Position numbers and translations under genes: made by a program. The notes under the pieces were generated by a model. The model was not told the DNA's origin, searched no databases, and worked only from the letters and a program-made list of their open reading frames with translations. Positions 1 through 64,000 of a stretch of 64,000 bases of DNA are shown here, one piece after another (within the stretch, counting starts at the first letter, position 1; every line of letters starts with the position of its first letter). Origin of the DNA: a virus (lineage: Duplodnaviria > Caudoviricetes); the IMG/VR virus record IMGVR_UViG_2837218921_000006, positions 21,395 to 85,394 of that record; one strand, written 5' to 3'.

Positions 1-142
1 ACCGGCTGCTACATGAGCTTTCGGTGGCATTTCTCTTTTAATCGGAGTAATACTGATATGTTTTTCAGCATATCGCATTGTTGGTTTAAATATTATCCGT
101 AATTTTGTTAATTAAGATGGAATAGCAATCTCAACTCCTGTA

Positions 143-2554
143 ATGATTCTGACGCGATGTATAAGCATATCTATTGATAATGGTGTGACCTTAAATCAGA
201 CCAAGACACGCCGCACTCTCATCGTGCCAAATCAGGCGATTGCAACCTACGTCACCCAGTGGACTTACGACAGCCACAACCGACTCATCGAGATGATCTA
301 TCCCGACGAGGAGAAGGTTACTTATTCCTACAACCTCGGAGGTCTCCTTGAAAAGGTTCGCGGCGAGAAGTCATACGGCTATGACTACATCACCAAGTTA
401 GGCTACGACAAGTTCGAGCAGCGCAGCTACCTGAAGTACTGCAACGGCGCGGAGACATTCTACACCTACGACAACCGTCGCCGCCTGAGCAATCTCGCTG
501 TCAACAGCGGAGGCACATCCATTATGGACAACGCCTATACGTTTGATGCGGTCAGCAATGTACTTTCGGTGGCAAATAATGCTTCTCTCCCTGCCAACGG
601 CAATGCCGGCGGCCAGATGTCGCACACCTATACTTATGACGGTCTCTATCGTCTCGCCACCGCCAAAGGTACATACACCGGAGCAGACAACAAGTCCGCA
701 TCCTATACCCTCGCTATGGGCTATGACAATATGCACCGCATCAAGTCGAAGAGCCAGCATCTCACTCAGGACAACGTTCAGTTCAACGGCACCCTCAATG
801 TCGGTTACGACCTCACTTACGCCTACAGTTCGGAAGAAGGAAAGAAATTCCAACTCGAAAGTGTAAAGGATGTTAATTACCGCACTGAGGAGACTCCCGA
901 AGGTCAACAAGTGGAGAACGGTCACATCTACCAGTACGACAAAAACGGCAACCTTATTTACGTCAACACCAATCGCGTAATGACGGATGGCCATAGAGAT
1001 AACAGTGTCGGAGAGCGCAAGCTTATCTGGGATGAGGAGAATCGTCTGCTTGCTGTTGACGACAACGGCTTCGTGTCCAACTACTGGTACGACGCCGACG
1101 GAGAGCGCACTGTCAAGACATCCGGAGAAAGCGATCAGGTCTATGTCAACGGAGTCTTCTCCGGTGGCTCGACCAACACCGCGAAATTCTCCCTCTATGT
1201 CAGCCCGTACCTCGTGGCTAATCAGGGAGGTCGTTACACCAAACATATCTACGCTGGTTCGCAGAGAATTGTGTCCAAGGTCGGCGATTTCGCCTCCTAC
1301 GGCTCAGACCCGCGCCGCATAGAATATGCCGGTGCCAACACCGACGGCCTTTCGGTTGACTACAAGTCAAAGTATGCAGCGCAGCAGCAGGTTATCAAGG
1401 ACAACTACAAGTTCTTCGATGTACCGTACAACGGCACTGACAACGACAACTATGCTGACGGCGAAGGATTCTGCTGCAATGACGGTTCAATGGAGGCGGC
1501 TGTTGCGCAGGCTCGGAAGGCTCAGACCCGCGCGGTTTCGCGGTCTTTCAAAGATCCCGACAACTACGAGAACTTGCAGTTCTTCTATCACCCCGACCAC
1601 CTCGGAAGTTCCAGCTTCATTACCAACCTTGACGGTGAAGTAGTTCAGCACATCGAGTATGTCCCCTTCGGCGAAGTCTTCATCGAGGAGCGCAACAACG
1701 TGTGGAACACTCCTTATCTCTTCAACGCTAAAGAGTTCGATGAGGAGACAGGTATGTACTACTACGGTGCCCGCTACTATGACCCACGTATCAGCCTGTG
1801 GATGTCAACTGACCCAGCACAAGAAGAATATTATAGCCATTCTTCCTACTGTTTCTCAGGCAATAATCCTATAATATACATAGATTACAATGGAAAAGAA
1901 TGGACTGATTTAGATGGGCAGGTCATAACAGATACTAAGAATATCAAGAAATTCATATTTTATTCAAAAGATTTCAGCAAACAAGCAAAAGTGCAATATA
2001 ATGACGGCATCAAAAAGTATGGAGCTGGAAGTGTAGCCATGAGTCAGACAAGTACTACTCAGGCTTTCTCAGAAGATTGGAAAAATATGAATGGAACTGA
2101 GATTTCTGAAGTATTAATTATGACGCACGGGAAGAATCAATCAATTCTTGTTGGTGAAGGTCAGCAGTTTACGGCAACAGGAGATGGGAAAACTAATATT
2201 TCAAGGTCTCCTGCTCCAAATATTCAAGATCTTCCTCAACCGACTGGCAATATTGAAAATGCGATGTTATATATGTATTCTTGCCATTCTGCAGACACAA
2301 ATCCACATCCACACGGAGAAGGAGATCATCAACAAGGAGCTTTGCTTGGGTCACAACGACCAATAGCGTATGTATTTGCTCAATATTTCAAATTTTATGG
2401 AGTGCAAGGCACAAGTGAATCTGTAAATTACCATTACGGCTTAATGGATTTATTTTCGCCTTCATCAGATTATTTGCAACCATATCCAGCAAATGGAGGT
2501 AAATGGCGCATTTACTACAATTCCAATAACTCATTAAGAAAGCAGGGCAAATGA
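143..2554 (+). CDS. RHS/YD-repeat protein fragment (orphan core plus C-terminal toxin, caspase-like HG...SC motifs)
   Basis: YD repeats; RHS core motifs HPDHLGS and PYLFNAKEFDEETGMYYYGARYYDP; DYNG boundary followed by an AT-rich variable tail. The N-terminus of a full RHS protein is lacking. Confidence 0.9.
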   Translation: MILTRCISISIDNGVTLNQTKTRRTLIVPNQAIATYVTQWTYDSHNRLIEMIYPDEEKVTYSYNLGGLLEKVRGEKSYGYDYITKLGYDKFEQRSYLKYCNGAETFYTYDNRRRLSNLAVNSGGTSIMDNAYTFDAVSNVLSVANNASLPANGNAGGQMSHTYTYDGLYRLATAKGTYTGADNKSASYTLAMGYDNMHRIKSKSQHLTQDNVQFNGTLNVGYDLTYAYSSEEGKKFQLESVKDVNYRTEETPEGQQVENGHIYQYDKNGNLIYVNTNRVMTDGHRDNSVGERKLIWDEENRLLAVDDNGFVSNYWYDADGERTVKTSGESDQVYVNGVFSGGSTNTAKFSLYVSPYLVANQGGRYTKHIYAGSQRIVSKVGDFASYGSDPRRIEYAGANTDGLSVDYKSKYAAQQQVIKDNYKFFDVPYNGTDNDNYADGEGFCCNDGSMEAAVAQARKAQTRAVSRSFKDPDNYENLQFFYHPDHLGSSSFITNLDGEVVQHIEYVPFGEVFIEERNNVWNTPYLFNAKEFDEETGMYYYGARYYDPRISLWMSTDPAQEEYYSHSSYCFSGNNPIIYIDYNGKEWTDLDGQVITDTKNIKKFIFYSKDFSKQAKVQYNDGIKKYGAGSVAMSQTSTTQAFSEDWKNMNGTEISEVLIMTHGKNQSILVGEGQQFTATGDGKTNISRSPAPNIQDLPQPTGNIENAMLYMYSCHSADTNPHPHGEGDHQQGALLGSQRPIAYVFAQYFKFYGVQGTSESVNYHYGLMDLFSPSSDYLQPYPANGGKWRIYYNSNNSLRKQGK

Positions 2555-3885
2555 CAAAAAAAAGACTTTTTCTCATTGTCGTATTTACTGCGACAATAGT
2601 CTTAAGTCTACTCTCTATCGCTTATAGCAAGCACTATATCAAATATAGTGCTTGCTATAAGCTCACTACACTTAAGACTCCGTACTATCCTGATGCCTAT
2701 AGGTTTATAAATACTAAAGAAGATCTTGAGGTTTGTATTGAATCGGTGAACGATACTGTTGATGTTAAGAATTTCATTGAGTCCAATAAAATAGACTTTA
2801 GAAGATATTCCTATGTGATGGTATTTGGTGCCCCTATTAAGGAGATGTATTATAGTTTAAAAACAACTATTTTTGACGATAAATCACCAAGTTATGCAAA
2901 AGCAATAAAATACAATAAAAAATGTGTTTTTATAAAATATGCTCATCCAACCGGGTATATATATATATACCGAATAAAAAAGGACCTAAGCCTAACAGGT
3001 TTCAATGGAATCTAATGGCATAGTCTATGTAAACACCAACCGGGTTATGACTGACGGACATAGGGACAACAGTGTCGGTGAGCGCAAGCTCATCTGGGAT
3101 GAGGAGAATCGTCTGCTTGCTGTGGACGACAACGGTTTCGTGTCCAACTACTGGTACGATGCCGATGGTGAACGCACTGTCAAGACTTCGGGCGAAAGCG
3201 ATCAGGTCTATGTCAACGGAGTTTTCTCCGGCGGCTCGACCAACACCGCTAAATTCTCCCTCTATGTAAGCCCGTATCTCGTGGCAAATCAGGGAGGTCG
3301 CTACACCAAGCATATCTACGCCGGTAGCCAACGCATCGTGTCCAAGGTCGGCGATTTCGCCTCCTACGGCTCAGACCCGCGTCGCATCGAGTATGCCGGT
3401 GCGAACACCGACGGTCTTTCGGTTGACTACAAATCGAAGTATGCAGCCCAGCAACAGGTAATCAAGGACAACTACAAGTTCTTCGATGTTCCCTACAACG
3501 GTACTGACAATGACAACTATGCCGATGGTGAAGGGTTCTGCTGCAACGACGGCTCTATGGAGGCGGCGGTGGCAGAGGCACGGAAGTCTCAGACCCGCGC
3601 GGTTTCGCGGTCGTTCAAAGACCCCGACAACTACGAGAACTTGCAGTTCTTCTATCATTCCGACCACCTCGGCAGCTCCAGCTTCATCACCAACCTTGAC
3701 GGTGAAGTGGTTCAGCACATAGAGTATGTCCCCTTCGGAGAGGTCTTCATCGAGGAGCGAAACAACGTATGGAACACGCCTTATCTCTTCAACGCGAAGG
3801 AATTCGATGAGGAAACAGGTATGTACTACTACGGTGCTCGTTACTATGATCCACGTCTCAGTCTGTGGATGTCAACGGATCCAAT
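943..3885 (+). repeat. ~870 bp direct repeat of RHS core DNA (943-~1815 and ~3013-3885)
   Basis: Near-identical sequence with mostly synonymous differences. Confidence 0.9.
2551..3015 (+). CDS. Putative immunity protein 1 (N-terminal signal/TM)
   Basis: AT-rich ORF overlapping the toxin stop (ATGA); hydrophobic N-terminus. Confidence 0.7.
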   Translation: MTKKRLFLIVVFTATIVLSLLSIAYSKHYIKYSACYKLTTLKTPYYPDAYRFINTKEDLEVCIESVNDTVDVKNFIESNKIDFRRYSYVMVFGAPIKEMYYSLKTTIFDDKSPSYAKAIKYNKKCVFIKYAHPTGYIYIYRIKKDLSLTGFNGI

Positions 3886-4600
3886 GGAAGAAATTTCGCC
3901 CGATATATCCAGTTATACTTTTTGTCATAACAATCCGATAAATCGTGTTGACCCATTAGGATTAACTGACTATTTTAACGAAAATGGAGCATATATTCAA
4001 ACCATAGATGATCAAAAAGATGTCAGGGTAATGGTTTTTATAACGAAGAAGGATAAGGATAAAGCTGCACTCGCAGTCAGCGAAGGCAAATGTATGGCTG
4101 TTCCATCAAGAGAAGTTGTAAAGACCATGAAAGAAACATATGATCTAACCGAGAAAACCGGCAATGAACATGGTTTCCGGGTTGGAAAAAACGGCACGAT
4201 TTCCCCAATTGTTGAGGGAGAGGGCGATGTTGTTAACGATGCTCACTGGAAAGATGCAATTGACGCTCTTGTCAACGTTGGAGACAGGGTTTCCTATGAT
4301 GTGCATTCTCACCCGCAGTTAATCTTCCATGAAGGTGATAGCAAGTTATTATACAATAATTTACCCTCTCAAACTGACATAGATAATACTGTTGGAGATA
4401 GTCCTAATGTAGTATTAGGTTATAAGATGGTTCAGCTTCCTAATAATCATAATACAATTGGTGGTTCACCAAATGTAACCGTTGAAAAACGAATACGATT
4501 CTATAACAGGACTGGGGCATTGAACTCTGACAATTACAAATTCTCATCATTTGAGAGAGCTGTAGATAAGATTCATAAATGGAAACCAAAGACAAAATAG
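3005..4600 (+). CDS. Orphan RHS core plus JAB/MPN-like toxin tip
   Basis: Core nearly identical in protein to 943-1815; DPLG boundary; tip has E...HSHP...PS..D motif. Confidence 0.88.
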   Translation: MESNGIVYVNTNRVMTDGHRDNSVGERKLIWDEENRLLAVDDNGFVSNYWYDADGERTVKTSGESDQVYVNGVFSGGSTNTAKFSLYVSPYLVANQGGRYTKHIYAGSQRIVSKVGDFASYGSDPRRIEYAGANTDGLSVDYKSKYAAQQQVIKDNYKFFDVPYNGTDNDNYADGEGFCCNDGSMEAAVAEARKSQTRAVSRSFKDPDNYENLQFFYHSDHLGSSSFITNLDGEVVQHIEYVPFGEVFIEERNNVWNTPYLFNAKEFDEETGMYYYGARYYDPRLSLWMSTDPMEEISPDISSYTFCHNNPINRVDPLGLTDYFNENGAYIQTIDDQKDVRVMVFITKKDKDKAALAVSEGKCMAVPSREVVKTMKETYDLTEKTGNEHGFRVGKNGTISPIVEGEGDVVNDAHWKDAIDALVNVGDRVSYDVHSHPQLIFHEGDSKLLYNNLPSQTDIDNTVGDSPNVVLGYKMVQLPNNHNTIGGSPNVTVEKRIRFYNRTGALNSDNYKFSSFERAVDKIHKWKPKTK

Positions 4601-5118
4601 CTATTAAATTAGCAATTATGTTAATTGGTGTATGCACCCTGATTTCTTGTAAAGCAATTATCTCCCCCAACACGAATGGGGGAGATGATTACTCTCTCAT
4701 AAAAGTATTAGGATATGCCTATGCCAATCCAAGTTCTGGTGATACAATTAATACCATACCATCATATTCTTTCAATTTGCCTAAAAAAATGGTAAAAAGG
4801 GTGGATTATGATATGGGGATAACTGTTGTAGAACTCAAAGATTATCAGTACATTTATATCATATATGAACCAAATAAGTTTTCGGATTATAGTGAACTTA
4901 TTAGTCATCTTAAAGTTTATTTGGAAGAGTCGGACAATTCTCGATTAAATAAACTTAGCAATCACATTAATCTAAATAAAAACACTAAGCGTTTAAATCG
5001 TTTTTACAGAAAAGATAATTTTGAAATTGGCATACTCAATGTCCTTCCTCAAAATTACGAGGACCTTTTTAGTGTGATTGAAAACTCGTTTAATGTACAG
5101 TATCGAAGCCATAATTAG
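4579..5118 (+). CDS. Putative lipoprotein immunity protein 2
   Basis: Overlaps toxin 2 end; lipobox-like LISC after a hydrophobic stretch. Confidence 0.7.
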   Translation: METKDKIAIKLAIMLIGVCTLISCKAIISPNTNGGDDYSLIKVLGYAYANPSSGDTINTIPSYSFNLPKKMVKRVDYDMGITVVELKDYQYIYIIYEPNKFSDYSELISHLKVYLEESDNSRLNKLSNHINLNKNTKRLNRFYRKDNFEIGILNVLPQNYEDLFSVIENSFNVQYRSHN

Positions 5119-5198
5119 GTCATCACGAAATTCTCATATGAGTGTTTGGTGAGATACGATTGATAGATAAACAGAGTTCAATAAAATTCTCTTAGAAT

Positions 5199-5241
5199 TG
5201 AGGCTGGAATCAGGTTTTTACTAAAACTGATTCCAGCCTCA
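5199..5241. terminator. Long hairpin, probable terminator after the RHS array
   Basis: TGAGGCTGGAATCAG...CTGATTCCAGCCTCA. Confidence 0.65.
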
Positions 5242-5399
5242 TAATATAAATGTTTGTCGTTAAGCGTGACGTTCAGAAAATTAAACTATGACAAAATCTT
5301 TTAGGTGAATTAAAATTGGAAAATCTATATGCGGGTAGAATTATAATTTTGTACATCAAAATTCGCCCCTTGAAATTAAATTCACAAAAATTATTCCTA

Positions 5400-5612
5400 T
5401 GTTTTTAATATACCTTCGAAACATATCTATTTGGTATAATTCACAACATCGGTTATTTTGCTCATAAAGTCAACCTCCTCAATCATCAGGTCGTTGATGC
5501 TCTTGGTGAAATTCTTATAATGCCGAGAGCCTTGTATGAAAAGATTGAAAATAGCTTGTGCCGCATTTATTATACCGTAATTGTCCCTTAAATCATCCCG
5601 GACACTCTCAAT
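5400..5612 (-). pseudogene. Fragment of a paralogue of the adjacent TetR-like gene
   Basis: Minus strand reads ESVRDDLRDNYGIINAAQAIFNLFIQGSRHY, matching the C-terminal half of 5663-6205; no start, in-frame stop. Confidence 0.8.
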
Positions 5613-5662
5613 CAGCGTAAAAATAATAGCATATCAAATTTACTGAAATGAATGATATATTA

Positions 5663-6205
5663 TTAATTAGAATCAAAATTCATTGACTCGATAAAGATAT
5701 TTCCGATATTCTCGACATAGACGCGGTTTAGGTCGAGAATGTTGTTTACACGGCCTCCGACTATGCGGCTCATGAAGTCTTGCTCCAGCTGCATCAGTTC
5801 GCCGACGTTTGATGTGAATTGGTCGTAGTGCTTGGAGCCTTGAATGAATAGATTGAAGATTGCCTGTGACGGATTTTCGACACCGTAGTTATCCCTTAAA
5901 TCATCGCGGACTCGCTCAAACGGGGTCTTGTATCTGTTATAGAAGTCGGAGACAGTAGCCTTGGATAGTTTCTCGCGTTCGTCATCCGAGAGCGCGAACA
6001 CCGGGAAGAACAGTTCGTCGAGGATATTGGCGAAAAGAGTCTTTTTATTCTTGAAATAGTATGCGATAGCACCCCTTGTCTGCTTGATTACCTTTTCAAT
6101 ATCGGAAATCGCGATAGCGTCCCAACTGCCGATAGCAACCAGCGGATAGCACTTTCTAAGTATATCCGACCTATTTCTTAACGATTGTTCCCGATGTTTC
6201 GACAT
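5663..6205 (-). CDS. TetR/AcrR-family regulator
   Basis: HTH motif ISDIEK...TRGAIAYYFKNKKTLF. Confidence 0.8.
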   Translation of the reverse strand: MSKHREQSLRNRSDILRKCYPLVAIGSWDAIAISDIEKVIKQTRGAIAYYFKNKKTLFANILDELFFPVFALSDDEREKLSKATVSDFYNRYKTPFERVRDDLRDNYGVENPSQAIFNLFIQGSKHYDQFTSNVGELMQLEQDFMSRIVGGRVNNILDLNRVYVENIGNIFIESMNFDSN

Positions 6206-6386
6206 TACGCAAAAAGGGTATGGAGAAGCGTCGTATCTAACACGAGGGTTGTTGTGGAAGACCTGTAAGAAAGATACGGCGCAACCCCATACCCGTATGA
6301 CGTATGGACTCGCGTTTCATATCTATCCGTCTTCTTACTAAAATTTTCCACGCAAAATGCGGATAATGCAGAAAATGCAGAGGAAA

Positions 6387-6992
6387 TTATGCTGTTATCA
6401 ATTTTAGGTCGAAGAAGAAAATCCGGCTTTTCAAATCCTCATCGGCAGATATGCCAAACGCATCTTTCTCTCCTTGCTCGGTCTTATATAGAGGCTTAAA
6501 GCCGTTTTTCAGGTAGTAATGCAGAGTGGATTCGGTATTGTAGGCATCAACGAGCATATAGCGGCAAGCCGCCTTATTATTCTCGTCCATAAACCAGTAT
6601 TTGAGGACATCCATGAGCTGAGTGCCTATATTCAATCCTTGACCTTGAAATGTCTTGTTCACACCGAGGCGACCAATCAACACCGCAGGATAGCTGCGGT
6701 GGCGCTTTTGCTGGGGTATCTTTCGTTGGAGAGCATTTCGTGACGGATTGTCGAGTGTATAGGTCTTAATGCCATCGTAGGAGAGAGTGGCAATCGCCAC
6801 AATTTCACGCTGATTCTCTCGGTTTATCCAACAATACGTTTTGCCAAGCAATTCATCCTCATAGAGAAAGACATCATGGCTGAAAAAATCGTCAAGGTCG
6901 TAATCTCCACAAGAAAAGGGGTCACAGTAATCTGCGACCTCCTTGGTATAAGGCACCATAAAGGTGTTTTCTACGAAAATAAATTCAGCCAT
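6387..6992 (-). CDS. GNAT acetyltransferase (toxin-like)
   Basis: FSCGDYDLDDFF, PAVLIGRLGV..FQGQG..IG, VDAYN, YLKNGF motifs. Confidence 0.85.
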   Translation of the reverse strand: MAEFIFVENTFMVPYTKEVADYCDPFSCGDYDLDDFFSHDVFLYEDELLGKTYCWINRENQREIVAIATLSYDGIKTYTLDNPSRNALQRKIPQQKRHRSYPAVLIGRLGVNKTFQGQGLNIGTQLMDVLKYWFMDENNKAACRYMLVDAYNTESTLHYYLKNGFKPLYKTEQGEKDAFGISADEDLKSRIFFFDLKLITA

Positions 6993-6994
6993 TG

Positions 6995-7174
6995 TCAATT
7001 TTTCCGTGGAGGAAATATGATGTTCTTGGCACTCTCCAACATTGTGGAAAGCACCTTACGCTGTGATTCCGAGAGTTTTGGCGTAGGCAATTTGCCATTG
7101 CGCTCCGCTTCCTCGGTGAAGATTCTTGCATCTTCGCCCCAAAGTTCGGGGGATGTTTTAATTGTCATTGCCAT
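6995..7174 (-). CDS. Small 59-aa protein upstream of the GNAT (putative antitoxin)
   Basis: Read manually: MAMTIKTSPELWGEDARIFTEEAERNGK...; ends 2 nt before the GNAT ATG; TACCTTTG promoter upstream (~7205-7212). Confidence 0.7.
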   Translation of the reverse strand: MAMTIKTSPELWGEDARIFTEEAERNGKLPTPKLSESQRKVLSTMLESAKNIIFPPRKN

Positions 7175-7257
7175 AGTTTTATCTCCTTTTACTAATTCAA
7201 TTACAAAGGTACAACAAATTTCTCACATAATCAGCTTAATAGGCTGATAAAATAACA

Positions 7258-8604
7258 TCAGTCGAGCAAGCTGACAAGTTCTTTTTTCAGATCCTCGTCA
7301 ATCTCCCTGTATCTGGCGAAAGCCTTGCTGCCCTCTTTATGCCCTGACAAAGCCCCAACAAGACTGGGATCCTTGACTTTCTTGTATAGATTGCCGATGA
7401 ATGTACGCCGTGCCATGTGGCTGCTTGCAATCTCATTTATCGGGCGTTTCTCCTCTTCCCCGGTCTTTGGATTGCGTACAGTCACCATTCGGGTTATCTC
7501 GCAGAGAGTGAATATCTTTTTTATTGCCTCGTTGTATTTCTGTGCGCTGATGAAAGGAAACAGTTTCTCAGCTCCTTTGGCAGAATATTTCTCCACCAAT
7601 TGCCGTGCGCGTGTATTCAGTGGCACTCGTACAACCTCCGGGCGTTCATTCTTGGTCTTGTTGGGGATGTACTCGATTGCACCGTTTATGATGCTTCCCG
7701 ACGTCATTTCCAACAAGTCCGACACTCGGCAACCGATAAGGCACTGAAAAACAAATATGTCGCGTTGCACCTCCAAAGCCGGTTTATCCGACAGGTCGAA
7801 ATCGGCTATCAAATCGCGCTCCTCTATTGTGATATAGTAAGGAGTGCCGTATTTCTCACTGCCTATACCTGTGAAAGTTGCGAACGGAGTGCGGTCGAGA
7901 TAGCCACGTCTCACACACCAGTTGAAGAAAGCCCGAAGCCTTTTTAGTATCCCTATGACAGAATTCTCGCCGCGTTTCTCCGGGCGACGGGGCTTACGTG
8001 CAGTCTCAACGACATCAGAGGCGGTCTTGTATATTGAGGGATATTTGTCATAAATTTTCGGCTCATTGACCACAAATTCCTTGAACCGCTCTATCTCAGC
8101 GGAATCAAAGTCGTTGAGAATAAGCGTGAACTTTGTCCGGGTCGTTTTCTGCCTGTACAGCTCAAAGCGACGCAACAGTCGGGCAAGCACCTTGTAGTGG
8201 CCTGACAGTGGTGCGCCGTCAAGATGCTTGTCGAGAAATTCATTGAACACATCGAAAAACGACATCTTCTTCGGAGCGGCCTCAAACAGTTCCGGGTGGT
8301 GGTGACGCAGAATAGCGTCCTCGAAAAATTCTTTGGAGAGAGACTTTTGTGGTGTGCTTACACAGAGCGAAATCAGTCGGCTCTCCAAAGATATCAGATT
8401 GTCATTTATTATTTGTAACTTTGCTAGTGTCTTTCGGTCTGCGCGTGGCATAATGATCTTACCGTCACGAAAACGGGTAGCCTCAACAAAGATGCCGCTT
8501 TTCAGGCGCAGACGCAGTTCGCGCGACACCGACAGTCGCAACATGATTTCAGCTTCGCCATTGGCGTTGACCTTAGAGGATAGAGAGCGTGTTATGGTTG
8601 CCAT
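7258..8604 (-). CDS. Tyrosine integrase (element 1)
   Basis: GCRVSD, HMARRTF, LSGH, FARY catalytic motifs; N-terminal arm-binding region. Confidence 0.92.
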   Translation of the reverse strand: MATITRSLSSKVNANGEAEIMLRLSVSRELRLRLKSGIFVEATRFRDGKIIMPRADRKTLAKLQIINDNLISLESRLISLCVSTPQKSLSKEFFEDAILRHHHPELFEAAPKKMSFFDVFNEFLDKHLDGAPLSGHYKVLARLLRRFELYRQKTTRTKFTLILNDFDSAEIERFKEFVVNEPKIYDKYPSIYKTASDVVETARKPRRPEKRGENSVIGILKRLRAFFNWCVRRGYLDRTPFATFTGIGSEKYGTPYYITIEERDLIADFDLSDKPALEVQRDIFVFQCLIGCRVSDLLEMTSGSIINGAIEYIPNKTKNERPEVVRVPLNTRARQLVEKYSAKGAEKLFPFISAQKYNEAIKKIFTLCEITRMVTVRNPKTGEEEKRPINEIASSHMARRTFIGNLYKKVKDPSLVGALSGHKEGSKAFARYREIDEDLKKELVSLLD

Positions 8605-8835
8605 ATTCAGAGAGATTATTTTGATGTGGTACAAAATTACGCAATTTTGTACCACATGGCAAAATTTCCGTCCACGCTTTGTCCACATCTTCTGCCTCTA
8701 CTTGCGCCCTGATGATTTCCAAAGTTCAATGTCTCGAATGGCTTTGTTATGATAAGGCGCTGATAATCAATCAATACGTAATAATTAGCTTTGAATGCTA
8801 AAATTCATTACGATTCAATACGATTCACAAATGTC

Positions 8836-8911
8836 ACTCCCAGGCGGATCACGATAAGATTTATCAAATCGAAGAAAACCTCTGAAAATCAACGATTTTC
8901 GGAGGTTTTGC
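8836..8911 (+). other. Probable att core (tRNA 3'-end-like ACTCCCAGGCGGATCAC) with downstream hairpin
   Basis: Lies between two divergent integrases; resembles a T-arm/acceptor 3' end; AAAACCTCTGAAAATC..GATTTTCGGAGGTTTT hairpin follows. Confidence 0.55.
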
Positions 8912-8963
8912 TTTTTGCCTCTTACCCCAAATCGGCGCAATATACGGCAATATCCGGTGTGCA

Positions 8964-9266
8964 AAAAGGGAGCAAAGAATTTTATACTGAAATTGCTCCC
9001 TTTTTAGGGGATATTGGGTTGCTTTTCAATATTTTGCGCCGATTGCGACTACTTTATACCTGCTTCCTGAGGGAGCTTCAGAGGGAACAGTATGCAGACA
9101 ATACAGCACTTTTGTCAAAGTATGCCAAACTCTGAATCCGGCTTGTCAACCACCTGTCGGCACTTTCTTTTTTAAGAATATTCCATTTGAATAATTGTTA
9201 AAAAAGGGAGCAAATCGGGGAGCAAATCAGCGAAAACCATAGAAAATATGATTTTGCTCCCTCTTT
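8964..9266. repeat. GGGAGCAAA direct/inverted repeats (arm-type integrase sites)
   Basis: Copies at ~8968, 8992 (inverted), 9206, 9218, 9253 (inverted). Confidence 0.6.
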
Positions 9267-9360
9267 ACACCCCGTTTTTCTGATGTCTTCTGGTATTTAC
9301 AGATTGTAAAACTGAAAAATTTTGCGTATCTTTAAGATACCATTAAAGCCACAAGACAAA

Positions 9361-10163
9361 ATGAAACTATCCAATGAAAGCTACTTTTCCTTGAACTTCA
9401 TCGCGAGGAAAAGAGCCAACAAGGAGGGTGAGCTGCCGATAACCCTCCGTATCACGATGAACGGACAGCGTGCAGAAATATATATTAACCGCACTGTCAG
9501 ACCCGATGACTGGAATGCCGCGAATGGTAAGTCAAAAGGCAAGTCAAAGAAAGACCTTGAGCTTAACCGCTATCTTGACACGGTGCGCACCAAGATCTGC
9601 GAAATCCACAACCGGCTCGTTATGCGTGACGAGCCGATAAATCCGGATGTGCTTAAACGAGCGTTCCTCGGCAAGCTCGAAAAGCCCAAGATGCTTTGCG
9701 AGGCTTTCCGTGAGGTTAACGTGAAAGTGAGGGAACAGTATGAGCGCGGCGACATCTGCAAGGCTACCGTGCTTCGCTGGGAACGCTGCGAGAAGTATCT
9801 GTCAGAATTTCTGATGATGAAGGAGAATGTGTCCGATATTCCGATGAAGAACCTTACATCGGGAATGGTGGATGACTTCGAGCATTTCCTGCGTGTAAGA
9901 AAAATGTGCGCCAACAATGCCGCCGTGAAGTATATCCGCTATCTGAAGAATGTCGTGAGGGTCGGTATCGCCAACAAGTGGATTGATGACGATCCGTTTA
10001 TCGGCAAGCGTTATACCCGCACAAAGGCTGACAGGGAATTTCTGAGCGAAAACGAGCTGAAAGCGATAATGAAGCTCGACCTTACGACACTCCCCCGTCT
10101 TGACCTCGTGCGTGACACATTCGTGTTCTGCTGCTTCTGCGGACTTGCCTTCGCTGACATATA
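9361..10163 (+). pseudogene. Tyrosine integrase (element 2) truncated by prophage insertion
   Basis: Arm and SAM-like domains up to CFCGLAFADI, then unrelated sequence; HxxR and Tyr missing. Confidence 0.85.
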
Positions 10164-10499
10164 TGGGGCACAAAACGAAGCGTTTGATGTTGAGGTCGGC
10201 GGTTTTGAGCGAAAGCCTTTGAGTTTGCGGTAGTTAGACGAGGGTGGGGGAGTGCGGCGAAAAAAACGAAGCGTTTACATTGCTTTAATTTCGGTTTAAT
10301 TTTTGGCTTCACAGGTTTACACGAAGGCTACATGGGGCGCATGGTCGGCGATGATGGGTTTACGTCATTGATCCCAGTGGTCGGATAGGATAGGGCGGTC
10401 GGCTTTGTGCCGACTTTTTAGTGCCGGTTCTTGATTTATATAATTTCAAAAGGTTGCAAATAGCGGTTATTTGTGTATATTTGCGGAAAATTTACGAGT

Positions 10500-10736
10500 A
10501 TGAGACAGACCAAATGCATCATCGTTCACTTGACAGGCAAGCGTAAAACCCTCGCTTTCGGCTCGATTGCCGCCATTTTCCATCATCTGACCCCGGAACA
10601 AGTAGGATGTGGGTATGATTATCTGCGCCGCGCCGGGTTGAGTGGTGGCGGCACGGTCGTTACCAAACGTGCGATAATACAGCAAACTACGCTGCTCACA
10701 GCCCCTCGTGGAGCCGGTGATGGCGCAGATGATTGA
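10500..10736 (+). CDS. Small phage hypothetical protein
   Basis: ATG after TATATTTG promoter; followed by a hairpin. Confidence 0.6.
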   Translation: MRQTKCIIVHLTGKRKTLAFGSIAAIFHHLTPEQVGCGYDYLRRAGLSGGGTVVTKRAIIQQTTLLTAPRGAGDGADD

Positions 10737-11173
10737 ATGACATAATAACGGCGTTTGAACGGCCTTAGAGAGCCGCTAAAACGCCTACATTCCGGGGGAG
10801 CCAAACGGTTCCCCTATTTTGTGTTCGAAAGGCCGATTCTGAGGGGTGGATATTCAGGTGGATATTCAAAGTGGATATTCACTTTGGCTAAACTGGATAT
10901 TCACATTTGGGGTAATCGGGGGGGTAATAGAGTGGTGGAAAAATACCGTTTTTTCAAAATAGACCCCCGATTTCGGCATTTCACTATTAAGAAAAAACCT
11001 CCACTTTGCGCCCAGGTACCTTATTAAATATAGGAATTTCAAGGGTTTGAGCCGATTTAGACCCCATTTTGAGGGGGTAACACTCCGGGAAGGGGCGATT
11101 CGAGGGTATTCCGGGGTTTCCTTTGGTATCCGTTTCGTTCAGTTGGGGCATATTCCAAGCCTCTCCCATTCCT

Positions 11174-11656
11174 CTATAAGTCCACGGTGGATTTGGAAAG
11201 TTCCCTTGGGGCAGCTTGAAAGGATTCCTCGCCAACGTTTTTTTCTCGCTCAAGCTGCGCGATGCGCTCCTTGAGGCGACCTATCTCTTCTGCCTGTTCC
11301 TTTATAGTAGCCATAAAACGCTCGATGAGTATGGCATTAGAATCTTGCTGCGAAAATTTTTGAGGGTTATTTGCGATATTTTTCTCGGATGCCTCTTCGG
11401 GAGGTTCATCCGAGGGTACTGTTGTGTGATCTACTGAGTCTCTCAGCATATCCCCTTGGCCTGTCAATAGCCATACAGGAGAATATTTGGGAAATCTTTC
11501 ACAAATGAGTTCCAGCCACTTAGACTGTATATCGGTGCCCTTGGATATTGCTTTGGATATAACTCCTCTACTTGCACCTATTGCACGCTCAATGGTGCCG
11601 ATGGAGACCCCCTCGGCATCCGCTAAAACCTTTATGCGAGATAAAATTTTACACAT
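11174..11656 (-). CDS. Phage repressor (HTH)
   Basis: ILSRIKVLADAEGVSIGTIERAIGASRGVIS..WLLTGQGDM; divergent from the early operon. Confidence 0.85.
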   Translation of the reverse strand: MCKILSRIKVLADAEGVSIGTIERAIGASRGVISKAISKGTDIQSKWLELICERFPKYSPVWLLTGQGDMLRDSVDHTTVPSDEPPEEASEKNIANNPQKFSQQDSNAILIERFMATIKEQAEEIGRLKERIAQLEREKNVGEESFQAAPRELSKSTVDL

Positions 11657-11658
11657 AA

Positions 11659-11712
11659 TGCGAAAATTATCGTCAATAAATTTGGTGGTGCGAAAATTAT
11701 CGCTTACCTTTG
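11659..11712. promoter_or_regulatory. Operator repeats TGCGAAAATTATCG x2 and early promoter TACCTTTG
   Basis: Exact 14-bp direct repeat at 11659 and 11689; -7 box at 11705-11712. Confidence 0.7.
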
Positions 11713-11780
11713 CAGCGTATTCAGTAATGAACGAGCGGCCAAAGATACGAAAAAACCGCGAGTTCTCAAAATTTACAGAT

Positions 11781-12191
11781 ATGAGCGAGACAAAGAAAAT
11801 GACAACGGAGGAGATTCTTGAAATCTTCAAGGGCGAGTACGACCGCCTTCTCCGTAAGTGCGAGCGCAGAGTTGAAAAATACGCCCTCAATATGAACGAG
11901 GACTACGAATACTTCTTCCGTTGGCACGGTGATGACATGTATAAAGCCCAAGTCAACCTCAAGGCTATCCGGGGACTTCGCCCGGCCACTGCATGGGATG
12001 ACCTTGAAAAAATCAAGACGTGGCTCGGAGGTCACATCAAGAGCATCGAACTCAACCTCATCGACGGAAGTCAGTACCCGACAAGCTCAAGCATCATGCA
12101 CAATGTTGCCGAAACCCTTAGCCGGGTGGCTCAGCAGGAGCTAAGAGGAGAACTTCAAAGACTACTGTTTGCAATAACCTGTAACGAGTAA
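11781..12191 (+). CDS. Phage early hypothetical protein
   Basis: First ORF after the early promoter. Confidence 0.7.
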   Translation: MSETKKMTTEEILEIFKGEYDRLLRKCERRVEKYALNMNEDYEYFFRWHGDDMYKAQVNLKAIRGLRPATAWDDLEKIKTWLGGHIKSIELNLIDGSQYPTSSSIMHNVAETLSRVAQQELRGELQRLLFAITCNE

Positions 12192-12195
12192 CACT

Positions 12196-12468
12196 ATGAG
12201 CAAGACGACCTATTGGTTTCAGATACATGACTTCTATACCGAACCGGATAAATGCCGCATAATCGAATTGGACGAGGATTATCCGACTGAGGACTCAGCG
12301 AAAGCCGCGGGATGGGCAATAATTGAAGCCTTTGCCAAAATACACGGACTCGGCTACGAGAATCAAGGCGACCAATACATGGCCTTCTATCAAGGTGGCG
12401 AGAATGATGGACTCGGAGCCTTGACCATCGAGGTCTATGATTCCAGCGGGATGCCGGTGGACTTATAA
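12196..12468 (+). CDS. Phage hypothetical protein (acidic)
   Basis: Operonic ORF. Confidence 0.65.
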   Translation: MSKTTYWFQIHDFYTEPDKCRIIELDEDYPTEDSAKAAGWAIIEAFAKIHGLGYENQGDQYMAFYQGGENDGLGALTIEVYDSSGMPVDL

Positions 12469-12571
12469 GGGTTAGACCCAAGAGAGGGCGATCCTCCGGC
12501 AAGAGAGCCGGTTAAAGCCGAAAGGCACAACATTTGACCCCCCCGGCGTTGCCAAATGCGCCGGGGAATTC

Positions 12572-12646
12572 GGAAGGGTAGCTCAATTGGTAGAGTAGCC
12601 AAATACAAAGTCGGAGATGCGGGTTCGAATCCTGCCCCTTCCACCA
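12572..12646 (+). tRNA. tRNA-like gene with intact acceptor/D/T arms and encoded CCA but a mispaired anticodon stem
   Basis: GGAAGGG/CCCTTCC-ACCA; GCTC AATTGGTA GAGT; GCGGG TTCGAAT CCTGC; anticodon arm GCCAA-ATACAAA-GTCGG pairs poorly. Confidence 0.75.
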
Positions 12647-12659
12647 AATTTCAGAAAAG

Positions 12660-12878
12660 ATGAAACAACATTCAGAGAAAAGAACCGAGGTCGCAGTCAA
12701 GCTGCTCATTGAGACCTTGACACAGAACCTCACCGACACCGGGGTTGTCCTCGATGAGTTTGAGGCAACTCACAACGACTGGGAGTGCGACCAATCCAAG
12801 CAGTACTCTGCCCTCGTTGCCGGACACTTCGCTCTGAAAGAGGCCATCGACGAGATTAACAACCGACTAAATAAGTGA
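12660..12878 (+). CDS. Phage hypothetical protein
   Basis: Operonic ORF. Confidence 0.65.
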   Translation: MKQHSEKRTEVAVKLLIETLTQNLTDTGVVLDEFEATHNDWECDQSKQYSALVAGHFALKEAIDEINNRLNK

Positions 12879-12886
12879 GAAAATGA

Positions 12887-13159
12887 CTAAAAGTAAGAAT
12901 TTCCCTCAGAATCCCGAAGTTCCACATGATAGTGTGGGTTTCGGACCCGCAGGATGTTCAGAGCCTGTAAATACTCAAGTTGAATATGTTCGGGCAGAGC
13001 ATCTAAATCTACCTCGAAACAATCCATTCCGGGCATCATCAACTCTTTCAGAGGCTCAATACGAGCGATTCTCGCAAACGACAGTAGGTCGCGCTTATAT
13101 TCGTCTCTTTGGGTATCGTCGCTGTACTCTACGACTTGAACCCGAATCTTGTATTTCAT
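12887..13159 (-). CDS. Hypothetical protein on the opposite strand (moron-like)
   Basis: MKYKIRVQ... has protein-like composition; competes with plus-strand ORF 12883-13161. Confidence 0.45.
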   Translation of the reverse strand: MKYKIRVQVVEYSDDTQRDEYKRDLLSFARIARIEPLKELMMPGMDCFEVDLDALPEHIQLEYLQALNILRVRNPHYHVELRDSEGNSYF

Positions 13160-13220
13160 AATTGGTTCAGTTGTGAATGAGATTGTAAAGATAATAAATA
13201 AAATCCAATAAGTGAGACAG

Positions 13221-13589
13221 ATGATGAAAAAGAACATCGCAGTATCAAAAGAAACACGTGAGAAGATTGCCAAGCTCTTCAACGTGACCATGCGTTCAGT
13301 ATGGAATGCCCTTAATCTCGACTACCCCGAAACTGACCTGACAAAGCGTATCCGCAAGGTCGCAAAAGAGAATGGAGGCGTAGTAATGACTTCTATTCCG
13401 GCAGGAGAGGCCATCCACTTCTTTGATGGCACGATGAGAATGGAATTTGACAATGGTGCCATTTTGGAGTTCTATCGCAAGGATGGCACCGGCCACATCT
13501 ACGTCAAGGGTGCAGAGGTTGAGGTTTATGAGAATGTAACCCTTCCGATGATTTATGAAATCAAGGAACGGGCAGCAGCTTTGAGATAA
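13221..13589 (+). CDS. Ner/Cro-like HTH protein
   Basis: REKIAKLFNVTMRSVWNAL HTH directly before the transposase. Confidence 0.65.
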   Translation: MMKKNIAVSKETREKIAKLFNVTMRSVWNALNLDYPETDLTKRIRKVAKENGGVVMTSIPAGEAIHFFDGTMRMEFDNGAILEFYRKDGTGHIYVKGAEVEVYENVTLPMIYEIKERAAALR

Positions 13590-13593
13590 GGGT

Positions 13594-15597
13594 ATGGAAT
13601 ATTGCAACGGCAGACTTTGTATATCGACCCGCGAGTTATTCGACGGCGGCATCGTTACGGAATCCAATTATCGTAATTGGACGAACCGTAACCGTGTCGA
13701 GGTCGTACAACGTGGCGGCGGTGCAAGGGGAAGCTACGCTCTCATTGCCGTTGACAGCTTACCCCAACGCTACAAAGACAAAGTTGAAGAAGTTTATCCC
13801 GGCGGCGCACAGGCTCGGCTTGAGGGCTGGGTCAAGAGCAACTATGAGGTCGATCAACAGGCCGTGGCCTTTTTCTTCTCCAAAGAGAAGTGCGGCATGA
13901 CGCTCCCACGCGAGAAGGCACAGGAATACGTCACCAACGCCTCGGTTCTCAACACCTGCATCAAGCTCTACGACAGAGCGGCCACCGCCCAAAGGCTGTT
14001 CGGAGGCAAATACGACTGGAGTATGATGGCCGCGACCATTGAGGTTCTGCGCAAACACTTCGGCCACACCCTCCCGGCATCGACCCTGCGGTTTCGCAAG
14101 AAGGTCAACGACTACAAGGCTAACGGTTACGCCTGTCTCATAAGCGGCAAGTTCGGCAATCAGTGTGCCCGGAAGGTTGACCACAAGACCGAGCGTCTTA
14201 TTCTCGGCATTGCAGTCCTTCCCAACAAGCCGTGGGGTACCAACGTCCTCGAACTGTACAACTCTTTCGTTACAGGCGAGCTTGACGTGTACGACCCGGA
14301 ATCCGGAGAACTGTTCAACCCCGATGACTTTGCCGACAAGAACGGCGAGCCGATGGTTCTGAGCGAGGCGACCATCATCAACTATCTGAACAAGCCGAAA
14401 AACAAAATCATCATAGACAAGGCGACTATGAGTTACACGACCTTCATGCACGAGACCATGCCGCACATGCACCGTCATCACGGCGAGTTCTCGCTGTCGA
14501 AGGTGTCATTCGACGACCGCGACCTTCCGCGCAAACTCAAGGACACCCGGATTCGCCCGAAGGCATATTATGCCTACGACGTGACAAGCGGCTGCTGTAT
14601 CGGCTACGCCTACAACCGCGCCAAGAACGTCGATCTTGTGGTTGATATGTTCCGCAATATGTTCAGGCTGCTCGACCGTCAAGGCTGGGGTTGCCCTGCC
14701 GAGGTCGAGGTCGAGAACCACCTCATGAGCCAATGGCGGGACTCTTTCCTCCGGGCAGGTGTTATGTTCCCATTCGTAAGGTTCTGCGCTCCGATGAACT
14801 CACAGGAGAAACACGCCGAACAGTTCAACGGTGCAAAAAAACGCAGCATCGAGCATCGCAACCATGTAGGCATCGGCAGGTTCTTCGCCAAGAGCCGACA
14901 GTACCGAACCGAAAGCAACAAGGTATTCGATGAGTTCAACAATACCTATGTCGAGAAGGAATACTACACTTGGGATGAGTTGATCGCTGACGATATGCGC
15001 GATATCTACGAATACAACCATGCCCTGCATCCCAATCAGAAAAAGTACAAGGGCATGACAAGGTGGGACGTACTTGTAGCCAACATCAATCCGACACTCC
15101 AACCCCTCGACAAAGCGACCATAGCCCGATATGTCGGCGAAAAGGTCAGCACCTCAATCCGGCGAAACTCATACTGCCGGGTAGCCGGAGCCGATTGGTG
15201 GCTGAGCAAGACCGAAGTCATCGAGCTGCTCGCCCCCAATGACTACAAGGTCGAAGCCTACTACCTCACAGACGAGGAGGGCAAGATCACCGATATGTTC
15301 ATCTACCAAGGCGATATGTATATCGACCGGCTTGAGAACCTCGGCACCTACAACACCGCCCGTGCCGAGCAGACCGAGGAGGACGAGAGAATCTTCACAG
15401 AGCAGCGAAAAAAGATCAGCCACTTCAACAAATATGTCGAAGACAACGCCATCGGGCGTGTGGGCGTAATAGAGCGCGACACACGGCCTCAGACGATCGA
15501 GGTGGAAGAAGTTATCGTCCCGGAGTCGGAAACGCGAGAAACGCAAGAATACGGCCTCAGTGAAGACTACGCCGCACGAGCCTTGCAAGACTTATAG
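13594..15597 (+). CDS. Mu-like DDE transposase A
   Basis: FDDRD, AYDV.SG, EVENH, EK.AEQ motifs; precedes the AAA ATPase. Confidence 0.85.
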   Translation: MEYCNGRLCISTRELFDGGIVTESNYRNWTNRNRVEVVQRGGGARGSYALIAVDSLPQRYKDKVEEVYPGGAQARLEGWVKSNYEVDQQAVAFFFSKEKCGMTLPREKAQEYVTNASVLNTCIKLYDRAATAQRLFGGKYDWSMMAATIEVLRKHFGHTLPASTLRFRKKVNDYKANGYACLISGKFGNQCARKVDHKTERLILGIAVLPNKPWGTNVLELYNSFVTGELDVYDPESGELFNPDDFADKNGEPMVLSEATIINYLNKPKNKIIIDKATMSYTTFMHETMPHMHRHHGEFSLSKVSFDDRDLPRKLKDTRIRPKAYYAYDVTSGCCIGYAYNRAKNVDLVVDMFRNMFRLLDRQGWGCPAEVEVENHLMSQWRDSFLRAGVMFPFVRFCAPMNSQEKHAEQFNGAKKRSIEHRNHVGIGRFFAKSRQYRTESNKVFDEFNNTYVEKEYYTWDELIADDMRDIYEYNHALHPNQKKYKGMTRWDVLVANINPTLQPLDKATIARYVGEKVSTSIRRNSYCRVAGADWWLSKTEVIELLAPNDYKVEAYYLTDEEGKITDMFIYQGDMYIDRLENLGTYNTARAEQTEEDERIFTEQRKKISHFNKYVEDNAIGRVGVIERDTRPQTIEVEEVIVPESETRETQEYGLSEDYAARALQDL

Positions 15598-15622
15598 AAC
15601 GAAATTATAACACTGTTAGAAT

Positions 15623-16495
15623 ATGATTACAACAGACGTCAAAAACAAAATCCTCGCCGCAATCAAGGCGAACCGCGCCAACTATCCGAGTGACGCGAAA
15701 CACGCCGCCTCACTCGGCATCACGACCTCGGTTTACAGCGCGGTCAAGAACGGGCAGACCGACCGGGTTCTGAGCGATGCCAACTGGATAAGCATCGCCC
15801 GTAAGCTCGGAGTCAGCCTCCGGGGTGAAATCGAATGGAAGGTCGCCAAGACCCCGACCTTCATGTTCATCACGGCGCAGTTGGAGGCCTGTCAGTCGAG
15901 CGGCATCAGCGCAATCCTCTGCGACCAGCCCAATATCGGCAAGACTTTCACCGCACGGCACTATGTCAAGACGCACCCCAACGCCATCTACATCGACTGC
16001 TCGCAGGTAAAGACCAAGCTCAAGCTCGTGCGCAAAATTGCCGCTGAGTTCGGTGTCGATAGCAAAGGCCGGTACTCGGATGTGTATGAAGACCTCGTTT
16101 ACTACCTCGGCTCCATCGACTGCCCCCTCATCATTCTTGACGAGGCTGGAGACCTTCAGTATGAAGCCTTCCTCGAACTCAAGGCACTGTGGAACGCCAC
16201 CGAGCGATGCTGCGCATGGTACATGATGGGAGCCGACGGACTCAAGGAGAAAATCAACCGATCCATCGAGTGCAAGAAGGTCGGCTACACTGAGATGCTC
16301 AGTCGCTACGGTGATCGCTACAGCAAGGTTACGCCGGATGACAGCAAAGAGCGCACCAAGTTCCTCATTGAACAGGCGCGGATCGTTGCCAAGCTCAACG
16401 CACCGGAAGGCATCGATGCCGGGGAGATTGCCCGGAAGACGGGTGGCGGACTTCGCCGAGTTTACACTGAAATCGAAAAACTTAAAAGACAATGA
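15623..16495 (+). CDS. Transposition ATPase (MuB-like)
   Basis: N-terminal HTH, Walker A PNIGKT, Walker B IILDEA. Confidence 0.88.
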   Translation: MITTDVKNKILAAIKANRANYPSDAKHAASLGITTSVYSAVKNGQTDRVLSDANWISIARKLGVSLRGEIEWKVAKTPTFMFITAQLEACQSSGISAILCDQPNIGKTFTARHYVKTHPNAIYIDCSQVKTKLKLVRKIAAEFGVDSKGRYSDVYEDLVYYLGSIDCPLIILDEAGDLQYEAFLELKALWNATERCCAWYMMGADGLKEKINRSIECKKVGYTEMLSRYGDRYSKVTPDDSKERTKFLIEQARIVAKLNAPEGIDAGEIARKTGGGLRRVYTEIEKLKRQ

Positions 16496-16722
16496 TAATG
16501 ATAAGCGTAATTGAAAAAGAATACATGGAGACCGTCATCAGAATGGGCAAGCGTCTCCAACGTGGCGAAATCGATTGGGAGCAGCGTCGATACGAGATAG
16601 CATTCGCCGTCTATATGGAGCGCAGAAAACTCTTGACATCAAGAGAGGATGATGTTAAGGACGCTGTAGCAGAGGCAGATTTGCTTATAGCGGAACTGAA
16701 AAAGCCTCAAGAGAAGAAGTAA
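16492..16722 (+). CDS. Phage hypothetical protein
   Basis: IDWEQRRYEIA..AVAEADLLIAELKK, a pattern familiar from Bacteroidales phage proteins. Confidence 0.7.
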   Translation: MIMISVIEKEYMETVIRMGKRLQRGEIDWEQRRYEIAFAVYMERRKLLTSREDDVKDAVAEADLLIAELKKPQEKK

Positions 16723-16724
16723 CG

Positions 16725-17351
16725 ATGGCAAAGCGAGCATATAGTCCGAAAGAGGTTCTTGCCAAGACCTACAAAACCTTGCCGTGGGGTGAGCGGTGGA
16801 GCCGACCTTTCGGCACCCCGACCATCAACGAGGCGTGGTTTATCAGCGGCGCGTCCGCTTCCGGCAAGAGCAGCTTTGTGATGCAGCTCGCCAAGGAACT
16901 CTGCAACTACGGAATGACACTCTACTGTTCCTTCGAGGAAGGTGTGAGCCAATCGTTCAAGGAGCGTGTCGAGCGATTCAAGATGGGCGAGGTGCAAGGT
17001 CGGTTCCGGGTTGCGACGAGCGATACCTATGATGAGCTTATAGAGCGACTTGCCAAACCTAAAAGTCCCCACTTTGTGATTGTGGACAGCTTTCAGGTGG
17101 CAGGGTGGACATACGACCAAGCAAAGCAGCTGATAGACCGTTTCCCGGCAAAGAGTTTCATCTTCATCTCGCAGGAACACAAAGGTCAGCCAATGGGCAA
17201 AGCTGCCGTGCGGCTCCGCTACATTGCCGGGATCAAAGTCCGGGTGGTAGGTTACAAGGCATTTTGCCAAGGACGATTCACCGAAGATCCCGGCAGCTAT
17301 TATGTAGTGTGGGAAGAAGGTGTTTTAAGAACTTCAAACAATATCGGATAA
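16725..17351 (+). CDS. RecA-like/AAA ATPase
   Basis: GASASGKS Walker A, SFEE, IVDS. Confidence 0.8.
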   Translation: MAKRAYSPKEVLAKTYKTLPWGERWSRPFGTPTINEAWFISGASASGKSSFVMQLAKELCNYGMTLYCSFEEGVSQSFKERVERFKMGEVQGRFRVATSDTYDELIERLAKPKSPHFVIVDSFQVAGWTYDQAKQLIDRFPAKSFIFISQEHKGQPMGKAAVRLRYIAGIKVRVVGYKAFCQGRFTEDPGSYYVVWEEGVLRTSNNIG

Positions 17352-17573
17352 ATGAGTACGAAAAAAGAAATGATAATACTTGAGCCGAACGGACGCATCC
17401 GAAAAGAAGGGTTCTGTTCCCGGCCAATGACCTGTCCGTACTGCGGCGGCAAAGGTTTCTTCATGGAGCGATTCCTGCCTTATGCGGATATAAAAAAGGA
17501 TTGTCCCGACTGTGAAGGAACAGGCGAGGTAATCGCCTTGGTAACGATAGATTGGAAACCGAATAAACAATAA
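17352..17573 (+). CDS. Zinc-finger protein (DnaJ-type CxxCxGxG)
   Basis: CPYCGGKG and CPDCEGTG. Confidence 0.75.
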   Translation: MSTKKEMIILEPNGRIRKEGFCSRPMTCPYCGGKGFFMERFLPYADIKKDCPDCEGTGEVIALVTIDWKPNKQ

Positions 17574-17578
17574 ATAAC

Positions 17579-17797
17579 ATGGCACAAAACATCAATCAGG
17601 TCTTTCGTCAGTTAGGCCGATCCGAAAAAACTCAATTCATCGAGAAGAACCTTGAGTATGCCTCTGAATGGGCAATCGCCGAATATGTGGACACATATTT
17701 CTTAGGAGTGGCAAAGCACCTGCCTGAAGAGACTCTGATGGCAATGCTTCACTATAAACAAGAACAGAGCAAGAACGATGAAACAACAGGTAACTAA
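17579..17797 (+). CDS. Phage hypothetical protein
   Basis: Operonic ORF. Confidence 0.65.
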   Translation: MAQNINQVFRQLGRSEKTQFIEKNLEYASEWAIAEYVDTYFLGVAKHLPEETLMAMLHYKQEQSKNDETTGN

Positions 17798-18266
17798 CTT
17801 CGGGCGGTTCTACTCCGCCTTTCACAAGCTCACCATTCATGGCGAGCCGGACGAGGCAAAGCGTCAGTTTGTGTTGCAGTACACTGCCGGACGCACCGAC
17901 TCCCTCAAGGAGATGACCCGGAAGGAATATGACGACCTCTGCATAGCCATCGAAGGCATGAACGGAACGAGAGATGAACTCAAGCGTCGCCGGAGCATTG
18001 CCCTCAAGCTGATGCAGGAACTTGAAGTTGATACGACCGATTGGGCGCAGATAAATGATTTCTGCCGCCACCCCCGAATCTCCGGGAAAGCCTTCGGGCA
18101 GCTCTCGATCGAGGAACTGATGGAACTGGCCACCAAACTCCGCTCCATAAAGCGCAAGGGATGGCAGCGCAAGAAGTCAGAACCGACGCAAGCCCCGGAA
18201 ACACCTCAGCAACGTATAACATATCTCATAAACCTTGCCGCTCCCGGCATGACAAGCTACAACTGA
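17778..18266 (+). CDS. Phage protein (GemA/gp16-like)
   Basis: GRTDSLKEMT..EY pattern; position in a Mu-like early region. Confidence 0.55.
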   Translation: MKQQVTNFGRFYSAFHKLTIHGEPDEAKRQFVLQYTAGRTDSLKEMTRKEYDDLCIAIEGMNGTRDELKRRRSIALKLMQELEVDTTDWAQINDFCRHPRISGKAFGQLSIEELMELATKLRSIKRKGWQRKKSEPTQAPETPQQRITYLINLAAPGMTSYN

Positions 18267-18267
18267 A

Positions 18268-18432
18268 ATGAAGCAAGTAATAAAACAAATCGAAAACTAC
18301 ATTCAGCTCCACACCTCGGACATGGAGAACGGTGATTACATCGAACTCCTGCGAGAGATAGCTGAATGGGCGACGAACCAAGCCAACCTCGTCGAATTCC
18401 AATGTGAAGAGTTAATTCCCACCGAAGAATAA
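18268..18432 (+). CDS. Small phage protein (54 aa, not in ORF track)
   Basis: MKQVIKQIENYIQLHTSDMENGDY...; fills the operon gap. Confidence 0.6.
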   Translation: MKQVIKQIENYIQLHTSDMENGDYIELLREIAEWATNQANLVEFQCEELIPTEE

Positions 18433-18453
18433 TCACCCTTTAAAATCATAATT

Positions 18454-19107
18454 ATGGAACAAGTTCAGATGTCCGCCGAAGAGCGGAAAGAGTTCGAGGC
18501 TTTCAAAGCCGAGCGCGAGAAAAAACGTCGCGAAGAAGAGCGCAAGCAGCAGCGTCAGCAGTATGCAGCTCTTGTCGATGACGAGATTGCGGCCACCATC
18601 CCCAAGCTACGGGAAGTGAGTGAAATGCTCAAGAATGCCAAGGATAAAATCTTTGGCAACTTCGAAACCATTCTCAAGATGAAGGCCGAGATAATCGGAG
18701 CCGCACGTGATGGACAGTGCAGCCATACATTCACCAACTCCGACAGCACCCTCCGCATCATACTCGGAGTCAACTGCATCGACGGATACCGTGATACGGT
18801 AGAAGACGGCATCGCAATGGTTAAGACATACATCGAGAGTCTTGCCAAGGATGAGGCTACCAAGTCGCTGGTCAACGCCGTACTGCGCCTTCTCAGCCGT
18901 GACGGGCAGGGTAACATCAAGGCAAGCCGAGTCCTTCAGCTCCGCAAGATGGCTGAGGACAGTGGCAATGAACAATTCCTTGAGGGTGTTCGTATCATCG
19001 AGGAGTCATATCAGCCCACAGTCAGCAAGAAGTTCATCCGCGCCCAATATAAAGATGATAAGGGTGCATGGCGTTACATTCCACTCGGCATGACAGATGT
19101 CGATTAA
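18454..19107 (+). CDS. DUF3164-like Mu-type phage protein
   Basis: GNIKASRVLQL..FLEGVRIIEESY..YIPL motif. Confidence 0.75.
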   Translation: MEQVQMSAEERKEFEAFKAEREKKRREEERKQQRQQYAALVDDEIAATIPKLREVSEMLKNAKDKIFGNFETILKMKAEIIGAARDGQCSHTFTNSDSTLRIILGVNCIDGYRDTVEDGIAMVKTYIESLAKDEATKSLVNAVLRLLSRDGQGNIKASRVLQLRKMAEDSGNEQFLEGVRIIEESYQPTVSKKFIRAQYKDDKGAWRYIPLGMTDVD

Positions 19108-19118
19108 ACCGATAGGCT

Positions 19119-19313
19119 ATGAAACGAGAAATATCAAGACCACCCAAGGTCGCCCTCTGCCGGGTCTGCAAAGGCACCGGCAGGGTGGCCGGGGATGAGG
19201 AAGGCGAGTTTCACACTTGCCTTCAGTGCGAGGGCAGCGGCAGGGTAACCGTGAGCTGCGAGATGACATTGGATATCAGACCGTATAAACCCCAACACTC
19301 TAAACGACACTGA
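19119..19313 (+). CDS. Zinc-finger protein
   Basis: CRVCKGTG and CLQCEGSG. Confidence 0.7.
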   Translation: MKREISRPPKVALCRVCKGTGRVAGDEEGEFHTCLQCEGSGRVTVSCEMTLDIRPYKPQHSKRH

Positions 19314-19316
19314 CGC

Positions 19317-19565
19317 ATGGGTAAGAAACCCGGAAAGAGTTATCAAAAGAGAGTTACAGACATCAACAGGATATATGACCTTCACGCCAAAAAGGGAATT
19401 CCCAACCGGGAAATATGGCGCAGGTACATATATCCTGTGTATGGTATCTGTGAGCGTACTTTTTACAACCTTCTGAAGGCTCCGACAAAGCCGGGTTTCA
19501 GCGAGACCTTACCCGATTTACCCAATCTTTTCGATATGTTTAAAGACACGGACGATGGCGAATAA
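19317..19565 (+). CDS. Small HTH-like phage protein
   Basis: IWRRYIYPVYGICERTFYNLL. Confidence 0.65.
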   Translation: MGKKPGKSYQKRVTDINRIYDLHAKKGIPNREIWRRYIYPVYGICERTFYNLLKAPTKPGFSETLPDLPNLFDMFKDTDDGE

Positions 19566-20112
19566 TTATGACCAGATAATCAAGAACATTCTCCGCGACA
19601 TACAAGTGGAGATGACCGATGAGTTCGACCGCAATTTTGAGCGACAGGCTTTCTTCTCTGAGGCTTGGCAGCGCAGAAAAAGCCCCACCCGCCCCGGAGG
19701 TCATATCCTCGTCGATACCGGTGGCCTTCGCCGCAGCATCATGAGCTATGAGACCGAAAACAGCATCGTGTTTCGTAGCGAACACCCGGCAGCGGCCATT
19801 CACAACGAGGGCGGTGAAATCAAGGTCACAGCCAAAATGAAACGATTCTTTTGGTATAAATACTATTCGACCACCGGCTCTTTCGGCAGACGCAAGGATG
19901 GCTCACAGCGTAAGGATAAGAGGACTGTTCAATTATCAACCGAGGCAGAGTTTTGGAAATTCATGGCCTTAATGAAAGTCGGCTCAACCATCAAGATACC
20001 ACGCCGACGATTCCTTGGAACCGCCCCGGAGGTCGAGCAGACCGTCAGGCAAATTATCGAAGAGAACATCACCGAATTTTTCAACACCGATTTCGATATT
20101 ATAGAACGATGA
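19555..20112 (+). CDS. Virion morphogenesis protein (Mu gpG-like)
   Basis: LVDTGGLRRSI, AAIHNEGG, IPRRRFLG. Confidence 0.85.
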   Translation: MANNYDQIIKNILRDIQVEMTDEFDRNFERQAFFSEAWQRRKSPTRPGGHILVDTGGLRRSIMSYETENSIVFRSEHPAAAIHNEGGEIKVTAKMKRFFWYKYYSTTGSFGRRKDGSQRKDKRTVQLSTEAEFWKFMALMKVGSTIKIPRRRFLGTAPEVEQTVRQIIEENITEFFNTDFDIIER

Positions 20113-20600
20113 GAAAAGAACTTTACAACAAAATCAAACAGCGTCTGACACTCTTATGCGTCAACGCCGCCGGGGAGTATTACGAGGCTCCTCTTGACAT
20201 GGACGATGATGTACGCTTCCGTGCCATCAAACATATCGACCTGTGGAACCGAAACGTGGAATTCATCGAACAGGAAGCCGCATGGGAGCGTCCGGCTGTG
20301 TTCATCGAATTCGAGCCGATACACTGGACATCTATCGTGCCGGGCATAGAGTACCGTGCAGAGGCAAGAGTGCGACTGCATATCGTGACTGATTGGGCTC
20401 CTGCCGTAGCCGATGGTTCCGACGGTTCCGGCAGATTCTTTGAGTTGCCGGATAAAATCCACGATGTCCTTGCCGGACTCAATGGTGCAAACTTCAAAGA
20501 TTTCACCCTCGAAGAATCGCATACAAACCACGACCACGAGGATATCGTTGAAAGCATCGAAGTATATAACTTTATCGCGTTCAAACATACAGCCCAATAA
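20109..20600 (+). CDS. Phage protein (possible tail completion)
   Basis: IKHIDLWN..PAVFIEF; coupled to the gpG-like gene. Confidence 0.6.
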   Translation: MRKELYNKIKQRLTLLCVNAAGEYYEAPLDMDDDVRFRAIKHIDLWNRNVEFIEQEAAWERPAVFIEFEPIHWTSIVPGIEYRAEARVRLHIVTDWAPAVADGSDGSGRFFELPDKIHDVLAGLNGANFKDFTLEESHTNHDHEDIVESIEVYNFIAFKHTAQ

Positions 20601-20622
20601 ACGCGCTGTGTCGCGTATAAAT

Positions 20623-20659
20623 GAGAGAGCCGTTACCTTTATCGGGTGACGGCTCTCTT
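20623..20659. terminator. Hairpin between convergent genes
   Basis: GAGAGAGCCGTTACC..GGTGACGGCTCTCTT. Confidence 0.65.
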
Positions 20660-20684
20660 GCGATATATGGGCGAGAAAAAGGCC

Positions 20685-21557
20685 TTATGCGGCGTTGTCG
20701 GGAGGAAGGTCGGGTATCGTGAACAGCATGATGTCCGTGTACCGGGCATTGTAGTTCATCGTCGCTTTAAACTCCCTCCTTTGACAACGGGCAAACGGGT
20801 CGCCGAGCGAGGGGTGGCGACCCATCCACTCGCACAGTTCGACAATGCACGATTTCTCGGAAGTAAAATAAATGAAGTTGTGTCCGGGCAGAACCGACAG
20901 CACATCGAGGTAATCGGCGAGTCGCCAATACATACGATAGGTTCCGACATCGGTGGAAAGGTATGGCGGATCAACAAGGAACACCACACCCGGAGTGTCT
21001 TTAAATCTCTCGAACAGTTCCCGGTAATCACAGGATTCTATCTCAAGACCGGCGAGATAATCCGGGCAGGGAGCATAGTCGCTCTTACGGACATTGTTAT
21101 ACAATACCTCGGAGCGCATATCTTCGATGCTCAGTTTATACTTCATAGAGAACATCAATGAAGACGAGAGCGTGATGAAGTCGAGATAACCGGACTCCTG
21201 TTCCTCCTGTTCGAGCAGTTTGAATATCTGCTCGCGAGACTCACCGGTGATAGGCTTGTGCCTGTCGAAACGGTCTGAGATAGGCCGTATAAGGGAGAGT
21301 AGCCGGTTGGTGCGCCCGATATTGTTGATGCGGTGTCGGTAGTTGTCGAAGTCGTTGTAGATCACCCTTGATTCCGGGTGGTAATATTTGGTGATGTGGG
21401 ACAGTAGGCCGGAGCCGCCGAACAGATCGACAAAGACCGTACCGGGTGGATACTGTTTGATTACTTCGATGAAATGCTTTGCAAACATTCGTTTTTGTCC
21501 TACGAATGGAAGCGGAGCGGAAAGGTATAATGTATGTGGATGATTGGATGTCGCCAT
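20685..21557 (-). CDS. DNA adenine methyltransferase (D12 class)
   Basis: PFVGQKR, DLFGGSG, DPPY. Confidence 0.9.
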   Translation of the reverse strand: MATSNHPHTLYLSAPLPFVGQKRMFAKHFIEVIKQYPPGTVFVDLFGGSGLLSHITKYYHPESRVIYNDFDNYRHRINNIGRTNRLLSLIRPISDRFDRHKPITGESREQIFKLLEQEEQESGYLDFITLSSSLMFSMKYKLSIEDMRSEVLYNNVRKSDYAPCPDYLAGLEIESCDYRELFERFKDTPGVVFLVDPPYLSTDVGTYRMYWRLADYLDVLSVLPGHNFIYFTSEKSCIVELCEWMGRHPSLGDPFARCQRREFKATMNYNARYTDIMLFTIPDLPPDNAA

Positions 21558-21839
21558 TTTTTGATTGTTTAGACAATGCAAAGTTAGTGTACAGGCGACC
21601 GCAGCACACTATCGACGTGACGAATTACACTGCAGCCGGATTGCAGTCGCTTTGGAACCGCTTGATTAGAGTATATACCTTGCGCTCTGATACTCGATAA
21701 TTGGTGGCAAGGCAAGCCACCGCATACGACACCTTTTCCCCGTCGGCAACCATTTTGTTGAAGTCAACAAAAAGGTCGATGTAGTCGGCATCCTCAAGTC
21801 TAATTCCGGATTGACGGAGCCTGTTAAGCAGTTCCCGAT

Positions 21840-23376
21840 CACGGCTCTTTCATTTAACCTAAAATAAATAGCATATCTTCCCTTACCCGGTTCATTGAGA
21901 ATCGGGTAATTTTTCCATGTCTGTATATCAAAGAGTTATTCTGGTATCAAAATCTTATTTTTTTCACTTTTGACTTAAAAATCGAATCAGTCTGGTAAAG
22001 CTCATCGAGATATGTCTGATCAGTTCGGCTATGCCTTTATTCTTATCTGATTGTTTCTTGCGAAGTCCTTTCCATATTGAGAACACCGAGTAAACTATTC
22101 TTTGTATGGTATCGAGGTTTCTGGCGGCTCTCGTCGACTTGCGTTTTATATTGTCCTGCTGAAGATTGTAGTCCAGCCCCCAGTGCATACTTTCTATTGA
22201 CCAATGGTTGCGCACGAAGATTCCTGGCTTCGGAGTATGCGTAGGCATACTGCTGACGTACAGGCGTTTTTCTGAGGTGTGTACTCCTGTTGACTTTTTG
22301 ACTGTGGACGATTCATACTCTATGATGGTCATGTTTCCGCCCCATTTCTTCTTGTCTGCGATAATGTCCAGTCCGTCATATACGCGGTAGGTTCTCGTCT
22401 CTATCCTGCCGTGGGCCAGTTCGGGACCTTCGGTGTAAGAATATACCGGTGTGTGTTCCACTAGCCTGTCCTCAATGCCGTATCGCAATGACGGCTGGTT
22501 GGCTTTGAGTTCTATCAGAAAGTCTCCGCCTTTCTTTCTGATTTTCTCGACAATATCCTTCTGCATAGACATTGCGTCGGCTGTGACAATCTTTCCTGCG
22601 ACATCTATTTTATCAAGAAGTATCGGTATGGCCTTTATCTCGTTGCTCTTTTCCTGACAGGCTTCGGTGGCGATTGTTATGCCGGTGCTGAACGAATAGG
22701 CAGAGACGATATCCGGGCTTCGCCCGTTTTCCTGAACGGTGCCGCGCTCGGCTTTGCCGTCAATGCAGATTATTTCAATGATGCGGCTGGCGCAAGTAAG
22801 TCTTTCAAGGAATATGTCTGCGAACTGCTGCATCCTGTCGGCCATATCCATATCGTTGATGCCGTTCTCCACACGGCAAAGCGTGGCCTCAGATGGTACG
22901 CCGTTCCTTAACAGGCCCATTTTGTGTAATTTGTTGAGGTTGTATCTGCCGAACTCCAATATCTCGGCTCGTCCGATGCATCCGGCCATACGTCCGAGTA
23001 TCATCAGCATGATGATATCGTTGAGGCTGTGACGGAAATTGCCTTTGTCCAATCTACGGAAATCCGGCACGGATGAGGCAAACGCTCGAAGTTCTTCCAT
23101 GATACTGCGCCTTGTGTCAAATTTATTGTGTACTTTTGCGGTATGATCAGGCGCATAGGCGTCAGTCGAACAGACTTGGTCAAGTGGCTTCATTTTTTTT
23201 GGCGTAACTCTTTGATTATCACCTATAAAGTTACTAAAAATCTGCCACTTGGCCAAATTTTCATTGCACTTATTTTCTTGAAAATCAGAGGTTAAAGCCT
23301 CTCCACCCGTACTGCTCTCGCTATAAAATAACACATTTGTCGAGAATGAGACGAAATCTTAAATGAAAGAGCCGTG
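21840..23376 (-). mobile_element. ISAs1-family insertion sequence
   Basis: 18-bp IR CACGGCTCTTTCATTTAA; 9-bp TSD GTTCCCGAT (21831-21839, 23377-23385). Confidence 0.93.
21964..23192 (-). CDS. ISAs1 transposase
   Basis: IDGK, KSNEIKAIP, TADAM, HGRIETR, RNHWSIE motifs; start codon uncertain. Confidence 0.92.
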
Positions 23377-23428
23377 GTTCCCGATTGAATTTCAGTATTT
23401 CAAATATGGTCATGTCCCGAAAAATTAT

Positions 23429-23570
23429 TAAATTTGCAGCGTCTCACTTATAAAACACCCGCGTAGGGAAGCTCAAGGAGGACTTAATGCCCCCGGCGAG
23501 CTTCCCTACGCGGGTTGTGTTAAAAGTAAGTGAGACGACTATTAACAGGCCGGGGGCATTTTTATGCCCT
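23429..23570 (+). ncRNA. Candidate structured small RNA (long hairpin with loop pseudoknot)
   Basis: TAAATTTG promoter; 11-bp and 18-bp stems; loop 12-mer complementary to 23549-23560. Confidence 0.55.
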
Positions 23571-23589
23571 CCCCCGATGGGCAGATGGG

Positions 23590-24075
23590 TCAGTTCACTC
23601 GGTAGAGTTCCAAGTCAATCGCATCCTTGGCATTCCAACCGTCGAGCAGCGTCTTCTGAACGAACTGCATTGCGCCGGTGTAGAAGGCTGTCAAGGTGTC
23701 AAGGGTCTCGAAGGTGACATATTCCGGATTGTCATCATCTCCGAGCTTGAAGGTTACGGGCAATGTCGCTCCGGCAGTCTGAACCGCGAGGTCGTAAGCG
23801 GCCTTATAGTTAAACTGATTTTCGGTGGAGAGCCACACCATTTTGCCATCGTATCGATAGCCGGAGAGAATTCGGGAATCGGTCTGAGAGTTTATCCAAC
23901 CGCTGATGATGGATTTGATTTCCTCCTCGGATGGCTTATGGTTGAATTCTTCCTCCATGTAAGAGGTGATGCCGGATTCATCGACGGACACGTCCCAACG
24001 GACACGCCATTTGTTTCTTACCGGGTTTGTACACTCAAGCAGAGCGACATCGGGATTGCCTTGGACTCGTTTCAT
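23590..24075 (-). CDS. DUF4376-like phage protein downstream of the RT
   Basis: VWLSTENQFNYKAAYDLAVQT..LPVTFKLG motif. Confidence 0.7.
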   Translation of the reverse strand: MKRVQGNPDVALLECTNPVRNKWRVRWDVSVDESGITSYMEEEFNHKPSEEEIKSIISGWINSQTDSRILSGYRYDGKMVWLSTENQFNYKAAYDLAVQTAGATLPVTFKLGDDDNPEYVTFETLDTLTAFYTGAMQFVQKTLLDGWNAKDAIDLELYRVN

Positions 24076-24077
24076 GT

Positions 24078-25382
24078 TTAAGTAAAGACGTATTTGGTTT
24101 TACCTTTGCCGAAGGTCTCCGCCTTGATGGTGGTCTCGAAAGGGAAACCGTCCGGCATTTCACTAACTTGTTGGAGGATGTTTTTCATCTCCTCCGAGTT
24201 GGTGAAGAACTTCTTCTGTTCACCGTTCTGCTCGATGGCGACAACGCAGCGGTCTTCACCCTGCGAGGTCTTGACACCCATCTCGAAGTCGCGGACTACG
24301 ATGGGAAGGTTCACCAGTTCCCGGATACTTACCACCGCTCCGGGGAATCGCTTCTTGCCGTCATCAGGCTTGTAAGCGACATTGAGGTCTTTGAATGATT
24401 TCATTTCTATGCCTGTTAATTTGTTAAAGAGATTATTACATTGCGCGTGCTTGGCCATTCCGTAGAACGAGGCAACAAGCACACGTCGTCTTTTACGACT
24501 TTTCACCTCGCCCATCTTCCGGGCGAACTTTTTCTTTATGCGCTTGCGGATGAGCGCATGGTCGGGATAGATGACGTATCCCAAAAAATCAATACCCTCG
24601 GTTACCGGGAAGACACGCTCGTTATATTTTATCTTGAGTCCGATGCATTCCACGCACTCGTGAATGATGTCCCGGATTCTCCACAGTTCCTCTTTGGTAG
24701 AGGCAAGAACGGCACCATCATCACAGTATCGATAATAGAAAGGCACTCCGAGACGGTCTTTAAGAATGTGATCGAGGTGAACCGACAGTAGCAGGTTGCA
24801 AAGTCCTTGGGAACTTCTCAAGCCTATACTCACCCCGGAAGGCATCATACGGATGAACCGCTCAAGTATCACAATCAATTTCTCATCCTTGAAGATGCGC
24901 CGGACGCAATTGATAATGGACTGCTGACTGACGCTCTCATAAAACTTTGAGATGTCGAACTTGTAGCAGAACCGGGTCTCATCCGGGTGTTCCCGGAGAT
25001 CACGCTCGATGTAAGCCTTGAGGTCGTGCATACCGCGACCTTTGATGCTTGCCGAAGTCGTGCGGATGAAGCGGCGTTTCAGATGCTCATCGACAACAGA
25101 CATCACAGCATGGACGGCGATGCGGTCTTTCATCGTGAGAACCTGTATGTGCCGTTCTTTGCCGCCCTCGATGATTGTGCGTTCCCTGTAACCACCGGCG
25201 ATGAAATAGCTGCCGTCGGCAATCTGAGCCGAGAGTTCCGCTATCACCTCCTCCCGGTGTGCCAATAGCCAACGACCCTGTCGGCTCCGCTTCCGGCTTG
25301 TGCCTCGCAGAACTTGGTCGAATGACTGTGCCATATTTGGATAAGCGACAATCTCCTCTATGATATGTCCTTCTCGACGCAT
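24078..25382 (-). CDS. DGR reverse transcriptase with ~108-aa C-terminal extension
   Basis: KDRIAVHA, KFDISKFY, IGLRSSQ (DGR-type GxxxSQ), YYRYCDD, IDFLGY; adjacent TR. Confidence 0.93.
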   Translation of the reverse strand: MRREGHIIEEIVAYPNMAQSFDQVLRGTSRKRSRQGRWLLAHREEVIAELSAQIADGSYFIAGGYRERTIIEGGKERHIQVLTMKDRIAVHAVMSVVDEHLKRRFIRTTSASIKGRGMHDLKAYIERDLREHPDETRFCYKFDISKFYESVSQQSIINCVRRIFKDEKLIVILERFIRMMPSGVSIGLRSSQGLCNLLLSVHLDHILKDRLGVPFYYRYCDDGAVLASTKEELWRIRDIIHECVECIGLKIKYNERVFPVTEGIDFLGYVIYPDHALIRKRIKKKFARKMGEVKSRKRRRVLVASFYGMAKHAQCNNLFNKLTGIEMKSFKDLNVAYKPDDGKKRFPGAVVSIRELVNLPIVVRDFEMGVKTSQGEDRCVVAIEQNGEQKKFFTNSEEMKNILQQVSEMPDGFPFETTIKAETFGKGKTKYVFT

Positions 25383-25589
25383 GGTGCGGAGCGTTTTAGA
25401 AATTTGTAACAACAGGCTCCTTGAGCCTTCCTTCTCTGAGTCCGGGTTCTTCGAGCTTTCGCCTACCAAACCCTACTCGTTCACTTGGTGTTCCGGCTTT
25501 CCGGCTTTCGCCGCTGTTGCCGAGGCTCATCCCTCTCGGCACCTCGGTGGGAACACGTTCCCGGTGATGTATGCCGATTGTTGGTTGTC

Positions 25590-25700
25590 CAGCCGCGAGC
25601 CGACATTCGTGTTCGCATTCGAAGCATCGTTATTCGCATTCGCGTACGACACGCCGCCATTCGCATTCGCGTTGTTGTTGCCGCGATAGACCACACGGCC
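25590..25700 (-). ncRNA. DGR template repeat (TR)
   Basis: AAC/AAT-rich, conceptual translation GRVVYRGNNNANANGGVSYANANNDASNANTNVGSRL (CLec VR-like); structured spacer to the RT; TAAATTTG promoter at 25728-25735. Confidence 0.92.
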
Positions 25701-25765
25701 TATTGAGGGACTCTGCCTTTTGAACTGCAAATTTACTCATAATTTGGCGTTCAGCAGTGAACATA

Positions 25766-25999
25766 TCAAATTATAAGCCAAAACACAGCGGCGATGGCAC
25801 CTCCGGCAACGGTAAGAATCCAATCGACCCAATCCCAATAGCAGCCGTGTAGCCTGTCTTTCAACTCAAGACATGACGCCGCCACTACCGAGGCGTATAT
25901 GGCCGGGATAGCACCAAGGGCAAACAGCCCTACGAGAAGACCGCCAATGAGGTGCTTGTAGCGGTTGGAGGTCTTGAGGAATAATAAAATCTTGTCCAT
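25766..25999 (-). CDS. Small membrane protein
   Basis: MDKILLFLKTSNRYKHL...; hydrophobic helices. Confidence 0.7.
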   Translation of the reverse strand: MDKILLFLKTSNRYKHLIGGLLVGLFALGAIPAIYASVVAASCLELKDRLHGCYWDWVDWILTVAGGAIAAVFWLII

Positions 26000-26106
26000 A
26001 AACTTTTGTATGTCAGAAATTGTTTGTATTTTTGCATTCAAGAATCGCACTGTGTGTGGGCTAAACTTGCGTAAAGCATAAGGGGTCGCCACAGTCGGTT
26101 CTTTTT

Positions 26107-27408
26107 TTATTGTATGGCATCTGTTATCGAATACAGGAATCGGTCATGTCTGATTTTGCCGGTACGCGATATGATGTCGGTCTCTCCGACATTGAGATAG
26201 ACCTTCCTGCCGTGCAGTTCAGCCTCATAGTAGTAGAATCTCTCGATGCGGTCGCGGCGTGGTTTTGATTTCGCCACTTTTTTTATGAATTTCGCTCCGG
26301 CCAAAAGAGAATCAAGCGAGGCGAGATCATCTTTAGTCAGTACGGAACTTCTCCCGAAAGTATCGGCATATAAATGCTTGTTCCCATATTTGGAGAATCC
26401 GACATTCATAGGATGGCCGTTGCCGTTGACAGAAATTTTCTTTGTAAGGAGCGGTTCCATCTCACGCATATAATGCTTTTTGACAACGGCACTTTCGGAT
26501 TTTGAAAGGTCGTTGTAACACTCATTTATAATGGCACACGCCTCGCACAGACTGTTCATCGGCCTAAATGCGAATTTCCGTTTGTTTATATCGCAGTCCC
26601 GGCAGCGGCGTATAGTGTATGGATTGTAGTCCGGCACCGTCTTTTGCTCAAGTCCGGGATTGAATCGGAATATTCCTTTGCTGTCGCGTTGCAGAGCCTC
26701 GTCGCCAAGCCTCATCGCCTCCGCGTGGGATGTCGCCGGATACTTTGACTTGCGAACCTGTACGACAGTGCATCGGCAGTTCCATCCATTCGGAGGATAG
26801 AACTCCGCCCAAAACGGGTCAGACGGAGGCAGGGTCACACCATCGAGGGCGGCGTGTTCCGGGCGAACCTTATCATCCTTTTGAGTTCGGTATTGGAGAT
26901 TGTATCGGTCTCCATCCTGCATGAATCCTTCCCATTTAGCAGCCATTTCTGCCGAAGCGGTGACAAAGTTATACTCAGCCCGGAGGTAGTTTGCATTATA
27001 GGTTTGGTCGATGCTTCGAACATCGTTCAAAAAGCGTTCAAACGATTTTCGTTCGCCGTTCTCATCTACAAGTGAGGGGAAAGCCTCGTTGAGTTCGTGG
27101 AATGTTTTAATGCCAGAGAAAATAAAGTCCGAGCGGTGGAGCCTTTTGCGCATGGCATCGGACATCTTGACTTGCTCGAATGACGAGTCAAGGGCAGACG
27201 CATGGCTCTTGATGAATTCCCGGACTTGCGGAGTGGATAGAATATCGATGGAGAGCTGCGCACCTTCAGTTTTATACACAGCCTTCATCATTCCGTTGAA
27301 CAGAACGGAGAGCTGCTTGCGTATTTCGTCCTCACGCTCTTTGCGCCCGGCCATGAACACCTCCGGCATATCCTTGAGCAGACGGGCATAGCGTTCATGC
27401 AGCCCCAC
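26107..27408 (-). CDS. MuF/gp30-type head morphogenesis protein with C-terminal extension (possible RNase toxin domain)
   Basis: VRPEHAALDG, FYPPNGWNCRC; extra ~120-aa tail GFSKYGNKHL..FYYYE..FLYSI; only a GTG start inside a hairpin. Confidence 0.85.
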   Translation of the reverse strand: MGLHERYARLLKDMPEVFMAGRKEREDEIRKQLSVLFNGMMKAVYKTEGAQLSIDILSTPQVREFIKSHASALDSSFEQVKMSDAMRKRLHRSDFIFSGIKTFHELNEAFPSLVDENGERKSFERFLNDVRSIDQTYNANYLRAEYNFVTASAEMAAKWEGFMQDGDRYNLQYRTQKDDKVRPEHAALDGVTLPPSDPFWAEFYPPNGWNCRCTVVQVRKSKYPATSHAEAMRLGDEALQRDSKGIFRFNPGLEQKTVPDYNPYTIRRCRDCDINKRKFAFRPMNSLCEACAIINECYNDLSKSESAVVKKHYMREMEPLLTKKISVNGNGHPMNVGFSKYGNKHLYADTFGRSSVLTKDDLASLDSLLAGAKFIKKVAKSKPRRDRIERFYYYEAELHGRKVYLNVGETDIISRTGKIRHDRFLYSITDAIQ

Positions 27409-27422
27409 ATAGTCAGTGGGGC

Positions 27423-28760
27423 TTAGTCGAAAAAAGGTCTGCCGTTCTTTTGCTTGCCCTTATCATCCGCCTTCGTGTCATCGCCATCTTCCCCATCACC
27501 TCCGGGTGGTATGATTGGTGCGGTCTCCCGACGGTCTCCCACAGGCATGCCGTATTTGTCGGCAAAGTATGAAGGGTCAACATCGAAATTGTTGAGAACC
27601 ATAGTCTCGTATGCAATCTGTTGTTCCGGGGTATAATCCACTGCATCGTCCCATTCAAAGCGCAAGCCTTTGAGGGGGAAACCGTGCTTGATCATCCGGG
27701 GAATAAGCTGATTGTTCACGATGTCGCGGAGCATATCGCGGTCGGACTCCACAAGGTTCTCGAAAACCTGCAAGTGTGTTTCTGACTGCGACAGTGAAGA
27801 ACCGTCCTCAATGGTCATGGTCTGGCCGATGGTCAGTTTCGACAGTTCCGAATTGGCACGGTCAATGCGCTTGTCATATACATTGAAGGCATCGCCTTTG
27901 CCGGATTCGACAAACTGAACTTCCGTCTCCATGCCGGTCACCATGCCGAGATTGCTTCCGGCTTCCTGTATCATCTGCTCAAGGCGTTTCCACTCCTTTG
28001 GGTCGCGTGTTGTTGTCTTTGCGACACGCATAGGCATACCGAATATTTCGGCAAAGGCATCCCAAAACGCGAGTGCGTTCTTTTTGGGTATTGTCTGTTG
28101 TGCCGCTTTGAGGAAGAGTCCGAGATCATCGGGTTGTCCGGCTTCTATCAACCAATCCGAATATGGCCTTTCGTGGTAGTCTATGCCCGAAGTCCAGTCA
28201 TCCCCTACATTTTGGACACAGCGGTGATACTCCGAGATAACGTGCTTGCGAGGTATAAGCCGGACACCGTCATAAGACAGGCACCCGTCCCCGTCCTGCG
28301 TGAGCTCTCCGAGTTCAATCAATGAGTGGCCGAACCACAACGAATCGTGGCACAGGCGCAGAAGCTGTTTGAACCAGGATTGATCGAAATAATGCATGGC
28401 AGACTCATCCTCGTCGCCGGATTCATTGACGAGCTTAAACGAGCGTGACATTACGAACCCTCGCCGCTGCTCGATACAGCCGGAGAGGTGGAGGTCAACG
28501 GCAACGTCCCTGTAAATGTCATAAAGACGCTGCCGGTTAGGGTTGTCAACATTTATTGCGAGCTGCCATGCCGCCCTCCAATCCGCTATGTCCTTTCGCG
28601 TCAGTGCATCGGTAGTCCGATGTATGTCCATGACGATGCTCTGAAACTTTGCCCGGTCTTTCGGCTTGGCAAGATTCAGTTCTCCGTATGGGGTCTGGAG
28701 TATCATGGGGTCGCTCTTTTTGGAGCGGAAGTTCTCAAGGAATTTGTCGAGTACGCCCAT
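27423..28760 (-). CDS. Portal protein (DUF935/Mu gp29-like)
   Basis: FAEIFGMP, SKLTIGQTMT..GSS.SQSETH. Confidence 0.88.
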   Translation of the reverse strand: MGVLDKFLENFRSKKSDPMILQTPYGELNLAKPKDRAKFQSIVMDIHRTTDALTRKDIADWRAAWQLAINVDNPNRQRLYDIYRDVAVDLHLSGCIEQRRGFVMSRSFKLVNESGDEDESAMHYFDQSWFKQLLRLCHDSLWFGHSLIELGELTQDGDGCLSYDGVRLIPRKHVISEYHRCVQNVGDDWTSGIDYHERPYSDWLIEAGQPDDLGLFLKAAQQTIPKKNALAFWDAFAEIFGMPMRVAKTTTRDPKEWKRLEQMIQEAGSNLGMVTGMETEVQFVESGKGDAFNVYDKRIDRANSELSKLTIGQTMTIEDGSSLSQSETHLQVFENLVESDRDMLRDIVNNQLIPRMIKHGFPLKGLRFEWDDAVDYTPEQQIAYETMVLNNFDVDPSYFADKYGMPVGDRRETAPIIPPGGDGEDGDDTKADDKGKQKNGRPFFD

Positions 28761-28764
28761 AGTA

Positions 28765-29181
28765 TTACCAATTATGACGGAGCCGTGGCTCCGAGTGAAA
28801 TATTGTGCCGTTCATGACGGGAGTGTGCTCTTCCTCAATCAGCGGCAAGTCCGGGATGATTTTGCCTGACTGAACACCCTCAAGCCATTCGATAGCCCGT
28901 TCATAACGCTCCTTGCGTATCTCGATACCCATCTTCTGAGGGAGTGAGGCAACAAGATGATAGAGGGCTATGTCGGCAGTCCGCATGACAATAAGCCTGT
29001 TCCGGGCATCCCCTTCGGCTGAAAAAATCGCCTCGCAATCATAGACAGGACGCAGATACCCGGAGATTTCCTCGATTGCCTCAAGTTCCGCGTTGGCGCG
29101 GTTTTCCTCAGAGGCACGTGAGATAACCTTGAGCGCATCTTCGCCTATGACCACGGCGTAGTCGGTGTCGGTGATAAACAT
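28765..29181 (-). CDS. Mu gp36-like (DUF1320) head-tail connector
   Basis: DIALYHL..RYERAIEWL. Confidence 0.8.
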   Translation of the reverse strand: MFITDTDYAVVIGEDALKVISRASEENRANAELEAIEEISGYLRPVYDCEAIFSAEGDARNRLIVMRTADIALYHLVASLPQKMGIEIRKERYERAIEWLEGVQSGKIIPDLPLIEEEHTPVMNGTIFHSEPRLRHNW

Positions 29182-29191
29182 GATGCTGAAG

Positions 29192-29422
29192 TTAAGTTGT
29201 TACGAAAAGAGCGTGTCTCTCGATATCCTCGACGGTCACGCCTTTGCGGAACCGTTTGCGCTTGATAAGTTCCTTGATTGTCTGTTTCGGGACGACTTTG
29301 AGAGAGCCGCCGAGGTTGATGACGTAATACTTCCTGCCGAACAGTCCGGCGAGTTTTTTTGCTTTGCGCACGGCTCTCTTGAAACGCCATGCGGCATAAT
29401 ACTTTTTGATGGTCTTGAACAT
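29192..29422 (-). CDS. Small basic phage protein
   Basis: MFKTIKKYY...; operonic. Confidence 0.65.
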   Translation of the reverse strand: MFKTIKKYYAAWRFKRAVRKAKKLAGLFGRKYYVINLGGSLKVVPKQTIKELIKRKRFRKGVTVEDIERHALFVTT

Positions 29423-29423
29423 A

Positions 29424-30992
29424 TCACCATGAATTTTTAGGGTGCCGACGCGGTATCGACACCGGTTTGAATGTCTCTTGTCTCGTGCTTCGCTGTAGAA
29501 ACCATATAGCACCTTCGTCTGCGTCCGGCGCGTCATCATGGACACGGGAGCCACGTTCAAGTGCAAGAGTCTGCTCTATGCCTACCTCCATGTCCGGGGT
29601 ACCCTTGAGAGCTTCGTTGTAGAATACGAATCCACGCTCCCACAGAGGCGAGACCGCCTCGATGCGTTGAATCTTCTCTGGCTTTTTTCGGGTGTCCGGC
29701 ATGATTGGCAGCTGATAGCCGCGAATGTTTCCTTCAGTCGCAAACTCATCGAGGATAATATCCTGCATAAAATTCGCCTCCATATAGAATGTCACTACGA
29801 CATTCTCCGGCAAACTTTCATAGAGGTTGTATAGCCAACGCACCATCCCGGAAACGGTATCCTGTCGGACGTATGTGTCGATAAGGTGCAGCTCGGTTCC
29901 TATCTTACCCCACAGGCGACACGCCTTGTAGTCATTGGCTGTGGTCGACTTGAAAGACGGGTCGGTGTAGCAGACAAGCATATCGTACTTGTCGAGTTTG
30001 GGCATACGCTTGAACCGAATCCATTCATGCCTGAAGATGGTGCCGTCCGTGATGGGGTTGTGCATCATCTCCTTTTCCCATGCCCTGTATCCGACAAAAT
30101 CCTTATATTCCTGTGCTTCCTCCTTAGTCCATTTTTCAGCCCATACAGGGTTCCCATCGCTGTCAACGGCCTTTATCTCGGACACATGAACACCTTTGGA
30201 AGCGGCAATATTGGCAAGCACAGAGTTTTTGGAGATAAGGTTGCCGACCATGATAAAACGACCACGGCCAACGTCGAGCGCACCGAACAGAGCCTCCTTC
30301 ACCCAATCGGTCAAATCTTTTATACGCTTTTCATTCCGGCATATCTCGTCATCGTCCAAGTCATCGATGACAATATAGTCCGGGCGAGCCTCGCGGTCAC
30401 GGAGACCACGGGGAGACTGTCCACGGCCAACAGCGAGGAACTTGGCACCGCCCTTGGTCTTGAATTCCCCCTCAAGCCAAGAACCGAGGTTTTTTTGCTC
30501 GCCGAAGTCAGCGATCAATTTCTGATTGAATTCAAGTTCGGCCTGTAAATCGCCGAGCAGACGTATTGCGTTGTCCTCGGACTTGCCGACGGTTATCATA
30601 AAATTGATGAGTCTCTTCGGTTGGAAAATAAGCCAAAGAGGAATGAACACACCGATATGGGTTGACTTGGCATGACCTCTCGGCCATTTGAACACAGCCT
30701 TGAGGTTGGGGGTATTCCTTATCTTCAGAGCGGCCTTCGTGTGGAATGGAGCGTTGTGTATCGTCTTGATGATCTCGCCGGTTGTCTTGTCGCGCAATGT
30801 AAGGAAATGGGCGAAGTAATACTCGCAGAACTCGTCATAGTTCGAGAGCAGCCGCTTTATGCGCCTGTCGCGTTCAACCGGGGTCTCTTTGGCGATAGCC
30901 ATAGACACAGCCGTCAGCGTCTGAACCTCCCGGCAATGTTCCTGCCACCGTTCAAACGCCTCCTTCTGCTCTTTTGTCCATTTAGTCGCCAT
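29424..30992 (-). CDS. Terminase large subunit
   Basis: PRGHAKST, IVIDDLDD, DPS, HDDAPDA. Confidence 0.9.
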   Translation of the reverse strand: MATKWTKEQKEAFERWQEHCREVQTLTAVSMAIAKETPVERDRRIKRLLSNYDEFCEYYFAHFLTLRDKTTGEIIKTIHNAPFHTKAALKIRNTPNLKAVFKWPRGHAKSTHIGVFIPLWLIFQPKRLINFMITVGKSEDNAIRLLGDLQAELEFNQKLIADFGEQKNLGSWLEGEFKTKGGAKFLAVGRGQSPRGLRDREARPDYIVIDDLDDDEICRNEKRIKDLTDWVKEALFGALDVGRGRFIMVGNLISKNSVLANIAASKGVHVSEIKAVDSDGNPVWAEKWTKEEAQEYKDFVGYRAWEKEMMHNPITDGTIFRHEWIRFKRMPKLDKYDMLVCYTDPSFKSTTANDYKACRLWGKIGTELHLIDTYVRQDTVSGMVRWLYNLYESLPENVVVTFYMEANFMQDIILDEFATEGNIRGYQLPIMPDTRKKPEKIQRIEAVSPLWERGFVFYNEALKGTPDMEVGIEQTLALERGSRVHDDAPDADEGAIWFLQRSTRQETFKPVSIPRRHPKNSW

Positions 30993-31470
30993 AGCAAACG
31001 AGAGTTCCCTTGTTAAAAGATTCTATGAGGAACCCGTCCTGCAACCTGTTTACAGTCTTGATAAGCTCAAGTGTGATCTCTGGGTCTGTCTTAGCACGGA
31101 ATTCAAGATATTTCGAGAAGGCGGTGAATACTTCTATTGCCGCCACGACGTTAGCCTGTGACTTGTCAAGTTTATCAATGGCGGCTGTCAGTTTGGACAG
31201 CTTGTCTCCGAGACTGTCGATAAGGTTGAGGTCGCCGGAGGCGTTCACTTTGTCAAGAAGGGTGTTTGTGGCAAGCAGCAGCTTCTTGATCAGTTCCGGG
31301 CGTGATATTGTTTTTGCCGCACGGGTTTCCTTCCATCCGTCGGCGGTACACCATTTCGATATAGTTACCCTCGATACGCCGACCATGTCCGCGATCTCGG
31401 TCTGCTCCTTCCCGGACATATACAAGGTACGGGCAAGGTCTTTTTTTCTTTCGAGTTCTGCTTTTGTCAT
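30982..31470 (-). CDS. Terminase small subunit (HTH)
   Basis: QTEIADMVGVSRVTISKW; upstream of the large subunit. Confidence 0.8.
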   Translation of the reverse strand: MTKAELERKKDLARTLYMSGKEQTEIADMVGVSRVTISKWCTADGWKETRAAKTISRPELIKKLLLATNTLLDKVNASGDLNLIDSLGDKLSKLTAAIDKLDKSQANVVAAIEVFTAFSKYLEFRAKTDPEITLELIKTVNRLQDGFLIESFNKGTLVCYGD

Positions 31471-31534
31471 GTTGATAATGATTTTGCGCGGTTACATTTC
31501 GGCAAGCATGATGGTGTCGAGCCGAAAAACTATG

Positions 31535-31645
31535 CAAATTTGGAGAGTTCACGCCTAAGAGCAAAAAAAGTGTGCAACGGTTTCATACAAGTGTGCAACC
31601 GTTGCACACTTTCTTGTCGGGCAGAGGATTACGTCGTAATATTGC
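31535..31645. promoter_or_regulatory. Divergent late promoters with GTGTGCAAC boxes
   Basis: AAGTGTGCAACGG and AAGTGTGCAACCGTTGCACACTT, ~30 nt from degenerate -7 boxes CAAATTTG (minus) and TAATATTG (plus). Confidence 0.55.
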
Positions 31646-31671
31646 ACCGAATTTCAAACGCAACGACCGCA

Positions 31672-32616
31672 ATGGGAAAAAGAGTAAGAATGACTGATGA
31701 CAGTCTCAACAGCCACGGAAGCCGGGTATTGACAGCCGGGTGTGACACCGCACAATATGAGCGGAACCCTGTGCTGCTGTACATGCACGAGCGCGGCAAG
31801 GTCATCGGTTACATGAAGGACATCGAGGTCAAGAATGGCGAGATCAGCGGCGAGCCGGTCTTCGACTGCGCGACTGAATTGTCCAAGCAGTGTAAAAAAC
31901 AATGGGAGGTAGGTTCTCTCCGAATGGTCAGCATCGGAATCGATGTCCTTGAGCTTAGTGAAAAGCCGGAACATCTCGTTGCCGGGCAGACTGCGCCGAC
32001 CATTACGAAGAGCAAGATCTTCGAGACCTCCATAGTTGACATCGGAGCCAATGACAATGCCATAGTCATGCGCCACAACGGAAAGCAGATAACGCTGGGC
32101 AGGGACAGCGAAAATCCCCTGCCTATGCTCAGTAATAAACCTCAAACAACAAAACAACAAATGGAACTCAAGACCATCGCCCTCAAACTGGGTTTGCCGG
32201 AAACGGCTGACGAGACCGCCGTGCTTGCAAAAATCGGCGAGCTGAACCTTACTGCCGCAGAAGTGGAGCAGCTCAAAAAAGACAAGGATGCGCTGACTCT
32301 CTCGCAGGTTACTTCTGCCGTCGAGACCGCCATCAAGGAAAACCGTCTCACACCCGATAAGAAGGAACATTTCATCAACCTTGGCAAGACAATCGGCATC
32401 GACAGTCTCAAGGCGACCCTCGACGCAATGACCCCGGCGGCAAAGCTCAGTAAAACCATCACTCCGTCTAACGGTAGCACACCCCCTGCCGGTCAGAAGA
32501 CCTACAACAAGTTCCGCGAGGTTCCCGAAGATGAACTCCGCAAAATGCGCAGCGAGAATCCGACAGAATATCGCCGTCTCTTCAAAGCCGAATATGGCTA
32601 CGATTGCAACATCTAA
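31672..32616 (+). CDS. Prohead protease/scaffold
   Basis: NPVLLYMH, SIGI, ETSIVDIGAN; helical C-terminal scaffold region. Confidence 0.85.
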   Translation: MGKRVRMTDDSLNSHGSRVLTAGCDTAQYERNPVLLYMHERGKVIGYMKDIEVKNGEISGEPVFDCATELSKQCKKQWEVGSLRMVSIGIDVLELSEKPEHLVAGQTAPTITKSKIFETSIVDIGANDNAIVMRHNGKQITLGRDSENPLPMLSNKPQTTKQQMELKTIALKLGLPETADETAVLAKIGELNLTAAEVEQLKKDKDALTLSQVTSAVETAIKENRLTPDKKEHFINLGKTIGIDSLKATLDAMTPAAKLSKTITPSNGSTPPAGQKTYNKFREVPEDELRKMRSENPTEYRRLFKAEYGYDCNI

Positions 32617-32631
32617 CCAAAAATATCAACA

Positions 32632-33726
32632 ATGATGAAAACAGCATCCAAAACCATCTGCGCTCTGCTTTTCAATATGCTCATGGGCGCAATCATCGCA
32701 ACGCTTCTCGGCGTTCCCCCTCTCGTCGGTATGCTCTTCATGGTGGCCATAGGCATCACCATGAGCTTCGCGCCGGTCCCCAAAGGCGCACTCCGTGCCG
32801 GAGTCTATACCGAGGTATGGACAGGCGAGCTTGTGAAAGGACTCCGCGAGTTCCTAACAGGCTCATGGCTCGACGGTGTTCCTGACCAATCGTCTATCGT
32901 CAACAACGATGTCATCCACCTTGTAGAAGTGGGTGTTGACCCCGATGTCCTCATCAATAACACGACCTATCCGATTCCGCTTCAGGCACTCGAAGATAAG
33001 GATATCGCCATCTCGCTCGACAAATTCCAGACAAAGGTCACTCCCGTCACCGACGATGAACTGTATGCCATTTCGTATGACAAGATGTCCCGTGTCAAGG
33101 AAAGCCATGCCAACGCCCTCAGCGATGCTAAATTCGCAAAAGCGGCACACGCACTGTGCGCACAGGAGAATACAGACAAGACACCCGTCCTTAAGACTAC
33201 CGGCGCAGCAGACCCCACAACAGGCCGACATCGTCTTACCCTTAACGACCTAATCAGTCTGAAAGAGGCTCTCGACAACCTCAAGGTGCCGGCCTCGAAT
33301 CGTCGTCTTGTCCTTTGCCCCGACCATGTAAACGACCTGCTGCGTTCCGAGCAGACATTCCGTGAGCAGTTCAATATCAACCGCAATACCGGCACTGTCG
33401 GCAATCTGTATGGCTTTGACATCTATACTTACGGAGACAACCCTGTCTATACAACCGCCGGTAAGAAAAAGGCAGTCCAAGCAGCTGCAAGTGCAGGTGA
33501 ATTCCAGTGTTCATTTGCCTTCTATGTTCCCCGTGTGTTCAAGGCTACCGGCTCCACAAAGATGTATTACAGCGAGGCTTCGACCGACCCCGAATACCAG
33601 CGTAATAAAATCAACTTCCGCCATTACTTCATCGCAATGCCTAAGAAGGCTGATGCCGGTGCTGTAATGATGAGTGGCTATACCGCTCCGACTACAGGTG
33701 GCGGTACACAGACTGAAGGTAAGTAA
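32632..33726 (+). CDS. Probable major capsid protein with hydrophobic N-terminal leader
   Basis: Follows the protease; capsid-like size; VPASNRRLVL..GNLYGFDIY. Confidence 0.75.
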   Translation: MMKTASKTICALLFNMLMGAIIATLLGVPPLVGMLFMVAIGITMSFAPVPKGALRAGVYTEVWTGELVKGLREFLTGSWLDGVPDQSSIVNNDVIHLVEVGVDPDVLINNTTYPIPLQALEDKDIAISLDKFQTKVTPVTDDELYAISYDKMSRVKESHANALSDAKFAKAAHALCAQENTDKTPVLKTTGAADPTTGRHRLTLNDLISLKEALDNLKVPASNRRLVLCPDHVNDLLRSEQTFREQFNINRNTGTVGNLYGFDIYTYGDNPVYTTAGKKKAVQAAASAGEFQCSFAFYVPRVFKATGSTKMYYSEASTDPEYQRNKINFRHYFIAMPKKADAGAVMMSGYTAPTTGGGTQTEGK

Positions 33727-33729
33727 CGC

Positions 33730-34233
33730 ATGGCAAGACTCAAGTATCTTGTAATTCACTGCACCGCCACCCCGGAGGGTCGTGATGTGTCCGCCGCAGA
33801 CATACGGCGTATGCATTGCTCCCCGGTGAGTGCCGGTGGCAGGGGATGGAAGCAGGTAGGCTACACAGACCTGTTCCGGCTCGACGGCACAGTCGAGCGT
33901 CTTGTGAATAATAACGAGGATGCCAATGTCGATCCGTGGGAAGTTACCAACGGAGCCAAGGGCTACAACTCCATCAGCCGACACATCGTGTATGCAGGTG
34001 GCTGTGACGAGTCTATGAATCCGAAGGATACCCGGACAGCGGCTCAGAAAAAAGCAATGGCCGCTTACGTCCTCAATTTCCACCGCCGGTTCCCCGATGT
34101 CAAGATCATAGGACACCGCGACCTGTCGCCCGACCTTAACGGCAATGGCATCATCGAACCCTTCGAGTTTATGAAAGCGTGTCCGAGCTTTGAAGTTTCG
34201 GAGTGGCTTAAATCTATCGGCATCAACCAATAA
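33730..34233 (+). CDS. N-acetylmuramoyl-L-alanine amidase (endolysin)
   Basis: IHCTATPEG, GHRDLSPD, KACPSF. Confidence 0.9.
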   Translation: MARLKYLVIHCTATPEGRDVSAADIRRMHCSPVSAGGRGWKQVGYTDLFRLDGTVERLVNNNEDANVDPWEVTNGAKGYNSISRHIVYAGGCDESMNPKDTRTAAQKKAMAAYVLNFHRRFPDVKIIGHRDLSPDLNGNGIIEPFEFMKACPSFEVSEWLKSIGINQ

Positions 34234-34252
34234 TCAACAAATCCGAGTGGCT

Positions 34253-34750
34253 ATGACATTCAGTGAAATTCTTAACATACTTCTTGGCGGTGGCTTCCTT
34301 GCCTTAATGGTGGGTGTCATTACGCTCAAGGCGACAGTCCGAAAGGCCAACGCCGATGCCGAGAGAGCAAAGGCCGATGCCGAAAGTGTGCGCATCACCA
34401 ACACTGAGAACGCCACCCGGATTCTTGTAGAAAACATCGTCAAACCTTTAAAAGAGGAACTCAATGCAACCAGAGAAGACCTACAGGCAACGAAAAAGGA
34501 GATGGCCTCTACCAAGAGAGAGATGGCGCGTCTCCGCAAGGCTGTCGAAGCTGCTTCCGGCTGTCCTCATTCCGATGGCTGTCCTGTGCTGCGTAAGTTG
34601 CGCGACAACCAAAAAGACACAGACGGAACAGATTCAGGCAGTGCAGACGGTAGAGAAGCACGATACCATAACAGTGATAAGGCAGATACACAAGGAGACG
34701 GTGCCGATGAGTCAGGCTCGGATAACCGTATCCGTGGACAGCCTCCTTAA
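34253..34750 (+). CDS. TM plus coiled-coil lysis protein (holin/i-spanin-like)
   Basis: N-terminal TM, coiled coil; follows the endolysin. Confidence 0.6.
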   Translation: MTFSEILNILLGGGFLALMVGVITLKATVRKANADAERAKADAESVRITNTENATRILVENIVKPLKEELNATREDLQATKKEMASTKREMARLRKAVEAASGCPHSDGCPVLRKLRDNQKDTDGTDSGSADGREARYHNSDKADTQGDGADESGSDNRIRGQPP

Positions 34751-35054
34751 ACTCCCGGCAGGAGCGTCGTACCATAAGCGCAGCGGTCAAGCCGGAGCCG
34801 AGGTCTCCTTAAGAGGCGACACAATCTTCGTCACCGCGACCTGCGACAGTCTTCAGCGCGAAGTGGAATATTACGAGGAGCAATACCAAGCCACCCTCGA
34901 AGCTCTCGACAACCTCAAGGAGAGCGTTCAAACGGAGCGCGAACACCGTTCAAATCCAATTAAAATCGCATTGGCGGCATTTATTGCCGGACTGTTTGTC
35001 GGCGTACTCTCAACAATAATCATCTTATCAAAATCCCGATATGGAAAAAAATAA
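34464..35054 (+). CDS. Overlapping lipoprotein with C-terminal TM (spanin-like)
   Basis: LLPAVLIPMAVLCCVSC lipobox; C-terminal IALAAFIAGLFVGVLSTIIIL. Confidence 0.6.
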   Translation: MQPEKTYRQRKRRWPLPRERWRVSARLSKLLPAVLIPMAVLCCVSCATTKKTQTEQIQAVQTVEKHDTITVIRQIHKETVPMSQARITVSVDSLLKLPAGASYHKRSGQAGAEVSLRGDTIFVTATCDSLQREVEYYEEQYQATLEALDNLKESVQTEREHRSNPIKIALAAFIAGLFVGVLSTIIILSKSRYGKK

Positions 35055-35538
35055 AAACTTCCTGTATGGCATCGGCTCGCTTGCTTTCGATGACTTTACG
35101 ATGGGCTACATCGAAAAAGGCTCATTCGATTTCGGAGGCACCAAGCCGGAATCCGTCGATGTGGAGGCCGAGCAGGTTCCCGATGCGCCGGTTCTGACCC
35201 TGCTTCAGAAAAATGGTCAGATTGCCCCGACCTTCAACCTCATTCAGCTCAACTACGAGAATATCGCGGCTGTGCTCGGTGGCAAACTTATCGGCACCAA
35301 ACCGAACTACACCGGCTGGGAGGCTCCTTCCGACCTCGTTCAAAAGTCCGGCAAGTGGACAATCAATCTCGTTTCCGGCCAAGTGATCACCATTCCCAAC
35401 GGCACCATTCTCGCAAGCCTTGCCGGTAAGCTCACACTTACCGAAGTCGCAAAGCTCGAATGTCAGCTCAAGGTCAACAAACCGACCGATGGCTCTGCGC
35501 CATATTCCATCAAAGACGCTCCGGCTTCGGCAGGTTAG
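35041..35538 (+). CDS. Probable major tail tube protein
   Basis: Position before chaperone and tape measure; beta-rich. Confidence 0.65.
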   Translation: MEKNKNFLYGIGSLAFDDFTMGYIEKGSFDFGGTKPESVDVEAEQVPDAPVLTLLQKNGQIAPTFNLIQLNYENIAAVLGGKLIGTKPNYTGWEAPSDLVQKSGKWTINLVSGQVITIPNGTILASLAGKLTLTEVAKLECQLKVNKPTDGSAPYSIKDAPASAG

Positions 35539-35544
35539 TAACGT

Positions 35545-36257
35545 ATGAAGGACAAGACCATCAGAATGATCCAACAGGAGGCAGCGGAGGCACTCTTAAA
35601 CGTGGGTGTCTCCCTCCCCCTGAAGGAGTTCCGGCTACCGTTCAGAAAACGACCGATAGTCTTTAGGGTGACGATGCGCCGCCCCTGCATGTCCGGCCAA
35701 ATCGAAATTGCCCGGACTTATTTGTCAATGGGGGTCAAAAGCTCCGATATGGAGAAATTCTCCAAGGAAGAGCAGATGGAGTTCCTCGCCAAACATGGAG
35801 GCAAGATCTGTAGGATGATCGCCCTGACTCTTGGCCGAACAGTCTATGTGAAGCCGTTGACATGGTTCGTGCGCCATTTTGTCCGCTATGAATATCAGAT
35901 AGCGGCTGTGAGGGAATTCGTCCGTCTCATGGGAACCGACCCTTTTATACCTATTATCAGATCAGCCGAGAAGACAAATCCGATGCGGCTGAGACTGAGC
36001 CAAAAAAAGAAGGGGAGTTAACGACTCACTACGAGAATTCCCATAGCCCCTTCGGATTCCTGTGGCAAGTGGCTACCGCCACGGGATGGACGATTGACTA
36101 CATACTCCACAAGGTCAATTATCAGACACTCATCATGATGTTGAGCGATGCGCCCCGGTATATCGAGAAACGAACCTCAAAGCCGGAGGCCGGAGGTTCG
36201 GCAGAGGATGAAGCCAACGAAGTAGCAGGATTTTTCAGAAGCAATCTCTTACAATGA
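35545..36257 (+). CDS. Tail assembly chaperone G/GT pair joined by a -1 frameshift
   Basis: A AAA AAG at 36003-36009; -1 frame is open into ORF 36069-36257; GAAGGGG/CCCCTTC stem downstream. Confidence 0.8.
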
Positions 36258-38988
36258 AACCGGTCGAAATAGAATTCTTGATGAAAGACGGACTGACTCC
36301 CGGCTTGAAAAACGCCGGGAGGATAGTCCGTCAGTTCTCCGATGACGCAGCAGCCGAGTTAAAGGAAGTGTCAGAGTCTCTCAAATTGCAGAGGCAGCAC
36401 GTCTCGCGCCTTGAAAAGACTCTCAAGGAATTGGAGAAGGCATCCAAGAGTGCTGCGCCCGGTGCTGAGTGGAGCAAAGCCAAAGCTCGTATCGAGGAAG
36501 TCAGGAAGGAACTCGAAGACGAGAAAGCCGGACTTGCCGAGCTTGTCGATATGGAGAATCAGCTCAAGGCTGCGTCGGAGGGAGCGGATGTCTCCCTCCG
36601 GCAGCAGCTCCGCAATCTCACTCAAGAGATAGCCACACTCATGGTCGCGTATGCCCAACTCAGCGATGAAGAGCGTGCCACAGCCGAGGGAAAGGCTCTG
36701 CAACGTCATATCGAGGAGCTGACCGAACAGGCCGGTGTCTTGAGAGACGCGATGGGCGATACCACTGCGGCCATTAACAACGCAGCTTCCGACACACGAG
36801 GCTTCGATCAGTTGACGGGAGCCCTTCAGCTTGCCATCGACAGTTTCGGCTTGGCGACCGCCGGAGCCGAGATGTTCGGAGTCAGCCAAGAGGATTTGGT
36901 GGAGGCTCAGACAAAATTACAGGCAGCTCTTGTAGCGAGCAACGCACTCAGTTCCATTCAGAATAACTTGCAGAGGCAGTCTGCACTCATGCAGGGCATC
37001 GGAATTATTCAGACCAAGGCTGCTACTACTGCCGAAACGATAAAGACTGCCGCGCAGGGTCGCGGGGTTATTGTCACTAAGGCCGCTACAATCGCACAGG
37101 CGGCGTTTAATGCGGTTGCCAAGGCGAATCCTTATGTCTTGCTTGCTATGGCCTGTGTGACGGTCGTAGGGGCTTTGTATGCCTTTGCCAAGGGTAGTAA
37201 GGCAGCTCAGAAAGCAGAGGAAGAGCGTCAGGAACAAATGGAGAAAGCGCGTGAGGAGCAGGAGGAATTTGCCCGGACGGTAGCCACTGCTGCCGGAGAG
37301 CAGATTGCGTCTTTCCTCAAATTGAAACGTGCATGGGAGAACCTTGGAGACAGTTTCGATAAAAAGAAGAAGTTTATAACAGATACCAAGGAGGAATGGC
37401 GCAAGCTCGGTAAAGAGATAGACAACGTCAACGATATGGAGAAGATATTCCGTCAGCATACGAAAGATATGATGACGGCGATCATTCTCCGCGCAGAACT
37501 GAAAGCCTATGAGACCCGTATTCAGAATGTCGCAGACCAGATGGTCGAGAACATTGAAAAGAATAAAACATATAAATATGTTCCGGCGACTACCGAAACA
37601 AGATTCGTAGATCTGACTGAGGCCGAGAAAGCGGCCATCTCCGATCGGGACAGTGCCGGAAACTTTGTAACAGGCGGTCGTGGGGAACGAAATCTCCGAA
37701 TGGTAAAAGGAGCCTCTTCATATTGGGCTCTTACTGACGAGGGTGCGCGTATTGTCACTCAGATGCGCAGGGATGCCGGTAATGCTTCGGCTTTGGCCGC
37801 TCAGAACAATGCCCGGACAAATGCCGAAAGGACTATTCAGGAATATATCGGTGAAATGAATCGACTGGCCGATCAACTTGATGCTACTATGGCAAATATT
37901 CCCGGTACAAATGTTGATCCGGATGGTGGTAAGCCGGACAAACCCGATAAGCCGGACAAACCCGACAAAGATGATCGTGTCGAGCAGGAACGTCGTGTCG
38001 CAGAGGAACTGCGCAAACTGCGATGGAAAAATCAGCAAGAGGAAATCGACCAACTTGAGGATGGTGCAGAGAAGCGTCGCCGTCAGATTGCCCTTGACTA
38101 TGAAAAGCAGATGTCCGAAATACAGGATCAAGAGGATAAGTGGCGAGAGATGCAGAACGGCACGTTGTCGCCGGAGCAAACCGAGGCTATTGCCGAGGCT
38201 CGCCGTCTCGCCAACCAAGGTATGCAGAATGCCATTCGTGAGGTCGAGAATGACGAAGTTGCAAAGAACCGGGAAAAGCTCAATGAGCTGCTTGAGCAGT
38301 ATAAGGACTATGATCAACGCCGCAGGGATATAGAATCATCCTATAAAGCCGATATGGAAACCCTCAATGCTGAACTCGCCCGGCTTGAATCGGAGGGATT
38401 GGACACCACCGAAATCAAGTCGGCAATATCAGCCCGCGAACAGGCTTACCGTTCCTCTATTTCATCGCTTGAGGGAGAAATATTGCAGGCAAGCGATTTC
38501 TATGACAAACTGTTCGGCACGGTATCCGACCGAGGATATAAAGTCCTCAAGGATTTCTATGCACAGGCAAAGGAGACTCTTGAGAATGCAAAGGTTGACG
38601 GCGACGGTGTCGAAATAACCATCCCGGTAAAGGATGCCGACGGCAAGTTTGTAAAGAAGGCGGTCAAAATAACAGTCGATGAGTACCGGCGAATGCTCAA
38701 GCAGGTGCAGGAAATCAAGAAGCAGCTTGAAAAGAATAATCCTTTTGCCGCTTTCAGGACTTCATGGTCTGAACTTAACAAAGCCATCAAAGAGGGAGGT
38801 GATGTGTCCGGCGCACTCAAAGACCTCAATGCAAAGGGGAAGGAAGTGACAAGTACCATACGGGGCTGGGGAGAATCCCTCGGCTCAGTGTTTGGTGATA
38901 ACTTCAAGAACTCGATGAATGAGATTCTGACCTTCTGCGACGGAGCAATGGATATGGGTACCGGCATCGCGCAGATATGGTCGGGAGA
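36254..38988 (+). pseudogene. Tape measure protein truncated by IS21
   Basis: Long helical Ala-rich ORF; last residues come from the IS inverted repeat; no continuation after the IS. Confidence 0.85.
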
Positions 38989-39100
38989 TGGAAAACCCAG
39001 GCTCGGATGACCCCTTAGACCAAGGTTGAATTGACCCCTGAAAATATTTTGAATTGACCCCTGAAAACGTTCTGGCCGACGGGGTCAATTTTATTTTGTC

Positions 39101-39886
39101 TTATCGGCTTTTTATAGCTTTAAGCTTACGGACGCTTTCGCCGGTAAGCGTGATTCGATGAGCAGTGTGGACAATGCGATCGAGTATTGCATCTGCCACT
39201 GTGGAGTCACCGATTGCTTCGTACCAGTCCAGTTCGGGGAGCTGTGATGTCACGATGATTGATTTGCGACCATGGCGGTCTTCGATGATTTCCGTAAGGT
39301 GTGCGCGTTCCTTGGCGTCGAGAGGCACCAGGAAGAGATCGTCGAGGATCAGGAGCTGCGTTTTTTCGAGTTTCTTGAGCTCCGTTTCGATTGTTCCTTT
39401 GTTTTTGGCGATTTTCAGGGTCCCCATCAGTTTGGATGCGTTCGCGTACAGTACGCGCATACCGGCCTTGCATGCCTCGTATCCCAGTGCTGTTGCCAGA
39501 TAGCTTTTGCCCGTACCAGAACAGCCTGTGATGAACAGGTTTTCACCTTTACGGATAAAGTCCAGCGATGCGAGACGCTCCATCTGATTACGATCCAGGC
39601 CACGCGGAAGGTTATAGTCAATCTGCGCCACCGACGCGTCATCGTATCTGAAGTTTGCGTTTTTCACCAGGCGCTCAATATTGCGTGCGGCCCTGTAGTC
39701 CCATTCTCTGGATAACAGCCAGTTCAGAAAGCTGTCAGGTGTCATTGTCTCGGCGAATGTGGCCTGAAGACTTTCGGAAAACGCTGCCGACATGCCGTGT
39801 AAGCGCATACGGTGCATCAGATCCAGAGAGATGGAGTTGCGGTCTTTCTCCGCTGTTATTGGCGTGGTTTTATTGTTCGTTTCCAT
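39101..39886 (-). CDS. istB: IS21 helper ATPase
   Basis: GCSGTGKS, LILDD, DAILDRIVH. Confidence 0.93.
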   Translation of the reverse strand: METNNKTTPITAEKDRNSISLDLMHRMRLHGMSAAFSESLQATFAETMTPDSFLNWLLSREWDYRAARNIERLVKNANFRYDDASVAQIDYNLPRGLDRNQMERLASLDFIRKGENLFITGCSGTGKSYLATALGYEACKAGMRVLYANASKLMGTLKIAKNKGTIETELKKLEKTQLLILDDLFLVPLDAKERAHLTEIIEDRHGRKSIIVTSQLPELDWYEAIGDSTVADAILDRIVHTAHRITLTGESVRKLKAIKSR

Positions 39887-41417
39887 GTTGTTCGTTGTTG
39901 TTGGCTGATAGTTTTATGCTCGCGGCAAAATATTCTTTACCGCGTATGTTCCGGTGGGATGGTGTCTGACGGTCATTGCCGTCAGCATCAGCCCCCGGCA
40001 AATAATCTGCATCGGCTCCGGACTCAAGTATGTCCACCATGTCGCTGACACTGTAAAGGCGTGCGTCCATTGCCGCGGCGCATCCTGACACAAGCCGTTT
40101 CAGTCCATACTTTTTCTCAAGTTTCATGATGCCACGGCAGACTCTGAAGGCAAGTTCCGGATAACGCCTGTCCTCGATGACAGCACGCAGATAGTGCAAT
40201 ACGATGTTGTCGATCTGTGCAGCGCGTGAAAGCAGTTCCGCAATGTCGCTCTCGCAGCTCCCCTTGCGTCCGGGCAGATTGTGTGACGGTTTCGTTGTAT
40301 ATTCATACGGAGTATCGTTGCGGTGATGCGTCGCCACATGGGTAAAGCCATGAAAGATGTCGATCGTGTCAGTGTCGTAGACCAGTTCCACACGTTTGCC
40401 TACATATTGCACAGGCACACTGTAGTGATGCTTGTGCAGAGTTACGTAGCTGTTACGCTGTACTGTCGCGACAGCCCGCTGTTTCATCTGATAGCGGTTC
40501 GCAGGCAATGGCCGGAGATTGTCCCGCTCCACAGCCTCAAAGAGCTGACGGCGTGATTCCTTTCGACGCGTCAGATTACGCGCGTTGAACTTCTCCAGAG
40601 ACCTGAGGATTGCTTCGTTAAGCGACTCCAGATTATGGAAAATCTGACCTTCAAGGTCTACGTACACAGACCGATACATCAGTTTTACTGCATTTTCCAC
40701 CAGGGCCTTGTCCTTTGGATGCCGCACACGGGCAGGCACCACGGCGCAGCCGTAATGCTCGGCAAAGGATTCGAAGTCAGGATTTATGACCGGCTCGTCG
40801 CGGCCACTGCGCGTGACTGCAGATTTCAGGTTGTCAGGCACAATCGCACATGGTGCGCCGCCGTAGAAACGGATGGCGTTTTCGCAGGCCTTTATCAGAT
40901 CTTCCTTCTTCTGCGTCCACACTGCCTCGCAATATGTGTAGTGGCTACATGGAAGTATCGCCACAAACACCTCGACCTTTCGTATCCCGGCTGTTGCCTC
41001 ATCGACTATTTCCAATCTGTCTCCGGCAAAATCGATATACATCTGGTCTCCGGCGCGGTGCTTCACATGCCCGATGGCGTTGGTCTGCAGCATGAACTGC
41101 CTGAGTTTCATCCCGAAAGATGCCTTCAGATAGCCATCGGGATGGCCGGTATGATACTCTTCATACAACTTCTTGACCGTCATGCCCTTTCGAGAAAGTC
41201 GCGCCGCATAATCGGGCAATAGGGCTTCAAGCCAGACCTGCCGCTCCGACGGTTTACGTTCCTTTGCCCCTGGTATGGCAAATAGTTCCTGTAGCCGCGC
41301 ATCACTCAGCGACGGCAGCTTCTCAGCGGGTATACCGCTGTCCTGATACATTCTCACATAGCGGCGCACCGTGTTCCGGGATATGTCAAAGGCACTACTG
41401 ATGCCTTTTATGCCCAT
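39870..41417 (-). CDS. istA: IS21 transposase
   Basis: IDFAG, VPDNLKSAV, PKDKALVE. Confidence 0.92.
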   Translation of the reverse strand: MGIKGISSAFDISRNTVRRYVRMYQDSGIPAEKLPSLSDARLQELFAIPGAKERKPSERQVWLEALLPDYAARLSRKGMTVKKLYEEYHTGHPDGYLKASFGMKLRQFMLQTNAIGHVKHRAGDQMYIDFAGDRLEIVDEATAGIRKVEVFVAILPCSHYTYCEAVWTQKKEDLIKACENAIRFYGGAPCAIVPDNLKSAVTRSGRDEPVINPDFESFAEHYGCAVVPARVRHPKDKALVENAVKLMYRSVYVDLEGQIFHNLESLNEAILRSLEKFNARNLTRRKESRRQLFEAVERDNLRPLPANRYQMKQRAVATVQRNSYVTLHKHHYSVPVQYVGKRVELVYDTDTIDIFHGFTHVATHHRNDTPYEYTTKPSHNLPGRKGSCESDIAELLSRAAQIDNIVLHYLRAVIEDRRYPELAFRVCRGIMKLEKKYGLKRLVSGCAAAMDARLYSVSDMVDILESGADADYLPGADADGNDRQTPSHRNIRGKEYFAASIKLSANNNEQHGNEQ

Positions 41418-41679
41418 CCCTGATGCGTGACATAGGAGAATATTCTTTTATCTTGTGTTCATGTTTTCTTTGAATTATATCCCCCGTCGGCCAAAACGGA
41501 ATTCAAAGATACATATAAAATCCCCTGCTGACATTACGTCGACAGGGGTCATTTTTATATTGGGCAAAAGGGTCAGTGATATTTTGGCTTAAGGGGTCAA
41601 TTCAACCTGGTCTAAGGGGTCATCCGAGCCTGGGTTTTCCATCGGAGAGAGAAGCTTGGAGAAGATTATATAAATTCAT

Positions 41680-42410
41680 TGTGAGGTCTGAATTTAAGAT
41701 TTTACGCCGAAACAATACATTGCCACATCTCCGGCGCTTTCGAGCGGTGACAACGGTCTGTAATGACATAGAGGATGCTGTCAGCTTGTTTCATTAAAGC
41801 CAACAATTGTTGCTGCCAACCAATAGAGGTAAGCAAAAGGCGTAGTTCTCCCATGCCGCTTGTGTTCGCAAAAGCCAACAGCAGTAGCGGTCCACCTTTT
41901 TGAGGGCAGAATACGCTTTGTGTTCGGTTGCAAATCTTTGCAATCGGAACCTTTCTTCTAATGTTACATTGAGGTCACCTTACCCTGTGCTATCCTATTA
42001 TATAATTATGCGCCAGATGCTTGGAACCTACTACATATCTCCTCTACTTAACGCCGCCACTAAATCCAAAAAAATCCGGCGTGTTTTGGCAATATACAGT
42101 AATGTCCGTCAGTACATTATGACGCGCACAGAGCGTCAGTATTTTCAATTCTCAGTAGCCGCTGACTGAGGAATAAGCCCGTTAAGCATCGCTTCCTTAC
42201 GGCGAGTTGTTTAGGGCTGGCGGTACAGGCCGCCACCTTACGGCTTCTCATAAGTTCATAGTACATCGGGTGCCTTTTCACCCGACTAAGATAATTACGT
42301 GTCGCAACGACAATTAGGCATAGCAACGTCAAAGAGCATCATTCCTAATCCGGGCAATATGGTTGAACGTGTCGGACGGATGCTTCTGCCTCGTAGCGTT
42401 ACATAAAGAT
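41680..42410. ncRNA. Candidate large structured non-coding RNA/DNA
   Basis: No credible ORF; more than 10 hairpins; TATCTTTA -7-like box on the minus strand at ~42404-42411. Confidence 0.45.
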
Positions 42411-42901
42411 ACGAAAAAAATCTCATATCTCCAAAAGAGCACAATCTATAAAGTGGTAATCCTGTATCTCAGCCATCGCTATAAATTGGAGTATAGCCAT
42501 AGCTTCCATAAGTGCAACATCAAACAACAACAGCCGGCATCAGCGTAAAGTCGGGTCTTTGCCCGCACGCCGATTATAATCGCGTTAGTAAAGTTTCCGG
42601 TTACGATGTCTGGCACACACTCTTAGGATTGTGCGTTGGTGTTCGACCCGTTTAGGTCGAATATGTTTGACGCCCACTCTTGGGTCTTGTCTTTTGGTGT
42701 GTCTTATACATGACGGTCACGGCATGGTACAGTGTCAGCCCCGCTATTGTCGTGTGAAAACACACCGCAACTACTAAAACCATATAGCCGCCTGTATGGT
42801 TCGGGCGAGAGTGAATGAAGTCTTATTAAAAAATGCAAAATCAACTACTGCGCTTGAATGATGATGAATGACGATGAATTTTGAAAGAGATTTTCGGTTT
42901 C

Positions 42902-43131
42902 TGTTGTGCAATTGTTGTGCAAAAATGGCAAAAGAAAATCGCAACCGATTGTTATTTAATCAGTTGCGATTTTGAAGTGTTGCCTTGGAAGGGCAACTTT
43001 TGTGATATTTCGTGAAACTTCGATTTTGTAAATATGCCAATATTAAATGGTTATACATTTTAACAATTTCATAAAGTCGCAAAAAGCATCATAATGTCGC
43101 TTTGATTTGTATCAACTTTGTATCAACTTTT
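42902..43131. other. att junction between integrative elements
   Basis: Tandem TGTTGTGCAA x2, AAAATCGCAAC..GTTGCGATTTT hairpin, GTTGCCTTGGAAGG core-like sequence, tandem TTTGTATCAAC x2 before the integrase. Confidence 0.6.
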
Positions 43132-43179
43132 GAACTATATCATATACCTTTGCCGTTATTAGATAAACACTTATCGAAT

Positions 43180-44565
43180 ATGGCTAAATCAGCATATACT
43201 AAATTCGTACTGCGAACCACCAAGAAAACCGGCGTTGCGCCTCTTTATACCCGTCGCGTTGGCTTCAACTCCAATCTTATGCTCCACTCTCGAATTGAAG
43301 TTGACATCAAGACTTGGAATGACGCCATTTCCACTCCCGGACGGTGGAATACATTTCGTGCCGGTCCAGGGAAGGAACTCTGCGACAAGCTTGATGAAAT
43401 GTCGGCTCTGATTGATACTATAATCAACGACCCTAAAGGTTCAAGAACGAAACTTGATAAGGCGATAGATGAATTCGCCCATAAAGAGCAACGCGAGTTT
43501 CAGGAGGCACAACGGAAAGCACAGGAAGAAGCACAAGAGCGTAAGAAAGCTCAACGTGAGGCTGAACAGCGGCGCAAAAAAGAAGAACTTGAAGCGATGC
43601 TCCGACAGCGTGAAGAATCCTTCATTGTGGCTCTTGATGTCTTTATTGATGCTGCCCCGGCTCGAACATGGCACGGCAAACCAATTGGACTGAAAACGAT
43701 ACAGCACTACAAGCATCTTCGCCGCTATATCCGCGACTTTATGAAGAAGAAGCATATCACCGATATTCGGTTTGACGAACTCAATAAGTCGTTTTATTCC
43801 GATTATCTATCCTTTGCCTATGGAGAGGGATTAAAGCTAAATACTATCGGCGACCATATCAAGGTAATCAAGACCGTTATCCGCGACCAACCGATGCGCA
43901 TACAATGTATGGCAGAAGATTTCCTTAGATGTGAAAAGCTGAAAGAGGAGTCGGAAAGTATCGCTCTGCTCGAAAGTGAGATTGATCTGATAGCAAAACA
44001 AGAGTTGCCAACCGAACACCTCAGAACCGTGCGCAATCAGTTCATATTGATGTGCTGGACAGGAGCCAGACACTCCGACCTCGAACAACTCAATTACAAC
44101 TCCATTCATGTAACAGAGGATGGAGAACGATATATCCAATATAAAGCAAAAAAGACCGATAAGGTATCGGTGGTAAAGATTTTGCCCGAAACTCAAGCAA
44201 TCCTCGACTTATACGATGACGGAAAGGCGATGCCACGTGTAATCAGCAACCAGAAGTTCAACGATGCGCTGAAAGAAATAATGAAAGCTGTATATGAGGC
44301 AAATCCGGAAAGTACATTAGCCGGATATGTTACCAAGGCATATACCGCCGACGTAGGCAATGGCAGAGCCGGACGCAAAACCGACATATACCAGCGATGG
44401 CAGATGGTGAGCTGCCACACCGGGCGCCGCTCATTCGCCACTAATATGCGACTACGAGGTAATGACCGAGATGTAATCTGTGCAGCCACGGGCCACACCA
44501 CCGAAGCATCACTCAGCCGCTACATCAAGGAAGACCGTCTTACTCGTGCCTCACGTCTAAAGTAG
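43180..44565 (+). CDS. Tyrosine integrase (element 3)
   Basis: TGARHSD, HTGRRSFATN, TGH, RY. Confidence 0.92.
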   Translation: MAKSAYTKFVLRTTKKTGVAPLYTRRVGFNSNLMLHSRIEVDIKTWNDAISTPGRWNTFRAGPGKELCDKLDEMSALIDTIINDPKGSRTKLDKAIDEFAHKEQREFQEAQRKAQEEAQERKKAQREAEQRRKKEELEAMLRQREESFIVALDVFIDAAPARTWHGKPIGLKTIQHYKHLRRYIRDFMKKKHITDIRFDELNKSFYSDYLSFAYGEGLKLNTIGDHIKVIKTVIRDQPMRIQCMAEDFLRCEKLKEESESIALLESEIDLIAKQELPTEHLRTVRNQFILMCWTGARHSDLEQLNYNSIHVTEDGERYIQYKAKKTDKVSVVKILPETQAILDLYDDGKAMPRVISNQKFNDALKEIMKAVYEANPESTLAGYVTKAYTADVGNGRAGRKTDIYQRWQMVSCHTGRRSFATNMRLRGNDRDVICAATGHTTEASLSRYIKEDRLTRASRLK

Positions 44566-44607
44566 AACTATGCAAAAGAATAATTTTTCTTTTCACCAGC
44601 CCTATCT

Positions 44608-44666
44608 ATATGTTGGTTTGGTTTAAGTCGGGTATATATTACCCGGACTAAACCAAACTGACATAT
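44608..44666. repeat. GGTTTGGTTT-TATATA-AAACCAAAC palindrome, copy 1
   Basis: ~27-bp imperfect arms. Confidence 0.8.
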
Positions 44667-44809
44667 CATACCACACCTATGATTTGCGGCTGATGTAAAA
44701 TCCTATTTAATTGGATGTAATGTTTTGTGTAATTGGAAATAAAACACTAACTTTGCACTGCTGAGAAAGGACAATTAAGCGTTTATTTTCCTTTTTTACT
44801 CATCGCGAT

Positions 44810-45421
44810 ATGAAACAAACAATTATCTCAAAGGTCAATCGCAGCAAGAAGGGCACCATCTTCTTGCCGGATAGCTTTTTGCCTATTGATACTCACTACG
44901 CCTCCAACATATTGTCAGAACTATGCAATGAAGGGAAGCTTGTCAGAGTTGCCACAGGGATATACGTTAAGCCAAAAGAATCACGATTTGGGCCCGTTAT
45001 TCCGACGATAGGAGAAATAGCACAGACCATAGCAAAACGTGATGATGCGCAACTGTTGCCAACCGGAGCGACTGCTGAGAATTATCTCGGTTTTTCAACA
45101 CAAGTTCCAATGAACTCCGTGTATCTTACATCAGGAACACCACGTAAAATAAAGATTGGCAAACGTACTCTGACTCTTAAACATAGTGTGCCATCGACAT
45201 TTGCATATAAGGGCAAGATTATGCCGATATTAGTGCTTGCGCTAAAGTCTATCAAGCAATATAATGTTGATGATAATACTCTTGACGTAGTTTATGGCGT
45301 GTTGAAAGAAAGCCCGGAGGAAGAGACATGGCAAGAAGATATAGCTCGTGCTCCGCGCTGGATTAGAAAAATTATTATCGAAACAAAGGATAAAATCAAA
45401 CGAAATGAGCAGATGGATTGA
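44810..45421 (+). CDS. AbiEi-like antitoxin (DUF6088-like)
   Basis: wHTH LSELCNEGKLVRVATGIY, LGFSTQVP; TAACTTTG promoter at 44748-44755. Confidence 0.8.
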   Translation: MKQTIISKVNRSKKGTIFLPDSFLPIDTHYASNILSELCNEGKLVRVATGIYVKPKESRFGPVIPTIGEIAQTIAKRDDAQLLPTGATAENYLGFSTQVPMNSVYLTSGTPRKIKIGKRTLTLKHSVPSTFAYKGKIMPILVLALKSIKQYNVDDNTLDVVYGVLKESPEEETWQEDIARAPRWIRKIIIETKDKIKRNEQMD

Positions 45422-46430
45422 TGCCTCGGATGCTGACCGTCAACAGTCGGCATATATTATAGCAAATGAAAAGAACATCAGCGTGGGTGCGGTTGAAAAG
45501 GACTGGTGGGTTACTGCCATTTTGAAGGTTCTGTTTTCCCTTTCCCCGGCAAAGTATATGTTCTTCAAAGGTGGAACAAGTCTCAGCAAAGGCTGGAACC
45601 TGATTGACCGCTTTTCGGAAGACATCGACATAGCCCTCTATCGTGATTTCTATCTCAATGAACTTGGTAAGGATTGCGCTAAAGCTGCAACTAACAATCA
45701 GGTGAAGAATCTCCGCATTGTCAATCGTGATTATATACTTGGCGAGTTCGCAAAGGAATTGGAATCGAAACTTATAGAATCCGGTTTAGGCGAATGCAAG
45801 GTAGTACCGATAACCACAAAGAAGGACGGTTCGCCAATCGACCACGACAGCGATCCGGTAATCATAGAGATTCACTATCCGGTCAAAGTTGACTCTGATG
45901 CGTATGTGCGTCCCGTAGTCAAGATTGAGATAAGTTGTCTTTCGATGAAAGAACCGTTTGAAGTCAAGCGCATATCATCACTCGTTGGCAATGCTTTCCC
46001 GGAGATTGACGGTGAGACATTTGCCGAAATACCGACCATAACACCGACACGCACATTCCTTGAAAAAGCCTTTCTGCTCAATGAGGAATACCAGCGTCGT
46101 TCACCTCGCTCCGACCGCATGAGCCGCCATCTTTATGATTTGGAGCGACTGATGGACACTGCTTTTGCAGAAGCCGCACTCTCCGACATGGAATTATATC
46201 AGGAAATCATCGCCCATCGCCAACGATTCTATCATGTCGGCGGTGTAAACTACGAGCTTAACCATCCGTCAACCATCGCATTCTGTCCGACTGGCGAATT
46301 GCGCGACAAAATGCGCCTTGACTACGAAACAATGAAAACCTCCATGATTTACGGGGAGAAGCTGTCGTTTGATGCACTAATTGACCGGCTCGAACAATTG
46401 GAAAATCGTTTCCGCTCAATGCCCATGTAA
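45405..46430 (+). CDS. AbiEii nucleotidyltransferase toxin (type IV TA)
   Basis: VEKDWW, FKGGTSLSK, RFSEDID, EK, RHLYD. Confidence 0.9.
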   Translation: MSRWIDASDADRQQSAYIIANEKNISVGAVEKDWWVTAILKVLFSLSPAKYMFFKGGTSLSKGWNLIDRFSEDIDIALYRDFYLNELGKDCAKAATNNQVKNLRIVNRDYILGEFAKELESKLIESGLGECKVVPITTKKDGSPIDHDSDPVIIEIHYPVKVDSDAYVRPVVKIEISCLSMKEPFEVKRISSLVGNAFPEIDGETFAEIPTITPTRTFLEKAFLLNEEYQRRSPRSDRMSRHLYDLERLMDTAFAEAALSDMELYQEIIAHRQRFYHVGGVNYELNHPSTIAFCPTGELRDKMRLDYETMKTSMIYGEKLSFDALIDRLEQLENRFRSMPM

Positions 46431-46485
46431 CCTATGAGGACAACAACACTCACGCCCAACCTTCTTTTTGCTGAGTATTTCCATA

Positions 46486-46535
46486 TAAGTTTAGGTTTGG
46501 TTGGGCATATATAAAGCCCGAACCAAACCAAACTA
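46486..46535. repeat. GGTTTGGTT-TATATA-AACCAAACC palindrome, copy 2
   Basis: Same arm motif as 44608-44666. Confidence 0.8.
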
Positions 46536-46559
46536 TTGTAGCGGGGATGTTTCTCCGCG

Positions 46560-47489
46560 TCAGAGGGAGCGGAGCATTTTGTCGATGCACTTTTTCTTTT
46601 GCTCAGCGCCCGGATGGACGTAAAGGTTGAGAGTTGTGGCGATGTCGGCATGGCCGAGTATGACGCTGACCGTTTTGTAATCGCAGTTGCTTTCGATGCA
46701 GCGTGTGGCGAAACTATGGCGTAGTCCGTGAAATTTCAGCGGGGGTATGCCGAGCTGTTTCATCAGCTTCATGTAGTAGTTGCGGTAGGTACGCGGCTCA
46801 ATGGGCTGCGGCTCGTTGCTTATGACGTAGTATTCGTTGTTGACGACCTTCTTAAAGGGTCGTATCATTGTCATCAGGGGCTTGTTGAGCGGTATTTCGC
46901 GGGCGGAGTTTGCGGTCTTGGGAGTATTGACGACGATTTGAGTGTGTTTGGTGCCGTCATCTTCGAGAACATAGATTCTCTCCACCGTGCGTTGCACAGT
47001 CAGCATTGAGCGTTCAATGTCGAGATCGCACCATTTCAAGCCGCATACCTCCCCGATGCGTAGCCCGGTCGTAAGGCAGACGTATATGCCGAGATTGCGG
47101 AATGTGAAGTTCTGGCTGATGTAGTCCAGAATTTTGCGGTGGTTTGCGGCTGTCAGGACTTCTAAGCCTTGCTTTTCGGGAGCGGTCGGATATTTGATGT
47201 CCCACTCGCAGTGTTGGAGATAGCCGTGCTTTTCGCCGAAGCGAACTATCATTTTCAGGACTATGAGTATGTCCTTGACGTACTTCTGACTCAGACCGGA
47301 GTTAAGTCGGTCGATTACAAACGACTGCACATCCGCTTCGGTCAAGGCGTAAAGATTCCCGAATGTCGGGATTATTTGATTCTCTACGATTAGGGCGTAG
47401 GCTGAGTATGTGGATTGCTTCACATACTGTCGCTTGTCCTTTTTCCAAAGGACAGCGAGATCTTTGATTGTGATTTTTTCTTTTTCCAT
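46560..47489 (-). CDS. Tyrosine recombinase (hsdS invertase)
   Basis: TGLRIGE, HGLRHSFAT, LGH, LYVH; adjacent to silent hsdS copies. Confidence 0.88.
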   Translation of the reverse strand: MEKEKITIKDLAVLWKKDKRQYVKQSTYSAYALIVENQIIPTFGNLYALTEADVQSFVIDRLNSGLSQKYVKDILIVLKMIVRFGEKHGYLQHCEWDIKYPTAPEKQGLEVLTAANHRKILDYISQNFTFRNLGIYVCLTTGLRIGEVCGLKWCDLDIERSMLTVQRTVERIYVLEDDGTKHTQIVVNTPKTANSAREIPLNKPLMTMIRPFKKVVNNEYYVISNEPQPIEPRTYRNYYMKLMKQLGIPPLKFHGLRHSFATRCIESNCDYKTVSVILGHADIATTLNLYVHPGAEQKKKCIDKMLRSL

Positions 47490-47548
47490 ATTCGTTGAAA
47501 TGAATTGATTAGGATAATTAAAGAAAATATCGCATCAATTCGCCCGTT

Positions 47549-48700
47549 TTGCGCTTCCCCGGCTTCACCGAGCCGTGGAAAAAGTGTCGACTGGGTGACT
47601 ATATACGCATTTTTAGCGGAGAAAGCCCCAATTGTGTTAGTTCAAAATTTGGAATAATACCATATTACAAGGTTGAACAACTAAATTGGTGTGAGAAATA
47701 TTTAGGAGAAACTCCATATCTGAGCCAACGAGGAAAGAATATTTTACCAGAAGGCTGTGTCGTTTTCTCTAAAAGAGGTGCCGCAATCCTAACCAACAAG
47801 GTCAGAATGAATCTCTTCCCGATTAATATTGATACCAATTTGATGGGAATTAAAGCAGATAATTCGTTTATCTCAGATCAATATTTGTTTTATTTCATTC
47901 TCCGAGCAAGATTAAGTCGAATTGCGGATACCTCAACTATTCCTCAAATCAATAATATTCATATTAATCCCATCACTATACATGTTCCATCTTTAGAAGA
48001 GCAAGAAAAAATAACTCGGTCCTTGGGACTACTCGATGAGCGCATAGCTACCCAAAGGAGGCTGATTGAGGATTTTATATCTTTGCGTAGAGCATTACTA
48101 CAAAACGCAATATCAAGAGGCTTATCCAAGAAGTCGTGGAAGTTGACCTCATTAAGTGACATTCTGACCGAGCGCGGCGAAAAAAACTCTGCGGGATACA
48201 ATGTTTGCTCGGTATCGGTTTCTGAGGGAGTTGTAAATCAGATAGAATATCTTGGTCGCTCATTTGCTGCAAAAGAGACAGGACATTATAATGTTGCTCG
48301 CTATGGGGATATTATATATACCAAAAGCCCGACCGGGAGTTTCCCTTATGGAATAGTCAAACGCAACACTCAGAAATTACCGGCAGCTATTTCCCCATTA
48401 TATGGGGTATTTGTTCCTAAATATGATTGGATTGGTATATTGCTGGGTTACTACTTTGAGAGCGAGGTAAATACTTTTAACTATCTTCATCCTATAATTC
48501 AGAAAGGTGCGAAAAACACAATCAACATCACAAACAGTGGATTCTTAGCAAACAGCGTCCCTCTGCCAACCGATGAAAGCGAGGCATTAACCCTCGCTAA
48601 ATGCTTGGATACAATTAGCGACAAGATTATTCTTGAAAAGTCCATATTGACCCATTACACAGAGCAACGAGAATATTTGTTATCCAAGATGTTCGTGTGA
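47549..48700 (+). CDS. hsdS: Silent inverted hsdS cassette (two TRDs)
   Basis: Begins at LRFPGFTEPW without an ATG; PSLEEQEKI; shares repeats with the expressed hsdS. Confidence 0.85.
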   Translation: MRFPGFTEPWKKCRLGDYIRIFSGESPNCVSSKFGIIPYYKVEQLNWCEKYLGETPYLSQRGKNILPEGCVVFSKRGAAILTNKVRMNLFPINIDTNLMGIKADNSFISDQYLFYFILRARLSRIADTSTIPQINNIHINPITIHVPSLEEQEKITRSLGLLDERIATQRRLIEDFISLRRALLQNAISRGLSKKSWKLTSLSDILTERGEKNSAGYNVCSVSVSEGVVNQIEYLGRSFAAKETGHYNVARYGDIIYTKSPTGSFPYGIVKRNTQKLPAAISPLYGVFVPKYDWIGILLGYYFESEVNTFNYLHPIIQKGAKNTINITNSGFLANSVPLPTDESEALTLAKCLDTISDKIILEKSILTHYTEQREYLLSKMFV

Positions 48701-48703
48701 CAT

Positions 48704-49350
48704 AGATTGAGGATATATTTCAATCAATGTCCTCAATAAATGAAACGCTATATGAAACATTGACCACGGATTGCAAAACGTCATTCAATGAAATTGGCAT
48801 TGATTATGGAGGTTTGACCGGGAAATCCGCTGAAGATTTTGGCTATGGAAAGCCTTTTATCTCATATCTGAACGTATATCAGAATCAAGTGATAACCGAT
48901 TACAATTTTGATAATGTGGAGATTAGAGACGGAGAGAATCAGAATAAGGTACGCACGGGCGATTTACTGTTTACCCTGTCGTCGGAAACGCCCGAAGAAA
49001 TTGGCTATTCCGCTGTATATATGGGGAATGCTAAAGAACTATACTTGAATAGTTTTTGTTTTGGCATACATATTCAAGAGTCTGAAATGGTGTATCCCCC
49101 TTATATGGGATACTTTACTTCAACGACTTATTTCCGTAGGAAGATAATCCCCTATGCACAAGGCAGCACTCGCTTCAATTTACATAAGCCATCGTTGATG
49201 AATATAAAATTCTCACTTCCCGCAAAAGAATATCAAATAAAGATCTTCAATACTCTCCAGTTGTTAACCGACAAAATATCGACAGAAATAGAATTGCATA
49301 ACAGATATATTCAACAGAGAATCTATCTGCTATCGAAGATGTTTATATGA
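48704..49350 (+). CDS. hsdS: Silent half hsdS cassette (one TRD)
   Basis: Starts at the GATTGAGGAT repeat; QGSTRFN; ends YLLSKMFI. Confidence 0.8.
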
Positions 49351-50620
49351 GCATCTTTGATAGAAGGTAGCCTTTCTGACTTTCATATCTTTGTAATATT
49401 GTTCTCTCGCATTCTATCTTTATCAAAACGGCTCTAATAGTGGCTGCTATATCTCTTTGCTCATCAAGCGATGGCAAAGGTATTAGCATATTAAAGAAAT
49501 CTTTTATCGAGACATTCAGCAGTCCGTGATTTCTTGCTCCTTCAACAACAATTTCTGCAATATCTTTGTGCCATTTCTTTGACTCAAAGTAAAACAAAAG
49601 ATAATCTGAGTCAATGAGTTTTTCTTTTGGCTGGAAGCAGATATAGAGGGGAGACAATACACCTGATTCATATTTGTCCAACCTTTTTACTGCGCCCCAA
49701 ATATAATCACCTGAATAACTTTTATTGTATGCGAAATCGCCCTTTTTAAGAATATAATAATTGCTTAGATTCTCACTTGCAACTACTTTGTTGAAGAATG
49801 AACATTGATCAATCAGTCCATATTGAGCTGCGATTGTAAGAATACGGTTTGATTCAATAGTGGTATTTCTCCTTGTTATGCGTGTGCAAATATCACCAAG
49901 TTGACATACTGACCAGTTATCAACATATTTCTTATTGATTCTCTGACGAGGGACATTTTCTCTTGGTGAGCAGTATACTTCTTCAACAATTGAGGACTTT
50001 AGTTTTTCCAAATCCTCAATCAGCCTCCTTTGAGTTGCAATGCGCTCGTCAAGGAGTTGTAAAAAATATGCGATTTTTGATTGTTCATCAATTGAAGGAA
50101 TAGAGACCACGAGCGATTTCAAGGATTCTTTATAGAGATGGACAACGGAAACACCTTGGGCTAATTTGGCGATCTCCCGCTTGCGTACCCCATTTAGTTG
50201 ATAGCACAAAAAAGAACCACTATCATTATTCAATCGAATAATATTTAAGTCTCCCCCTAAGAAAACATCATTTTTGAGGACACATCGTGCAGTGGCAATA
50301 TCTTCGGCAGTTTCGCCTGAGGATGGGATTATGACATCATTTGCCACACTTTTAATCAGGCTGTCTTCTGGTAAATTCGTCCTACTGATAACGTTTGTGA
50401 TATTTGTGGCAGTATACGTGGTATATAGTTCTCCATATAGAATGCATGGTTTCCCGTTCTCATTCCTTTGGTCTTTAGATATACCTGCACCTTTACTGAA
50501 TGTCGCGATTTTCCCTAATCGAATTCTTCTCCACGGTTCGGTGAATCCGGGGAAGCGCAGGGAGGGTGCGGATGTGGAAACGGGCGAATTGGAGTTTTTA
50601 TTGTTTTCAGTGTCAGTCAT
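49343..50620 (-). CDS. hsdS: Type I R-M specificity subunit (expressed position)
   Basis: Follows hsdM; two TRDs with PSIDEQ/PSLDEQ conserved regions. Confidence 0.92.
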   Translation of the reverse strand: MTDTENNKNSNSPVSTSAPSLRFPGFTEPWRRIRLGKIATFSKGAGISKDQRNENGKPCILYGELYTTYTATNITNVISRTNLPEDSLIKSVANDVIIPSSGETAEDIATARCVLKNDVFLGGDLNIIRLNNDSGSFLCYQLNGVRKREIAKLAQGVSVVHLYKESLKSLVVSIPSIDEQSKIAYFLQLLDERIATQRRLIEDLEKLKSSIVEEVYCSPRENVPRQRINKKYVDNWSVCQLGDICTRITRRNTTIESNRILTIAAQYGLIDQCSFFNKVVASENLSNYYILKKGDFAYNKSYSGDYIWGAVKRLDKYESGVLSPLYICFQPKEKLIDSDYLLFYFESKKWHKDIAEIVVEGARNHGLLNVSIKDFFNMLIPLPSLDEQRDIAATIRAVLIKIECERTILQRYESQKGYLLSKMLI

Positions 50621-50658
50621 CGGGATTTTCAATCTTTACTGTTCAACATTAAGGATTC

Positions 50659-52203
50659 TTATTCCACGATTCCAAGTTCGCGGAGATACACTTCGATTTG
50701 CGCGTCGAGTTCAGAGCGTTTCGCTTCAAGCTCTTTGATGTCTGCCATTACTGCCTTGATGTCGATTTCTTCCTCTTCCTCGAATGTATCTACATAGCGG
50801 GGAATGTTGAGGTTATAATCGTTGTCGGCTATCTCCTTAAGCGAAGCCAGATGGCTGTATTTTTCGATTTCAGTACGATTGCGATAGGTATCTACAATCT
50901 TCTGTATGTGTTCGGGGCGCAGTTTGTTTTGCGTCTTAACCTTCTCAAACTCCCGGCTTGCATCAATAAAGAGAATGGAGTCATCCTCCTTGCGGCATTT
51001 CTTGGCTACGATGATGCAGGTTGGTATTCCCGTGCCGTAGAAGATGTTTGGTGGCAAACCGATAATAGCGTCAATGTAGTTCTTGTTCTCAATGAGATAA
51101 CGGCGTATCTTACCCTCGGCATTACCACGGAATAGTACGCCGTGGGGAGCTACACAGGCGAGTGTACCGCCCTCATTGAGATGATGAATCATGTGCAGGA
51201 TGAAAGCGTAGTCCGCTTTCGATTTCGGAGCCAATGCCCCTGCCTTGCTGAAACGGTCGTCAGAGTTGAATTTCTCCGCCGCGCTCCATTGTGCCGAGAA
51301 AGGAGGATTTGCAACCACGGCATCAAACTCTCTGTCGGGGAAAGCATCAGCTTCGAGGGTGTCACCGTTTTCTATGGTGAAATCCTTGTACTTGACACCA
51401 TGAAGGAGCATATTCATACGGGCAAGATTGAATGTGGTGGGGTTTTTCTCTTGTCCATAAATGGTGTCGGCATTGCCGTTGCGTGCTGTGCGCAGAAGAA
51501 GGGAGCCGGAACCGCAAGTAGGGTCATATACATCGCGCAGACGTGTCTTTCCAGTGGTCACTACCTCGGCGAGAATCTGACTAACCTCCTGAGGAGTGTA
51601 AAACTCACCGGCTTTTTTACCGGCACCGGCAGCAAACTGACCGATCATATACTCGTATGCATCGCCGAGAATGTCGATGTCGGAAGCCTCGTTAAGTCCG
51701 AAGTCTATGCCGTTGAGGGCTACAAGCACGTTGGAAATTAGTGTATTCTTATCATCGGCAGACTTTCCCAACTTAGGCGAAGCGAGGTCAATGTCGGAGA
51801 AAAGACCGCCAAAATCCTCATTGCTGTCCTGACCTACGGTGCTGTCCTCTATTTTCTTCAGCGAGCGTTCAAGTTGAGGCAGGATGTTCTCTCTGCGGTC
51901 AACCGCCTCGATAATGCTTGAGAAAAGGAACTCCGGCTCAAGGAAGTATCCGAGGTTGCTTAGACACTCGTCTTTTATGTCGGCTTTCAACTCGGCATCG
52001 TCGCTTGCCCAAGCATTCTTGAATGTAACACCGTCCTCCGACAATATGTCATCGGCATACATCTCAATCTTCTCGGACAAGTATTTGTAGAATATGAATC
52101 CGAGGGTGAAATACATAAAGTCGCTCGCCGACATATTGCCGCGAAGGTTGTTTGCCACAGTCCAAAGCTGACTGCGAAGCTGCTGCTGGAGTTCCTCGCT
52201 CAT
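50659..52203 (-). CDS. hsdM: Type I R-M methyltransferase
   Basis: GEFYTP, DPTCGSG, NPPF. Confidence 0.95.
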   Translation of the reverse strand: MSEELQQQLRSQLWTVANNLRGNMSASDFMYFTLGFIFYKYLSEKIEMYADDILSEDGVTFKNAWASDDAELKADIKDECLSNLGYFLEPEFLFSSIIEAVDRRENILPQLERSLKKIEDSTVGQDSNEDFGGLFSDIDLASPKLGKSADDKNTLISNVLVALNGIDFGLNEASDIDILGDAYEYMIGQFAAGAGKKAGEFYTPQEVSQILAEVVTTGKTRLRDVYDPTCGSGSLLLRTARNGNADTIYGQEKNPTTFNLARMNMLLHGVKYKDFTIENGDTLEADAFPDREFDAVVANPPFSAQWSAAEKFNSDDRFSKAGALAPKSKADYAFILHMIHHLNEGGTLACVAPHGVLFRGNAEGKIRRYLIENKNYIDAIIGLPPNIFYGTGIPTCIIVAKKCRKEDDSILFIDASREFEKVKTQNKLRPEHIQKIVDTYRNRTEIEKYSHLASLKEIADNDYNLNIPRYVDTFEEEEEIDIKAVMADIKELEAKRSELDAQIEVYLRELGIVE

Positions 52204-52206
52204 ATA

Positions 52207-55026
52207 TTATTCCCAGTTGTAGATTTCTATTATTTTACGAAGTTTTTGAAGAATACGGTTGAATACGCTGCGGCGTTGTTTCAGACCGAGTTTCTTTTTC
52301 TTTATGGCATCCTGAAGTATCTCGTCCTTCTCACGGTGGAGATAGTCGTATTCCTCCATGAACTTATGAAGTGCCGTCTGGTCGATTTCTTCCTCCGCAG
52401 CAAGTTGCTCTACGGCACGGTCTTTTGCTCTGCGTACATAATCCACCAGTCGTGATTCAAGATCTATTGTGCCGTCAGCCTTAGACCGCCGGAACTCATC
52501 CTGATTGGCATCGACATTCTCGCTGATGAAACCGTCGATAAGCTCAGCCTTGCTGCGCATCTCGGCATCACGAATCATCGTGTCAAGAATCTCACGGCGT
52601 TTTTCAGAGTAATCATCGCTTGCCGGGTCAAGGTCGTGAATCAGCGCGAGGATGTATGCCACGTTGATTACGTCGCTGTGTAGCAGTTCAAGACAAAAGT
52701 CAATATCTTCAAGTGTCGTTTCCGGTTCGGCGCCATAAGCGGCAGCGGGTTCAGCGGCAACCTTTGCCGGTTTTGAACCGAAATTCTGTGCTATGTCAAG
52801 ATACTTGCTGCGGAAGTCCTGAAACTCCTGCTCAGTCATTATGAAAGATATATCCGAAGGCGAATATTCCTCATAAATCTGCATTTCAGCGTGTTTCTTG
52901 ATTATGTCGCGGAAAGCAAGGACAAACGCCACTTTGTCGTTCTCACTTTCAAGATTGTCTATCTCATCAACATTCGGATACTTAGACAGGAACTGTTCGG
53001 TTTTTTCAATGTACTCGCGCTTGACATCCTTGAACGGCGGACGCACTATATCTTCGATAGGATTATTGTCGGAGAACAGCTTTATAGACGCATCCACGTT
53101 GCTTTTGAGGTCGCGGAAGCAGATCACCTTTCCGAATCTCTTTTTCTCGTTCAGTACACGATTCGTGCGACTGAAAGCCTGCAACAGACCATGATATTCA
53201 AGATTTTTATCAACATAGAGAGTGTTGAGCTTCTTGGCATCGAAACCCGTAAGGAACATCCCGACGACGAGCAACAAGTCCAAAGGCTTCATCTTCGGGT
53301 CTTTCTTTTTCATTCTCTTGTTGATGTCGTCATAGTAGAGTCCGAAGTTTTCTACCGAATGGGATGTGCCGAAGGTTTTGTTGTAGTCATCTATGATTTC
53401 CTGCATCTCATCGGCGGCGACTTTCGGATTTGCGAAACCCCGGTTCATGCCGGTGGCTTCATCATCCTGACTGCCGTTTGCTGCGTAAGTGAATATCGCA
53501 CCGATTTTGATGTCTGGATTCAATCCCTTAAAAATCTTGTAGTAACGCAAAAGCATCGGCACTGACTGAACGGCAAACAGAGCGTTGTACTCGCCATCAA
53601 AAGTGGACTTATTGAAGTTGTTGAGGATAAACCGTGCGACTTCGCGCATACGGCTATCGCTTTCAAGATCAAGGTCTGCGTTGCCGGTGTAATATTCAAC
53701 GAGAAAGCCCAGTACATTGTCATCGGCGATAGCATCTTTAATCAGATACTTGTGCAGGCAATTACCGAAGATTTCTTTGGTTGTGCGGTCATTCTTTGAG
53801 TTTTCGACGAATATCGGAGTGCCGGTGAAGCCGAATATCTGAAGGTTGTTAAAGAAGTGGACAATATTTTTGTGACTTTCTCCAAAATGGCTTCGGTGGC
53901 ACTCATCAAAAATCATCACGACCTTTTTATCGCGCACATCTTGAAGATGACGGTTGTAATAGTCTTTGGTGACTGCGCAATTCAGCTTTTGAATAGTGGT
54001 GATTATTATCTTCTTATCACTTCCGAGACGCTGTATAAGTTCCTTAGTACTGTCAGTGCCATCCACAGCTCCCGGCTCAAAGGCTTCATATTCCGCCTGT
54101 GTCTGAGTGTCGAGGTCGTGCCTGTCAACGACAAAAAGCACCTTGTCTATTTCATCAATTTCAGAAACAAGCTGTGCGGCTTTGAATGAGGTTAACGTCT
54201 TTCCCGCTCCGGTTGTGTGCCAGATATAGCCGTTATCATTGCTGTTGACCACACGGTTGAGGATTTCCTCAACGGCATAATATTGATATGGGCGCAAAAC
54301 CATCATACATTTATCGCCTTCGTGAAGTACGATGTACTTGCTGATAATTTTGCCGAGTGTGCATGGGTCGAAGAATTCAGCCGCGAAAAGACTTAGTTGG
54401 TTGAACGGATTGTTCTTCCGATCAGTCCAGTTAAACGTGAACTTGTAACCACTATTAGGGTTATTGGCAAAATAGCGGGTGTTCACGCCGTTGGAAATCA
54501 CGAAAATCTGAATATAGTTGAACAGACCGTGGAATGATGTCTTGTGGTAGCGTTGAACCTGATTGTATGCTTGTTTTAATTCAACACCACGTTTCTTCAA
54601 CTCAATCTGCACCAATGGCAGACCGTTAATCAGAATGGTAACATCATAACGGCACTGACGACGGCCTTCTAAAGTTATCTGGTTGGAAACTTGAAATTCA
54701 TTCTGACACCATTTATGACGATTAAGAAATTCAAGCCATACGCGCTGTCCGTTGTCAAGTTCCAAAGGAAGCAAATCCCGCAGTTTTTTGGCTTTCTCAA
54801 ACGTGGTGCCACCTTCAAGATAGAGCATGACCTTATTGAACTCATTGTCCGTAAGTTCCGTTCTGCCATGTTGCGCAAGTTCCTTGGCATTGTGTTTTTC
54901 CAACTGTCGTTTGAAATTTGATATAAGGTTAGTCTCCTCATGGATTTCAACGTATTCATACGCCATATCCGTGAGAGTCTTTATCAAACCTTTTTCCAGT
55001 GCATCTTCGCTTTGAGTAAGTGCCAT
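52207..55026 (-). CDS. hsdR: Type I R-M restriction subunit
   Basis: QIELK, TGAGKT, DECHR, FTGTP, QAFSRTNR. Confidence 0.95.
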   Translation of the reverse strand: MALTQSEDALEKGLIKTLTDMAYEYVEIHEETNLISNFKRQLEKHNAKELAQHGRTELTDNEFNKVMLYLEGGTTFEKAKKLRDLLPLELDNGQRVWLEFLNRHKWCQNEFQVSNQITLEGRRQCRYDVTILINGLPLVQIELKKRGVELKQAYNQVQRYHKTSFHGLFNYIQIFVISNGVNTRYFANNPNSGYKFTFNWTDRKNNPFNQLSLFAAEFFDPCTLGKIISKYIVLHEGDKCMMVLRPYQYYAVEEILNRVVNSNDNGYIWHTTGAGKTLTSFKAAQLVSEIDEIDKVLFVVDRHDLDTQTQAEYEAFEPGAVDGTDSTKELIQRLGSDKKIIITTIQKLNCAVTKDYYNRHLQDVRDKKVVMIFDECHRSHFGESHKNIVHFFNNLQIFGFTGTPIFVENSKNDRTTKEIFGNCLHKYLIKDAIADDNVLGFLVEYYTGNADLDLESDSRMREVARFILNNFNKSTFDGEYNALFAVQSVPMLLRYYKIFKGLNPDIKIGAIFTYAANGSQDDEATGMNRGFANPKVAADEMQEIIDDYNKTFGTSHSVENFGLYYDDINKRMKKKDPKMKPLDLLLVVGMFLTGFDAKKLNTLYVDKNLEYHGLLQAFSRTNRVLNEKKRFGKVICFRDLKSNVDASIKLFSDNNPIEDIVRPPFKDVKREYIEKTEQFLSKYPNVDEIDNLESENDKVAFVLAFRDIIKKHAEMQIYEEYSPSDISFIMTEQEFQDFRSKYLDIAQNFGSKPAKVAAEPAAAYGAEPETTLEDIDFCLELLHSDVINVAYILALIHDLDPASDDYSEKRREILDTMIRDAEMRSKAELIDGFISENVDANQDEFRRSKADGTIDLESRLVDYVRRAKDRAVEQLAAEEEIDQTALHKFMEEYDYLHREKDEILQDAIKKKKLGLKQRRSVFNRILQKLRKIIEIYNWE

Positions 55027-55183
55027 TTATAAAAACAAAAACTCCGTTTGCAGTTTTCTGAAAGGTTGACCGAACCTGTAACGACTGCATTGGAGTTTTA
55101 AAATATGGTTGGTTTTGGCGGCATCGCTGCCTTTGGGATTAAACCGTTTCGGCCATCTTCAGAAGTTTAAGGTTACTATATTG

Positions 55184-56552
55184 CAATGATTCGGTAAAAA
55201 TTACAGAAGTAGTTGAAACTTAAGTTAATATAACGAATTGTCAAATACAAATGAATCGCCAAAGCGTTCATTATAAAAATCTTAGCGTATGAACGTATTG
55301 ACGATTCTCAAAGACTTCACCTTTCGGTGTAAGTCGGTATTTGAAAATACTACAACCAAGATGAGCAAAAGGTTCCTCAACTGGCTGATTTTAACAATAC
55401 GCACTGTGGCGTTGATTCCGGGCAAAGTCAATTTTACCCGGCTGTCGCGCTATGGCGGTCGTACAGCCAAGACCTTTGCCTCCAATTTCAAGACACCCGT
55501 AGACTGGATGAAAGTCAACATAGGTATGGCACAGGATTGTTTTGGACCGTCCGATGACATGGCAGTGGCAATCGATCCGTCGTTTATCTCCAAATCCGGC
55601 AGCCTGACGTATGGCATAGGCCGTTTCTGGTCAGGGGTGGCACAACGTGTCAAACGCGGTCTGGAGATAATGGCGATCGGGGCAATAAGCCTGAGTAAAC
55701 ATACATGTGTGATGCTCGGTGCTGTTCAGTCACCGAACTTCAGGACTCTTGAATCTGAGAAACAAATGTCAATGCTTGACTGGTATGTGGCACTTGTCAG
55801 GTCAAAGGCGACAGAGCTGCTCTCACTGACGGATATTCTGGTTGCCGATGCCTTTTTCTCCAAATATGAATTTGTGAATGAAGTGGTTGGCATGGGCTTC
55901 CGGTTTGTCGGGAGATTACGTGCCAACTCATATCTGAGGTATCTGGCCATGCCGGATTCCTCCGCCCCGCGAAGACGCGGCAGAAAGAAAAAGTATGGAG
56001 AGAAAGTGGATTTCTCCAGCCTTGATATGTCCGTGTTCACTTCATTCATATATGAGGATTCCAAAGGAAACAAAACCCGATGTCACACGGCGGTCGTACA
56101 CTCGAGGGCATTGAAACGCGACATCCGTATCGTGGTCTGTCCGGTTGAAAACGGAGAGCCTCTCCTGTACTTCTCCACCGACACCGACATGAGGCCTGAA
56201 AAGATCATCGGTTTCTACCGCACCCGCTTCCAGATTGAGTTCGGCATACGCGATGCCAAACAGTTCACAGGACTCCAGTCTCAGCAGACCCGGGACAGGG
56301 ATCGGCTTGACTTTGCGTTCAATCTTTCCTTCACTGCCCTCAATGTCTGCAAAGAGGTCATAAGGAAAGATTATCCGGGTCTTTCGTTAGCGCAGTTCAA
56401 ACGGCTTATGTTTGAATCTTATCTCGCCTCAACAATTATTTCGACTTGCGGAAAATCTCCGCATCTCAAAATAATTCAGAAAATAAATCATCGGTTGGCT
56501 CAGTTAGCGGCTTAGCCAAGGCTGAACAACCTCAAATTTTACCGAATCATTG
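55184..56552 (+). mobile_element. Insertion sequence (IS701/IS4-like DDE)
   Basis: IR CAATGATTCGGTAAAA; 6-bp TSD ATATTG (55178-55183, 56553-56558). Confidence 0.88.
55289..56515 (+). CDS. DDE transposase
   Basis: AIDPS, VADAFF, YRTRFQIEFGIRDAKQ. Confidence 0.9.
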   Translation: MNVLTILKDFTFRCKSVFENTTTKMSKRFLNWLILTIRTVALIPGKVNFTRLSRYGGRTAKTFASNFKTPVDWMKVNIGMAQDCFGPSDDMAVAIDPSFISKSGSLTYGIGRFWSGVAQRVKRGLEIMAIGAISLSKHTCVMLGAVQSPNFRTLESEKQMSMLDWYVALVRSKATELLSLTDILVADAFFSKYEFVNEVVGMGFRFVGRLRANSYLRYLAMPDSSAPRRRGRKKKYGEKVDFSSLDMSVFTSFIYEDSKGNKTRCHTAVVHSRALKRDIRIVVCPVENGEPLLYFSTDTDMRPEKIIGFYRTRFQIEFGIRDAKQFTGLQSQQTRDRDRLDFAFNLSFTALNVCKEVIRKDYPGLSLAQFKRLMFESYLASTIISTCGKSPHLKIIQKINHRLAQLAA

Positions 56553-56664
56553 ATATTGCAAAATTAGCGAAAATTTCTGAGATGGCAATTGAATATGCTG
56601 ATAAACATATACGATACAGCTATACTCATCCATCTCTGAGTCCATTAAGGAGATTAGATGAGAG

Positions 56665-56697
56665 ACGCCGCCGAGGTCTGCTTCCCTCGGCGGCGTT
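56665..56697 (-). terminator. GC-rich hairpin after the relaxase
   Basis: ACGCCGCCGAGG..CCTCGGCGGCGT. Confidence 0.55.
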
Positions 56698-56701
56698 GGG
56701 T

Positions 56702-57910
56702 TTAGTGTAGTTTGGGCCCTTGTCGGCGGCGTTTGGCTTTTTGTTCTTCACGATAGCGATGAAGGGCCTCTTCAATGGTAAGTCCGGGATGGCGGCTCAT
56801 CCACAGTTTGAAATCATCGGGTAAAACGCCTCCATTAGCAAAACCTTCTTGCATCTGCGAGGTTCCTGAGGATGGAACTTGGGATAACCGAGTGCCATAG
56901 TTTTGCGACTGGGATGCGGATTGGCCGACTAAATCCGGATTCGATGAATAGACTCCCGGAGTCATGCGCTGTGGGTTGAATTTTATCCACACAGTAGGCA
57001 TATCTCCCTGACATCCGTCAACTCGGATAGCTTTCCCCGCAACGTAATCATTCATTTGTTGTGTCGTAAGCCGCACACCTTTGTATGATGCGATAGGCAC
57101 GATGGAGCCATCTGCATACATCCATTGAGACTGAGAATGTAGCGGTTTGTTGTTAGCCAGATGCTTGGATATATTGCCCAGACTGAATCGCCGGTCAATC
57201 TTTGATGCAGCGAAACGCTTGCCTTTTCTGGTGTACCATAGACCCTGCAATTCGCTGGTGCCACGCTTGTATTTGTATTCTATGCCGACACCAGCCGCCT
57301 TTAAGCGAGTCTCGAATTGCTCGAAAGTATGGACTGATTTATCGTTCCATACAGCGTCAACGGCATTGAAAATCTCATATCGTATCTTTTCCGTGCCACG
57401 CAATTTATTGACATTAGTCTGCTTTTTACCCTCGGAAATGTGCAGTCCATATTCCTTTGTCAAGTCAAGACAGGCTGCCTTGTTGCGACTGAAATCATTC
57501 TTATCGGAAATGGTTTCGGCGTGGTTATCTATTCGGCTGAACACGATATGACAGTGTGGATAATCTTTGTCGAGATGCCGGACAATGATGTATGGAGTAT
57601 CCATGATGCCCATTTTCTTCATATATTTTTGGGCAATCTCTACCATAATCCGGTCATCAACTTTATCCTTGTCGTTGGCATGAAAGTTCAGGGAAATATG
57701 CCCGACCGGATTTTTCAAGTCCGGATTCAAGGCGAGATTATCTTCAAAAGAAGCGATAATTCCATTTCTCCCTTCCATCATAGATACATCTTTGCAGTCT
57801 ATAAGACGCCATTCATTACAGGGCGTGCCGTCGGGATTATCCTTCTTTCGACGAGTGACGTAATCGACACAACCGCCGAAACTGCCGCCTTTTGTTATCT
57901 TGCCCATCAT
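56702..57910 (-). CDS. Relaxase (MOBP/VirD2-like)
   Basis: GGCVDY, GHISLNF, RHLDKDYPHCHIVFSRI. Confidence 0.9.
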   Translation of the reverse strand: MMGKITKGGSFGGCVDYVTRRKKDNPDGTPCNEWRLIDCKDVSMMEGRNGIIASFEDNLALNPDLKNPVGHISLNFHANDKDKVDDRIMVEIAQKYMKKMGIMDTPYIIVRHLDKDYPHCHIVFSRIDNHAETISDKNDFSRNKAACLDLTKEYGLHISEGKKQTNVNKLRGTEKIRYEIFNAVDAVWNDKSVHTFEQFETRLKAAGVGIEYKYKRGTSELQGLWYTRKGKRFAASKIDRRFSLGNISKHLANNKPLHSQSQWMYADGSIVPIASYKGVRLTTQQMNDYVAGKAIRVDGCQGDMPTVWIKFNPQRMTPGVYSSNPDLVGQSASQSQNYGTRLSQVPSSGTSQMQEGFANGGVLPDDFKLWMSRHPGLTIEEALHRYREEQKAKRRRQGPKLH

Positions 57911-58302
57911 ACGCTGTCCGGTGTATTACGATAGTTTTTTATCAGTGAAAGGACAAAATCCTTGCACTGAATTATCTCTCTGTATGTGCGGACAATCTGT
58001 TCCTCAGAGGCACCACCTTTTAGAATGGCACCGACAAATTTTGCCGTGCGGTTGAGATTTTCAGCGATTCCCTGAAGGTCGCGGATTGCCTTGACATCTC
58101 TTGGCGTGAGCCTTTCCACGACTTTACAGTGCAGTGCCGACTGCCGGATATATTCCGAGCGGTTGAGCCCTGCCGTGAGAGCTTTGTCCATCATTACCTG
58201 ATATTGGTCTATGTCGAATTTCACCGGCACCATGATGGACTTTCGTTCATCAGCCGGGAGCTTGGGACGCCCTTTAGCGGGACGTAAATTGGATTTCTTC
58301 AT
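57907..58302 (-). CDS. mobC: MobC relaxosome accessory protein
   Basis: RHH GLNRSEYIR and ENLNRTAK motif. Confidence 0.8.
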   Translation of the reverse strand: MKKSNLRPAKGRPKLPADERKSIMVPVKFDIDQYQVMMDKALTAGLNRSEYIRQSALHCKVVERLTPRDVKAIRDLQGIAENLNRTAKFVGAILKGGASEEQIVRTYREIIQCKDFVLSLIKNYRNTPDSV

Positions 58303-58319
58303 TGGAAATTCTGTTTGAG

Positions 58320-58445
58320 GTTTGTGACCATCGGGAGCGGAGGGGAGCGAGTCGTTTGAGGATTACTTGTAATACGAAAACATAAACTCGCTCCCTCCGA
58401 TTCCGAACCCCTACGATAGTTTCGAGGTGCACGAAACTACGAGGA
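58320..58445. other. Probable oriT region
   Basis: Upstream of mobC; inverted repeats GGGAGCGAGT/ACTCGCTCCC and TAGTTTCG/CGAAACTA. Confidence 0.6.
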
Positions 58446-58481
58446 CTATTTAGCGGTCAAAATGTAGTTGCAATCACGCGC

Positions 58482-58961
58482 TCAGAGTTTGCGCCAGATT
58501 TCGATGTCTTCGGCATACTGTTTCAGATGCTCGGCGAGGATTGCGTTGGCGTAACTGCTGACGGTAGTGCCACGGCCACCGAGGATTCTGGAAACGCGCT
58601 CAAGCTGGTCCCATAGGTCGCCTTCGATGTTCAGGGCATGGCGGTTCACCAGCTTTGCAGGAGTGAGGAACGTTGCCTTGAACTCGGCGAAATCCGATTT
58701 GCGCTGCTGCCTGCCGATGCGCTGTTGCTTCGGTGGCTCGGTTACGGCAGTTGCCTCGGTTACTGGCTGTTCGTTGTCAAACAGATTGTCAGCGTTGGCA
58801 GGTGTGGTGCTGTTAACAGTGTTATCGCTGTTGACTGCGGGATTAGGGTTGGTGGAGTTATCTGATTTCATTGTGACTTCGGGGTTAAGGGTCGATACTT
58901 TGGATTTGGTTGCATCGGTCAACTCGGTTGACTTGGATGCGGTGGGTTTATTTGTTTTCAT
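58482..58961 (-). CDS. DUF3408-like protein
   Basis: TTVSSYANAILAEHL..Y..DI..W C-terminus. Confidence 0.75.
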   Translation of the reverse strand: MKTNKPTASKSTELTDATKSKVSTLNPEVTMKSDNSTNPNPAVNSDNTVNSTTPANADNLFDNEQPVTEATAVTEPPKQQRIGRQQRKSDFAEFKATFLTPAKLVNRHALNIEGDLWDQLERVSRILGGRGTTVSSYANAILAEHLKQYAEDIEIWRKL

Positions 58962-59835
58962 TGGAAAGTGTGTTTTTGGTGAAACTTCGATTGATAAGAA
59001 AATCATTCAAGTCGTTGAACTCGGAGTAGAGCGTGGAGCGGTCAATCATTGTTGAGCCATAAATGGCGGTCAACTCGGCGAGTGCTGTTTTCCCGGCATT
59101 GTCGTTGTCAAGGTAGCAGTTGATAGTAGTGTAACCTTTGAGAAAAGGCACAGCCTTGTTGACATTGACAACCGAGTTGAGTATGATTGTGTCGGCTCCA
59201 CTGATGATGCCGAGTGTGAGTGCCGAGAGATAATCTATAAATCCCTCGAACACGGCACACTCTGCTGACGGGCCATCTCTCGCCCACGGCAAATATGAGA
59301 TGTCCTTGCGTCTACGGCAACCTTTGAAATATCGGTTGCGCAGTTCCCAGCCTCCGCTGACGTTCTCAAATGCCACGGCAAAATAAAACTTGCCGTTGAC
59401 GCTGTATTGAGCCTCCTTGCAGTTCGCCGTGGCGATGTGTGCCGGGATGCCACGCTCTTGGAGGTATGCGACAAGTGCGCGGTGTTCCAGTGGCACGACC
59501 TCAAACCGCTCCATACTCGGTGCTGAGTGTCGCGGAGCAAAAGAGGAAGCGATTGTCGGCACCGATGGTACCGGGTAGCTGTCAGCGATGCAACGCAGTA
59601 TATGGCGCAGGTCTGTTGTCTGATACAACTCGGCTGCAAGGTCGATGATGTTGCCGCCTCTGCCAAGTCCGAAATCATACCAGCAGTTGAGCGCAGTCTC
59701 GACCTTGAATGACGGCGTATGTTCCTGTCGCAAAGGCGACTTATACCAGAGCCTTGTTCCTTTTCTCGCCGTAGGCTCATGTCCGATTCGGGACATGAAG
59801 GAGGCTAAAGGGATTGATTTAATCTCTTTGATCAT
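58948..59835 (-). CDS. DNA primase (Toprim)
   Basis: SPLRQEHTPSF, FEGFIDYLS, LDND.AG, DLND. Confidence 0.88.
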   Translation of the reverse strand: MIKEIKSIPLASFMSRIGHEPTARKGTRLWYKSPLRQEHTPSFKVETALNCWYDFGLGRGGNIIDLAAELYQTTDLRHILRCIADSYPVPSVPTIASSFAPRHSAPSMERFEVVPLEHRALVAYLQERGIPAHIATANCKEAQYSVNGKFYFAVAFENVSGGWELRNRYFKGCRRRKDISYLPWARDGPSAECAVFEGFIDYLSALTLGIISGADTIILNSVVNVNKAVPFLKGYTTINCYLDNDNAGKTALAELTAIYGSTMIDRSTLYSEFNDLNDFLINRSFTKNTLSNENK

Positions 59836-59859
59836 GGGTTCTAAAATGTTTGGGTGAGA

Positions 59860-59910
59860 TGGTTCTTGGTTTAGCGCCTATTATATATGCCCTTTTCTAA
59901 ACCAAACCAA
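59860..59910. repeat. TTGGTTTAG-TATATA-CTAAACCAA palindrome, copy 3
   Basis: Between ATPase and primase; same motif as copies 1-2. Confidence 0.75.
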
Positions 59911-59921
59911 TTTGGTGTTTC

Positions 59922-60965
59922 TCAATAGTAGAAATCAGGATTGTAGATATACTCGCGGTTCTCGTAACGAATCATACCTTTGTTGTCAAGAAAGGTCTTC
60001 AAGCCCTTTACCTTGTTGTTGGAATAGGAATGACCACAGGCGGCATATCCGCTTTTGAGTGCAGCCTCGAAGTTCCGGCAACCTTTTATCGGACCGTTGG
60101 CGAAGATTACGCCTAATGCCTCGCGATGCTGTTCCTCGGTCAACTCCTTGTATGGATAAGGGTCTTTGGCTTTCTTGCCCGGCTCGGAGAACACATACCC
60201 GCTTGCAATCTCAGGGAGTCCATAGTCATTGACGCGGAAGGCAAATGGATCGAACTCGGCGGCGCGGATCATGGCGGCGCAGACCTCCGACACGGTATCA
60301 TCGGTTTTGCTGCGGCTAATTTGGAGGATTGTCTCTGCCTTGTTGTTCAGCTCGGTGCCGACATGACCACGGGCGTTGTCGTCGCTCTTGTTGAGATGCA
60401 GGACGGTGTGGATATGAATCTGGAACTTGTCTGTCCATTCCATCAGCTTGCCGATAAGGTCGGTCGATTCCTTGGCGCAGTTGATGTCGTACATAAGGTC
60501 GCGCACACCGTCGATGATTACAAGTCCGACACCGGGAGTGTTGATTATCGCCTGTTCGATTACTTCAAGGCGCAATGTGGGTGTTAGCTGGCGCAGAGCG
60601 GCGAACTTCAAATGTTCCGGATGGGTGTCGGTCGGGAGTTTCGCCAGGCGCAACGCACGTTCCATAACTTTCTGACAGTGATACGGACTTTGCTCGGTGT
60701 CAAAATAGAGGATTGTGCGCTTGTCATCGGGGAACTCTGCGGTGTAGCCCAATACTTTGCCGTTGACGAGTGATGCCCCGACAATCGCGGCGACATTGAA
60801 TGTCTTTTTGCTCTTGGCTTTGCCGGTCGAAGCCGAGAAGTTGCCGAGTGTTCCGATAACGCTGCCGTTGGCGTACAGCACCTCCGGCGCAGTCTGAATC
60901 TCATCCGTGATTCTCAACTGCTTTTCCTCCCAAAGTCGGAGGATGTCCTCTTTCACTTCTTGCAT
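59922..60965 (-). CDS. AAA/RecA-like ATPase (helicase-like)
   Basis: GKAKSKKT, DTEQ, IIDG, RGHVG. Confidence 0.85.
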   Translation of the reverse strand: MQEVKEDILRLWEEKQLRITDEIQTAPEVLYANGSVIGTLGNFSASTGKAKSKKTFNVAAIVGASLVNGKVLGYTAEFPDDKRTILYFDTEQSPYHCQKVMERALRLAKLPTDTHPEHLKFAALRQLTPTLRLEVIEQAIINTPGVGLVIIDGVRDLMYDINCAKESTDLIGKLMEWTDKFQIHIHTVLHLNKSDDNARGHVGTELNNKAETILQISRSKTDDTVSEVCAAMIRAAEFDPFAFRVNDYGLPEIASGYVFSEPGKKAKDPYPYKELTEEQHREALGVIFANGPIKGCRNFEAALKSGYAACGHSYSNNKVKGLKTFLDNKGMIRYENREYIYNPDFYY

Positions 60966-61273
60966 CGGCGACCTCCCTTCTTTGATGACTGGATAAGATC
61001 GAGCGCAAGTTGTGCGTCGATAACGATTTTTCTACCCGTTTGAGTAATGGCATCTTTGATTACGCCACTGTTCTTGATACGGTGTGCAGTTGCTTTGCTG
61101 CACTGGAGAAGTTCGCAGAGACCTTCAATTCCATAGACGAGCCATCGCTTTGCTGTGATAGCTGCACCGTCTGGTTCGATGTTATCCTTGACATTACGGG
61201 AATCAAGTAATTCTAAAAGTTGTTCTCCGGTATACTGCCAGAGAGGAAGTTTGAGTAACTGGTCTTTTGTCAT
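60953..61273 (-). CDS. DUF3853-like excisionase/HTH
   Basis: VYGIEGLCELLQCSKATAHRIKNSG..AITQTGRKIVID. Confidence 0.8.
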   Translation of the reverse strand: MTKDQLLKLPLWQYTGEQLLELLDSRNVKDNIEPDGAAITAKRWLVYGIEGLCELLQCSKATAHRIKNSGVIKDAITQTGRKIVIDAQLALDLIQSSKKGGRRCKK

Positions 61274-61510
61274 ACGCAGTGTGGGTTTGAATTATACTTC
61301 CGCCCTCTGAGAGAGCGTATCCGAGTATCTCCCGGACACTGCAAAATTACAACCGGTTATGGGTGGGGTGTATGTGGTTTCATCTTATCCACTTAATAGA
61401 ACTACCCATCAGAGTATCAGGCTCTGACGGGTAGTATCATAAGGTTTCAAAAGTGGAAATATGAGTGGTGAAAGTGGTGCGCGAGTGGTATCTTTAAGTC
61501 GCACAAACTC

Positions 61511-62633
61511 TCATGCTCGTTTTTTATGGTTTTTGAAGATTCTGTCAATCTCATCAGCATATTCTCTACTTGATGCACTGGCATCATCTCCGCGTGGATG
61601 ACAATACTTCTTTTCATAGTAGCTCCACTGAATATCAAGATGAGCGAGAATATCCTCGCGCCACGCCGCTTTGTGTTTGGCCGGAACAATCTCATATAAT
61701 TTCGATATGAGATAGCACGCCTTGATTTTCTGTTTTGGTCGTATCTTTATAGGTTCATGCTTACCATGGAGATTGAGCGATGAATGGAACTGAGTCTCGG
61801 TACTATCGAAAACATCAGAGCAGATTTCATATAATTCCGACACAAGAATCATCGGGAACAGTTCCCCTTCCCATTGGCGGCATGATTTCGTATTGGTCTG
61901 ATTCTGTTTTACAGGTTGTTCAGGCGTGGGATAACTACCATTATGAACCTGCATCTTTTGTATAAAGGTTTCCCTGCATTTCGGATGTAACTGAATTTCA
62001 CATGGCGGAAAGTATCTTTCCACCGTGATAAAAATTTTGCGACAGACATTTCGCAAGTCATGGTACACATCGAATGAAGGTTTCAACAGAAATTCATCAT
62101 ATTCAACGCTTTCCTGCAATTTCTTAAGAAATTCCCGTTTCTTTTCAAGCCATCCTTCACGGGTTTCGGCCATATGGAATAACTCGATTTCCTGTTTGTA
62201 CTTATCTATCGTCCAATCATCAGGCACCGAGATTTTGCGACAAGCCTTTAGCGCGTACTCATAATGAGCGGCAATCATATAGAACATCTCCACTTCTTTA
62301 AGGAAGTGGTTGCTTTCGTAGCCGTCTATCATGTCTGCCTTGGATTTATTTTTACGATCTTTGTCCAATTTATAGAATACATTTTGGAATGTATCTATTC
62401 TTGTCGCAATCTCAGCACAGTAATTTCTGGTCTGGTTAGCTTGCACCTTTCCGATTTCTCCGGAGGCGTGAGATTCGATAATAGCATTTTCGATGTCGAT
62501 AGAGCAAAGTTTACTGGTGGCTTCGGCTATTCGCTTGTATAAAATTGTATCCTGTTTGGCTACCAGCGGAACTTTTATAAGCTGCCTGAGGTCTTCCAAA
62601 ATTGGCACAACATCTCGTAATGTCGTAGGGTTT
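61511..62633 (-). pseudogene. Hypothetical (regulator-like) gene with 5' end interrupted by ISL3
   Basis: N-terminal ~80 aa of the called ORF are antisense to the IS. Confidence 0.6.
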
Positions 62634-64000
62634 GGGTCAAGCCGAAAGCACGGTGCATGAATTTTGAGAAAAGTGTTAAATTTGTGGCATGAAAACCGCA
62701 GATGCAATATGGATGTGCCTGCCCGAGGGCATGGACGAACTATTTGAAATGGTGCGCTTCGAGCGCACGGAACAGTCCTATGACATATGGCTTGACGAAA
62801 AGAAGAAACTGTCTGATGAAGACTATCGTAATCCAAATATCGTAGCGCGAGGCTATACGGATTATGTAACAATACAGGACTATCCGATGCGTGGACGGCC
62901 TGTATTTCTTCACATGCGCAAGAACAAGTGGTGGGACAGGCAGACCAACGAAATCTTCAGCTACAATCTCGAACTTCCCAACGAGGAAGGAACACGACTC
63001 AGCGCCGAGTTCGTGGCTTTTTTAAAAGACGAAGGTGGAGACGACAGCCCTGTCGATTAAACAGATAGCGCAGATGTACTGCGTCAACGGCAAACATTTT
63101 GCCGACTTGTACCGCAATAAGATAAGCGGTTACGCCGACTGGTGCGAACAGGAGCTTGGCTGTGGGTTCTATTTCAACGCCGATAATATCGGCCCTTACA
63201 TGAGTCTTGATGAGACGTGTCTGAGCAACGGGGAGGTATGGACGTTCCTGACCAACAAGGACGGCCACGGAGGCAAGGGAACACTTGCGGCAGCCATTCC
63301 CGGAACAAAGAGTGACGAAATTATATCCATACTCATCGGAGCTATGGAGAAATCAATCAGACGCAGGGTCAAGGAAGTGACCTGCGATCTCTCGCCATCA
63401 ATGATGCTCATAGCCGCAGAAGTGTTCTATAACGCCCATGTAGTCAACGACCGTTTTCATGTCCAACAGGTCTATAATGAGGCCGTTGACGAAATCCGCA
63501 TTGACATTCGCCGACAGCTCATCGCAGAGGAAAACAACCGCAACAAGTCCGAACCGCCGGTAACGTACTCCAACGGAGAGACCATGCGCCAGATACTGGC
63601 TCGCAGCAAACACACTCTGATGATGTCGCAGAACAAATGGACTGACATACAGCGCCATCGTGTCAACATACTGTTCAAATACTATCCAATATTGAAGGCT
63701 GCATACAGCCTTGCGATGGAGCTGCGCAAGATTTTCAACGCTAAAATCTCACCGACAAAAGCCATGGGGAGGATGAACAAGTGGTATGAAAAGGTAATGG
63801 CATTGGGTAACAACAACTTCCGCTCGGTAATCAAAACATTCAAGAACCACGCCCCAACAATCCTGAACTATTTCCGTCGTCGTGCGACCAATGCCTCTGC
63901 CGAGGCATTCAACTCTAAAGTCAAAATATTTCGCTCACAAATGCGTGGTGTCCGGGACCGCGACTTCTTCATCTTCCGATTAGTCAAACTCTACGCCTAA
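62634..64000 (+). mobile_element. ISL3-family IS (runs off the window); transposase in two ORFs, 62689-63060 and 63035-64000
   Basis: GGGTCAAG end; LDET, DRFHV, TNASAEAFNSKVK; TTTTTTAAAA in the ORF overlap region. Confidence 0.88.

Follow-up and report, generated by a model that had tools for sequence, protein, structure and literature searches.

A probable, conserved site of programmed -1 ribosomal frameshifting where the portal gene of a Bacteroidales phage ends

Introduction

Programmed frameshifting in tailed phages is textbook knowledge for the tail chaperones and is known for some capsid proteins. The locus described here raises the question of whether a portal gene may be recoded in the same manner, that is, whether the MuF gene that adjoins it is translated from a start codon of its own or by ribosomes that slip out of the portal frame. 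The window (the whole stretch of 64,000 nucleotides of phage DNA that was analysed) carries on its minus strand a Mu-type portal gene encoding 445 aa (27423-28760; phrog_113 portal). Its product matches Portal_Mu (PF06074) with an E-value of 5e-73 and 246.7 bits, against a cut-off of 23.9, over the entire profile (1-336 of 336), and closes with a variable, low-complexity tail of some 35 residues, of which the last are PFFD. Directly adjoining it on the same strand is an ORF of 433 aa, counted from a GTG (26107-27408, stop included), in which residues 124-215 (26764-27039) form a Phage_Mu_F domain (PF04233; E = 9e-16, 59 bits against a cut-off of 29.6). The two genes do not form one uninterrupted ORF: a TAA lies between them, and the frame of MuF is -1. 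The ORF after MuF (25766-26092, 108 aa), at the position where a polymorphic toxin would have its cognate immunity gene, has no Pfam match, and an IS-type transposase is found near the locus in the prophage region of the window.

From the comparison of related sequences set out below, we estimate at nearly nine in ten the probability that the portal 3' end of this Bacteroidales (Muribaculaceae-type) phage contains a conserved programmed -1 ribosomal frameshift site.

The shift signal in the window

Read on the minus strand, the portal gene ends CCT TTT TTC GAC TAA. This includes the slippery heptamer T TTT TTC (27429-27435), which has the form X XXY YYZ and is in phase with the portal frame. 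It is followed by a 5-nt spacer, GACTA (27424-27428), which takes in the final sense codon and the TA of the 0-frame stop TAA (27423-27425), and whose length is kept in relatives. The spacer leads into a hairpin with a perfect 8-bp stem and a 7-nt loop (27401-27423), its arms AGCCCCAC (27423-27416) and GTGGGGCT (27408-27401) enclosing the loop TGACTAT (27415-27409); folding and covariation mark it as the probable frameshift-stimulating element. For a canonical -1 frameshift signal, downstream structure is expected at a spacing of about 5-9 nt. The window site fits this layout, with its in-phase X XXY YYZ heptamer and a stable structure at 5 nt.

Translation in the -1 frame from the heptamer reads FFRLSPTDYVGLHERY..., the bases of the 0-frame stop becoming part of a Leu codon and of a Ser or Gly codon. 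It passes through seven linker codons (R L S P T D Y; 27409-27429), recognised by translation and from the relatives, that would be coding only when the ribosome shifts, and continues into the MuF ORF, whose GTG (27408-27406) is provided by the first three nucleotides of the 3' arm of the stem. Portal residues 1-444, the seven linker codons and the MuF ORF together give a predicted product of 884 aa, for which the predicted tryptic trans-frame peptide is LSPTDYVGLHER. A preliminary description of this DNA had proposed the heptamer, spacer and 8-bp stem at the portal end, a -1 frame running into a MuF ORF with its GTG inside the stem, and a fusion of about 880 aa; strand, coordinates and translation bear out the sequence features, and the predicted product is close to the proposed length.

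At -15.3 kcal/mol, the 23-nt hairpin is the most stable of the 2631 segments of that length in the portal and MuF mRNA, the next unrelated segment reaching -10.0 kcal/mol, and an 81-nt fold across the junction has a z-score of -3.76. A long-range helix in the minimum free energy fold of these 81 nt (GGCAGAC/GUCUGCU) was discarded, being lost in relatives, whose sequence upstream varies freely. Inspection of the junction sequence by eye revealed no downstream complement to the loop with which a pseudoknot could form, and an Rfam scan of 26800-28000 with E up to 1 returned nothing at the hairpin and a single chance-level snoRNA match elsewhere. A terminator was also considered and rejected because the T run lies 5' of the stem on the coding strand and not 3' of it; a consensus scan of 26000-29000 found no terminator-like site at the junction. 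Taken alone the heptamer is unremarkable, TTTTTTC occurring 26 times in the window against 19.7 expected, and the significance of the signal derives from its conservation among relatives and not from the window sequence by itself.

Conservation among related loci

The sample comprised 160 fetched loci, with portals 63-96% identical to that of the window, and the window itself; six end before MuF, leaving 155 loci with both genes. The sampled sequences are kin, so that shared ancestry explains part of the conservation and shuffle controls overstate independence. All 155 loci have MuF in the -1 frame with respect to the portal, and downstream of the shift site this frame is open at 154 of them. 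The heptamer T TTT TTC is in phase and no more than 70 nt from the portal stop at 154 of the 155, the exception (L040) retaining the motif behind a premature stop. The portal stop itself may be TAA, TGA or TAG, and in the window's clade it always stands one codon past the heptamer. The codon preceding the heptamer takes the form of 10 codons for 9 amino acids, yet its third base is T in every one of 108 unique sequences, where the frequency of T at third positions over the portal ORFs is 0.18; the first X of the heptamer is thus enforced. Six T precede the C, or seven in 4 unique sequences. In one relative (L090) a -1-frame TAA directly abuts the heptamer, so that the shift must fall within the 13 nt made up of the heptamer, the next codon and the stop.

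The 5-nt distance of the hairpin from the heptamer is invariant in the 96 unique standard junctions, and across these junctions the eight stem positions are paired in 767 of 768 cells, three of the pairs showing compensatory changes. Each of the top two pairs occurs in four types (AU59/GC18/UA17/GU2 and CG59/GC27/AU7/UG2), the covariation score of the stem was reached by none of 500 shuffles, and a portal tree of 124 rows requires no fewer than 29 changes of stem type. Four variants have insertions between the stem arms (+21, +45, +78 and +81 nt), all of them open and multiples of three. The alignment of heptamer, spacing, frame and stem covariation that had been proposed for this junction is, among the related loci, favourable on every count.

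To estimate prevalence, viral contigs (IMG/VR) were scanned for a 35-nt degenerate motif, which was present in at least 108 contigs, some of them already among the related loci. The motif is at the portal end, in phase and with MuF next in the -1 frame, in 63 of the 64 contigs with enough flank, and among these motif-selected loci portal identity falls as low as 47%. The remaining one (L300) has no portal match beside the motif.

More distant relatives

A DNA-level search for annotated phage records returned only three unannotated fragments, and the distant annotated relatives considered here come from a protein-level search. The Hankyphage clade, with a portal 31% identical to that of the window, keeps T TTT TTC, a 6-nt spacer and the stem arms GCCCCG/CGGGGC at 81 of 81 loci (30 unique junctions), and all six core pairs of the hairpin are formed in 30 of these 30 junctions. 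Hankyphage records annotate portal and MuF as two separate genes. A virion proteome of a relative was not found, the Hankyphage paper containing neither 'mass spectrometry' nor 'proteom'. Five Hankyphage-type junctions are found on portals of the window's own clade, with the same signal and a loop shorter by one codon. In a marine Peternellavirus-type clade (8 loci) the portal end has a run of 9-10 A containing A AAA AAG or A AAA AAA, and about 100 nt of start-less, conserved -1-frame coding lie ahead of the annotated MuF.

Such runs bear on the nature of the shift. RNA polymerase can slip at homopolymer runs, and the addition of one U at the T6 run would place portal and MuF in one frame. The marine A9-10 runs are long enough for this, but in the window's clade the run is limited to six T (with a seventh in 4 unique sequences) and its register as X XXY YYZ is strictly kept, and a covarying hairpin 5-6 nt downstream is the layout of a ribosomal shift. 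In two studies, contigs from RNA libraries X15, X16 and X17 span the junction without an inserted base or any other difference or indel, and X18 covers it piecewise; as they may derive from DNA carry-over, they do not demonstrate transcription of the region, and being blind to rare slippage variants they are neutral towards both transcriptional and ribosomal shifting. Slippage of the polymerase is accordingly very unlikely, and we infer that the shift is ribosomal.

Direct fusions also exist. Twenty-eight single-ORF proteins of 798-977 aa start with a Mu portal domain that is at most 65% identical to the window portal; 26 of them have PF04233 (MuF) and two have PF18798 (LPD3) instead. Their existence implies that some lineages do not require MuF to be sub-stoichiometric, and to that extent it weakens a model based on stoichiometry. 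Such proteins, together with the IS-type transposase near the window locus, could suggest that the arrangement is a direct fusion decayed by a frameshift mutation, in which case the fusion would not be made and MuF would be dispensable or truncated. Decay would not, however, be expected to leave the identical one-base offset at 154 of 155 loci, at 81 of 81 Hankyphage loci and in at least 108 motif-selected contigs, or portal and MuF ORFs that are both intact and under purifying selection, and its probability is close to negligible. Further afield, the F gene of phage Mu is in the +1 frame and is expressed from its own RBS, and Flavobacterium phage lotta8-2 has a MuF with a separate ATG, which indicates that the frameshift arrangement is clade-specific.

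Coding of the -1 frame and start codons

The examples of phage Mu and of Hankyphage p00, which has an ATG near the portal stop, lend some weight to an account without any frameshift. MuF would then be initiated at the GTG in the stem, and the hairpin would couple its start to portal termination, the stem being melted and the ribosome re-initiating. Indeed, the in-frame GTG at 27408-27406 lies within the 3' arm in the window, and this position, codon 10 of the -1 frame, is likewise a start in 34 of 103 unique relatives. Against this, codon 10 is a non-start (CTG, GAG, GCG, TCG, GCA or GTA) in 63 of the 96 unique junctions, and in 55 of the 96 there is no ATG, GTG or TTG anywhere within -1-frame codons 3-18. 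These start-less junctions nonetheless preserve FFRLSPxDYxGLHxRY in the -1 frame while their codons change synonymously: Y9, G11, L12, H13, R15 and Y16 are retained, variation is mostly at third positions, and the conserved Arg is encoded variously by CGC, CGT, CGG, CGA and AGA. The linker residues R, L, P and Y are invariant, and D is present in 90 of the 96 unique junctions. Among 103 unique 150-nt sequences, the first start codon is at codon 17 or later in 61 and at codon 41 or later in 27.

Initiation at the GTG would, moreover, leave unexplained the in-phase heptamer, the T-ending codon ahead of it in 108 of 108 sequences, the in-frame insertions and the conserved residues upstream of the GTG. 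As a general account it is very unlikely, although copies with a start at codon 10, that of the window included, and Hankyphage p00 may initiate some MuF independently. Comparison of the relatives instead establishes, at the level of sequence, a shift site, an RNA structure and -1-frame translation upstream of any start, and in most members of the clade MuF is probably made only by shifting.

The MuF C-terminus

The position occupied in this family by polymorphic 'cargo' is taken in the window by an LPD3-like C-terminal domain (residues 311-402; 26203-26478), assigned from a sub-threshold Pfam match of 20-22 bits against a cut-off of 27; the Pfam scan matched no toxin family in the C-terminus of this copy. 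The product had been called a 'MuF-toxin' in the preliminary description. The MuF half of that name is secure, given the 59-bit match to PF04233, and the toxin half is not upheld for the window copy, in which LPD3, at 21.7 bits, is the sub-threshold candidate. Of 112 pieces scanned from relatives, 23 match LPD3 (best E 1e-17) and 15 have a toxin-like CdiA_C domain that is absent from the window copy, and one direct fusion (P0015) has ADP-ribosyltransferase Pfam domains. The C-terminus is swapped in most relatives, since about 31 of 124 unique MuF-frame products align over at least 175 of the last 197 residues of the window copy, whereas in about 89 the alignment is confined to the first 37-131 residues and in 4 there is none.

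A model for portal-MuF synthesis and its implications

We propose that most ribosomes translate TTT TTC GAC and terminate at the TAA, so that the 445-aa portal is made. Some, however, would be held up by the 8-bp G+C-rich hairpin, which begins 5 nt downstream of T TTT TTC, while two tRNA-Phe occupy this heptamer; they would slip back by one base and continue R-L-S-P-T-D-Y-V-G-L-H... into the MuF frame, yielding an 884-aa portal-MuF-LPD3 polypeptide. Fused subunits would probably co-assemble with unshifted ones into the dodecameric portal, so that frameshift efficiency would set the number of MuF and cargo copies inside the capsid at the DNA-exit vertex. That the fusion forms a fixed fraction of portal subunits, thereby determining stoichiometry and loading an effector, is a speculative extension of this model. 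Because cargo can be exchanged at the MuF C-terminus, the dose of any injected effector would likewise be governed by the frameshift.

A broader version of the model may be stated, and we consider the chances for and against it to be even. In many Mu-like phages of Bacteroidota, among them Hankyphage, which is common in the gut worldwide, MuF would never be free and would exist only as a portal extension on a minority of subunits; recoding efficiency, and not binding affinity, would set the number of cargo copies; and the joint between heptamer and hairpin would serve as a fixed seam for the exchange of MuF and cargo. Such a seam would explain both the many switches of stem type and the swapped C-termini.

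If correct, no earlier case of recoding would have been described for a phage portal, the unique vertex for DNA entry and exit. The preliminary description had judged a recoded portal to be apparently undescribed, and no report of the portal as a recoded gene or of a portal-MuF frameshift was found in the main texts of the open literature searched. The shift would explain genetically why proteins of the MuF/gp7 type are, as has long been known, present in low copy number at the portal, and it would change the annotation of hundreds of gut-phage genomes; should MuF never be free, 'muf' genes would have to be re-annotated as the downstream portion of a portal gene that is recoded. Bacteroidota ribosomes, by the general view, do not depend on Shine-Dalgarno pairing, and the shift would show how phages of this phylum can express a start-less downstream gene. 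It would also supply a compact, strongly covarying -1 cassette for the study of recoding in Bacteroidales.

Comparison with known systems

The closest formal parallel is the tail assembly chaperone pair G/GT, which is reportedly produced by a -1 frameshift in lambda and most long-tailed phages. In both systems a structural gene has, close to its end, a conserved -1 shift that gives a minor, C-terminally extended form beside a major short one, and both are recognised through conservation of frame across divergent phages. Portal-MuF differs from G/GT in being a gene pair of the head module, in combining the heptamer with a strong covarying hairpin, and in that the extension is a whole multidomain protein of about 440 aa which is a separate gene in other phages. 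Within the head, gene 10A/10B of T7 is a capsid gene with a -1 frameshift, and one is also said to occur in the major head protein of Lactobacillus phage A2. Like the site proposed here, these shifts involve a U-rich tRNA-Phe slippery site and give two virion forms at a set ratio; however, what they add to a major capsid protein is a short or decorative tail, whereas here an internal head or ejection protein would extend the portal.

The MuF partner has parallels of its own. In the MuF polymorphic toxins the muf gene comes directly after the portal gene, and the word 'frameshift' is absent from the paper that describes them (Jamet 2017, PMC5576092). The family of the window resembles them in that the C-terminal domain is swapped among close relatives and is CdiA_C-like in some, whereas the window copy itself has an LPD3-like C-terminus with no known toxic activity. 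Hard-wired portal-MuF fusions are described for Microbacterium phage subclusters EA3, EA5 and EA8 and cluster EB (PMC7302621), as are portal+MuF+PBECR architectures (Iyer 2017, PMC5512222). These fusions match the product predicted here in that a single polypeptide holds both domains, portal first and MuF second, but as single ORFs they place MuF on every portal subunit, whereas a junction that needs recoding would give two products. Finally, gp7 of SPP1 belongs, like the protein considered here, to the MuF family. It is a low-copy protein that resides within the head on the portal, where the model would also place MuF. SPP1 gp7 is, however, a separate gene product that binds the portal non-covalently, whereas in the present phages the link would be covalent and brought about by the efficiency of the frameshift.

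The portal–MuF junction

The minus strand of the window, which belongs to a virus record, encodes a Mu-type portal of 445 aa (27423-28760; PF06074, E 5e-73, full profile) and, after it, a MuF ORF of 433 aa counted from a GTG (26107-27408; Phage_Mu_F PF04233, E 9e-16, with a weak LPD3 match). The portal ORF ends CCT TTT TTC GAC TAA and contains, in phase, the X XXY YYZ slippery heptamer T TTT TTC (27435-27429, minus strand), separated by the 5-nt spacer GACTA from a perfect 8-bp stem, AGCCCCAC/GTGGGGCT, with a 7-nt loop (27423-27416 and 27408-27401, minus strand). MuF occupies the -1 frame. Read from the heptamer onwards, this frame gives FFRLSPTDYVGLHERY..., and the GTG of MuF forms the beginning of the 3' arm of the stem. 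The preliminary description, which had proposed a programmed -1 frameshift here, was accurate on the presence and position of the heptamer, spacer, stem, -1-frame MuF and buried GTG. At -15.3 kcal/mol, the 23-nt hairpin is the most stable 23-nt segment of the 2.65-kb portal and MuF message, the runner-up being an unrelated segment at -10.0 kcal/mol. TTTTTTC as such is a frequent heptamer here, with 26 matches in the window where 19.7 would be expected, so that the window by itself proves nothing. Scans of the window region gave no terminator-like site or Rfam family covering the junction element. The 81-nt minimum-free-energy fold (27370-27443, minus strand) adds a second small hairpin past the main stem and a long-range helix, GGCAGAC/GUCUGCU, the upstream arm of which is not conserved among relatives in the junction alignment.

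The neighbourhood fits a Mu-like head module, with a DUF1804/terminase-like ORF, Mu gp36 and a 522-aa ORF that has no Pfam match. Downstream of MuF on the minus strand lie a 108-aa ORF, a reverse transcriptase (RVT_1, 24078-25469), a DUF4376 protein (23590-24075) and an IS-type DDE transposase (21964-23334). The reverse transcriptase suggests a diversity-generating retroelement, as in Hankyphage, and the transposase may interrupt the phage.

Conservation of frame and heptamer

The comparison took in 160 Bacteroidales loci (80 viral, 80 genomic), among them loci from Muribaculaceae, Prevotella and Bacteroides, whose portals are 63-96% identical to that of the window. Six loci stop short of MuF, leaving 155 entries with both genes, the window included. 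All 155 place MuF in the -1 frame, 154 keep T TTT TTC in phase, and in 154 the -1 frame is open back beyond the portal stop, so that the relative frame and heptamer, which the preliminary description had proposed to follow through homologues, are kept. This conservation excludes a decayed portal–MuF fusion. The entry without an open frame, viral contig L040, has a premature TAG in the portal ORF (~3583), ~280 nt upstream of an otherwise normal junction motif; gene decay or faulty assembly may account for it.

In the 108 unique sequences the heptamer is preceded by CCT, TCT, CGT, AGT, GGT, AAT, CTT, GAT, CAT or GCT. These codons specify nine amino acids and all have T at the third position, where the frequency of T in the portal ORFs is 0.18. 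At one locus (L090) a -1-frame TAA directly adjoins the heptamer, which confines the shift to 13 nt. Transcriptional slippage on the T6 run would also give access to the MuF frame, and contigs from RNA libraries, which cross the run unchanged, are unable to decide the matter; the phase-locked heptamer and the hairpin downstream nevertheless make such slippage unlikely.

Coding in the -1 frame ahead of any start codon

Codon 10 of the -1 frame, numbered from the heptamer, is the GTG at 27408-27406 in the window. Of 96 unique junctions, 63 have CTG, GAG, GCG, TCG, GCA or GTA there, and in 55 codons 3-18 are free of ATG, GTG and TTG. Among 103 unique stretches of 150 nt, 34 have their first start codon at codon 10 and eight have it earlier (a TTG Leu codon in seven); in 61 it falls at or after codon 17, and in 27 at or after codon 41. 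Nonetheless R3, L4, P6, Y9, G11, L12, H13, R15 and Y16 are invariant in all 96 junctions, including the 55 start-less ones, while D8 is kept in 90 and replaced by E in two. The codons themselves vary: the Leu codon spanning the 0-frame stop is CTG, CTA, TTA or TTG, Arg15 is CGC, CGT, CGG, CGA, AGG or AGA, and Tyr and His each switch between both codons. Variation outside the stem is about twofold higher at third than at first or second positions, and the four insertion variants between the stem arms (+21, +45, +78 and +81 nt) are all stop-free multiples of three. By comparison, the -1 frame is shown to have the signature of translation from the heptamer, upstream of any start codon. Independent initiation of MuF, with the hairpin coupling it to the portal, could operate only at junctions that have a start codon, and it accounts for none of the nucleotide-level constraint.

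Covariation of the hairpin

The 8-bp stem is paired in 767 of 768 cells of an alignment of the 96 unique 66-nt junctions (A1). Its loop-proximal pairs each occur in four types (AU59/GC18/UA17/GU2 and CG59/GC27/AU7/UG2), and a third pair changes from CG to UA in four rows. The covariation score was matched by none of 500 shuffles, and pairing fell to 27-56% when the partner was shifted by 1-3 columns; stem covariation, another check put forward in the preliminary description, is thus borne out. A FastTree phylogeny of 124 portal proteins, from which the junction was excluded, requires at least 29 changes of stem type (mean 67 and minimum 61 for shuffled labels), indicating that the compensatory changes are many events rather than a few inherited ones. 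Covariation falls on positions one and two of -1-frame codons 7 and 10, where the residue pairs T/V, S/L, S/E, D/S and A/A alternate while the helix is preserved. Collectively, comparison across the clade shows the junction to carry the hallmarks of a frameshift site with an RNA structure. Two loci, L079 and L080, are identical over the 36 nt upstream of the stop and differ in both stem arms (CAG/CTG vs CAC/GTG) and the loop, which suggests recombination exactly at the junction, so that the joint may serve as a module boundary.

The predicted fusion and its C-terminal cargo

With the hairpin as stimulus, two tRNA-Phe would slip in tandem on U UUU UUC to give a product in which portal residues 1-444 are followed by seven linker residues and then by the 433-aa MuF. 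The predicted length of 884 aa agrees with the ~880-aa fusion proposed earlier. The C-terminal crown of the portal faces the capsid interior; fused subunits would co-assemble into the dodecamer, and because of this orientation their MuF part would lie inside the head.

The polymorphic part of MuF is its last ~135 residues. When 124 unique complete products were aligned to the last 197 residues of the window's copy, ~31 aligned over most of them, ~89 only over the first 37-131, and four not at all. A Pfam scan covered 112 pieces, of which 107 were the C-terminal 190 aa of unique products and five were N-terminal inserts of ~230 aa. LPD3 was matched by 23 of them (best E 1e-17) and CdiA_C by 15 (best E 1e-6). 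At the level of sequence, the C-terminus is shown to behave as a swappable cargo position. The earlier 'toxin' label is unsupported for the window's copy, as its LPD3 match scores 21.7 bits, below the cut-off of 27, and LPD domains are given as of unknown function in Iyer 2017 (PMC5512222). About 16 unique products (L017, L029, L031, L032, L039 and similar loci) are 630-690 aa rather than the usual ~440-500, owing to a ~195-aa in-frame insertion just past the conserved N-terminal motif, about 60-750 nt after the heptamer; the tallies name no family for the five inserts scanned.

Distribution and relation to known systems

A 35-nt degenerate junction motif occurs in at least 108 IMG/VR contigs, some shared with the original locus sample. 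Of 80 motif loci taken, 64 have at least 600 nt on either side, and among the matches listed 63 of these 64 have the motif in phase at a portal end with MuF next in the -1 frame, at portal identities down to 47%; the other, L300, has no portal match beside the motif.

Five loci combine portals of this clade with a MuF only ~29% identical and a different junction, matching that of Hankyphage p00 (BK010646.1, heptamer and hairpin at 3727-3775): CGT TTT TTC, a 6-nt spacer and GCCCCG-loop-CGGGGC, with the 0-frame stop 36 nt further on. In BK010646.1, 'portal' and 'Mu F-like' are annotated as two genes that share 7 nt. Across 81 loci of this type, with 30 unique junctions of 69 nt, the heptamer and the six core pairs are constant. 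Two rows have U-A in place of G-C. The -1-frame codon at the annotated MuF start, counted from the alignment, is ATG in 8 unique rows, GTG in 12 and CTG in 10. An Arg after FF in the -1 frame (CGA, CGC, CGG or CGT) is common to both clades, whereas the 0-frame residue at this position is D in this clade and G, A or V in the Hankyphage type.

In the Winogradskyella phage Peternella_1 and seven related contigs (marine Flavobacteriia; L162 3630-3760 and L245-L252), the portal ends in an A9-10 run with A AAA AAG or A AAA AAA. The ~100 nt that follow are annotated as intergenic; their -1 frame is open and start-less, and encodes a conserved IEAYY..P.C.H ahead of the annotated MuF. This junction is a predicted site of recoding by ribosomal or transcriptional slippage, the latter being a serious alternative in this clade.

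A search for longer homologues yielded 28 single-ORF proteins of 798-977 aa that start with a Mu portal domain 26-65% identical to the window's; 26 also have PF04233 and two have PF18798 (LPD3) instead. Among the 15 examined, Ala/Pro-rich or Pro/Thr-rich linkers connect the domains in P0003 and P0004, and an ERFF[GA][YS]AP relic lies at the joint in P0005-P0009. The single-ORF protein P0015 (858 aa) has the ADP-ribosyltransferase families PF03496 and PF01129 in its precomputed Pfam list and is a putative portal–MuF–toxin polypeptide made without recoding. Portal–MuF fusions have been published for Microbacterium phages (PMC7302621), as have portal+MuF+PBECR architectures (PMC5512222). The existence of single-ORF fusions indicates that a covalent portal–MuF polypeptide is functional in this lineage.

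No description of portal–MuF recoding was found in a search of the main texts of papers outside subscription journals; the word 'portal' is absent from the PRFect paper and 'frameshift' from the MuF toxin paper (PMC5576092). The junction has the layout of a classical -1 frameshift cassette, but the gene pair that carries it and its role there are without earlier report in the literature searched. The arrangement is not shared by phage Mu, in which F has its own RBS and lies in the +1 frame with a 20-nt overlap, or by Flavobacterium phage lotta8-2, in which MuF has a separate ATG.

What the first reader, a model, noticed from the sequence alone, without database searches (positions are those of the whole stretch)
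41642..42415. ~730-nt densely structured non-coding region ahead of a gene beheaded by IS21: candidate large ncRNA system
Seen: no credible ORF, moderate GC, and consecutive stems, e.g. CGCT-TTCG-AGCG, CGGTTGCAAA-TC-TTTGCAATCG, TAATGT..ACATTA, TGACGC..GCGTCA, CTCAGT..ACTGAG, AGCCC..GGGCT, TGGCGG..CCGCCA, TCGGGTG..CACCCGA, TGTCG-CAA-CGACA. There are long-range complements (GGCAGAA 41905 / TTCTGCC 42384; TACGCC 41703 / GGCGTA 41839) and paired 7-10-nt direct repeats (AAAGCCAACA, TTGTGTTCG, CCTTACGGC, GGCAATAT, ACGTGTCG, ATAGAGG). A -7-like box at ~42404-42411 points leftwards, and an ORF MNLYNLLQASLS starts at 41679 and is cut by the IS. Most G-T wobbles fit the plus strand, opposite to that promoter. 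Inference: a large ncRNA linked to the lost protein, possibly one whose complement (e.g. an RT-made cDNA) is the folded species, carried at the end of an integrative element where defence cargo accumulates.
Basis: partly seen in the sequence, partly recalled or inferred. Interest (0 to 1): 0.75.

Follow-up and report, generated by a model that had tools for sequence, protein, structure and literature searches.

The report
Large structured leader RNA, orphaned by IS21
The ORF-free stretch is a real, conserved, heavily folded RNA of about 1.1 kb that normally precedes the transfer genes of a mobile element in mouse-gut Muribaculaceae, belongs to no described RNA family, and has lost its genes here to an insertion sequence.

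Summary
Window 41642-42415 has no credible ORF, the listed stems exist, and MNLYNLLQASLS is the true start of a gene cut by an IS21-family element.

Intact copies show an HTH_17 gene followed by DUF3987 and a Mob_Pre relaxase. This is a Muribaculaceae mobilizable element that lies beside tRNA-Gln in two of the related loci.

The non-coding region is larger than reported, about 41690-42805. It is conserved in 24 aligned loci. A covariance model of its last domain hit 13 of 151 sampled family genomes, and an HTH_17 gene lay directly downstream of all 16 hits.

Covariation supports many helices and a pseudoknot about 25 nt upstream of the start codon. G·U pairs outnumber A·C 161 to 26 on the minus strand, so the folded species is the minus-strand RNA, the gene's own strand. 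It is not the plus strand or an RT-made cDNA.

A Bacteroidetes-type promoter motif at 42404-42435 points into it. Rfam, Pfam and two literature searches found nothing.

Single-sequence folding energy is only weakly better than shuffles. Transcription ends and strand could not be measured.

Best reading: a giant cis-acting leader, or a large ncRNA, that controls the element's mobilization operon, orphaned in this window.

The parts
36254..38988 (+). Tape-measure-like prophage gene, cut at residue about 911. This is the left flank of the IS and is unrelated to the finding.
   Evidence: Homologues are about 1291 aa and one source names one 'Tape measure domain protein'. The missing 380 aa are not to the right of the IS.
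38989..41641 (-). IS21-family insertion sequence (istA 39870-41417, istB 39101-39886). Single copy in the 85-kb record, with no target-site duplication between its two flanks.
   Evidence: Pfam rve, Mu-transposase C and IstB_IS21. 36-nt perfect inverted repeats. Ends fixed by comparison with the intact locus L047, and only one copy found.
41642..41679 (-). Remnant of the HTH_17 (excisionase/AlpA-like) gene: the start codon at 41679-41677 and 12 codons, then the IS.
   Evidence: Intact 107-aa gene in L047 and L033, 100% identical over these codons. HTH_17 E = 3e-11.
41672..41695 (-). Possible hairpin that sequesters the start codon: AAAUUCA (41695-41689) with UGAAUUU (41678-41672).
   Evidence: Seen by eye in three sequence types that each keep complementarity. 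RNAalifold gave no consensus on the MAFFT alignment. Weak.
41703..41888 (-). Domain A: five covarying helices (41884-41872/41867-41856, 41835-41829/41820-41814, 41804-41798/41786-41780, 41767-41764/41759-41756, 41755-41742/41731-41718) plus an H-type pseudoknot (41738-41732 with 41709-41703).
   Evidence: 42 pairs are 91.6% paired, against 33-51% when slid. 15 pairs change on both sides. Pseudoknot: 92.5% paired, with 3 pairs changed on both sides. G·U 161 against A·C 26. Coordinates.
41889..42150 (-). Domain B: a variable region with lineage-specific hairpins, including the covarying hairpin 42052-42056/42077-42081. Part of it is absent from four aligned loci.
   Evidence: Alignment. Helix 42081/42052 has 2 pairs changed on both sides.
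42150..42400 (-). Domain C: a nearly invariant core (42179-42211) plus hairpins, and a 5' stem (42399-42395/42312-42308 and 42371-42365/42344-42337) that starts at the predicted transcript start.
   Evidence: Conservation peaks at 0.82. 19 consensus pairs, 4 of them changed on both sides. Strand is ambiguous and leans to the minus strand.
42404..42435 (-). Promoter-like block P2: TTTG (42435-42432), a 20-nt spacer, then TATCTTTA (42411-42404).
   Evidence: The motif TTTG-N17-22-TAnnTTT[G/A] sits at this aligned position in 21 of 24 loci, and no plus-strand match occurs anywhere in the 24 regions. The consensus itself is recalled, not from a call.
42436..42534 (-). Poorly conserved linker between domain D and P2.
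   Evidence: Column identity 0.32-0.43. Deleted together with part of domain C (42247-42535) in L063 and L064.
42535..42803 (-). Domain D: a multi-branched domain closed by 42767-42763/42539-42535, with eight inner helices. The conserved region ends at about 42803.
   Evidence: 49 pairs are 94.4% paired, against 33-48% when slid. Covariation 0.222 against 0.168 (0 of 500 shuffles). Minus-strand G·U 195 against A·C 55.
42804..42979 (.). End region of the element: direct repeat TGTTGTGCAA x2 (42902-42922) and a hairpin (42935-42950/42958-42973) flanked by A-runs and T-runs, which looks like a bidirectional terminator.
   Evidence: D9, I3; the stem changes on both sides between window, L013 and L063.
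42980..42992 (.). att core TTGCCTTGGAAGG, the reverse complement of the 3' end of tRNA-Gln(CTG) in relatives.
   Evidence: tRNA-Gln abuts this sequence in L063 and L064. Contigs of runs X5 and X14 branch here to a tRNA-like flank.
42993..46430 (+). Separate small island: tyrosine integrase (43102-44565), DUF6088 (AbiEi-like) and AbiEii.
   Evidence: Pfam. The same 3.4-kb module has unrelated left flanks in 10 of 12 other loci where the left boundary is present.

Best explanation
Window 41690-42805 (minus strand) is one copy of a conserved, multi-domain structured RNA of about 1.1 kb. It belongs to a family of Muribaculaceae mobilizable integrative elements.

In intact elements it lies between the tRNA-proximal end of the element and an operon of an HTH_17 (excisionase/AlpA-like) gene, a DUF3987 gene and a Mob_Pre (MobV-type) relaxase gene. 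It is on the same strand as that operon, so it is the operon's 5' leader.

A conserved promoter-like motif (P2, 42404-42435) would give a leader of about 720 nt. Relatives that lack P2, and some with a second upstream motif, imply that transcription can also start upstream of domain D.

Most likely it acts in cis. The fold ends in a pseudoknot about 25 nt upstream of the AUG, and perhaps in a small hairpin over the AUG. That end would gate translation or stability of the mRNA for the element's excision, replication and transfer genes.

In this window an IS21-family element removed everything after codon 12, so the RNA is an orphan.

Shown: conservation, absence of coding signal, helices with covariation, strand, gene neighbourhood, the IS cut.

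Inferred: transcription, the two start sites, and the regulatory role and its mechanism.
For: - An uninterrupted copy at 98.65% identity (L047, L033) continues MNLYNLLQASLS into HTH_17 (3e-11). DUF3987 (1.5e-56) and Mob_Pre (2e-29) follow.
- BLAST found pieces of the region in 51 of 401 sampled family genomes.
- Covariance model R1 of domain A hit 13 of 151 family genomes. It hit 2 of 151 order-wide genomes, both already in the family set.
- All 16 hits of model R1 have the HTH_17 gene directly downstream on the same strand.
- Structure, domain A: 42 pairs, 91.6% of cells paired against 84.3% in shuffles (0 of 500) and 33-51% when slid. 15 pairs change on both sides (8 of 500). Covariation 0.371 against 0.250.
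- Structure, domain D: 49 pairs, 94.4% paired against 33-48% when slid. Covariation 0.222 against 0.168 (0 of 500).
- Pseudoknot: 7 pairs, 92.5% paired, 3 changed on both sides (1 of 500).
- Strand: G·U 161 against A·C 26 in domain A, so the other strand would be only 77.5% paired, and base composition is balanced. Domain D: 195 against 55.
- Promoter motif on the minus strand at the same aligned place in 21 of 24 loci, with none on the plus strand. The first helix starts at the predicted +1.
- L063 and L064 lack 42247-42535, a helix-bounded domain plus linker and P2, yet keep domains A, B and D.
- Non-coding: only 284 of 1616 pairwise gaps are multiples of three, and each of six frames has at least 7 stops in 10 representatives. 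No Pfam match for the 10 longest frames.
Against: - No direct evidence of transcription, ends or strand. The four RNA-library runs laid are assembled contigs that run on into neighbouring genes at flat depth, and could be DNA carry-over.
- Folding energy of the window's own sequence is only marginally below shuffles.
- The simple scan found no intrinsic terminator on the minus strand inside the leader. All five terminator-like sites are on the plus strand, so an attenuation mechanism has no visible platform.
- The AUG hairpin got no RNAalifold support.
- In domain D the number of pairs changed on both sides is not above shuffles (62 of 500).
- In the middle domain the strand is ambiguous.
- The sequences fall into roughly 6-8 lineages, so counts of cells overstate independent events.
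- At 0.7-1.1 kb it is far larger than known cis-regulators, which fits a stand-alone RNA at least as well.
Confidence: 0.5

Rival explanations
1. A stand-alone large non-coding RNA, in the sense of GOLLD, ROOL or OLE, or a processed immunity or copy-control RNA. It would act in trans or as a scaffold or ribozyme for the element, and its position in front of the HTH gene would be incidental or reflect co-transcription only.
For: - Size (about 1.1 kb), multi-branched domains each closed by a long-range helix, a pseudoknot, and blocks of invariant unpaired sequence such as 42179-42211.
- Domain D lies upstream of the conserved promoter-like block and is separated from it by an unconserved linker, as a separate gene would be.
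- No attenuator was seen.
Against: - All 16 hits of model R1 are directly followed by the same gene on the same strand.
- The structure runs to within about 25 nt of the AUG.
- No terminator was found between the RNA and the gene.
- No match to any large-RNA family in Rfam.
Confidence: 0.27
2. The folded species is single-stranded DNA of the strand transferred during mobilization. It would be a single-strand origin or priming site, or an ssDNA promoter, comparable to ssoA/ssoU of MobV plasmids or to Frpo of conjugative plasmids.
For: - The element has a MobV-type relaxase.
- Strand-specific structure would also be expected of an ssDNA element.
- The region lies on the side of the putative oriT that would enter a recipient early. 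The oriT position is inferred, not shown.
Against: - About one pair in six is G·U (161 of 954 cells). That is usual for RNA but costly in DNA.
- The region is 4-6 times longer than known single-strand origins (sizes recalled).
- If oriT lies upstream of mob and mob enters last, the transferred strand would be the plus strand, not the structured one (inference).
- A double-strand-type promoter motif points into the region.
Confidence: 0.08
3. A double-stranded DNA feature: arrays of protein-binding palindromes and repeats for integration or excision (arm sites), or a replication origin for the DUF3987 protein.
For: - The region is at the att end of the element.
- Direct repeats exist, such as TGTTGTGCAA x2 at 42902-42922, and there are many inverted repeats.
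- DUF3987 proteins are thought to be primase/helicase-like (recalled).
Against: - Palindromes bound as duplex DNA give no strand asymmetry, yet G·U exceeds A·C six-fold.
- Stems are kept while their sequences change and their loops vary.
- A pseudoknot has no meaning in duplex DNA.
- This reading probably does apply to 42804-42992, outside the conserved RNA.
Confidence: 0.05
4. One reading: an RT-associated system in which the plus-strand complement (a cDNA) is the folded species.
For: - A few invariant G·T pairs in the middle domain fit the plus strand.
- An RT gene exists elsewhere in the window.
Against: - In L047, read through the whole operon, no RT gene stands among the partners.
- The window's RT is 16 kb away and has its own RT-3 RNA.
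- Covarying helices favour the minus strand.
Confidence: 0.02
5. Decayed gene or neutral spacer with chance stems.
For: Folding energy of the single sequence is only weakly below shuffles.
Against: - Conserved over lineages whose neighbouring HTH protein is only 64-90% identical.
- Covariation.
- No Pfam match and no 3-nt gap periodicity.
Confidence: 0.02

Closest known systems
Large structured bacterial ncRNAs of mobile elements and prophages (GOLLD, ROOL, HEARO, OLE)
   Same: Hundreds of nucleotides, many covarying helices, multi-branched domains, pseudoknot, carried on a mobile element. The general properties of these families are recalled.
   Different: No Rfam model matches, even at E up to 10. 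This RNA is always directly upstream of one gene on the same strand and is longer. Model R1 (domain A) hit only Muribaculaceae genomes among those searched.
int-alpA RNA motif (a structured RNA between integrase and alpA genes of proteobacterial islands; recalled, not seen in any call)
   Same: A conserved structure at the integrase/att end of an integrative element, upstream of an AlpA/excisionase-type HTH gene.
   Different: That motif is small and proteobacterial (recalled). No Rfam family matched here. The two literature searches returned no paper holding the term 'int-alpA'.
Leader and CI RNA of satellite phage P4 (RNA-based immunity acting on the leader of the primase operon; recalled)
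   Same: An integrative element at a tRNA gene, with a long functional leader RNA in front of a replication-type operon. The AlpA-like HTH plus DUF3987 gene pair is typical of P4-like islands (recalled).
   Different: No small processed RNA or repeated complementary target sites have been shown here, and this was not tested. The size and fold are unrelated.
Single-strand origins ssoA/ssoU of MobV-type rolling-circle plasmids and Frpo ssDNA promoters (recalled)
   Same: Non-coding, orientation-specific, hairpin-rich regions on elements with a Mob_Pre relaxase.
   Different: Those are about 150-330 nt and fold as DNA. Here the region is about 1.1 kb with a high share of G·U pairs and a pseudoknot next to a start codon.
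Riboswitches and other structured 5' leaders
   Same: Lies between a promoter-like motif and the start codon on the coding strand. Structure sits next to the ribosome-binding region.
   Different: 3-10 times larger. No terminator/antiterminator pair was seen. No ligand or partner is known.

Membership tests
Any Rfam 15 family (including group I/II introns, GOLLD, ROOL, HEARO, OLE, raiA, retron msr, ctRNAs) | Covariance-model score at or above the family's gathering threshold | tested here: not met
   Whole window at gathering threshold: only RT-3 (25437-25579) and a tRNA. 41400-43300 at E up to 10: six chance-level hits of at most 20.8 bits. Eight relatives: only a tRNA. L086 1000-2300 at E up to 5: one 15-bit hit.
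   In L047, read through the whole operon, the genes are HTH_17, DUF3987 and Mob_Pre. The RT in the window is 16 kb away.
   The same pairs are 91.6% canonical on the minus strand and 77.5% on the plus strand.
Structured cis-regulatory 5' leader | Lies between promoter and start codon on the coding strand | tested here: met
   Minus-strand promoter motif in 21 of 24 loci. Structure on the minus strand. HTH gene directly downstream in 16 of 16 hits of model R1. The promoter is a motif match, not a mapped start.
Structured cis-regulatory 5' leader | Expression platform (terminator/antiterminator, or occlusion of the ribosome-binding site or AUG) | tested here: inconclusive
   No minus-strand terminator. 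Pseudoknot ending 24 nt before the AUG. AUG hairpin seen by eye but not by RNAalifold.
Structured cis-regulatory 5' leader | Effect on expression of the downstream gene | not testable with these tools
   Needs reporter assays.
Single-strand origin or ssDNA promoter | Folds as the transferred DNA strand and primes or promotes on ssDNA | not testable with these tools
   nic and the transferred strand are unknown. The G·U share of 161 of 954 cells argues for RNA.
IS21 family (the interrupting element) | istA (HTH + rve) and istB (IstB ATPase) genes between terminal inverted repeats | tested here: met
   Pfam. 36-nt perfect inverted repeats with internal repeats.
IS21 family (the interrupting element) | Target-site duplication flanking a simple insertion | tested here: not met
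   The left flank ends ...GGGAGA and the right flank starts TCGGAG... The two flanks come from different elements.

The most novel reading that the evidence does not exclude
A previously undescribed class of very large (about 0.7-1.1 kb), multi-domain, pseudoknotted RNA specific to mobilizable elements of Muribaculaceae. It would be comparable in size and complexity to GOLLD, ROOL or OLE. Its function would go beyond ordinary leader control: for example an RNA-based switch or immunity determinant that decides excision, replication and transfer, or a scaffold or ribozyme that works with the DUF3987 protein.
Probability: 0.3. Interest if true: 0.85.

Novelty: new variant of a known kind. Interest (0 to 1): 0.62.

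Why it matters
Very few bacterial RNAs above 500 nt with extensive conserved structure are known, and each has opened a line of work. This one is found in about one in eleven sampled Muribaculaceae species genomes (13 of 151), a dominant but poorly studied family of the mouse gut.

It sits exactly where a mobile element must decide whether to express its excision, replication and transfer genes. If it controls that decision, it would be an RNA-level switch for horizontal gene transfer in Bacteroidales.

If it is a stand-alone RNA, it adds a new large-RNA class. It would come with a ready alignment, a covariance model and natural domain-deletion variants (L063, L064) for testing.

For this window itself the result is more modest. 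The copy is a remnant whose operon was removed by an IS21-family element, at a junction that also joins two unrelated mobile elements.

Tried and rejected
- Similar DNA among phage and plasmid records: no match.
- Viral and metagenome scans with an 18-nt motif: most of the 43 stretches were chance matches. Only L033, L035, L047 and L051 were real relatives.
- The idea that the region is the lost C-terminus of the tape-measure gene cut by the IS: rejected by tblastn.
- Expression: four RNA-library runs hold the stretch, but only as assembled contigs. Depth is flat and the contigs run on into the integrase island, so neither transcription, strand nor ends can be read. In runs X5 and X14 a contig starts in the IS end, and all four runs have a contig reaching that junction, which only shows that the IS junction is real in those samples.
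- A closing helix between the 5' boundary (about 42803) and the region before the AUG was proposed by RNAalifold, but duplex energies across the relatives are weak and inconsistent. Not claimed.
- AUG-sequestering hairpin: RNAalifold on the MAFFT alignment gave no pairs, because the start codons sit in different registers. Kept only as a weak possibility.
- A second copy, or the lost operon, elsewhere in the 85-kb record: nhmmer found only this copy. tblastn found only 30-45% identical paralogues upstream of the window, and these have a short upstream spacer.
- TAGCGT at 42393-42398 resembles the recalled CS-6 box of ssoA, but it is not conserved in relatives.
- A promoter upstream of domain D could not be recognised in the window's own lineage. 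The strict motif found none, and none showed up on reading 42800-42990 by eye.
- A Python shuffle test did not return and was replaced by strand folding.
- Literature: two full-text searches. Only the listings and the starts of the abstracts were seen, and no listed title or abstract concerns this RNA. Supplementary tables of large RNA-motif surveys could not be seen and might list it.
Full report
**What is at the coordinates**

The window comes from an 85-kb record classed as a provirus. Between 38989 and 41641 lies an IS21-family element. Its genes are istA 39870-41417 and istB 39101-39886, both on the minus strand, identified by Pfam rve/Mu-transposase C and IstB_IS21. It has 36-nt perfect terminal inverted repeats.

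To its right, 41642-43100 has no stop-to-stop frame longer than 93 aa.

The minus-strand ORF that starts at 41679 (MNLYNLLQASLS) is cut by the IS after 12 codons.

**The two flanks of the IS do not belong together**

The left flank is a tape-measure-like gene that stops at residue about 911. Its relatives are about 1291 aa long. The missing 380 residues are not encoded to the right of the IS.

Comparison with an intact locus fixes the IS ends. It also shows that there is no target-site duplication, and that the record holds only one copy of the IS.

So the IS joins a Mu-like prophage (portal and Mu F proteins) to a different element. This happened either by recombination or in the assembly. 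In runs X5 and X14 a contig starts in the IS end, and all four laid runs have a contig that reaches the right-hand junction. That junction at least is real.

**The interrupted gene and its element**

A scan for an 18-nt motif found metagenome contigs L047 and L033. They are 98.65% identical over 41644-42975 and are uninterrupted.

In L047 the ORF continues into a 107-aa protein with an HTH_17 domain (E = 3e-11). A 515-aa DUF3987 protein (1.5e-56) and a Mob_Pre relaxase (2e-29) follow, all on the same strand. This is the gene set of a small mobilizable integrative element.

In relatives L063 and L064 the end of the element abuts tRNA-Gln(CTG). The window's TTGCCTTGGAAGG (42980-42992) is the reverse complement of that tRNA's 3' end.

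The integrase that follows in the window (43102-44565), together with DUF6088 and AbiEii, is a separate module of about 3.4 kb. It occurs with unrelated left flanks in 10 of the 12 other loci where that boundary is present. Contigs of runs X5 and X14 branch exactly at the att core, one of them to a tRNA-like flank.

**The non-coding region is conserved and larger than reported**

BLAST of 41644-42975 against one genome per species found pieces in 51 of 401 sampled genomes of the family of locus L013. L013 is a Duncaniella MAG, and the relatives' record titles name Muribaculaceae.

I collected 24 loci that also hold the HTH gene. In each of them the 1.2-1.4 kb upstream of the gene has no positionally conserved ORF.

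Column identity to the window is 0.66-0.72 over 41644-41850. It peaks at 0.82 at 42184-42213, is 0.6-0.7 at 42334-42423, and is 0.5-0.6 at 42544-42780. It falls away after about 42803.

The region is not coding. Only 284 of 1616 pairwise gap runs are multiples of three. Every one of the six frames has at least 7 stops in each of 10 representatives. The 10 longest frames of the window have no Pfam match; the best E-value is 0.1.

**Structure**

Folding energy of the window's sequence alone is a weak signal:

| Region | Strand | z-score | Shuffles that fold as well |
|---|---|---|---|
| 41642-42415 | plus | -2.35 | 0 of 20 |
| 41642-42415 | minus | -2.11 | 0 of 20 |
| 41690-41900 | minus | -1.59 | 15 of 200 |
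| 42525-42812 | minus | -1.92 | 6 of 200 |

The comparative signal is strong.

- **Domain A (41690-41900; 23 sequences).** The RNAalifold consensus plus one hairpin added by eye gives 42 pairs. 91.6% of cells are paired, against 84.3% in column shuffles (0 of 500 reach it) and 33-51% when the partners are slid. 15 pairs change on both sides (8 of 500). The covariation score is 0.371 against 0.250.
- **Pseudoknot.** The loop of the last hairpin pairs with a stretch downstream (41738-41732 with 41709-41703), an H-type pseudoknot. It is 92.5% paired, and 3 pairs change on both sides (1 of 500). One lineage (L076) carries three compensated changes.
- **Domain D (42525-42812; 15 sequences without large inserts, of the 23 that I had).** 49 pairs in nine helices are closed by a long-range helix. 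94.4% are paired, against 33-48% when slid. Covariation is 0.222 against 0.168 (0 of 500). The count of pairs changed on both sides (10) is not above shuffles (62 of 500).
- **Middle part (42130-42400).** It holds near-invariant sequence and lineage-specific hairpins. The tool's consensus has only 19 pairs, 4 of them changed on both sides.

The sequences fall into perhaps 6-8 lineages, so cell counts overstate independent events. No phylogeny-aware test was available.

**Which strand folds**

In domain A the same 42 pairs hold 161 G·U cells and 26 A·C cells on the minus strand. They are therefore 91.6% canonical on the minus strand and 77.5% on the plus strand. Base composition is balanced.

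In domain D the minus-strand consensus has 195 G·U against 55 A·C. Single helices are one-sided: 17 against 3, 24 against 4, and 25 against 1.

In the middle domain a few invariant G·T pairs fit the plus strand. A whole-region consensus of 17 sequences again leans to the minus strand.

The folded strand is the strand of the HTH gene. Duplex-DNA sites would show no such asymmetry. For ssDNA, a share of one G·T in six pairs would be costly.

**Transcription signals**

The recalled Bacteroidetes promoter consensus is TTTG, about 19-21 nt, then TAnnTTTG. Written as TTTG-N17-22-TAnnTTT[G/A], it matches the minus strand at the position of window 42404-42435 in 21 of 24 loci. It matches the plus strand nowhere in the 24 regions of 1300 nt.

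The variable bases fall in the spacer. The first consensus helix begins at the predicted start, about 42398.

Five loci have a second minus-strand match about 80 nt upstream of domain D, and L064 has one at another place further upstream.

L063 and L064 lack 42247-42535. That stretch is one helix-bounded domain plus the linker and the promoter-like block. They keep domains A and B, part of C, and D. In them the gene must be transcribed from upstream of domain D.

The simple scan found no terminator on the minus strand inside the region. A hairpin at 42935-42973 with runs of A and T on its two sides sits between the tRNA side and the RNA. Its stem changes on both sides among window, L013 and L063.

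Direct expression data could not be obtained. The runs are kept only as contigs.

**Distribution and linkage**

A covariance model of domain A (R1; 221 positions, 42 pairs) gave 16 hits in 13 of 151 sampled genomes of the family. In an order-wide sample it hit 2 of 151 genomes, both family members already known. It was not found in the other 149 genomes searched.

All 16 hits have the HTH_17 gene directly downstream on the same strand.

The 85-kb record holds only this copy.

**Known families**

No Rfam family reaches threshold in the window or in eight relatives. Permissive scans give only chance-level hits.

Two full-text searches gave no paper on such an RNA. I saw the listings and the starts of the abstracts only. 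Supplementary tables of motif surveys could not be consulted.

**How it most likely works**

*Shown:* a conserved minus-strand structured RNA region of about 1.1 kb, always in front of the HTH_17-DUF3987(-Mob) genes, ending in a pseudoknot 24 nt before the AUG.

*Inferred:*
- It is transcribed from P2, giving a leader of about 720 nt, and in some or all elements also from upstream of domain D.
- It acts in cis on the translation or stability of the operon mRNA. A small A/U-rich hairpin that would cover the AUG is compatible with three sequence types, but RNAalifold did not support it.
- I put this reading at about 0.5.

*Rivals:*
- A stand-alone or processed large RNA acting in trans, about 0.27. 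Its size, its domain architecture and the separate position of domain D fit this equally well.
- The ssDNA rival, about 0.08.
- The duplex-DNA rival, about 0.05.
- The RT/cDNA idea, about 0.02. It is contradicted by the strand and by the gene neighbourhood.

**Verdict**

The finding is real and led to a probably undescribed family of very large structured RNAs on Muribaculaceae mobilizable elements. The copy in this window is an orphan left by an IS21-family insertion.

Noticed in passing
window 24078-25579: An RT-3 RNA (Rfam RF03068, 125 bits) at 25437-25579 (-) overlaps the start of a 463-aa ORF with an RVT_1 domain (24078-25469, -). Both lie inside the Mu-like prophage part.
   Followed up: partly
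window 12572-12646: ARAGORN calls a tRNA with a four-base anticodon (acaa), and Rfam scores it as a tRNA at 49.9 bits. It may be an odd or frameshift-suppressor-like tRNA.
   Followed up: no
window 36254-39010 and 41642: The IS joins a truncated tape-measure-like gene (380 aa missing) to an unrelated mobilizable element with no target duplication. This is either recombination between two IS copies or an assembly chimera.
   Followed up: partly
window 42980-46430: A 3.4-kb island (tyrosine integrase, DUF6088/AbiEi-like, AbiEii) is inserted at the 3'-end sequence of tRNA-Gln. The same island occurs in at least 12 other genomes. Its left flank is unrelated in 10 of the 12 loci where that boundary is present.
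   Followed up: partly
window 46560-55026: A type I RM system (hsdR 52207-55026, hsdM 50659-52203) has three hsdS-type ORFs and an adjacent integrase (46560-47489). Relative to the near-identical locus L002, segments 47565-48075 and 50010-50591 are inverted, as in a phase-variable hsdS shufflon.
   Followed up: no
L062 2756-4186 (equivalent to window ~42897) and L051 682-1638 (equivalent to ~42446): Other copies of the region carry their own insertions. L062 has about 1.4 kb inserted in the att-proximal part. L051 has a 318-aa transposase-like ORF, named from its sequence by eye and not searched, just past the promoter-like block.
   Followed up: no
record G000:C1:8055-17476 (upstream of the window): A second, distant HTH / DUF3987 / Mob set (30-45% identity) lies in the same record. 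It has no similar leader and only a short upstream spacer.
   Followed up: partly
window 42179-42211: This is the most conserved block of the whole region. It includes a hairpin whose 9-nt loop is almost invariant, followed by AUG. No conserved ORF follows it.
   Followed up: partly
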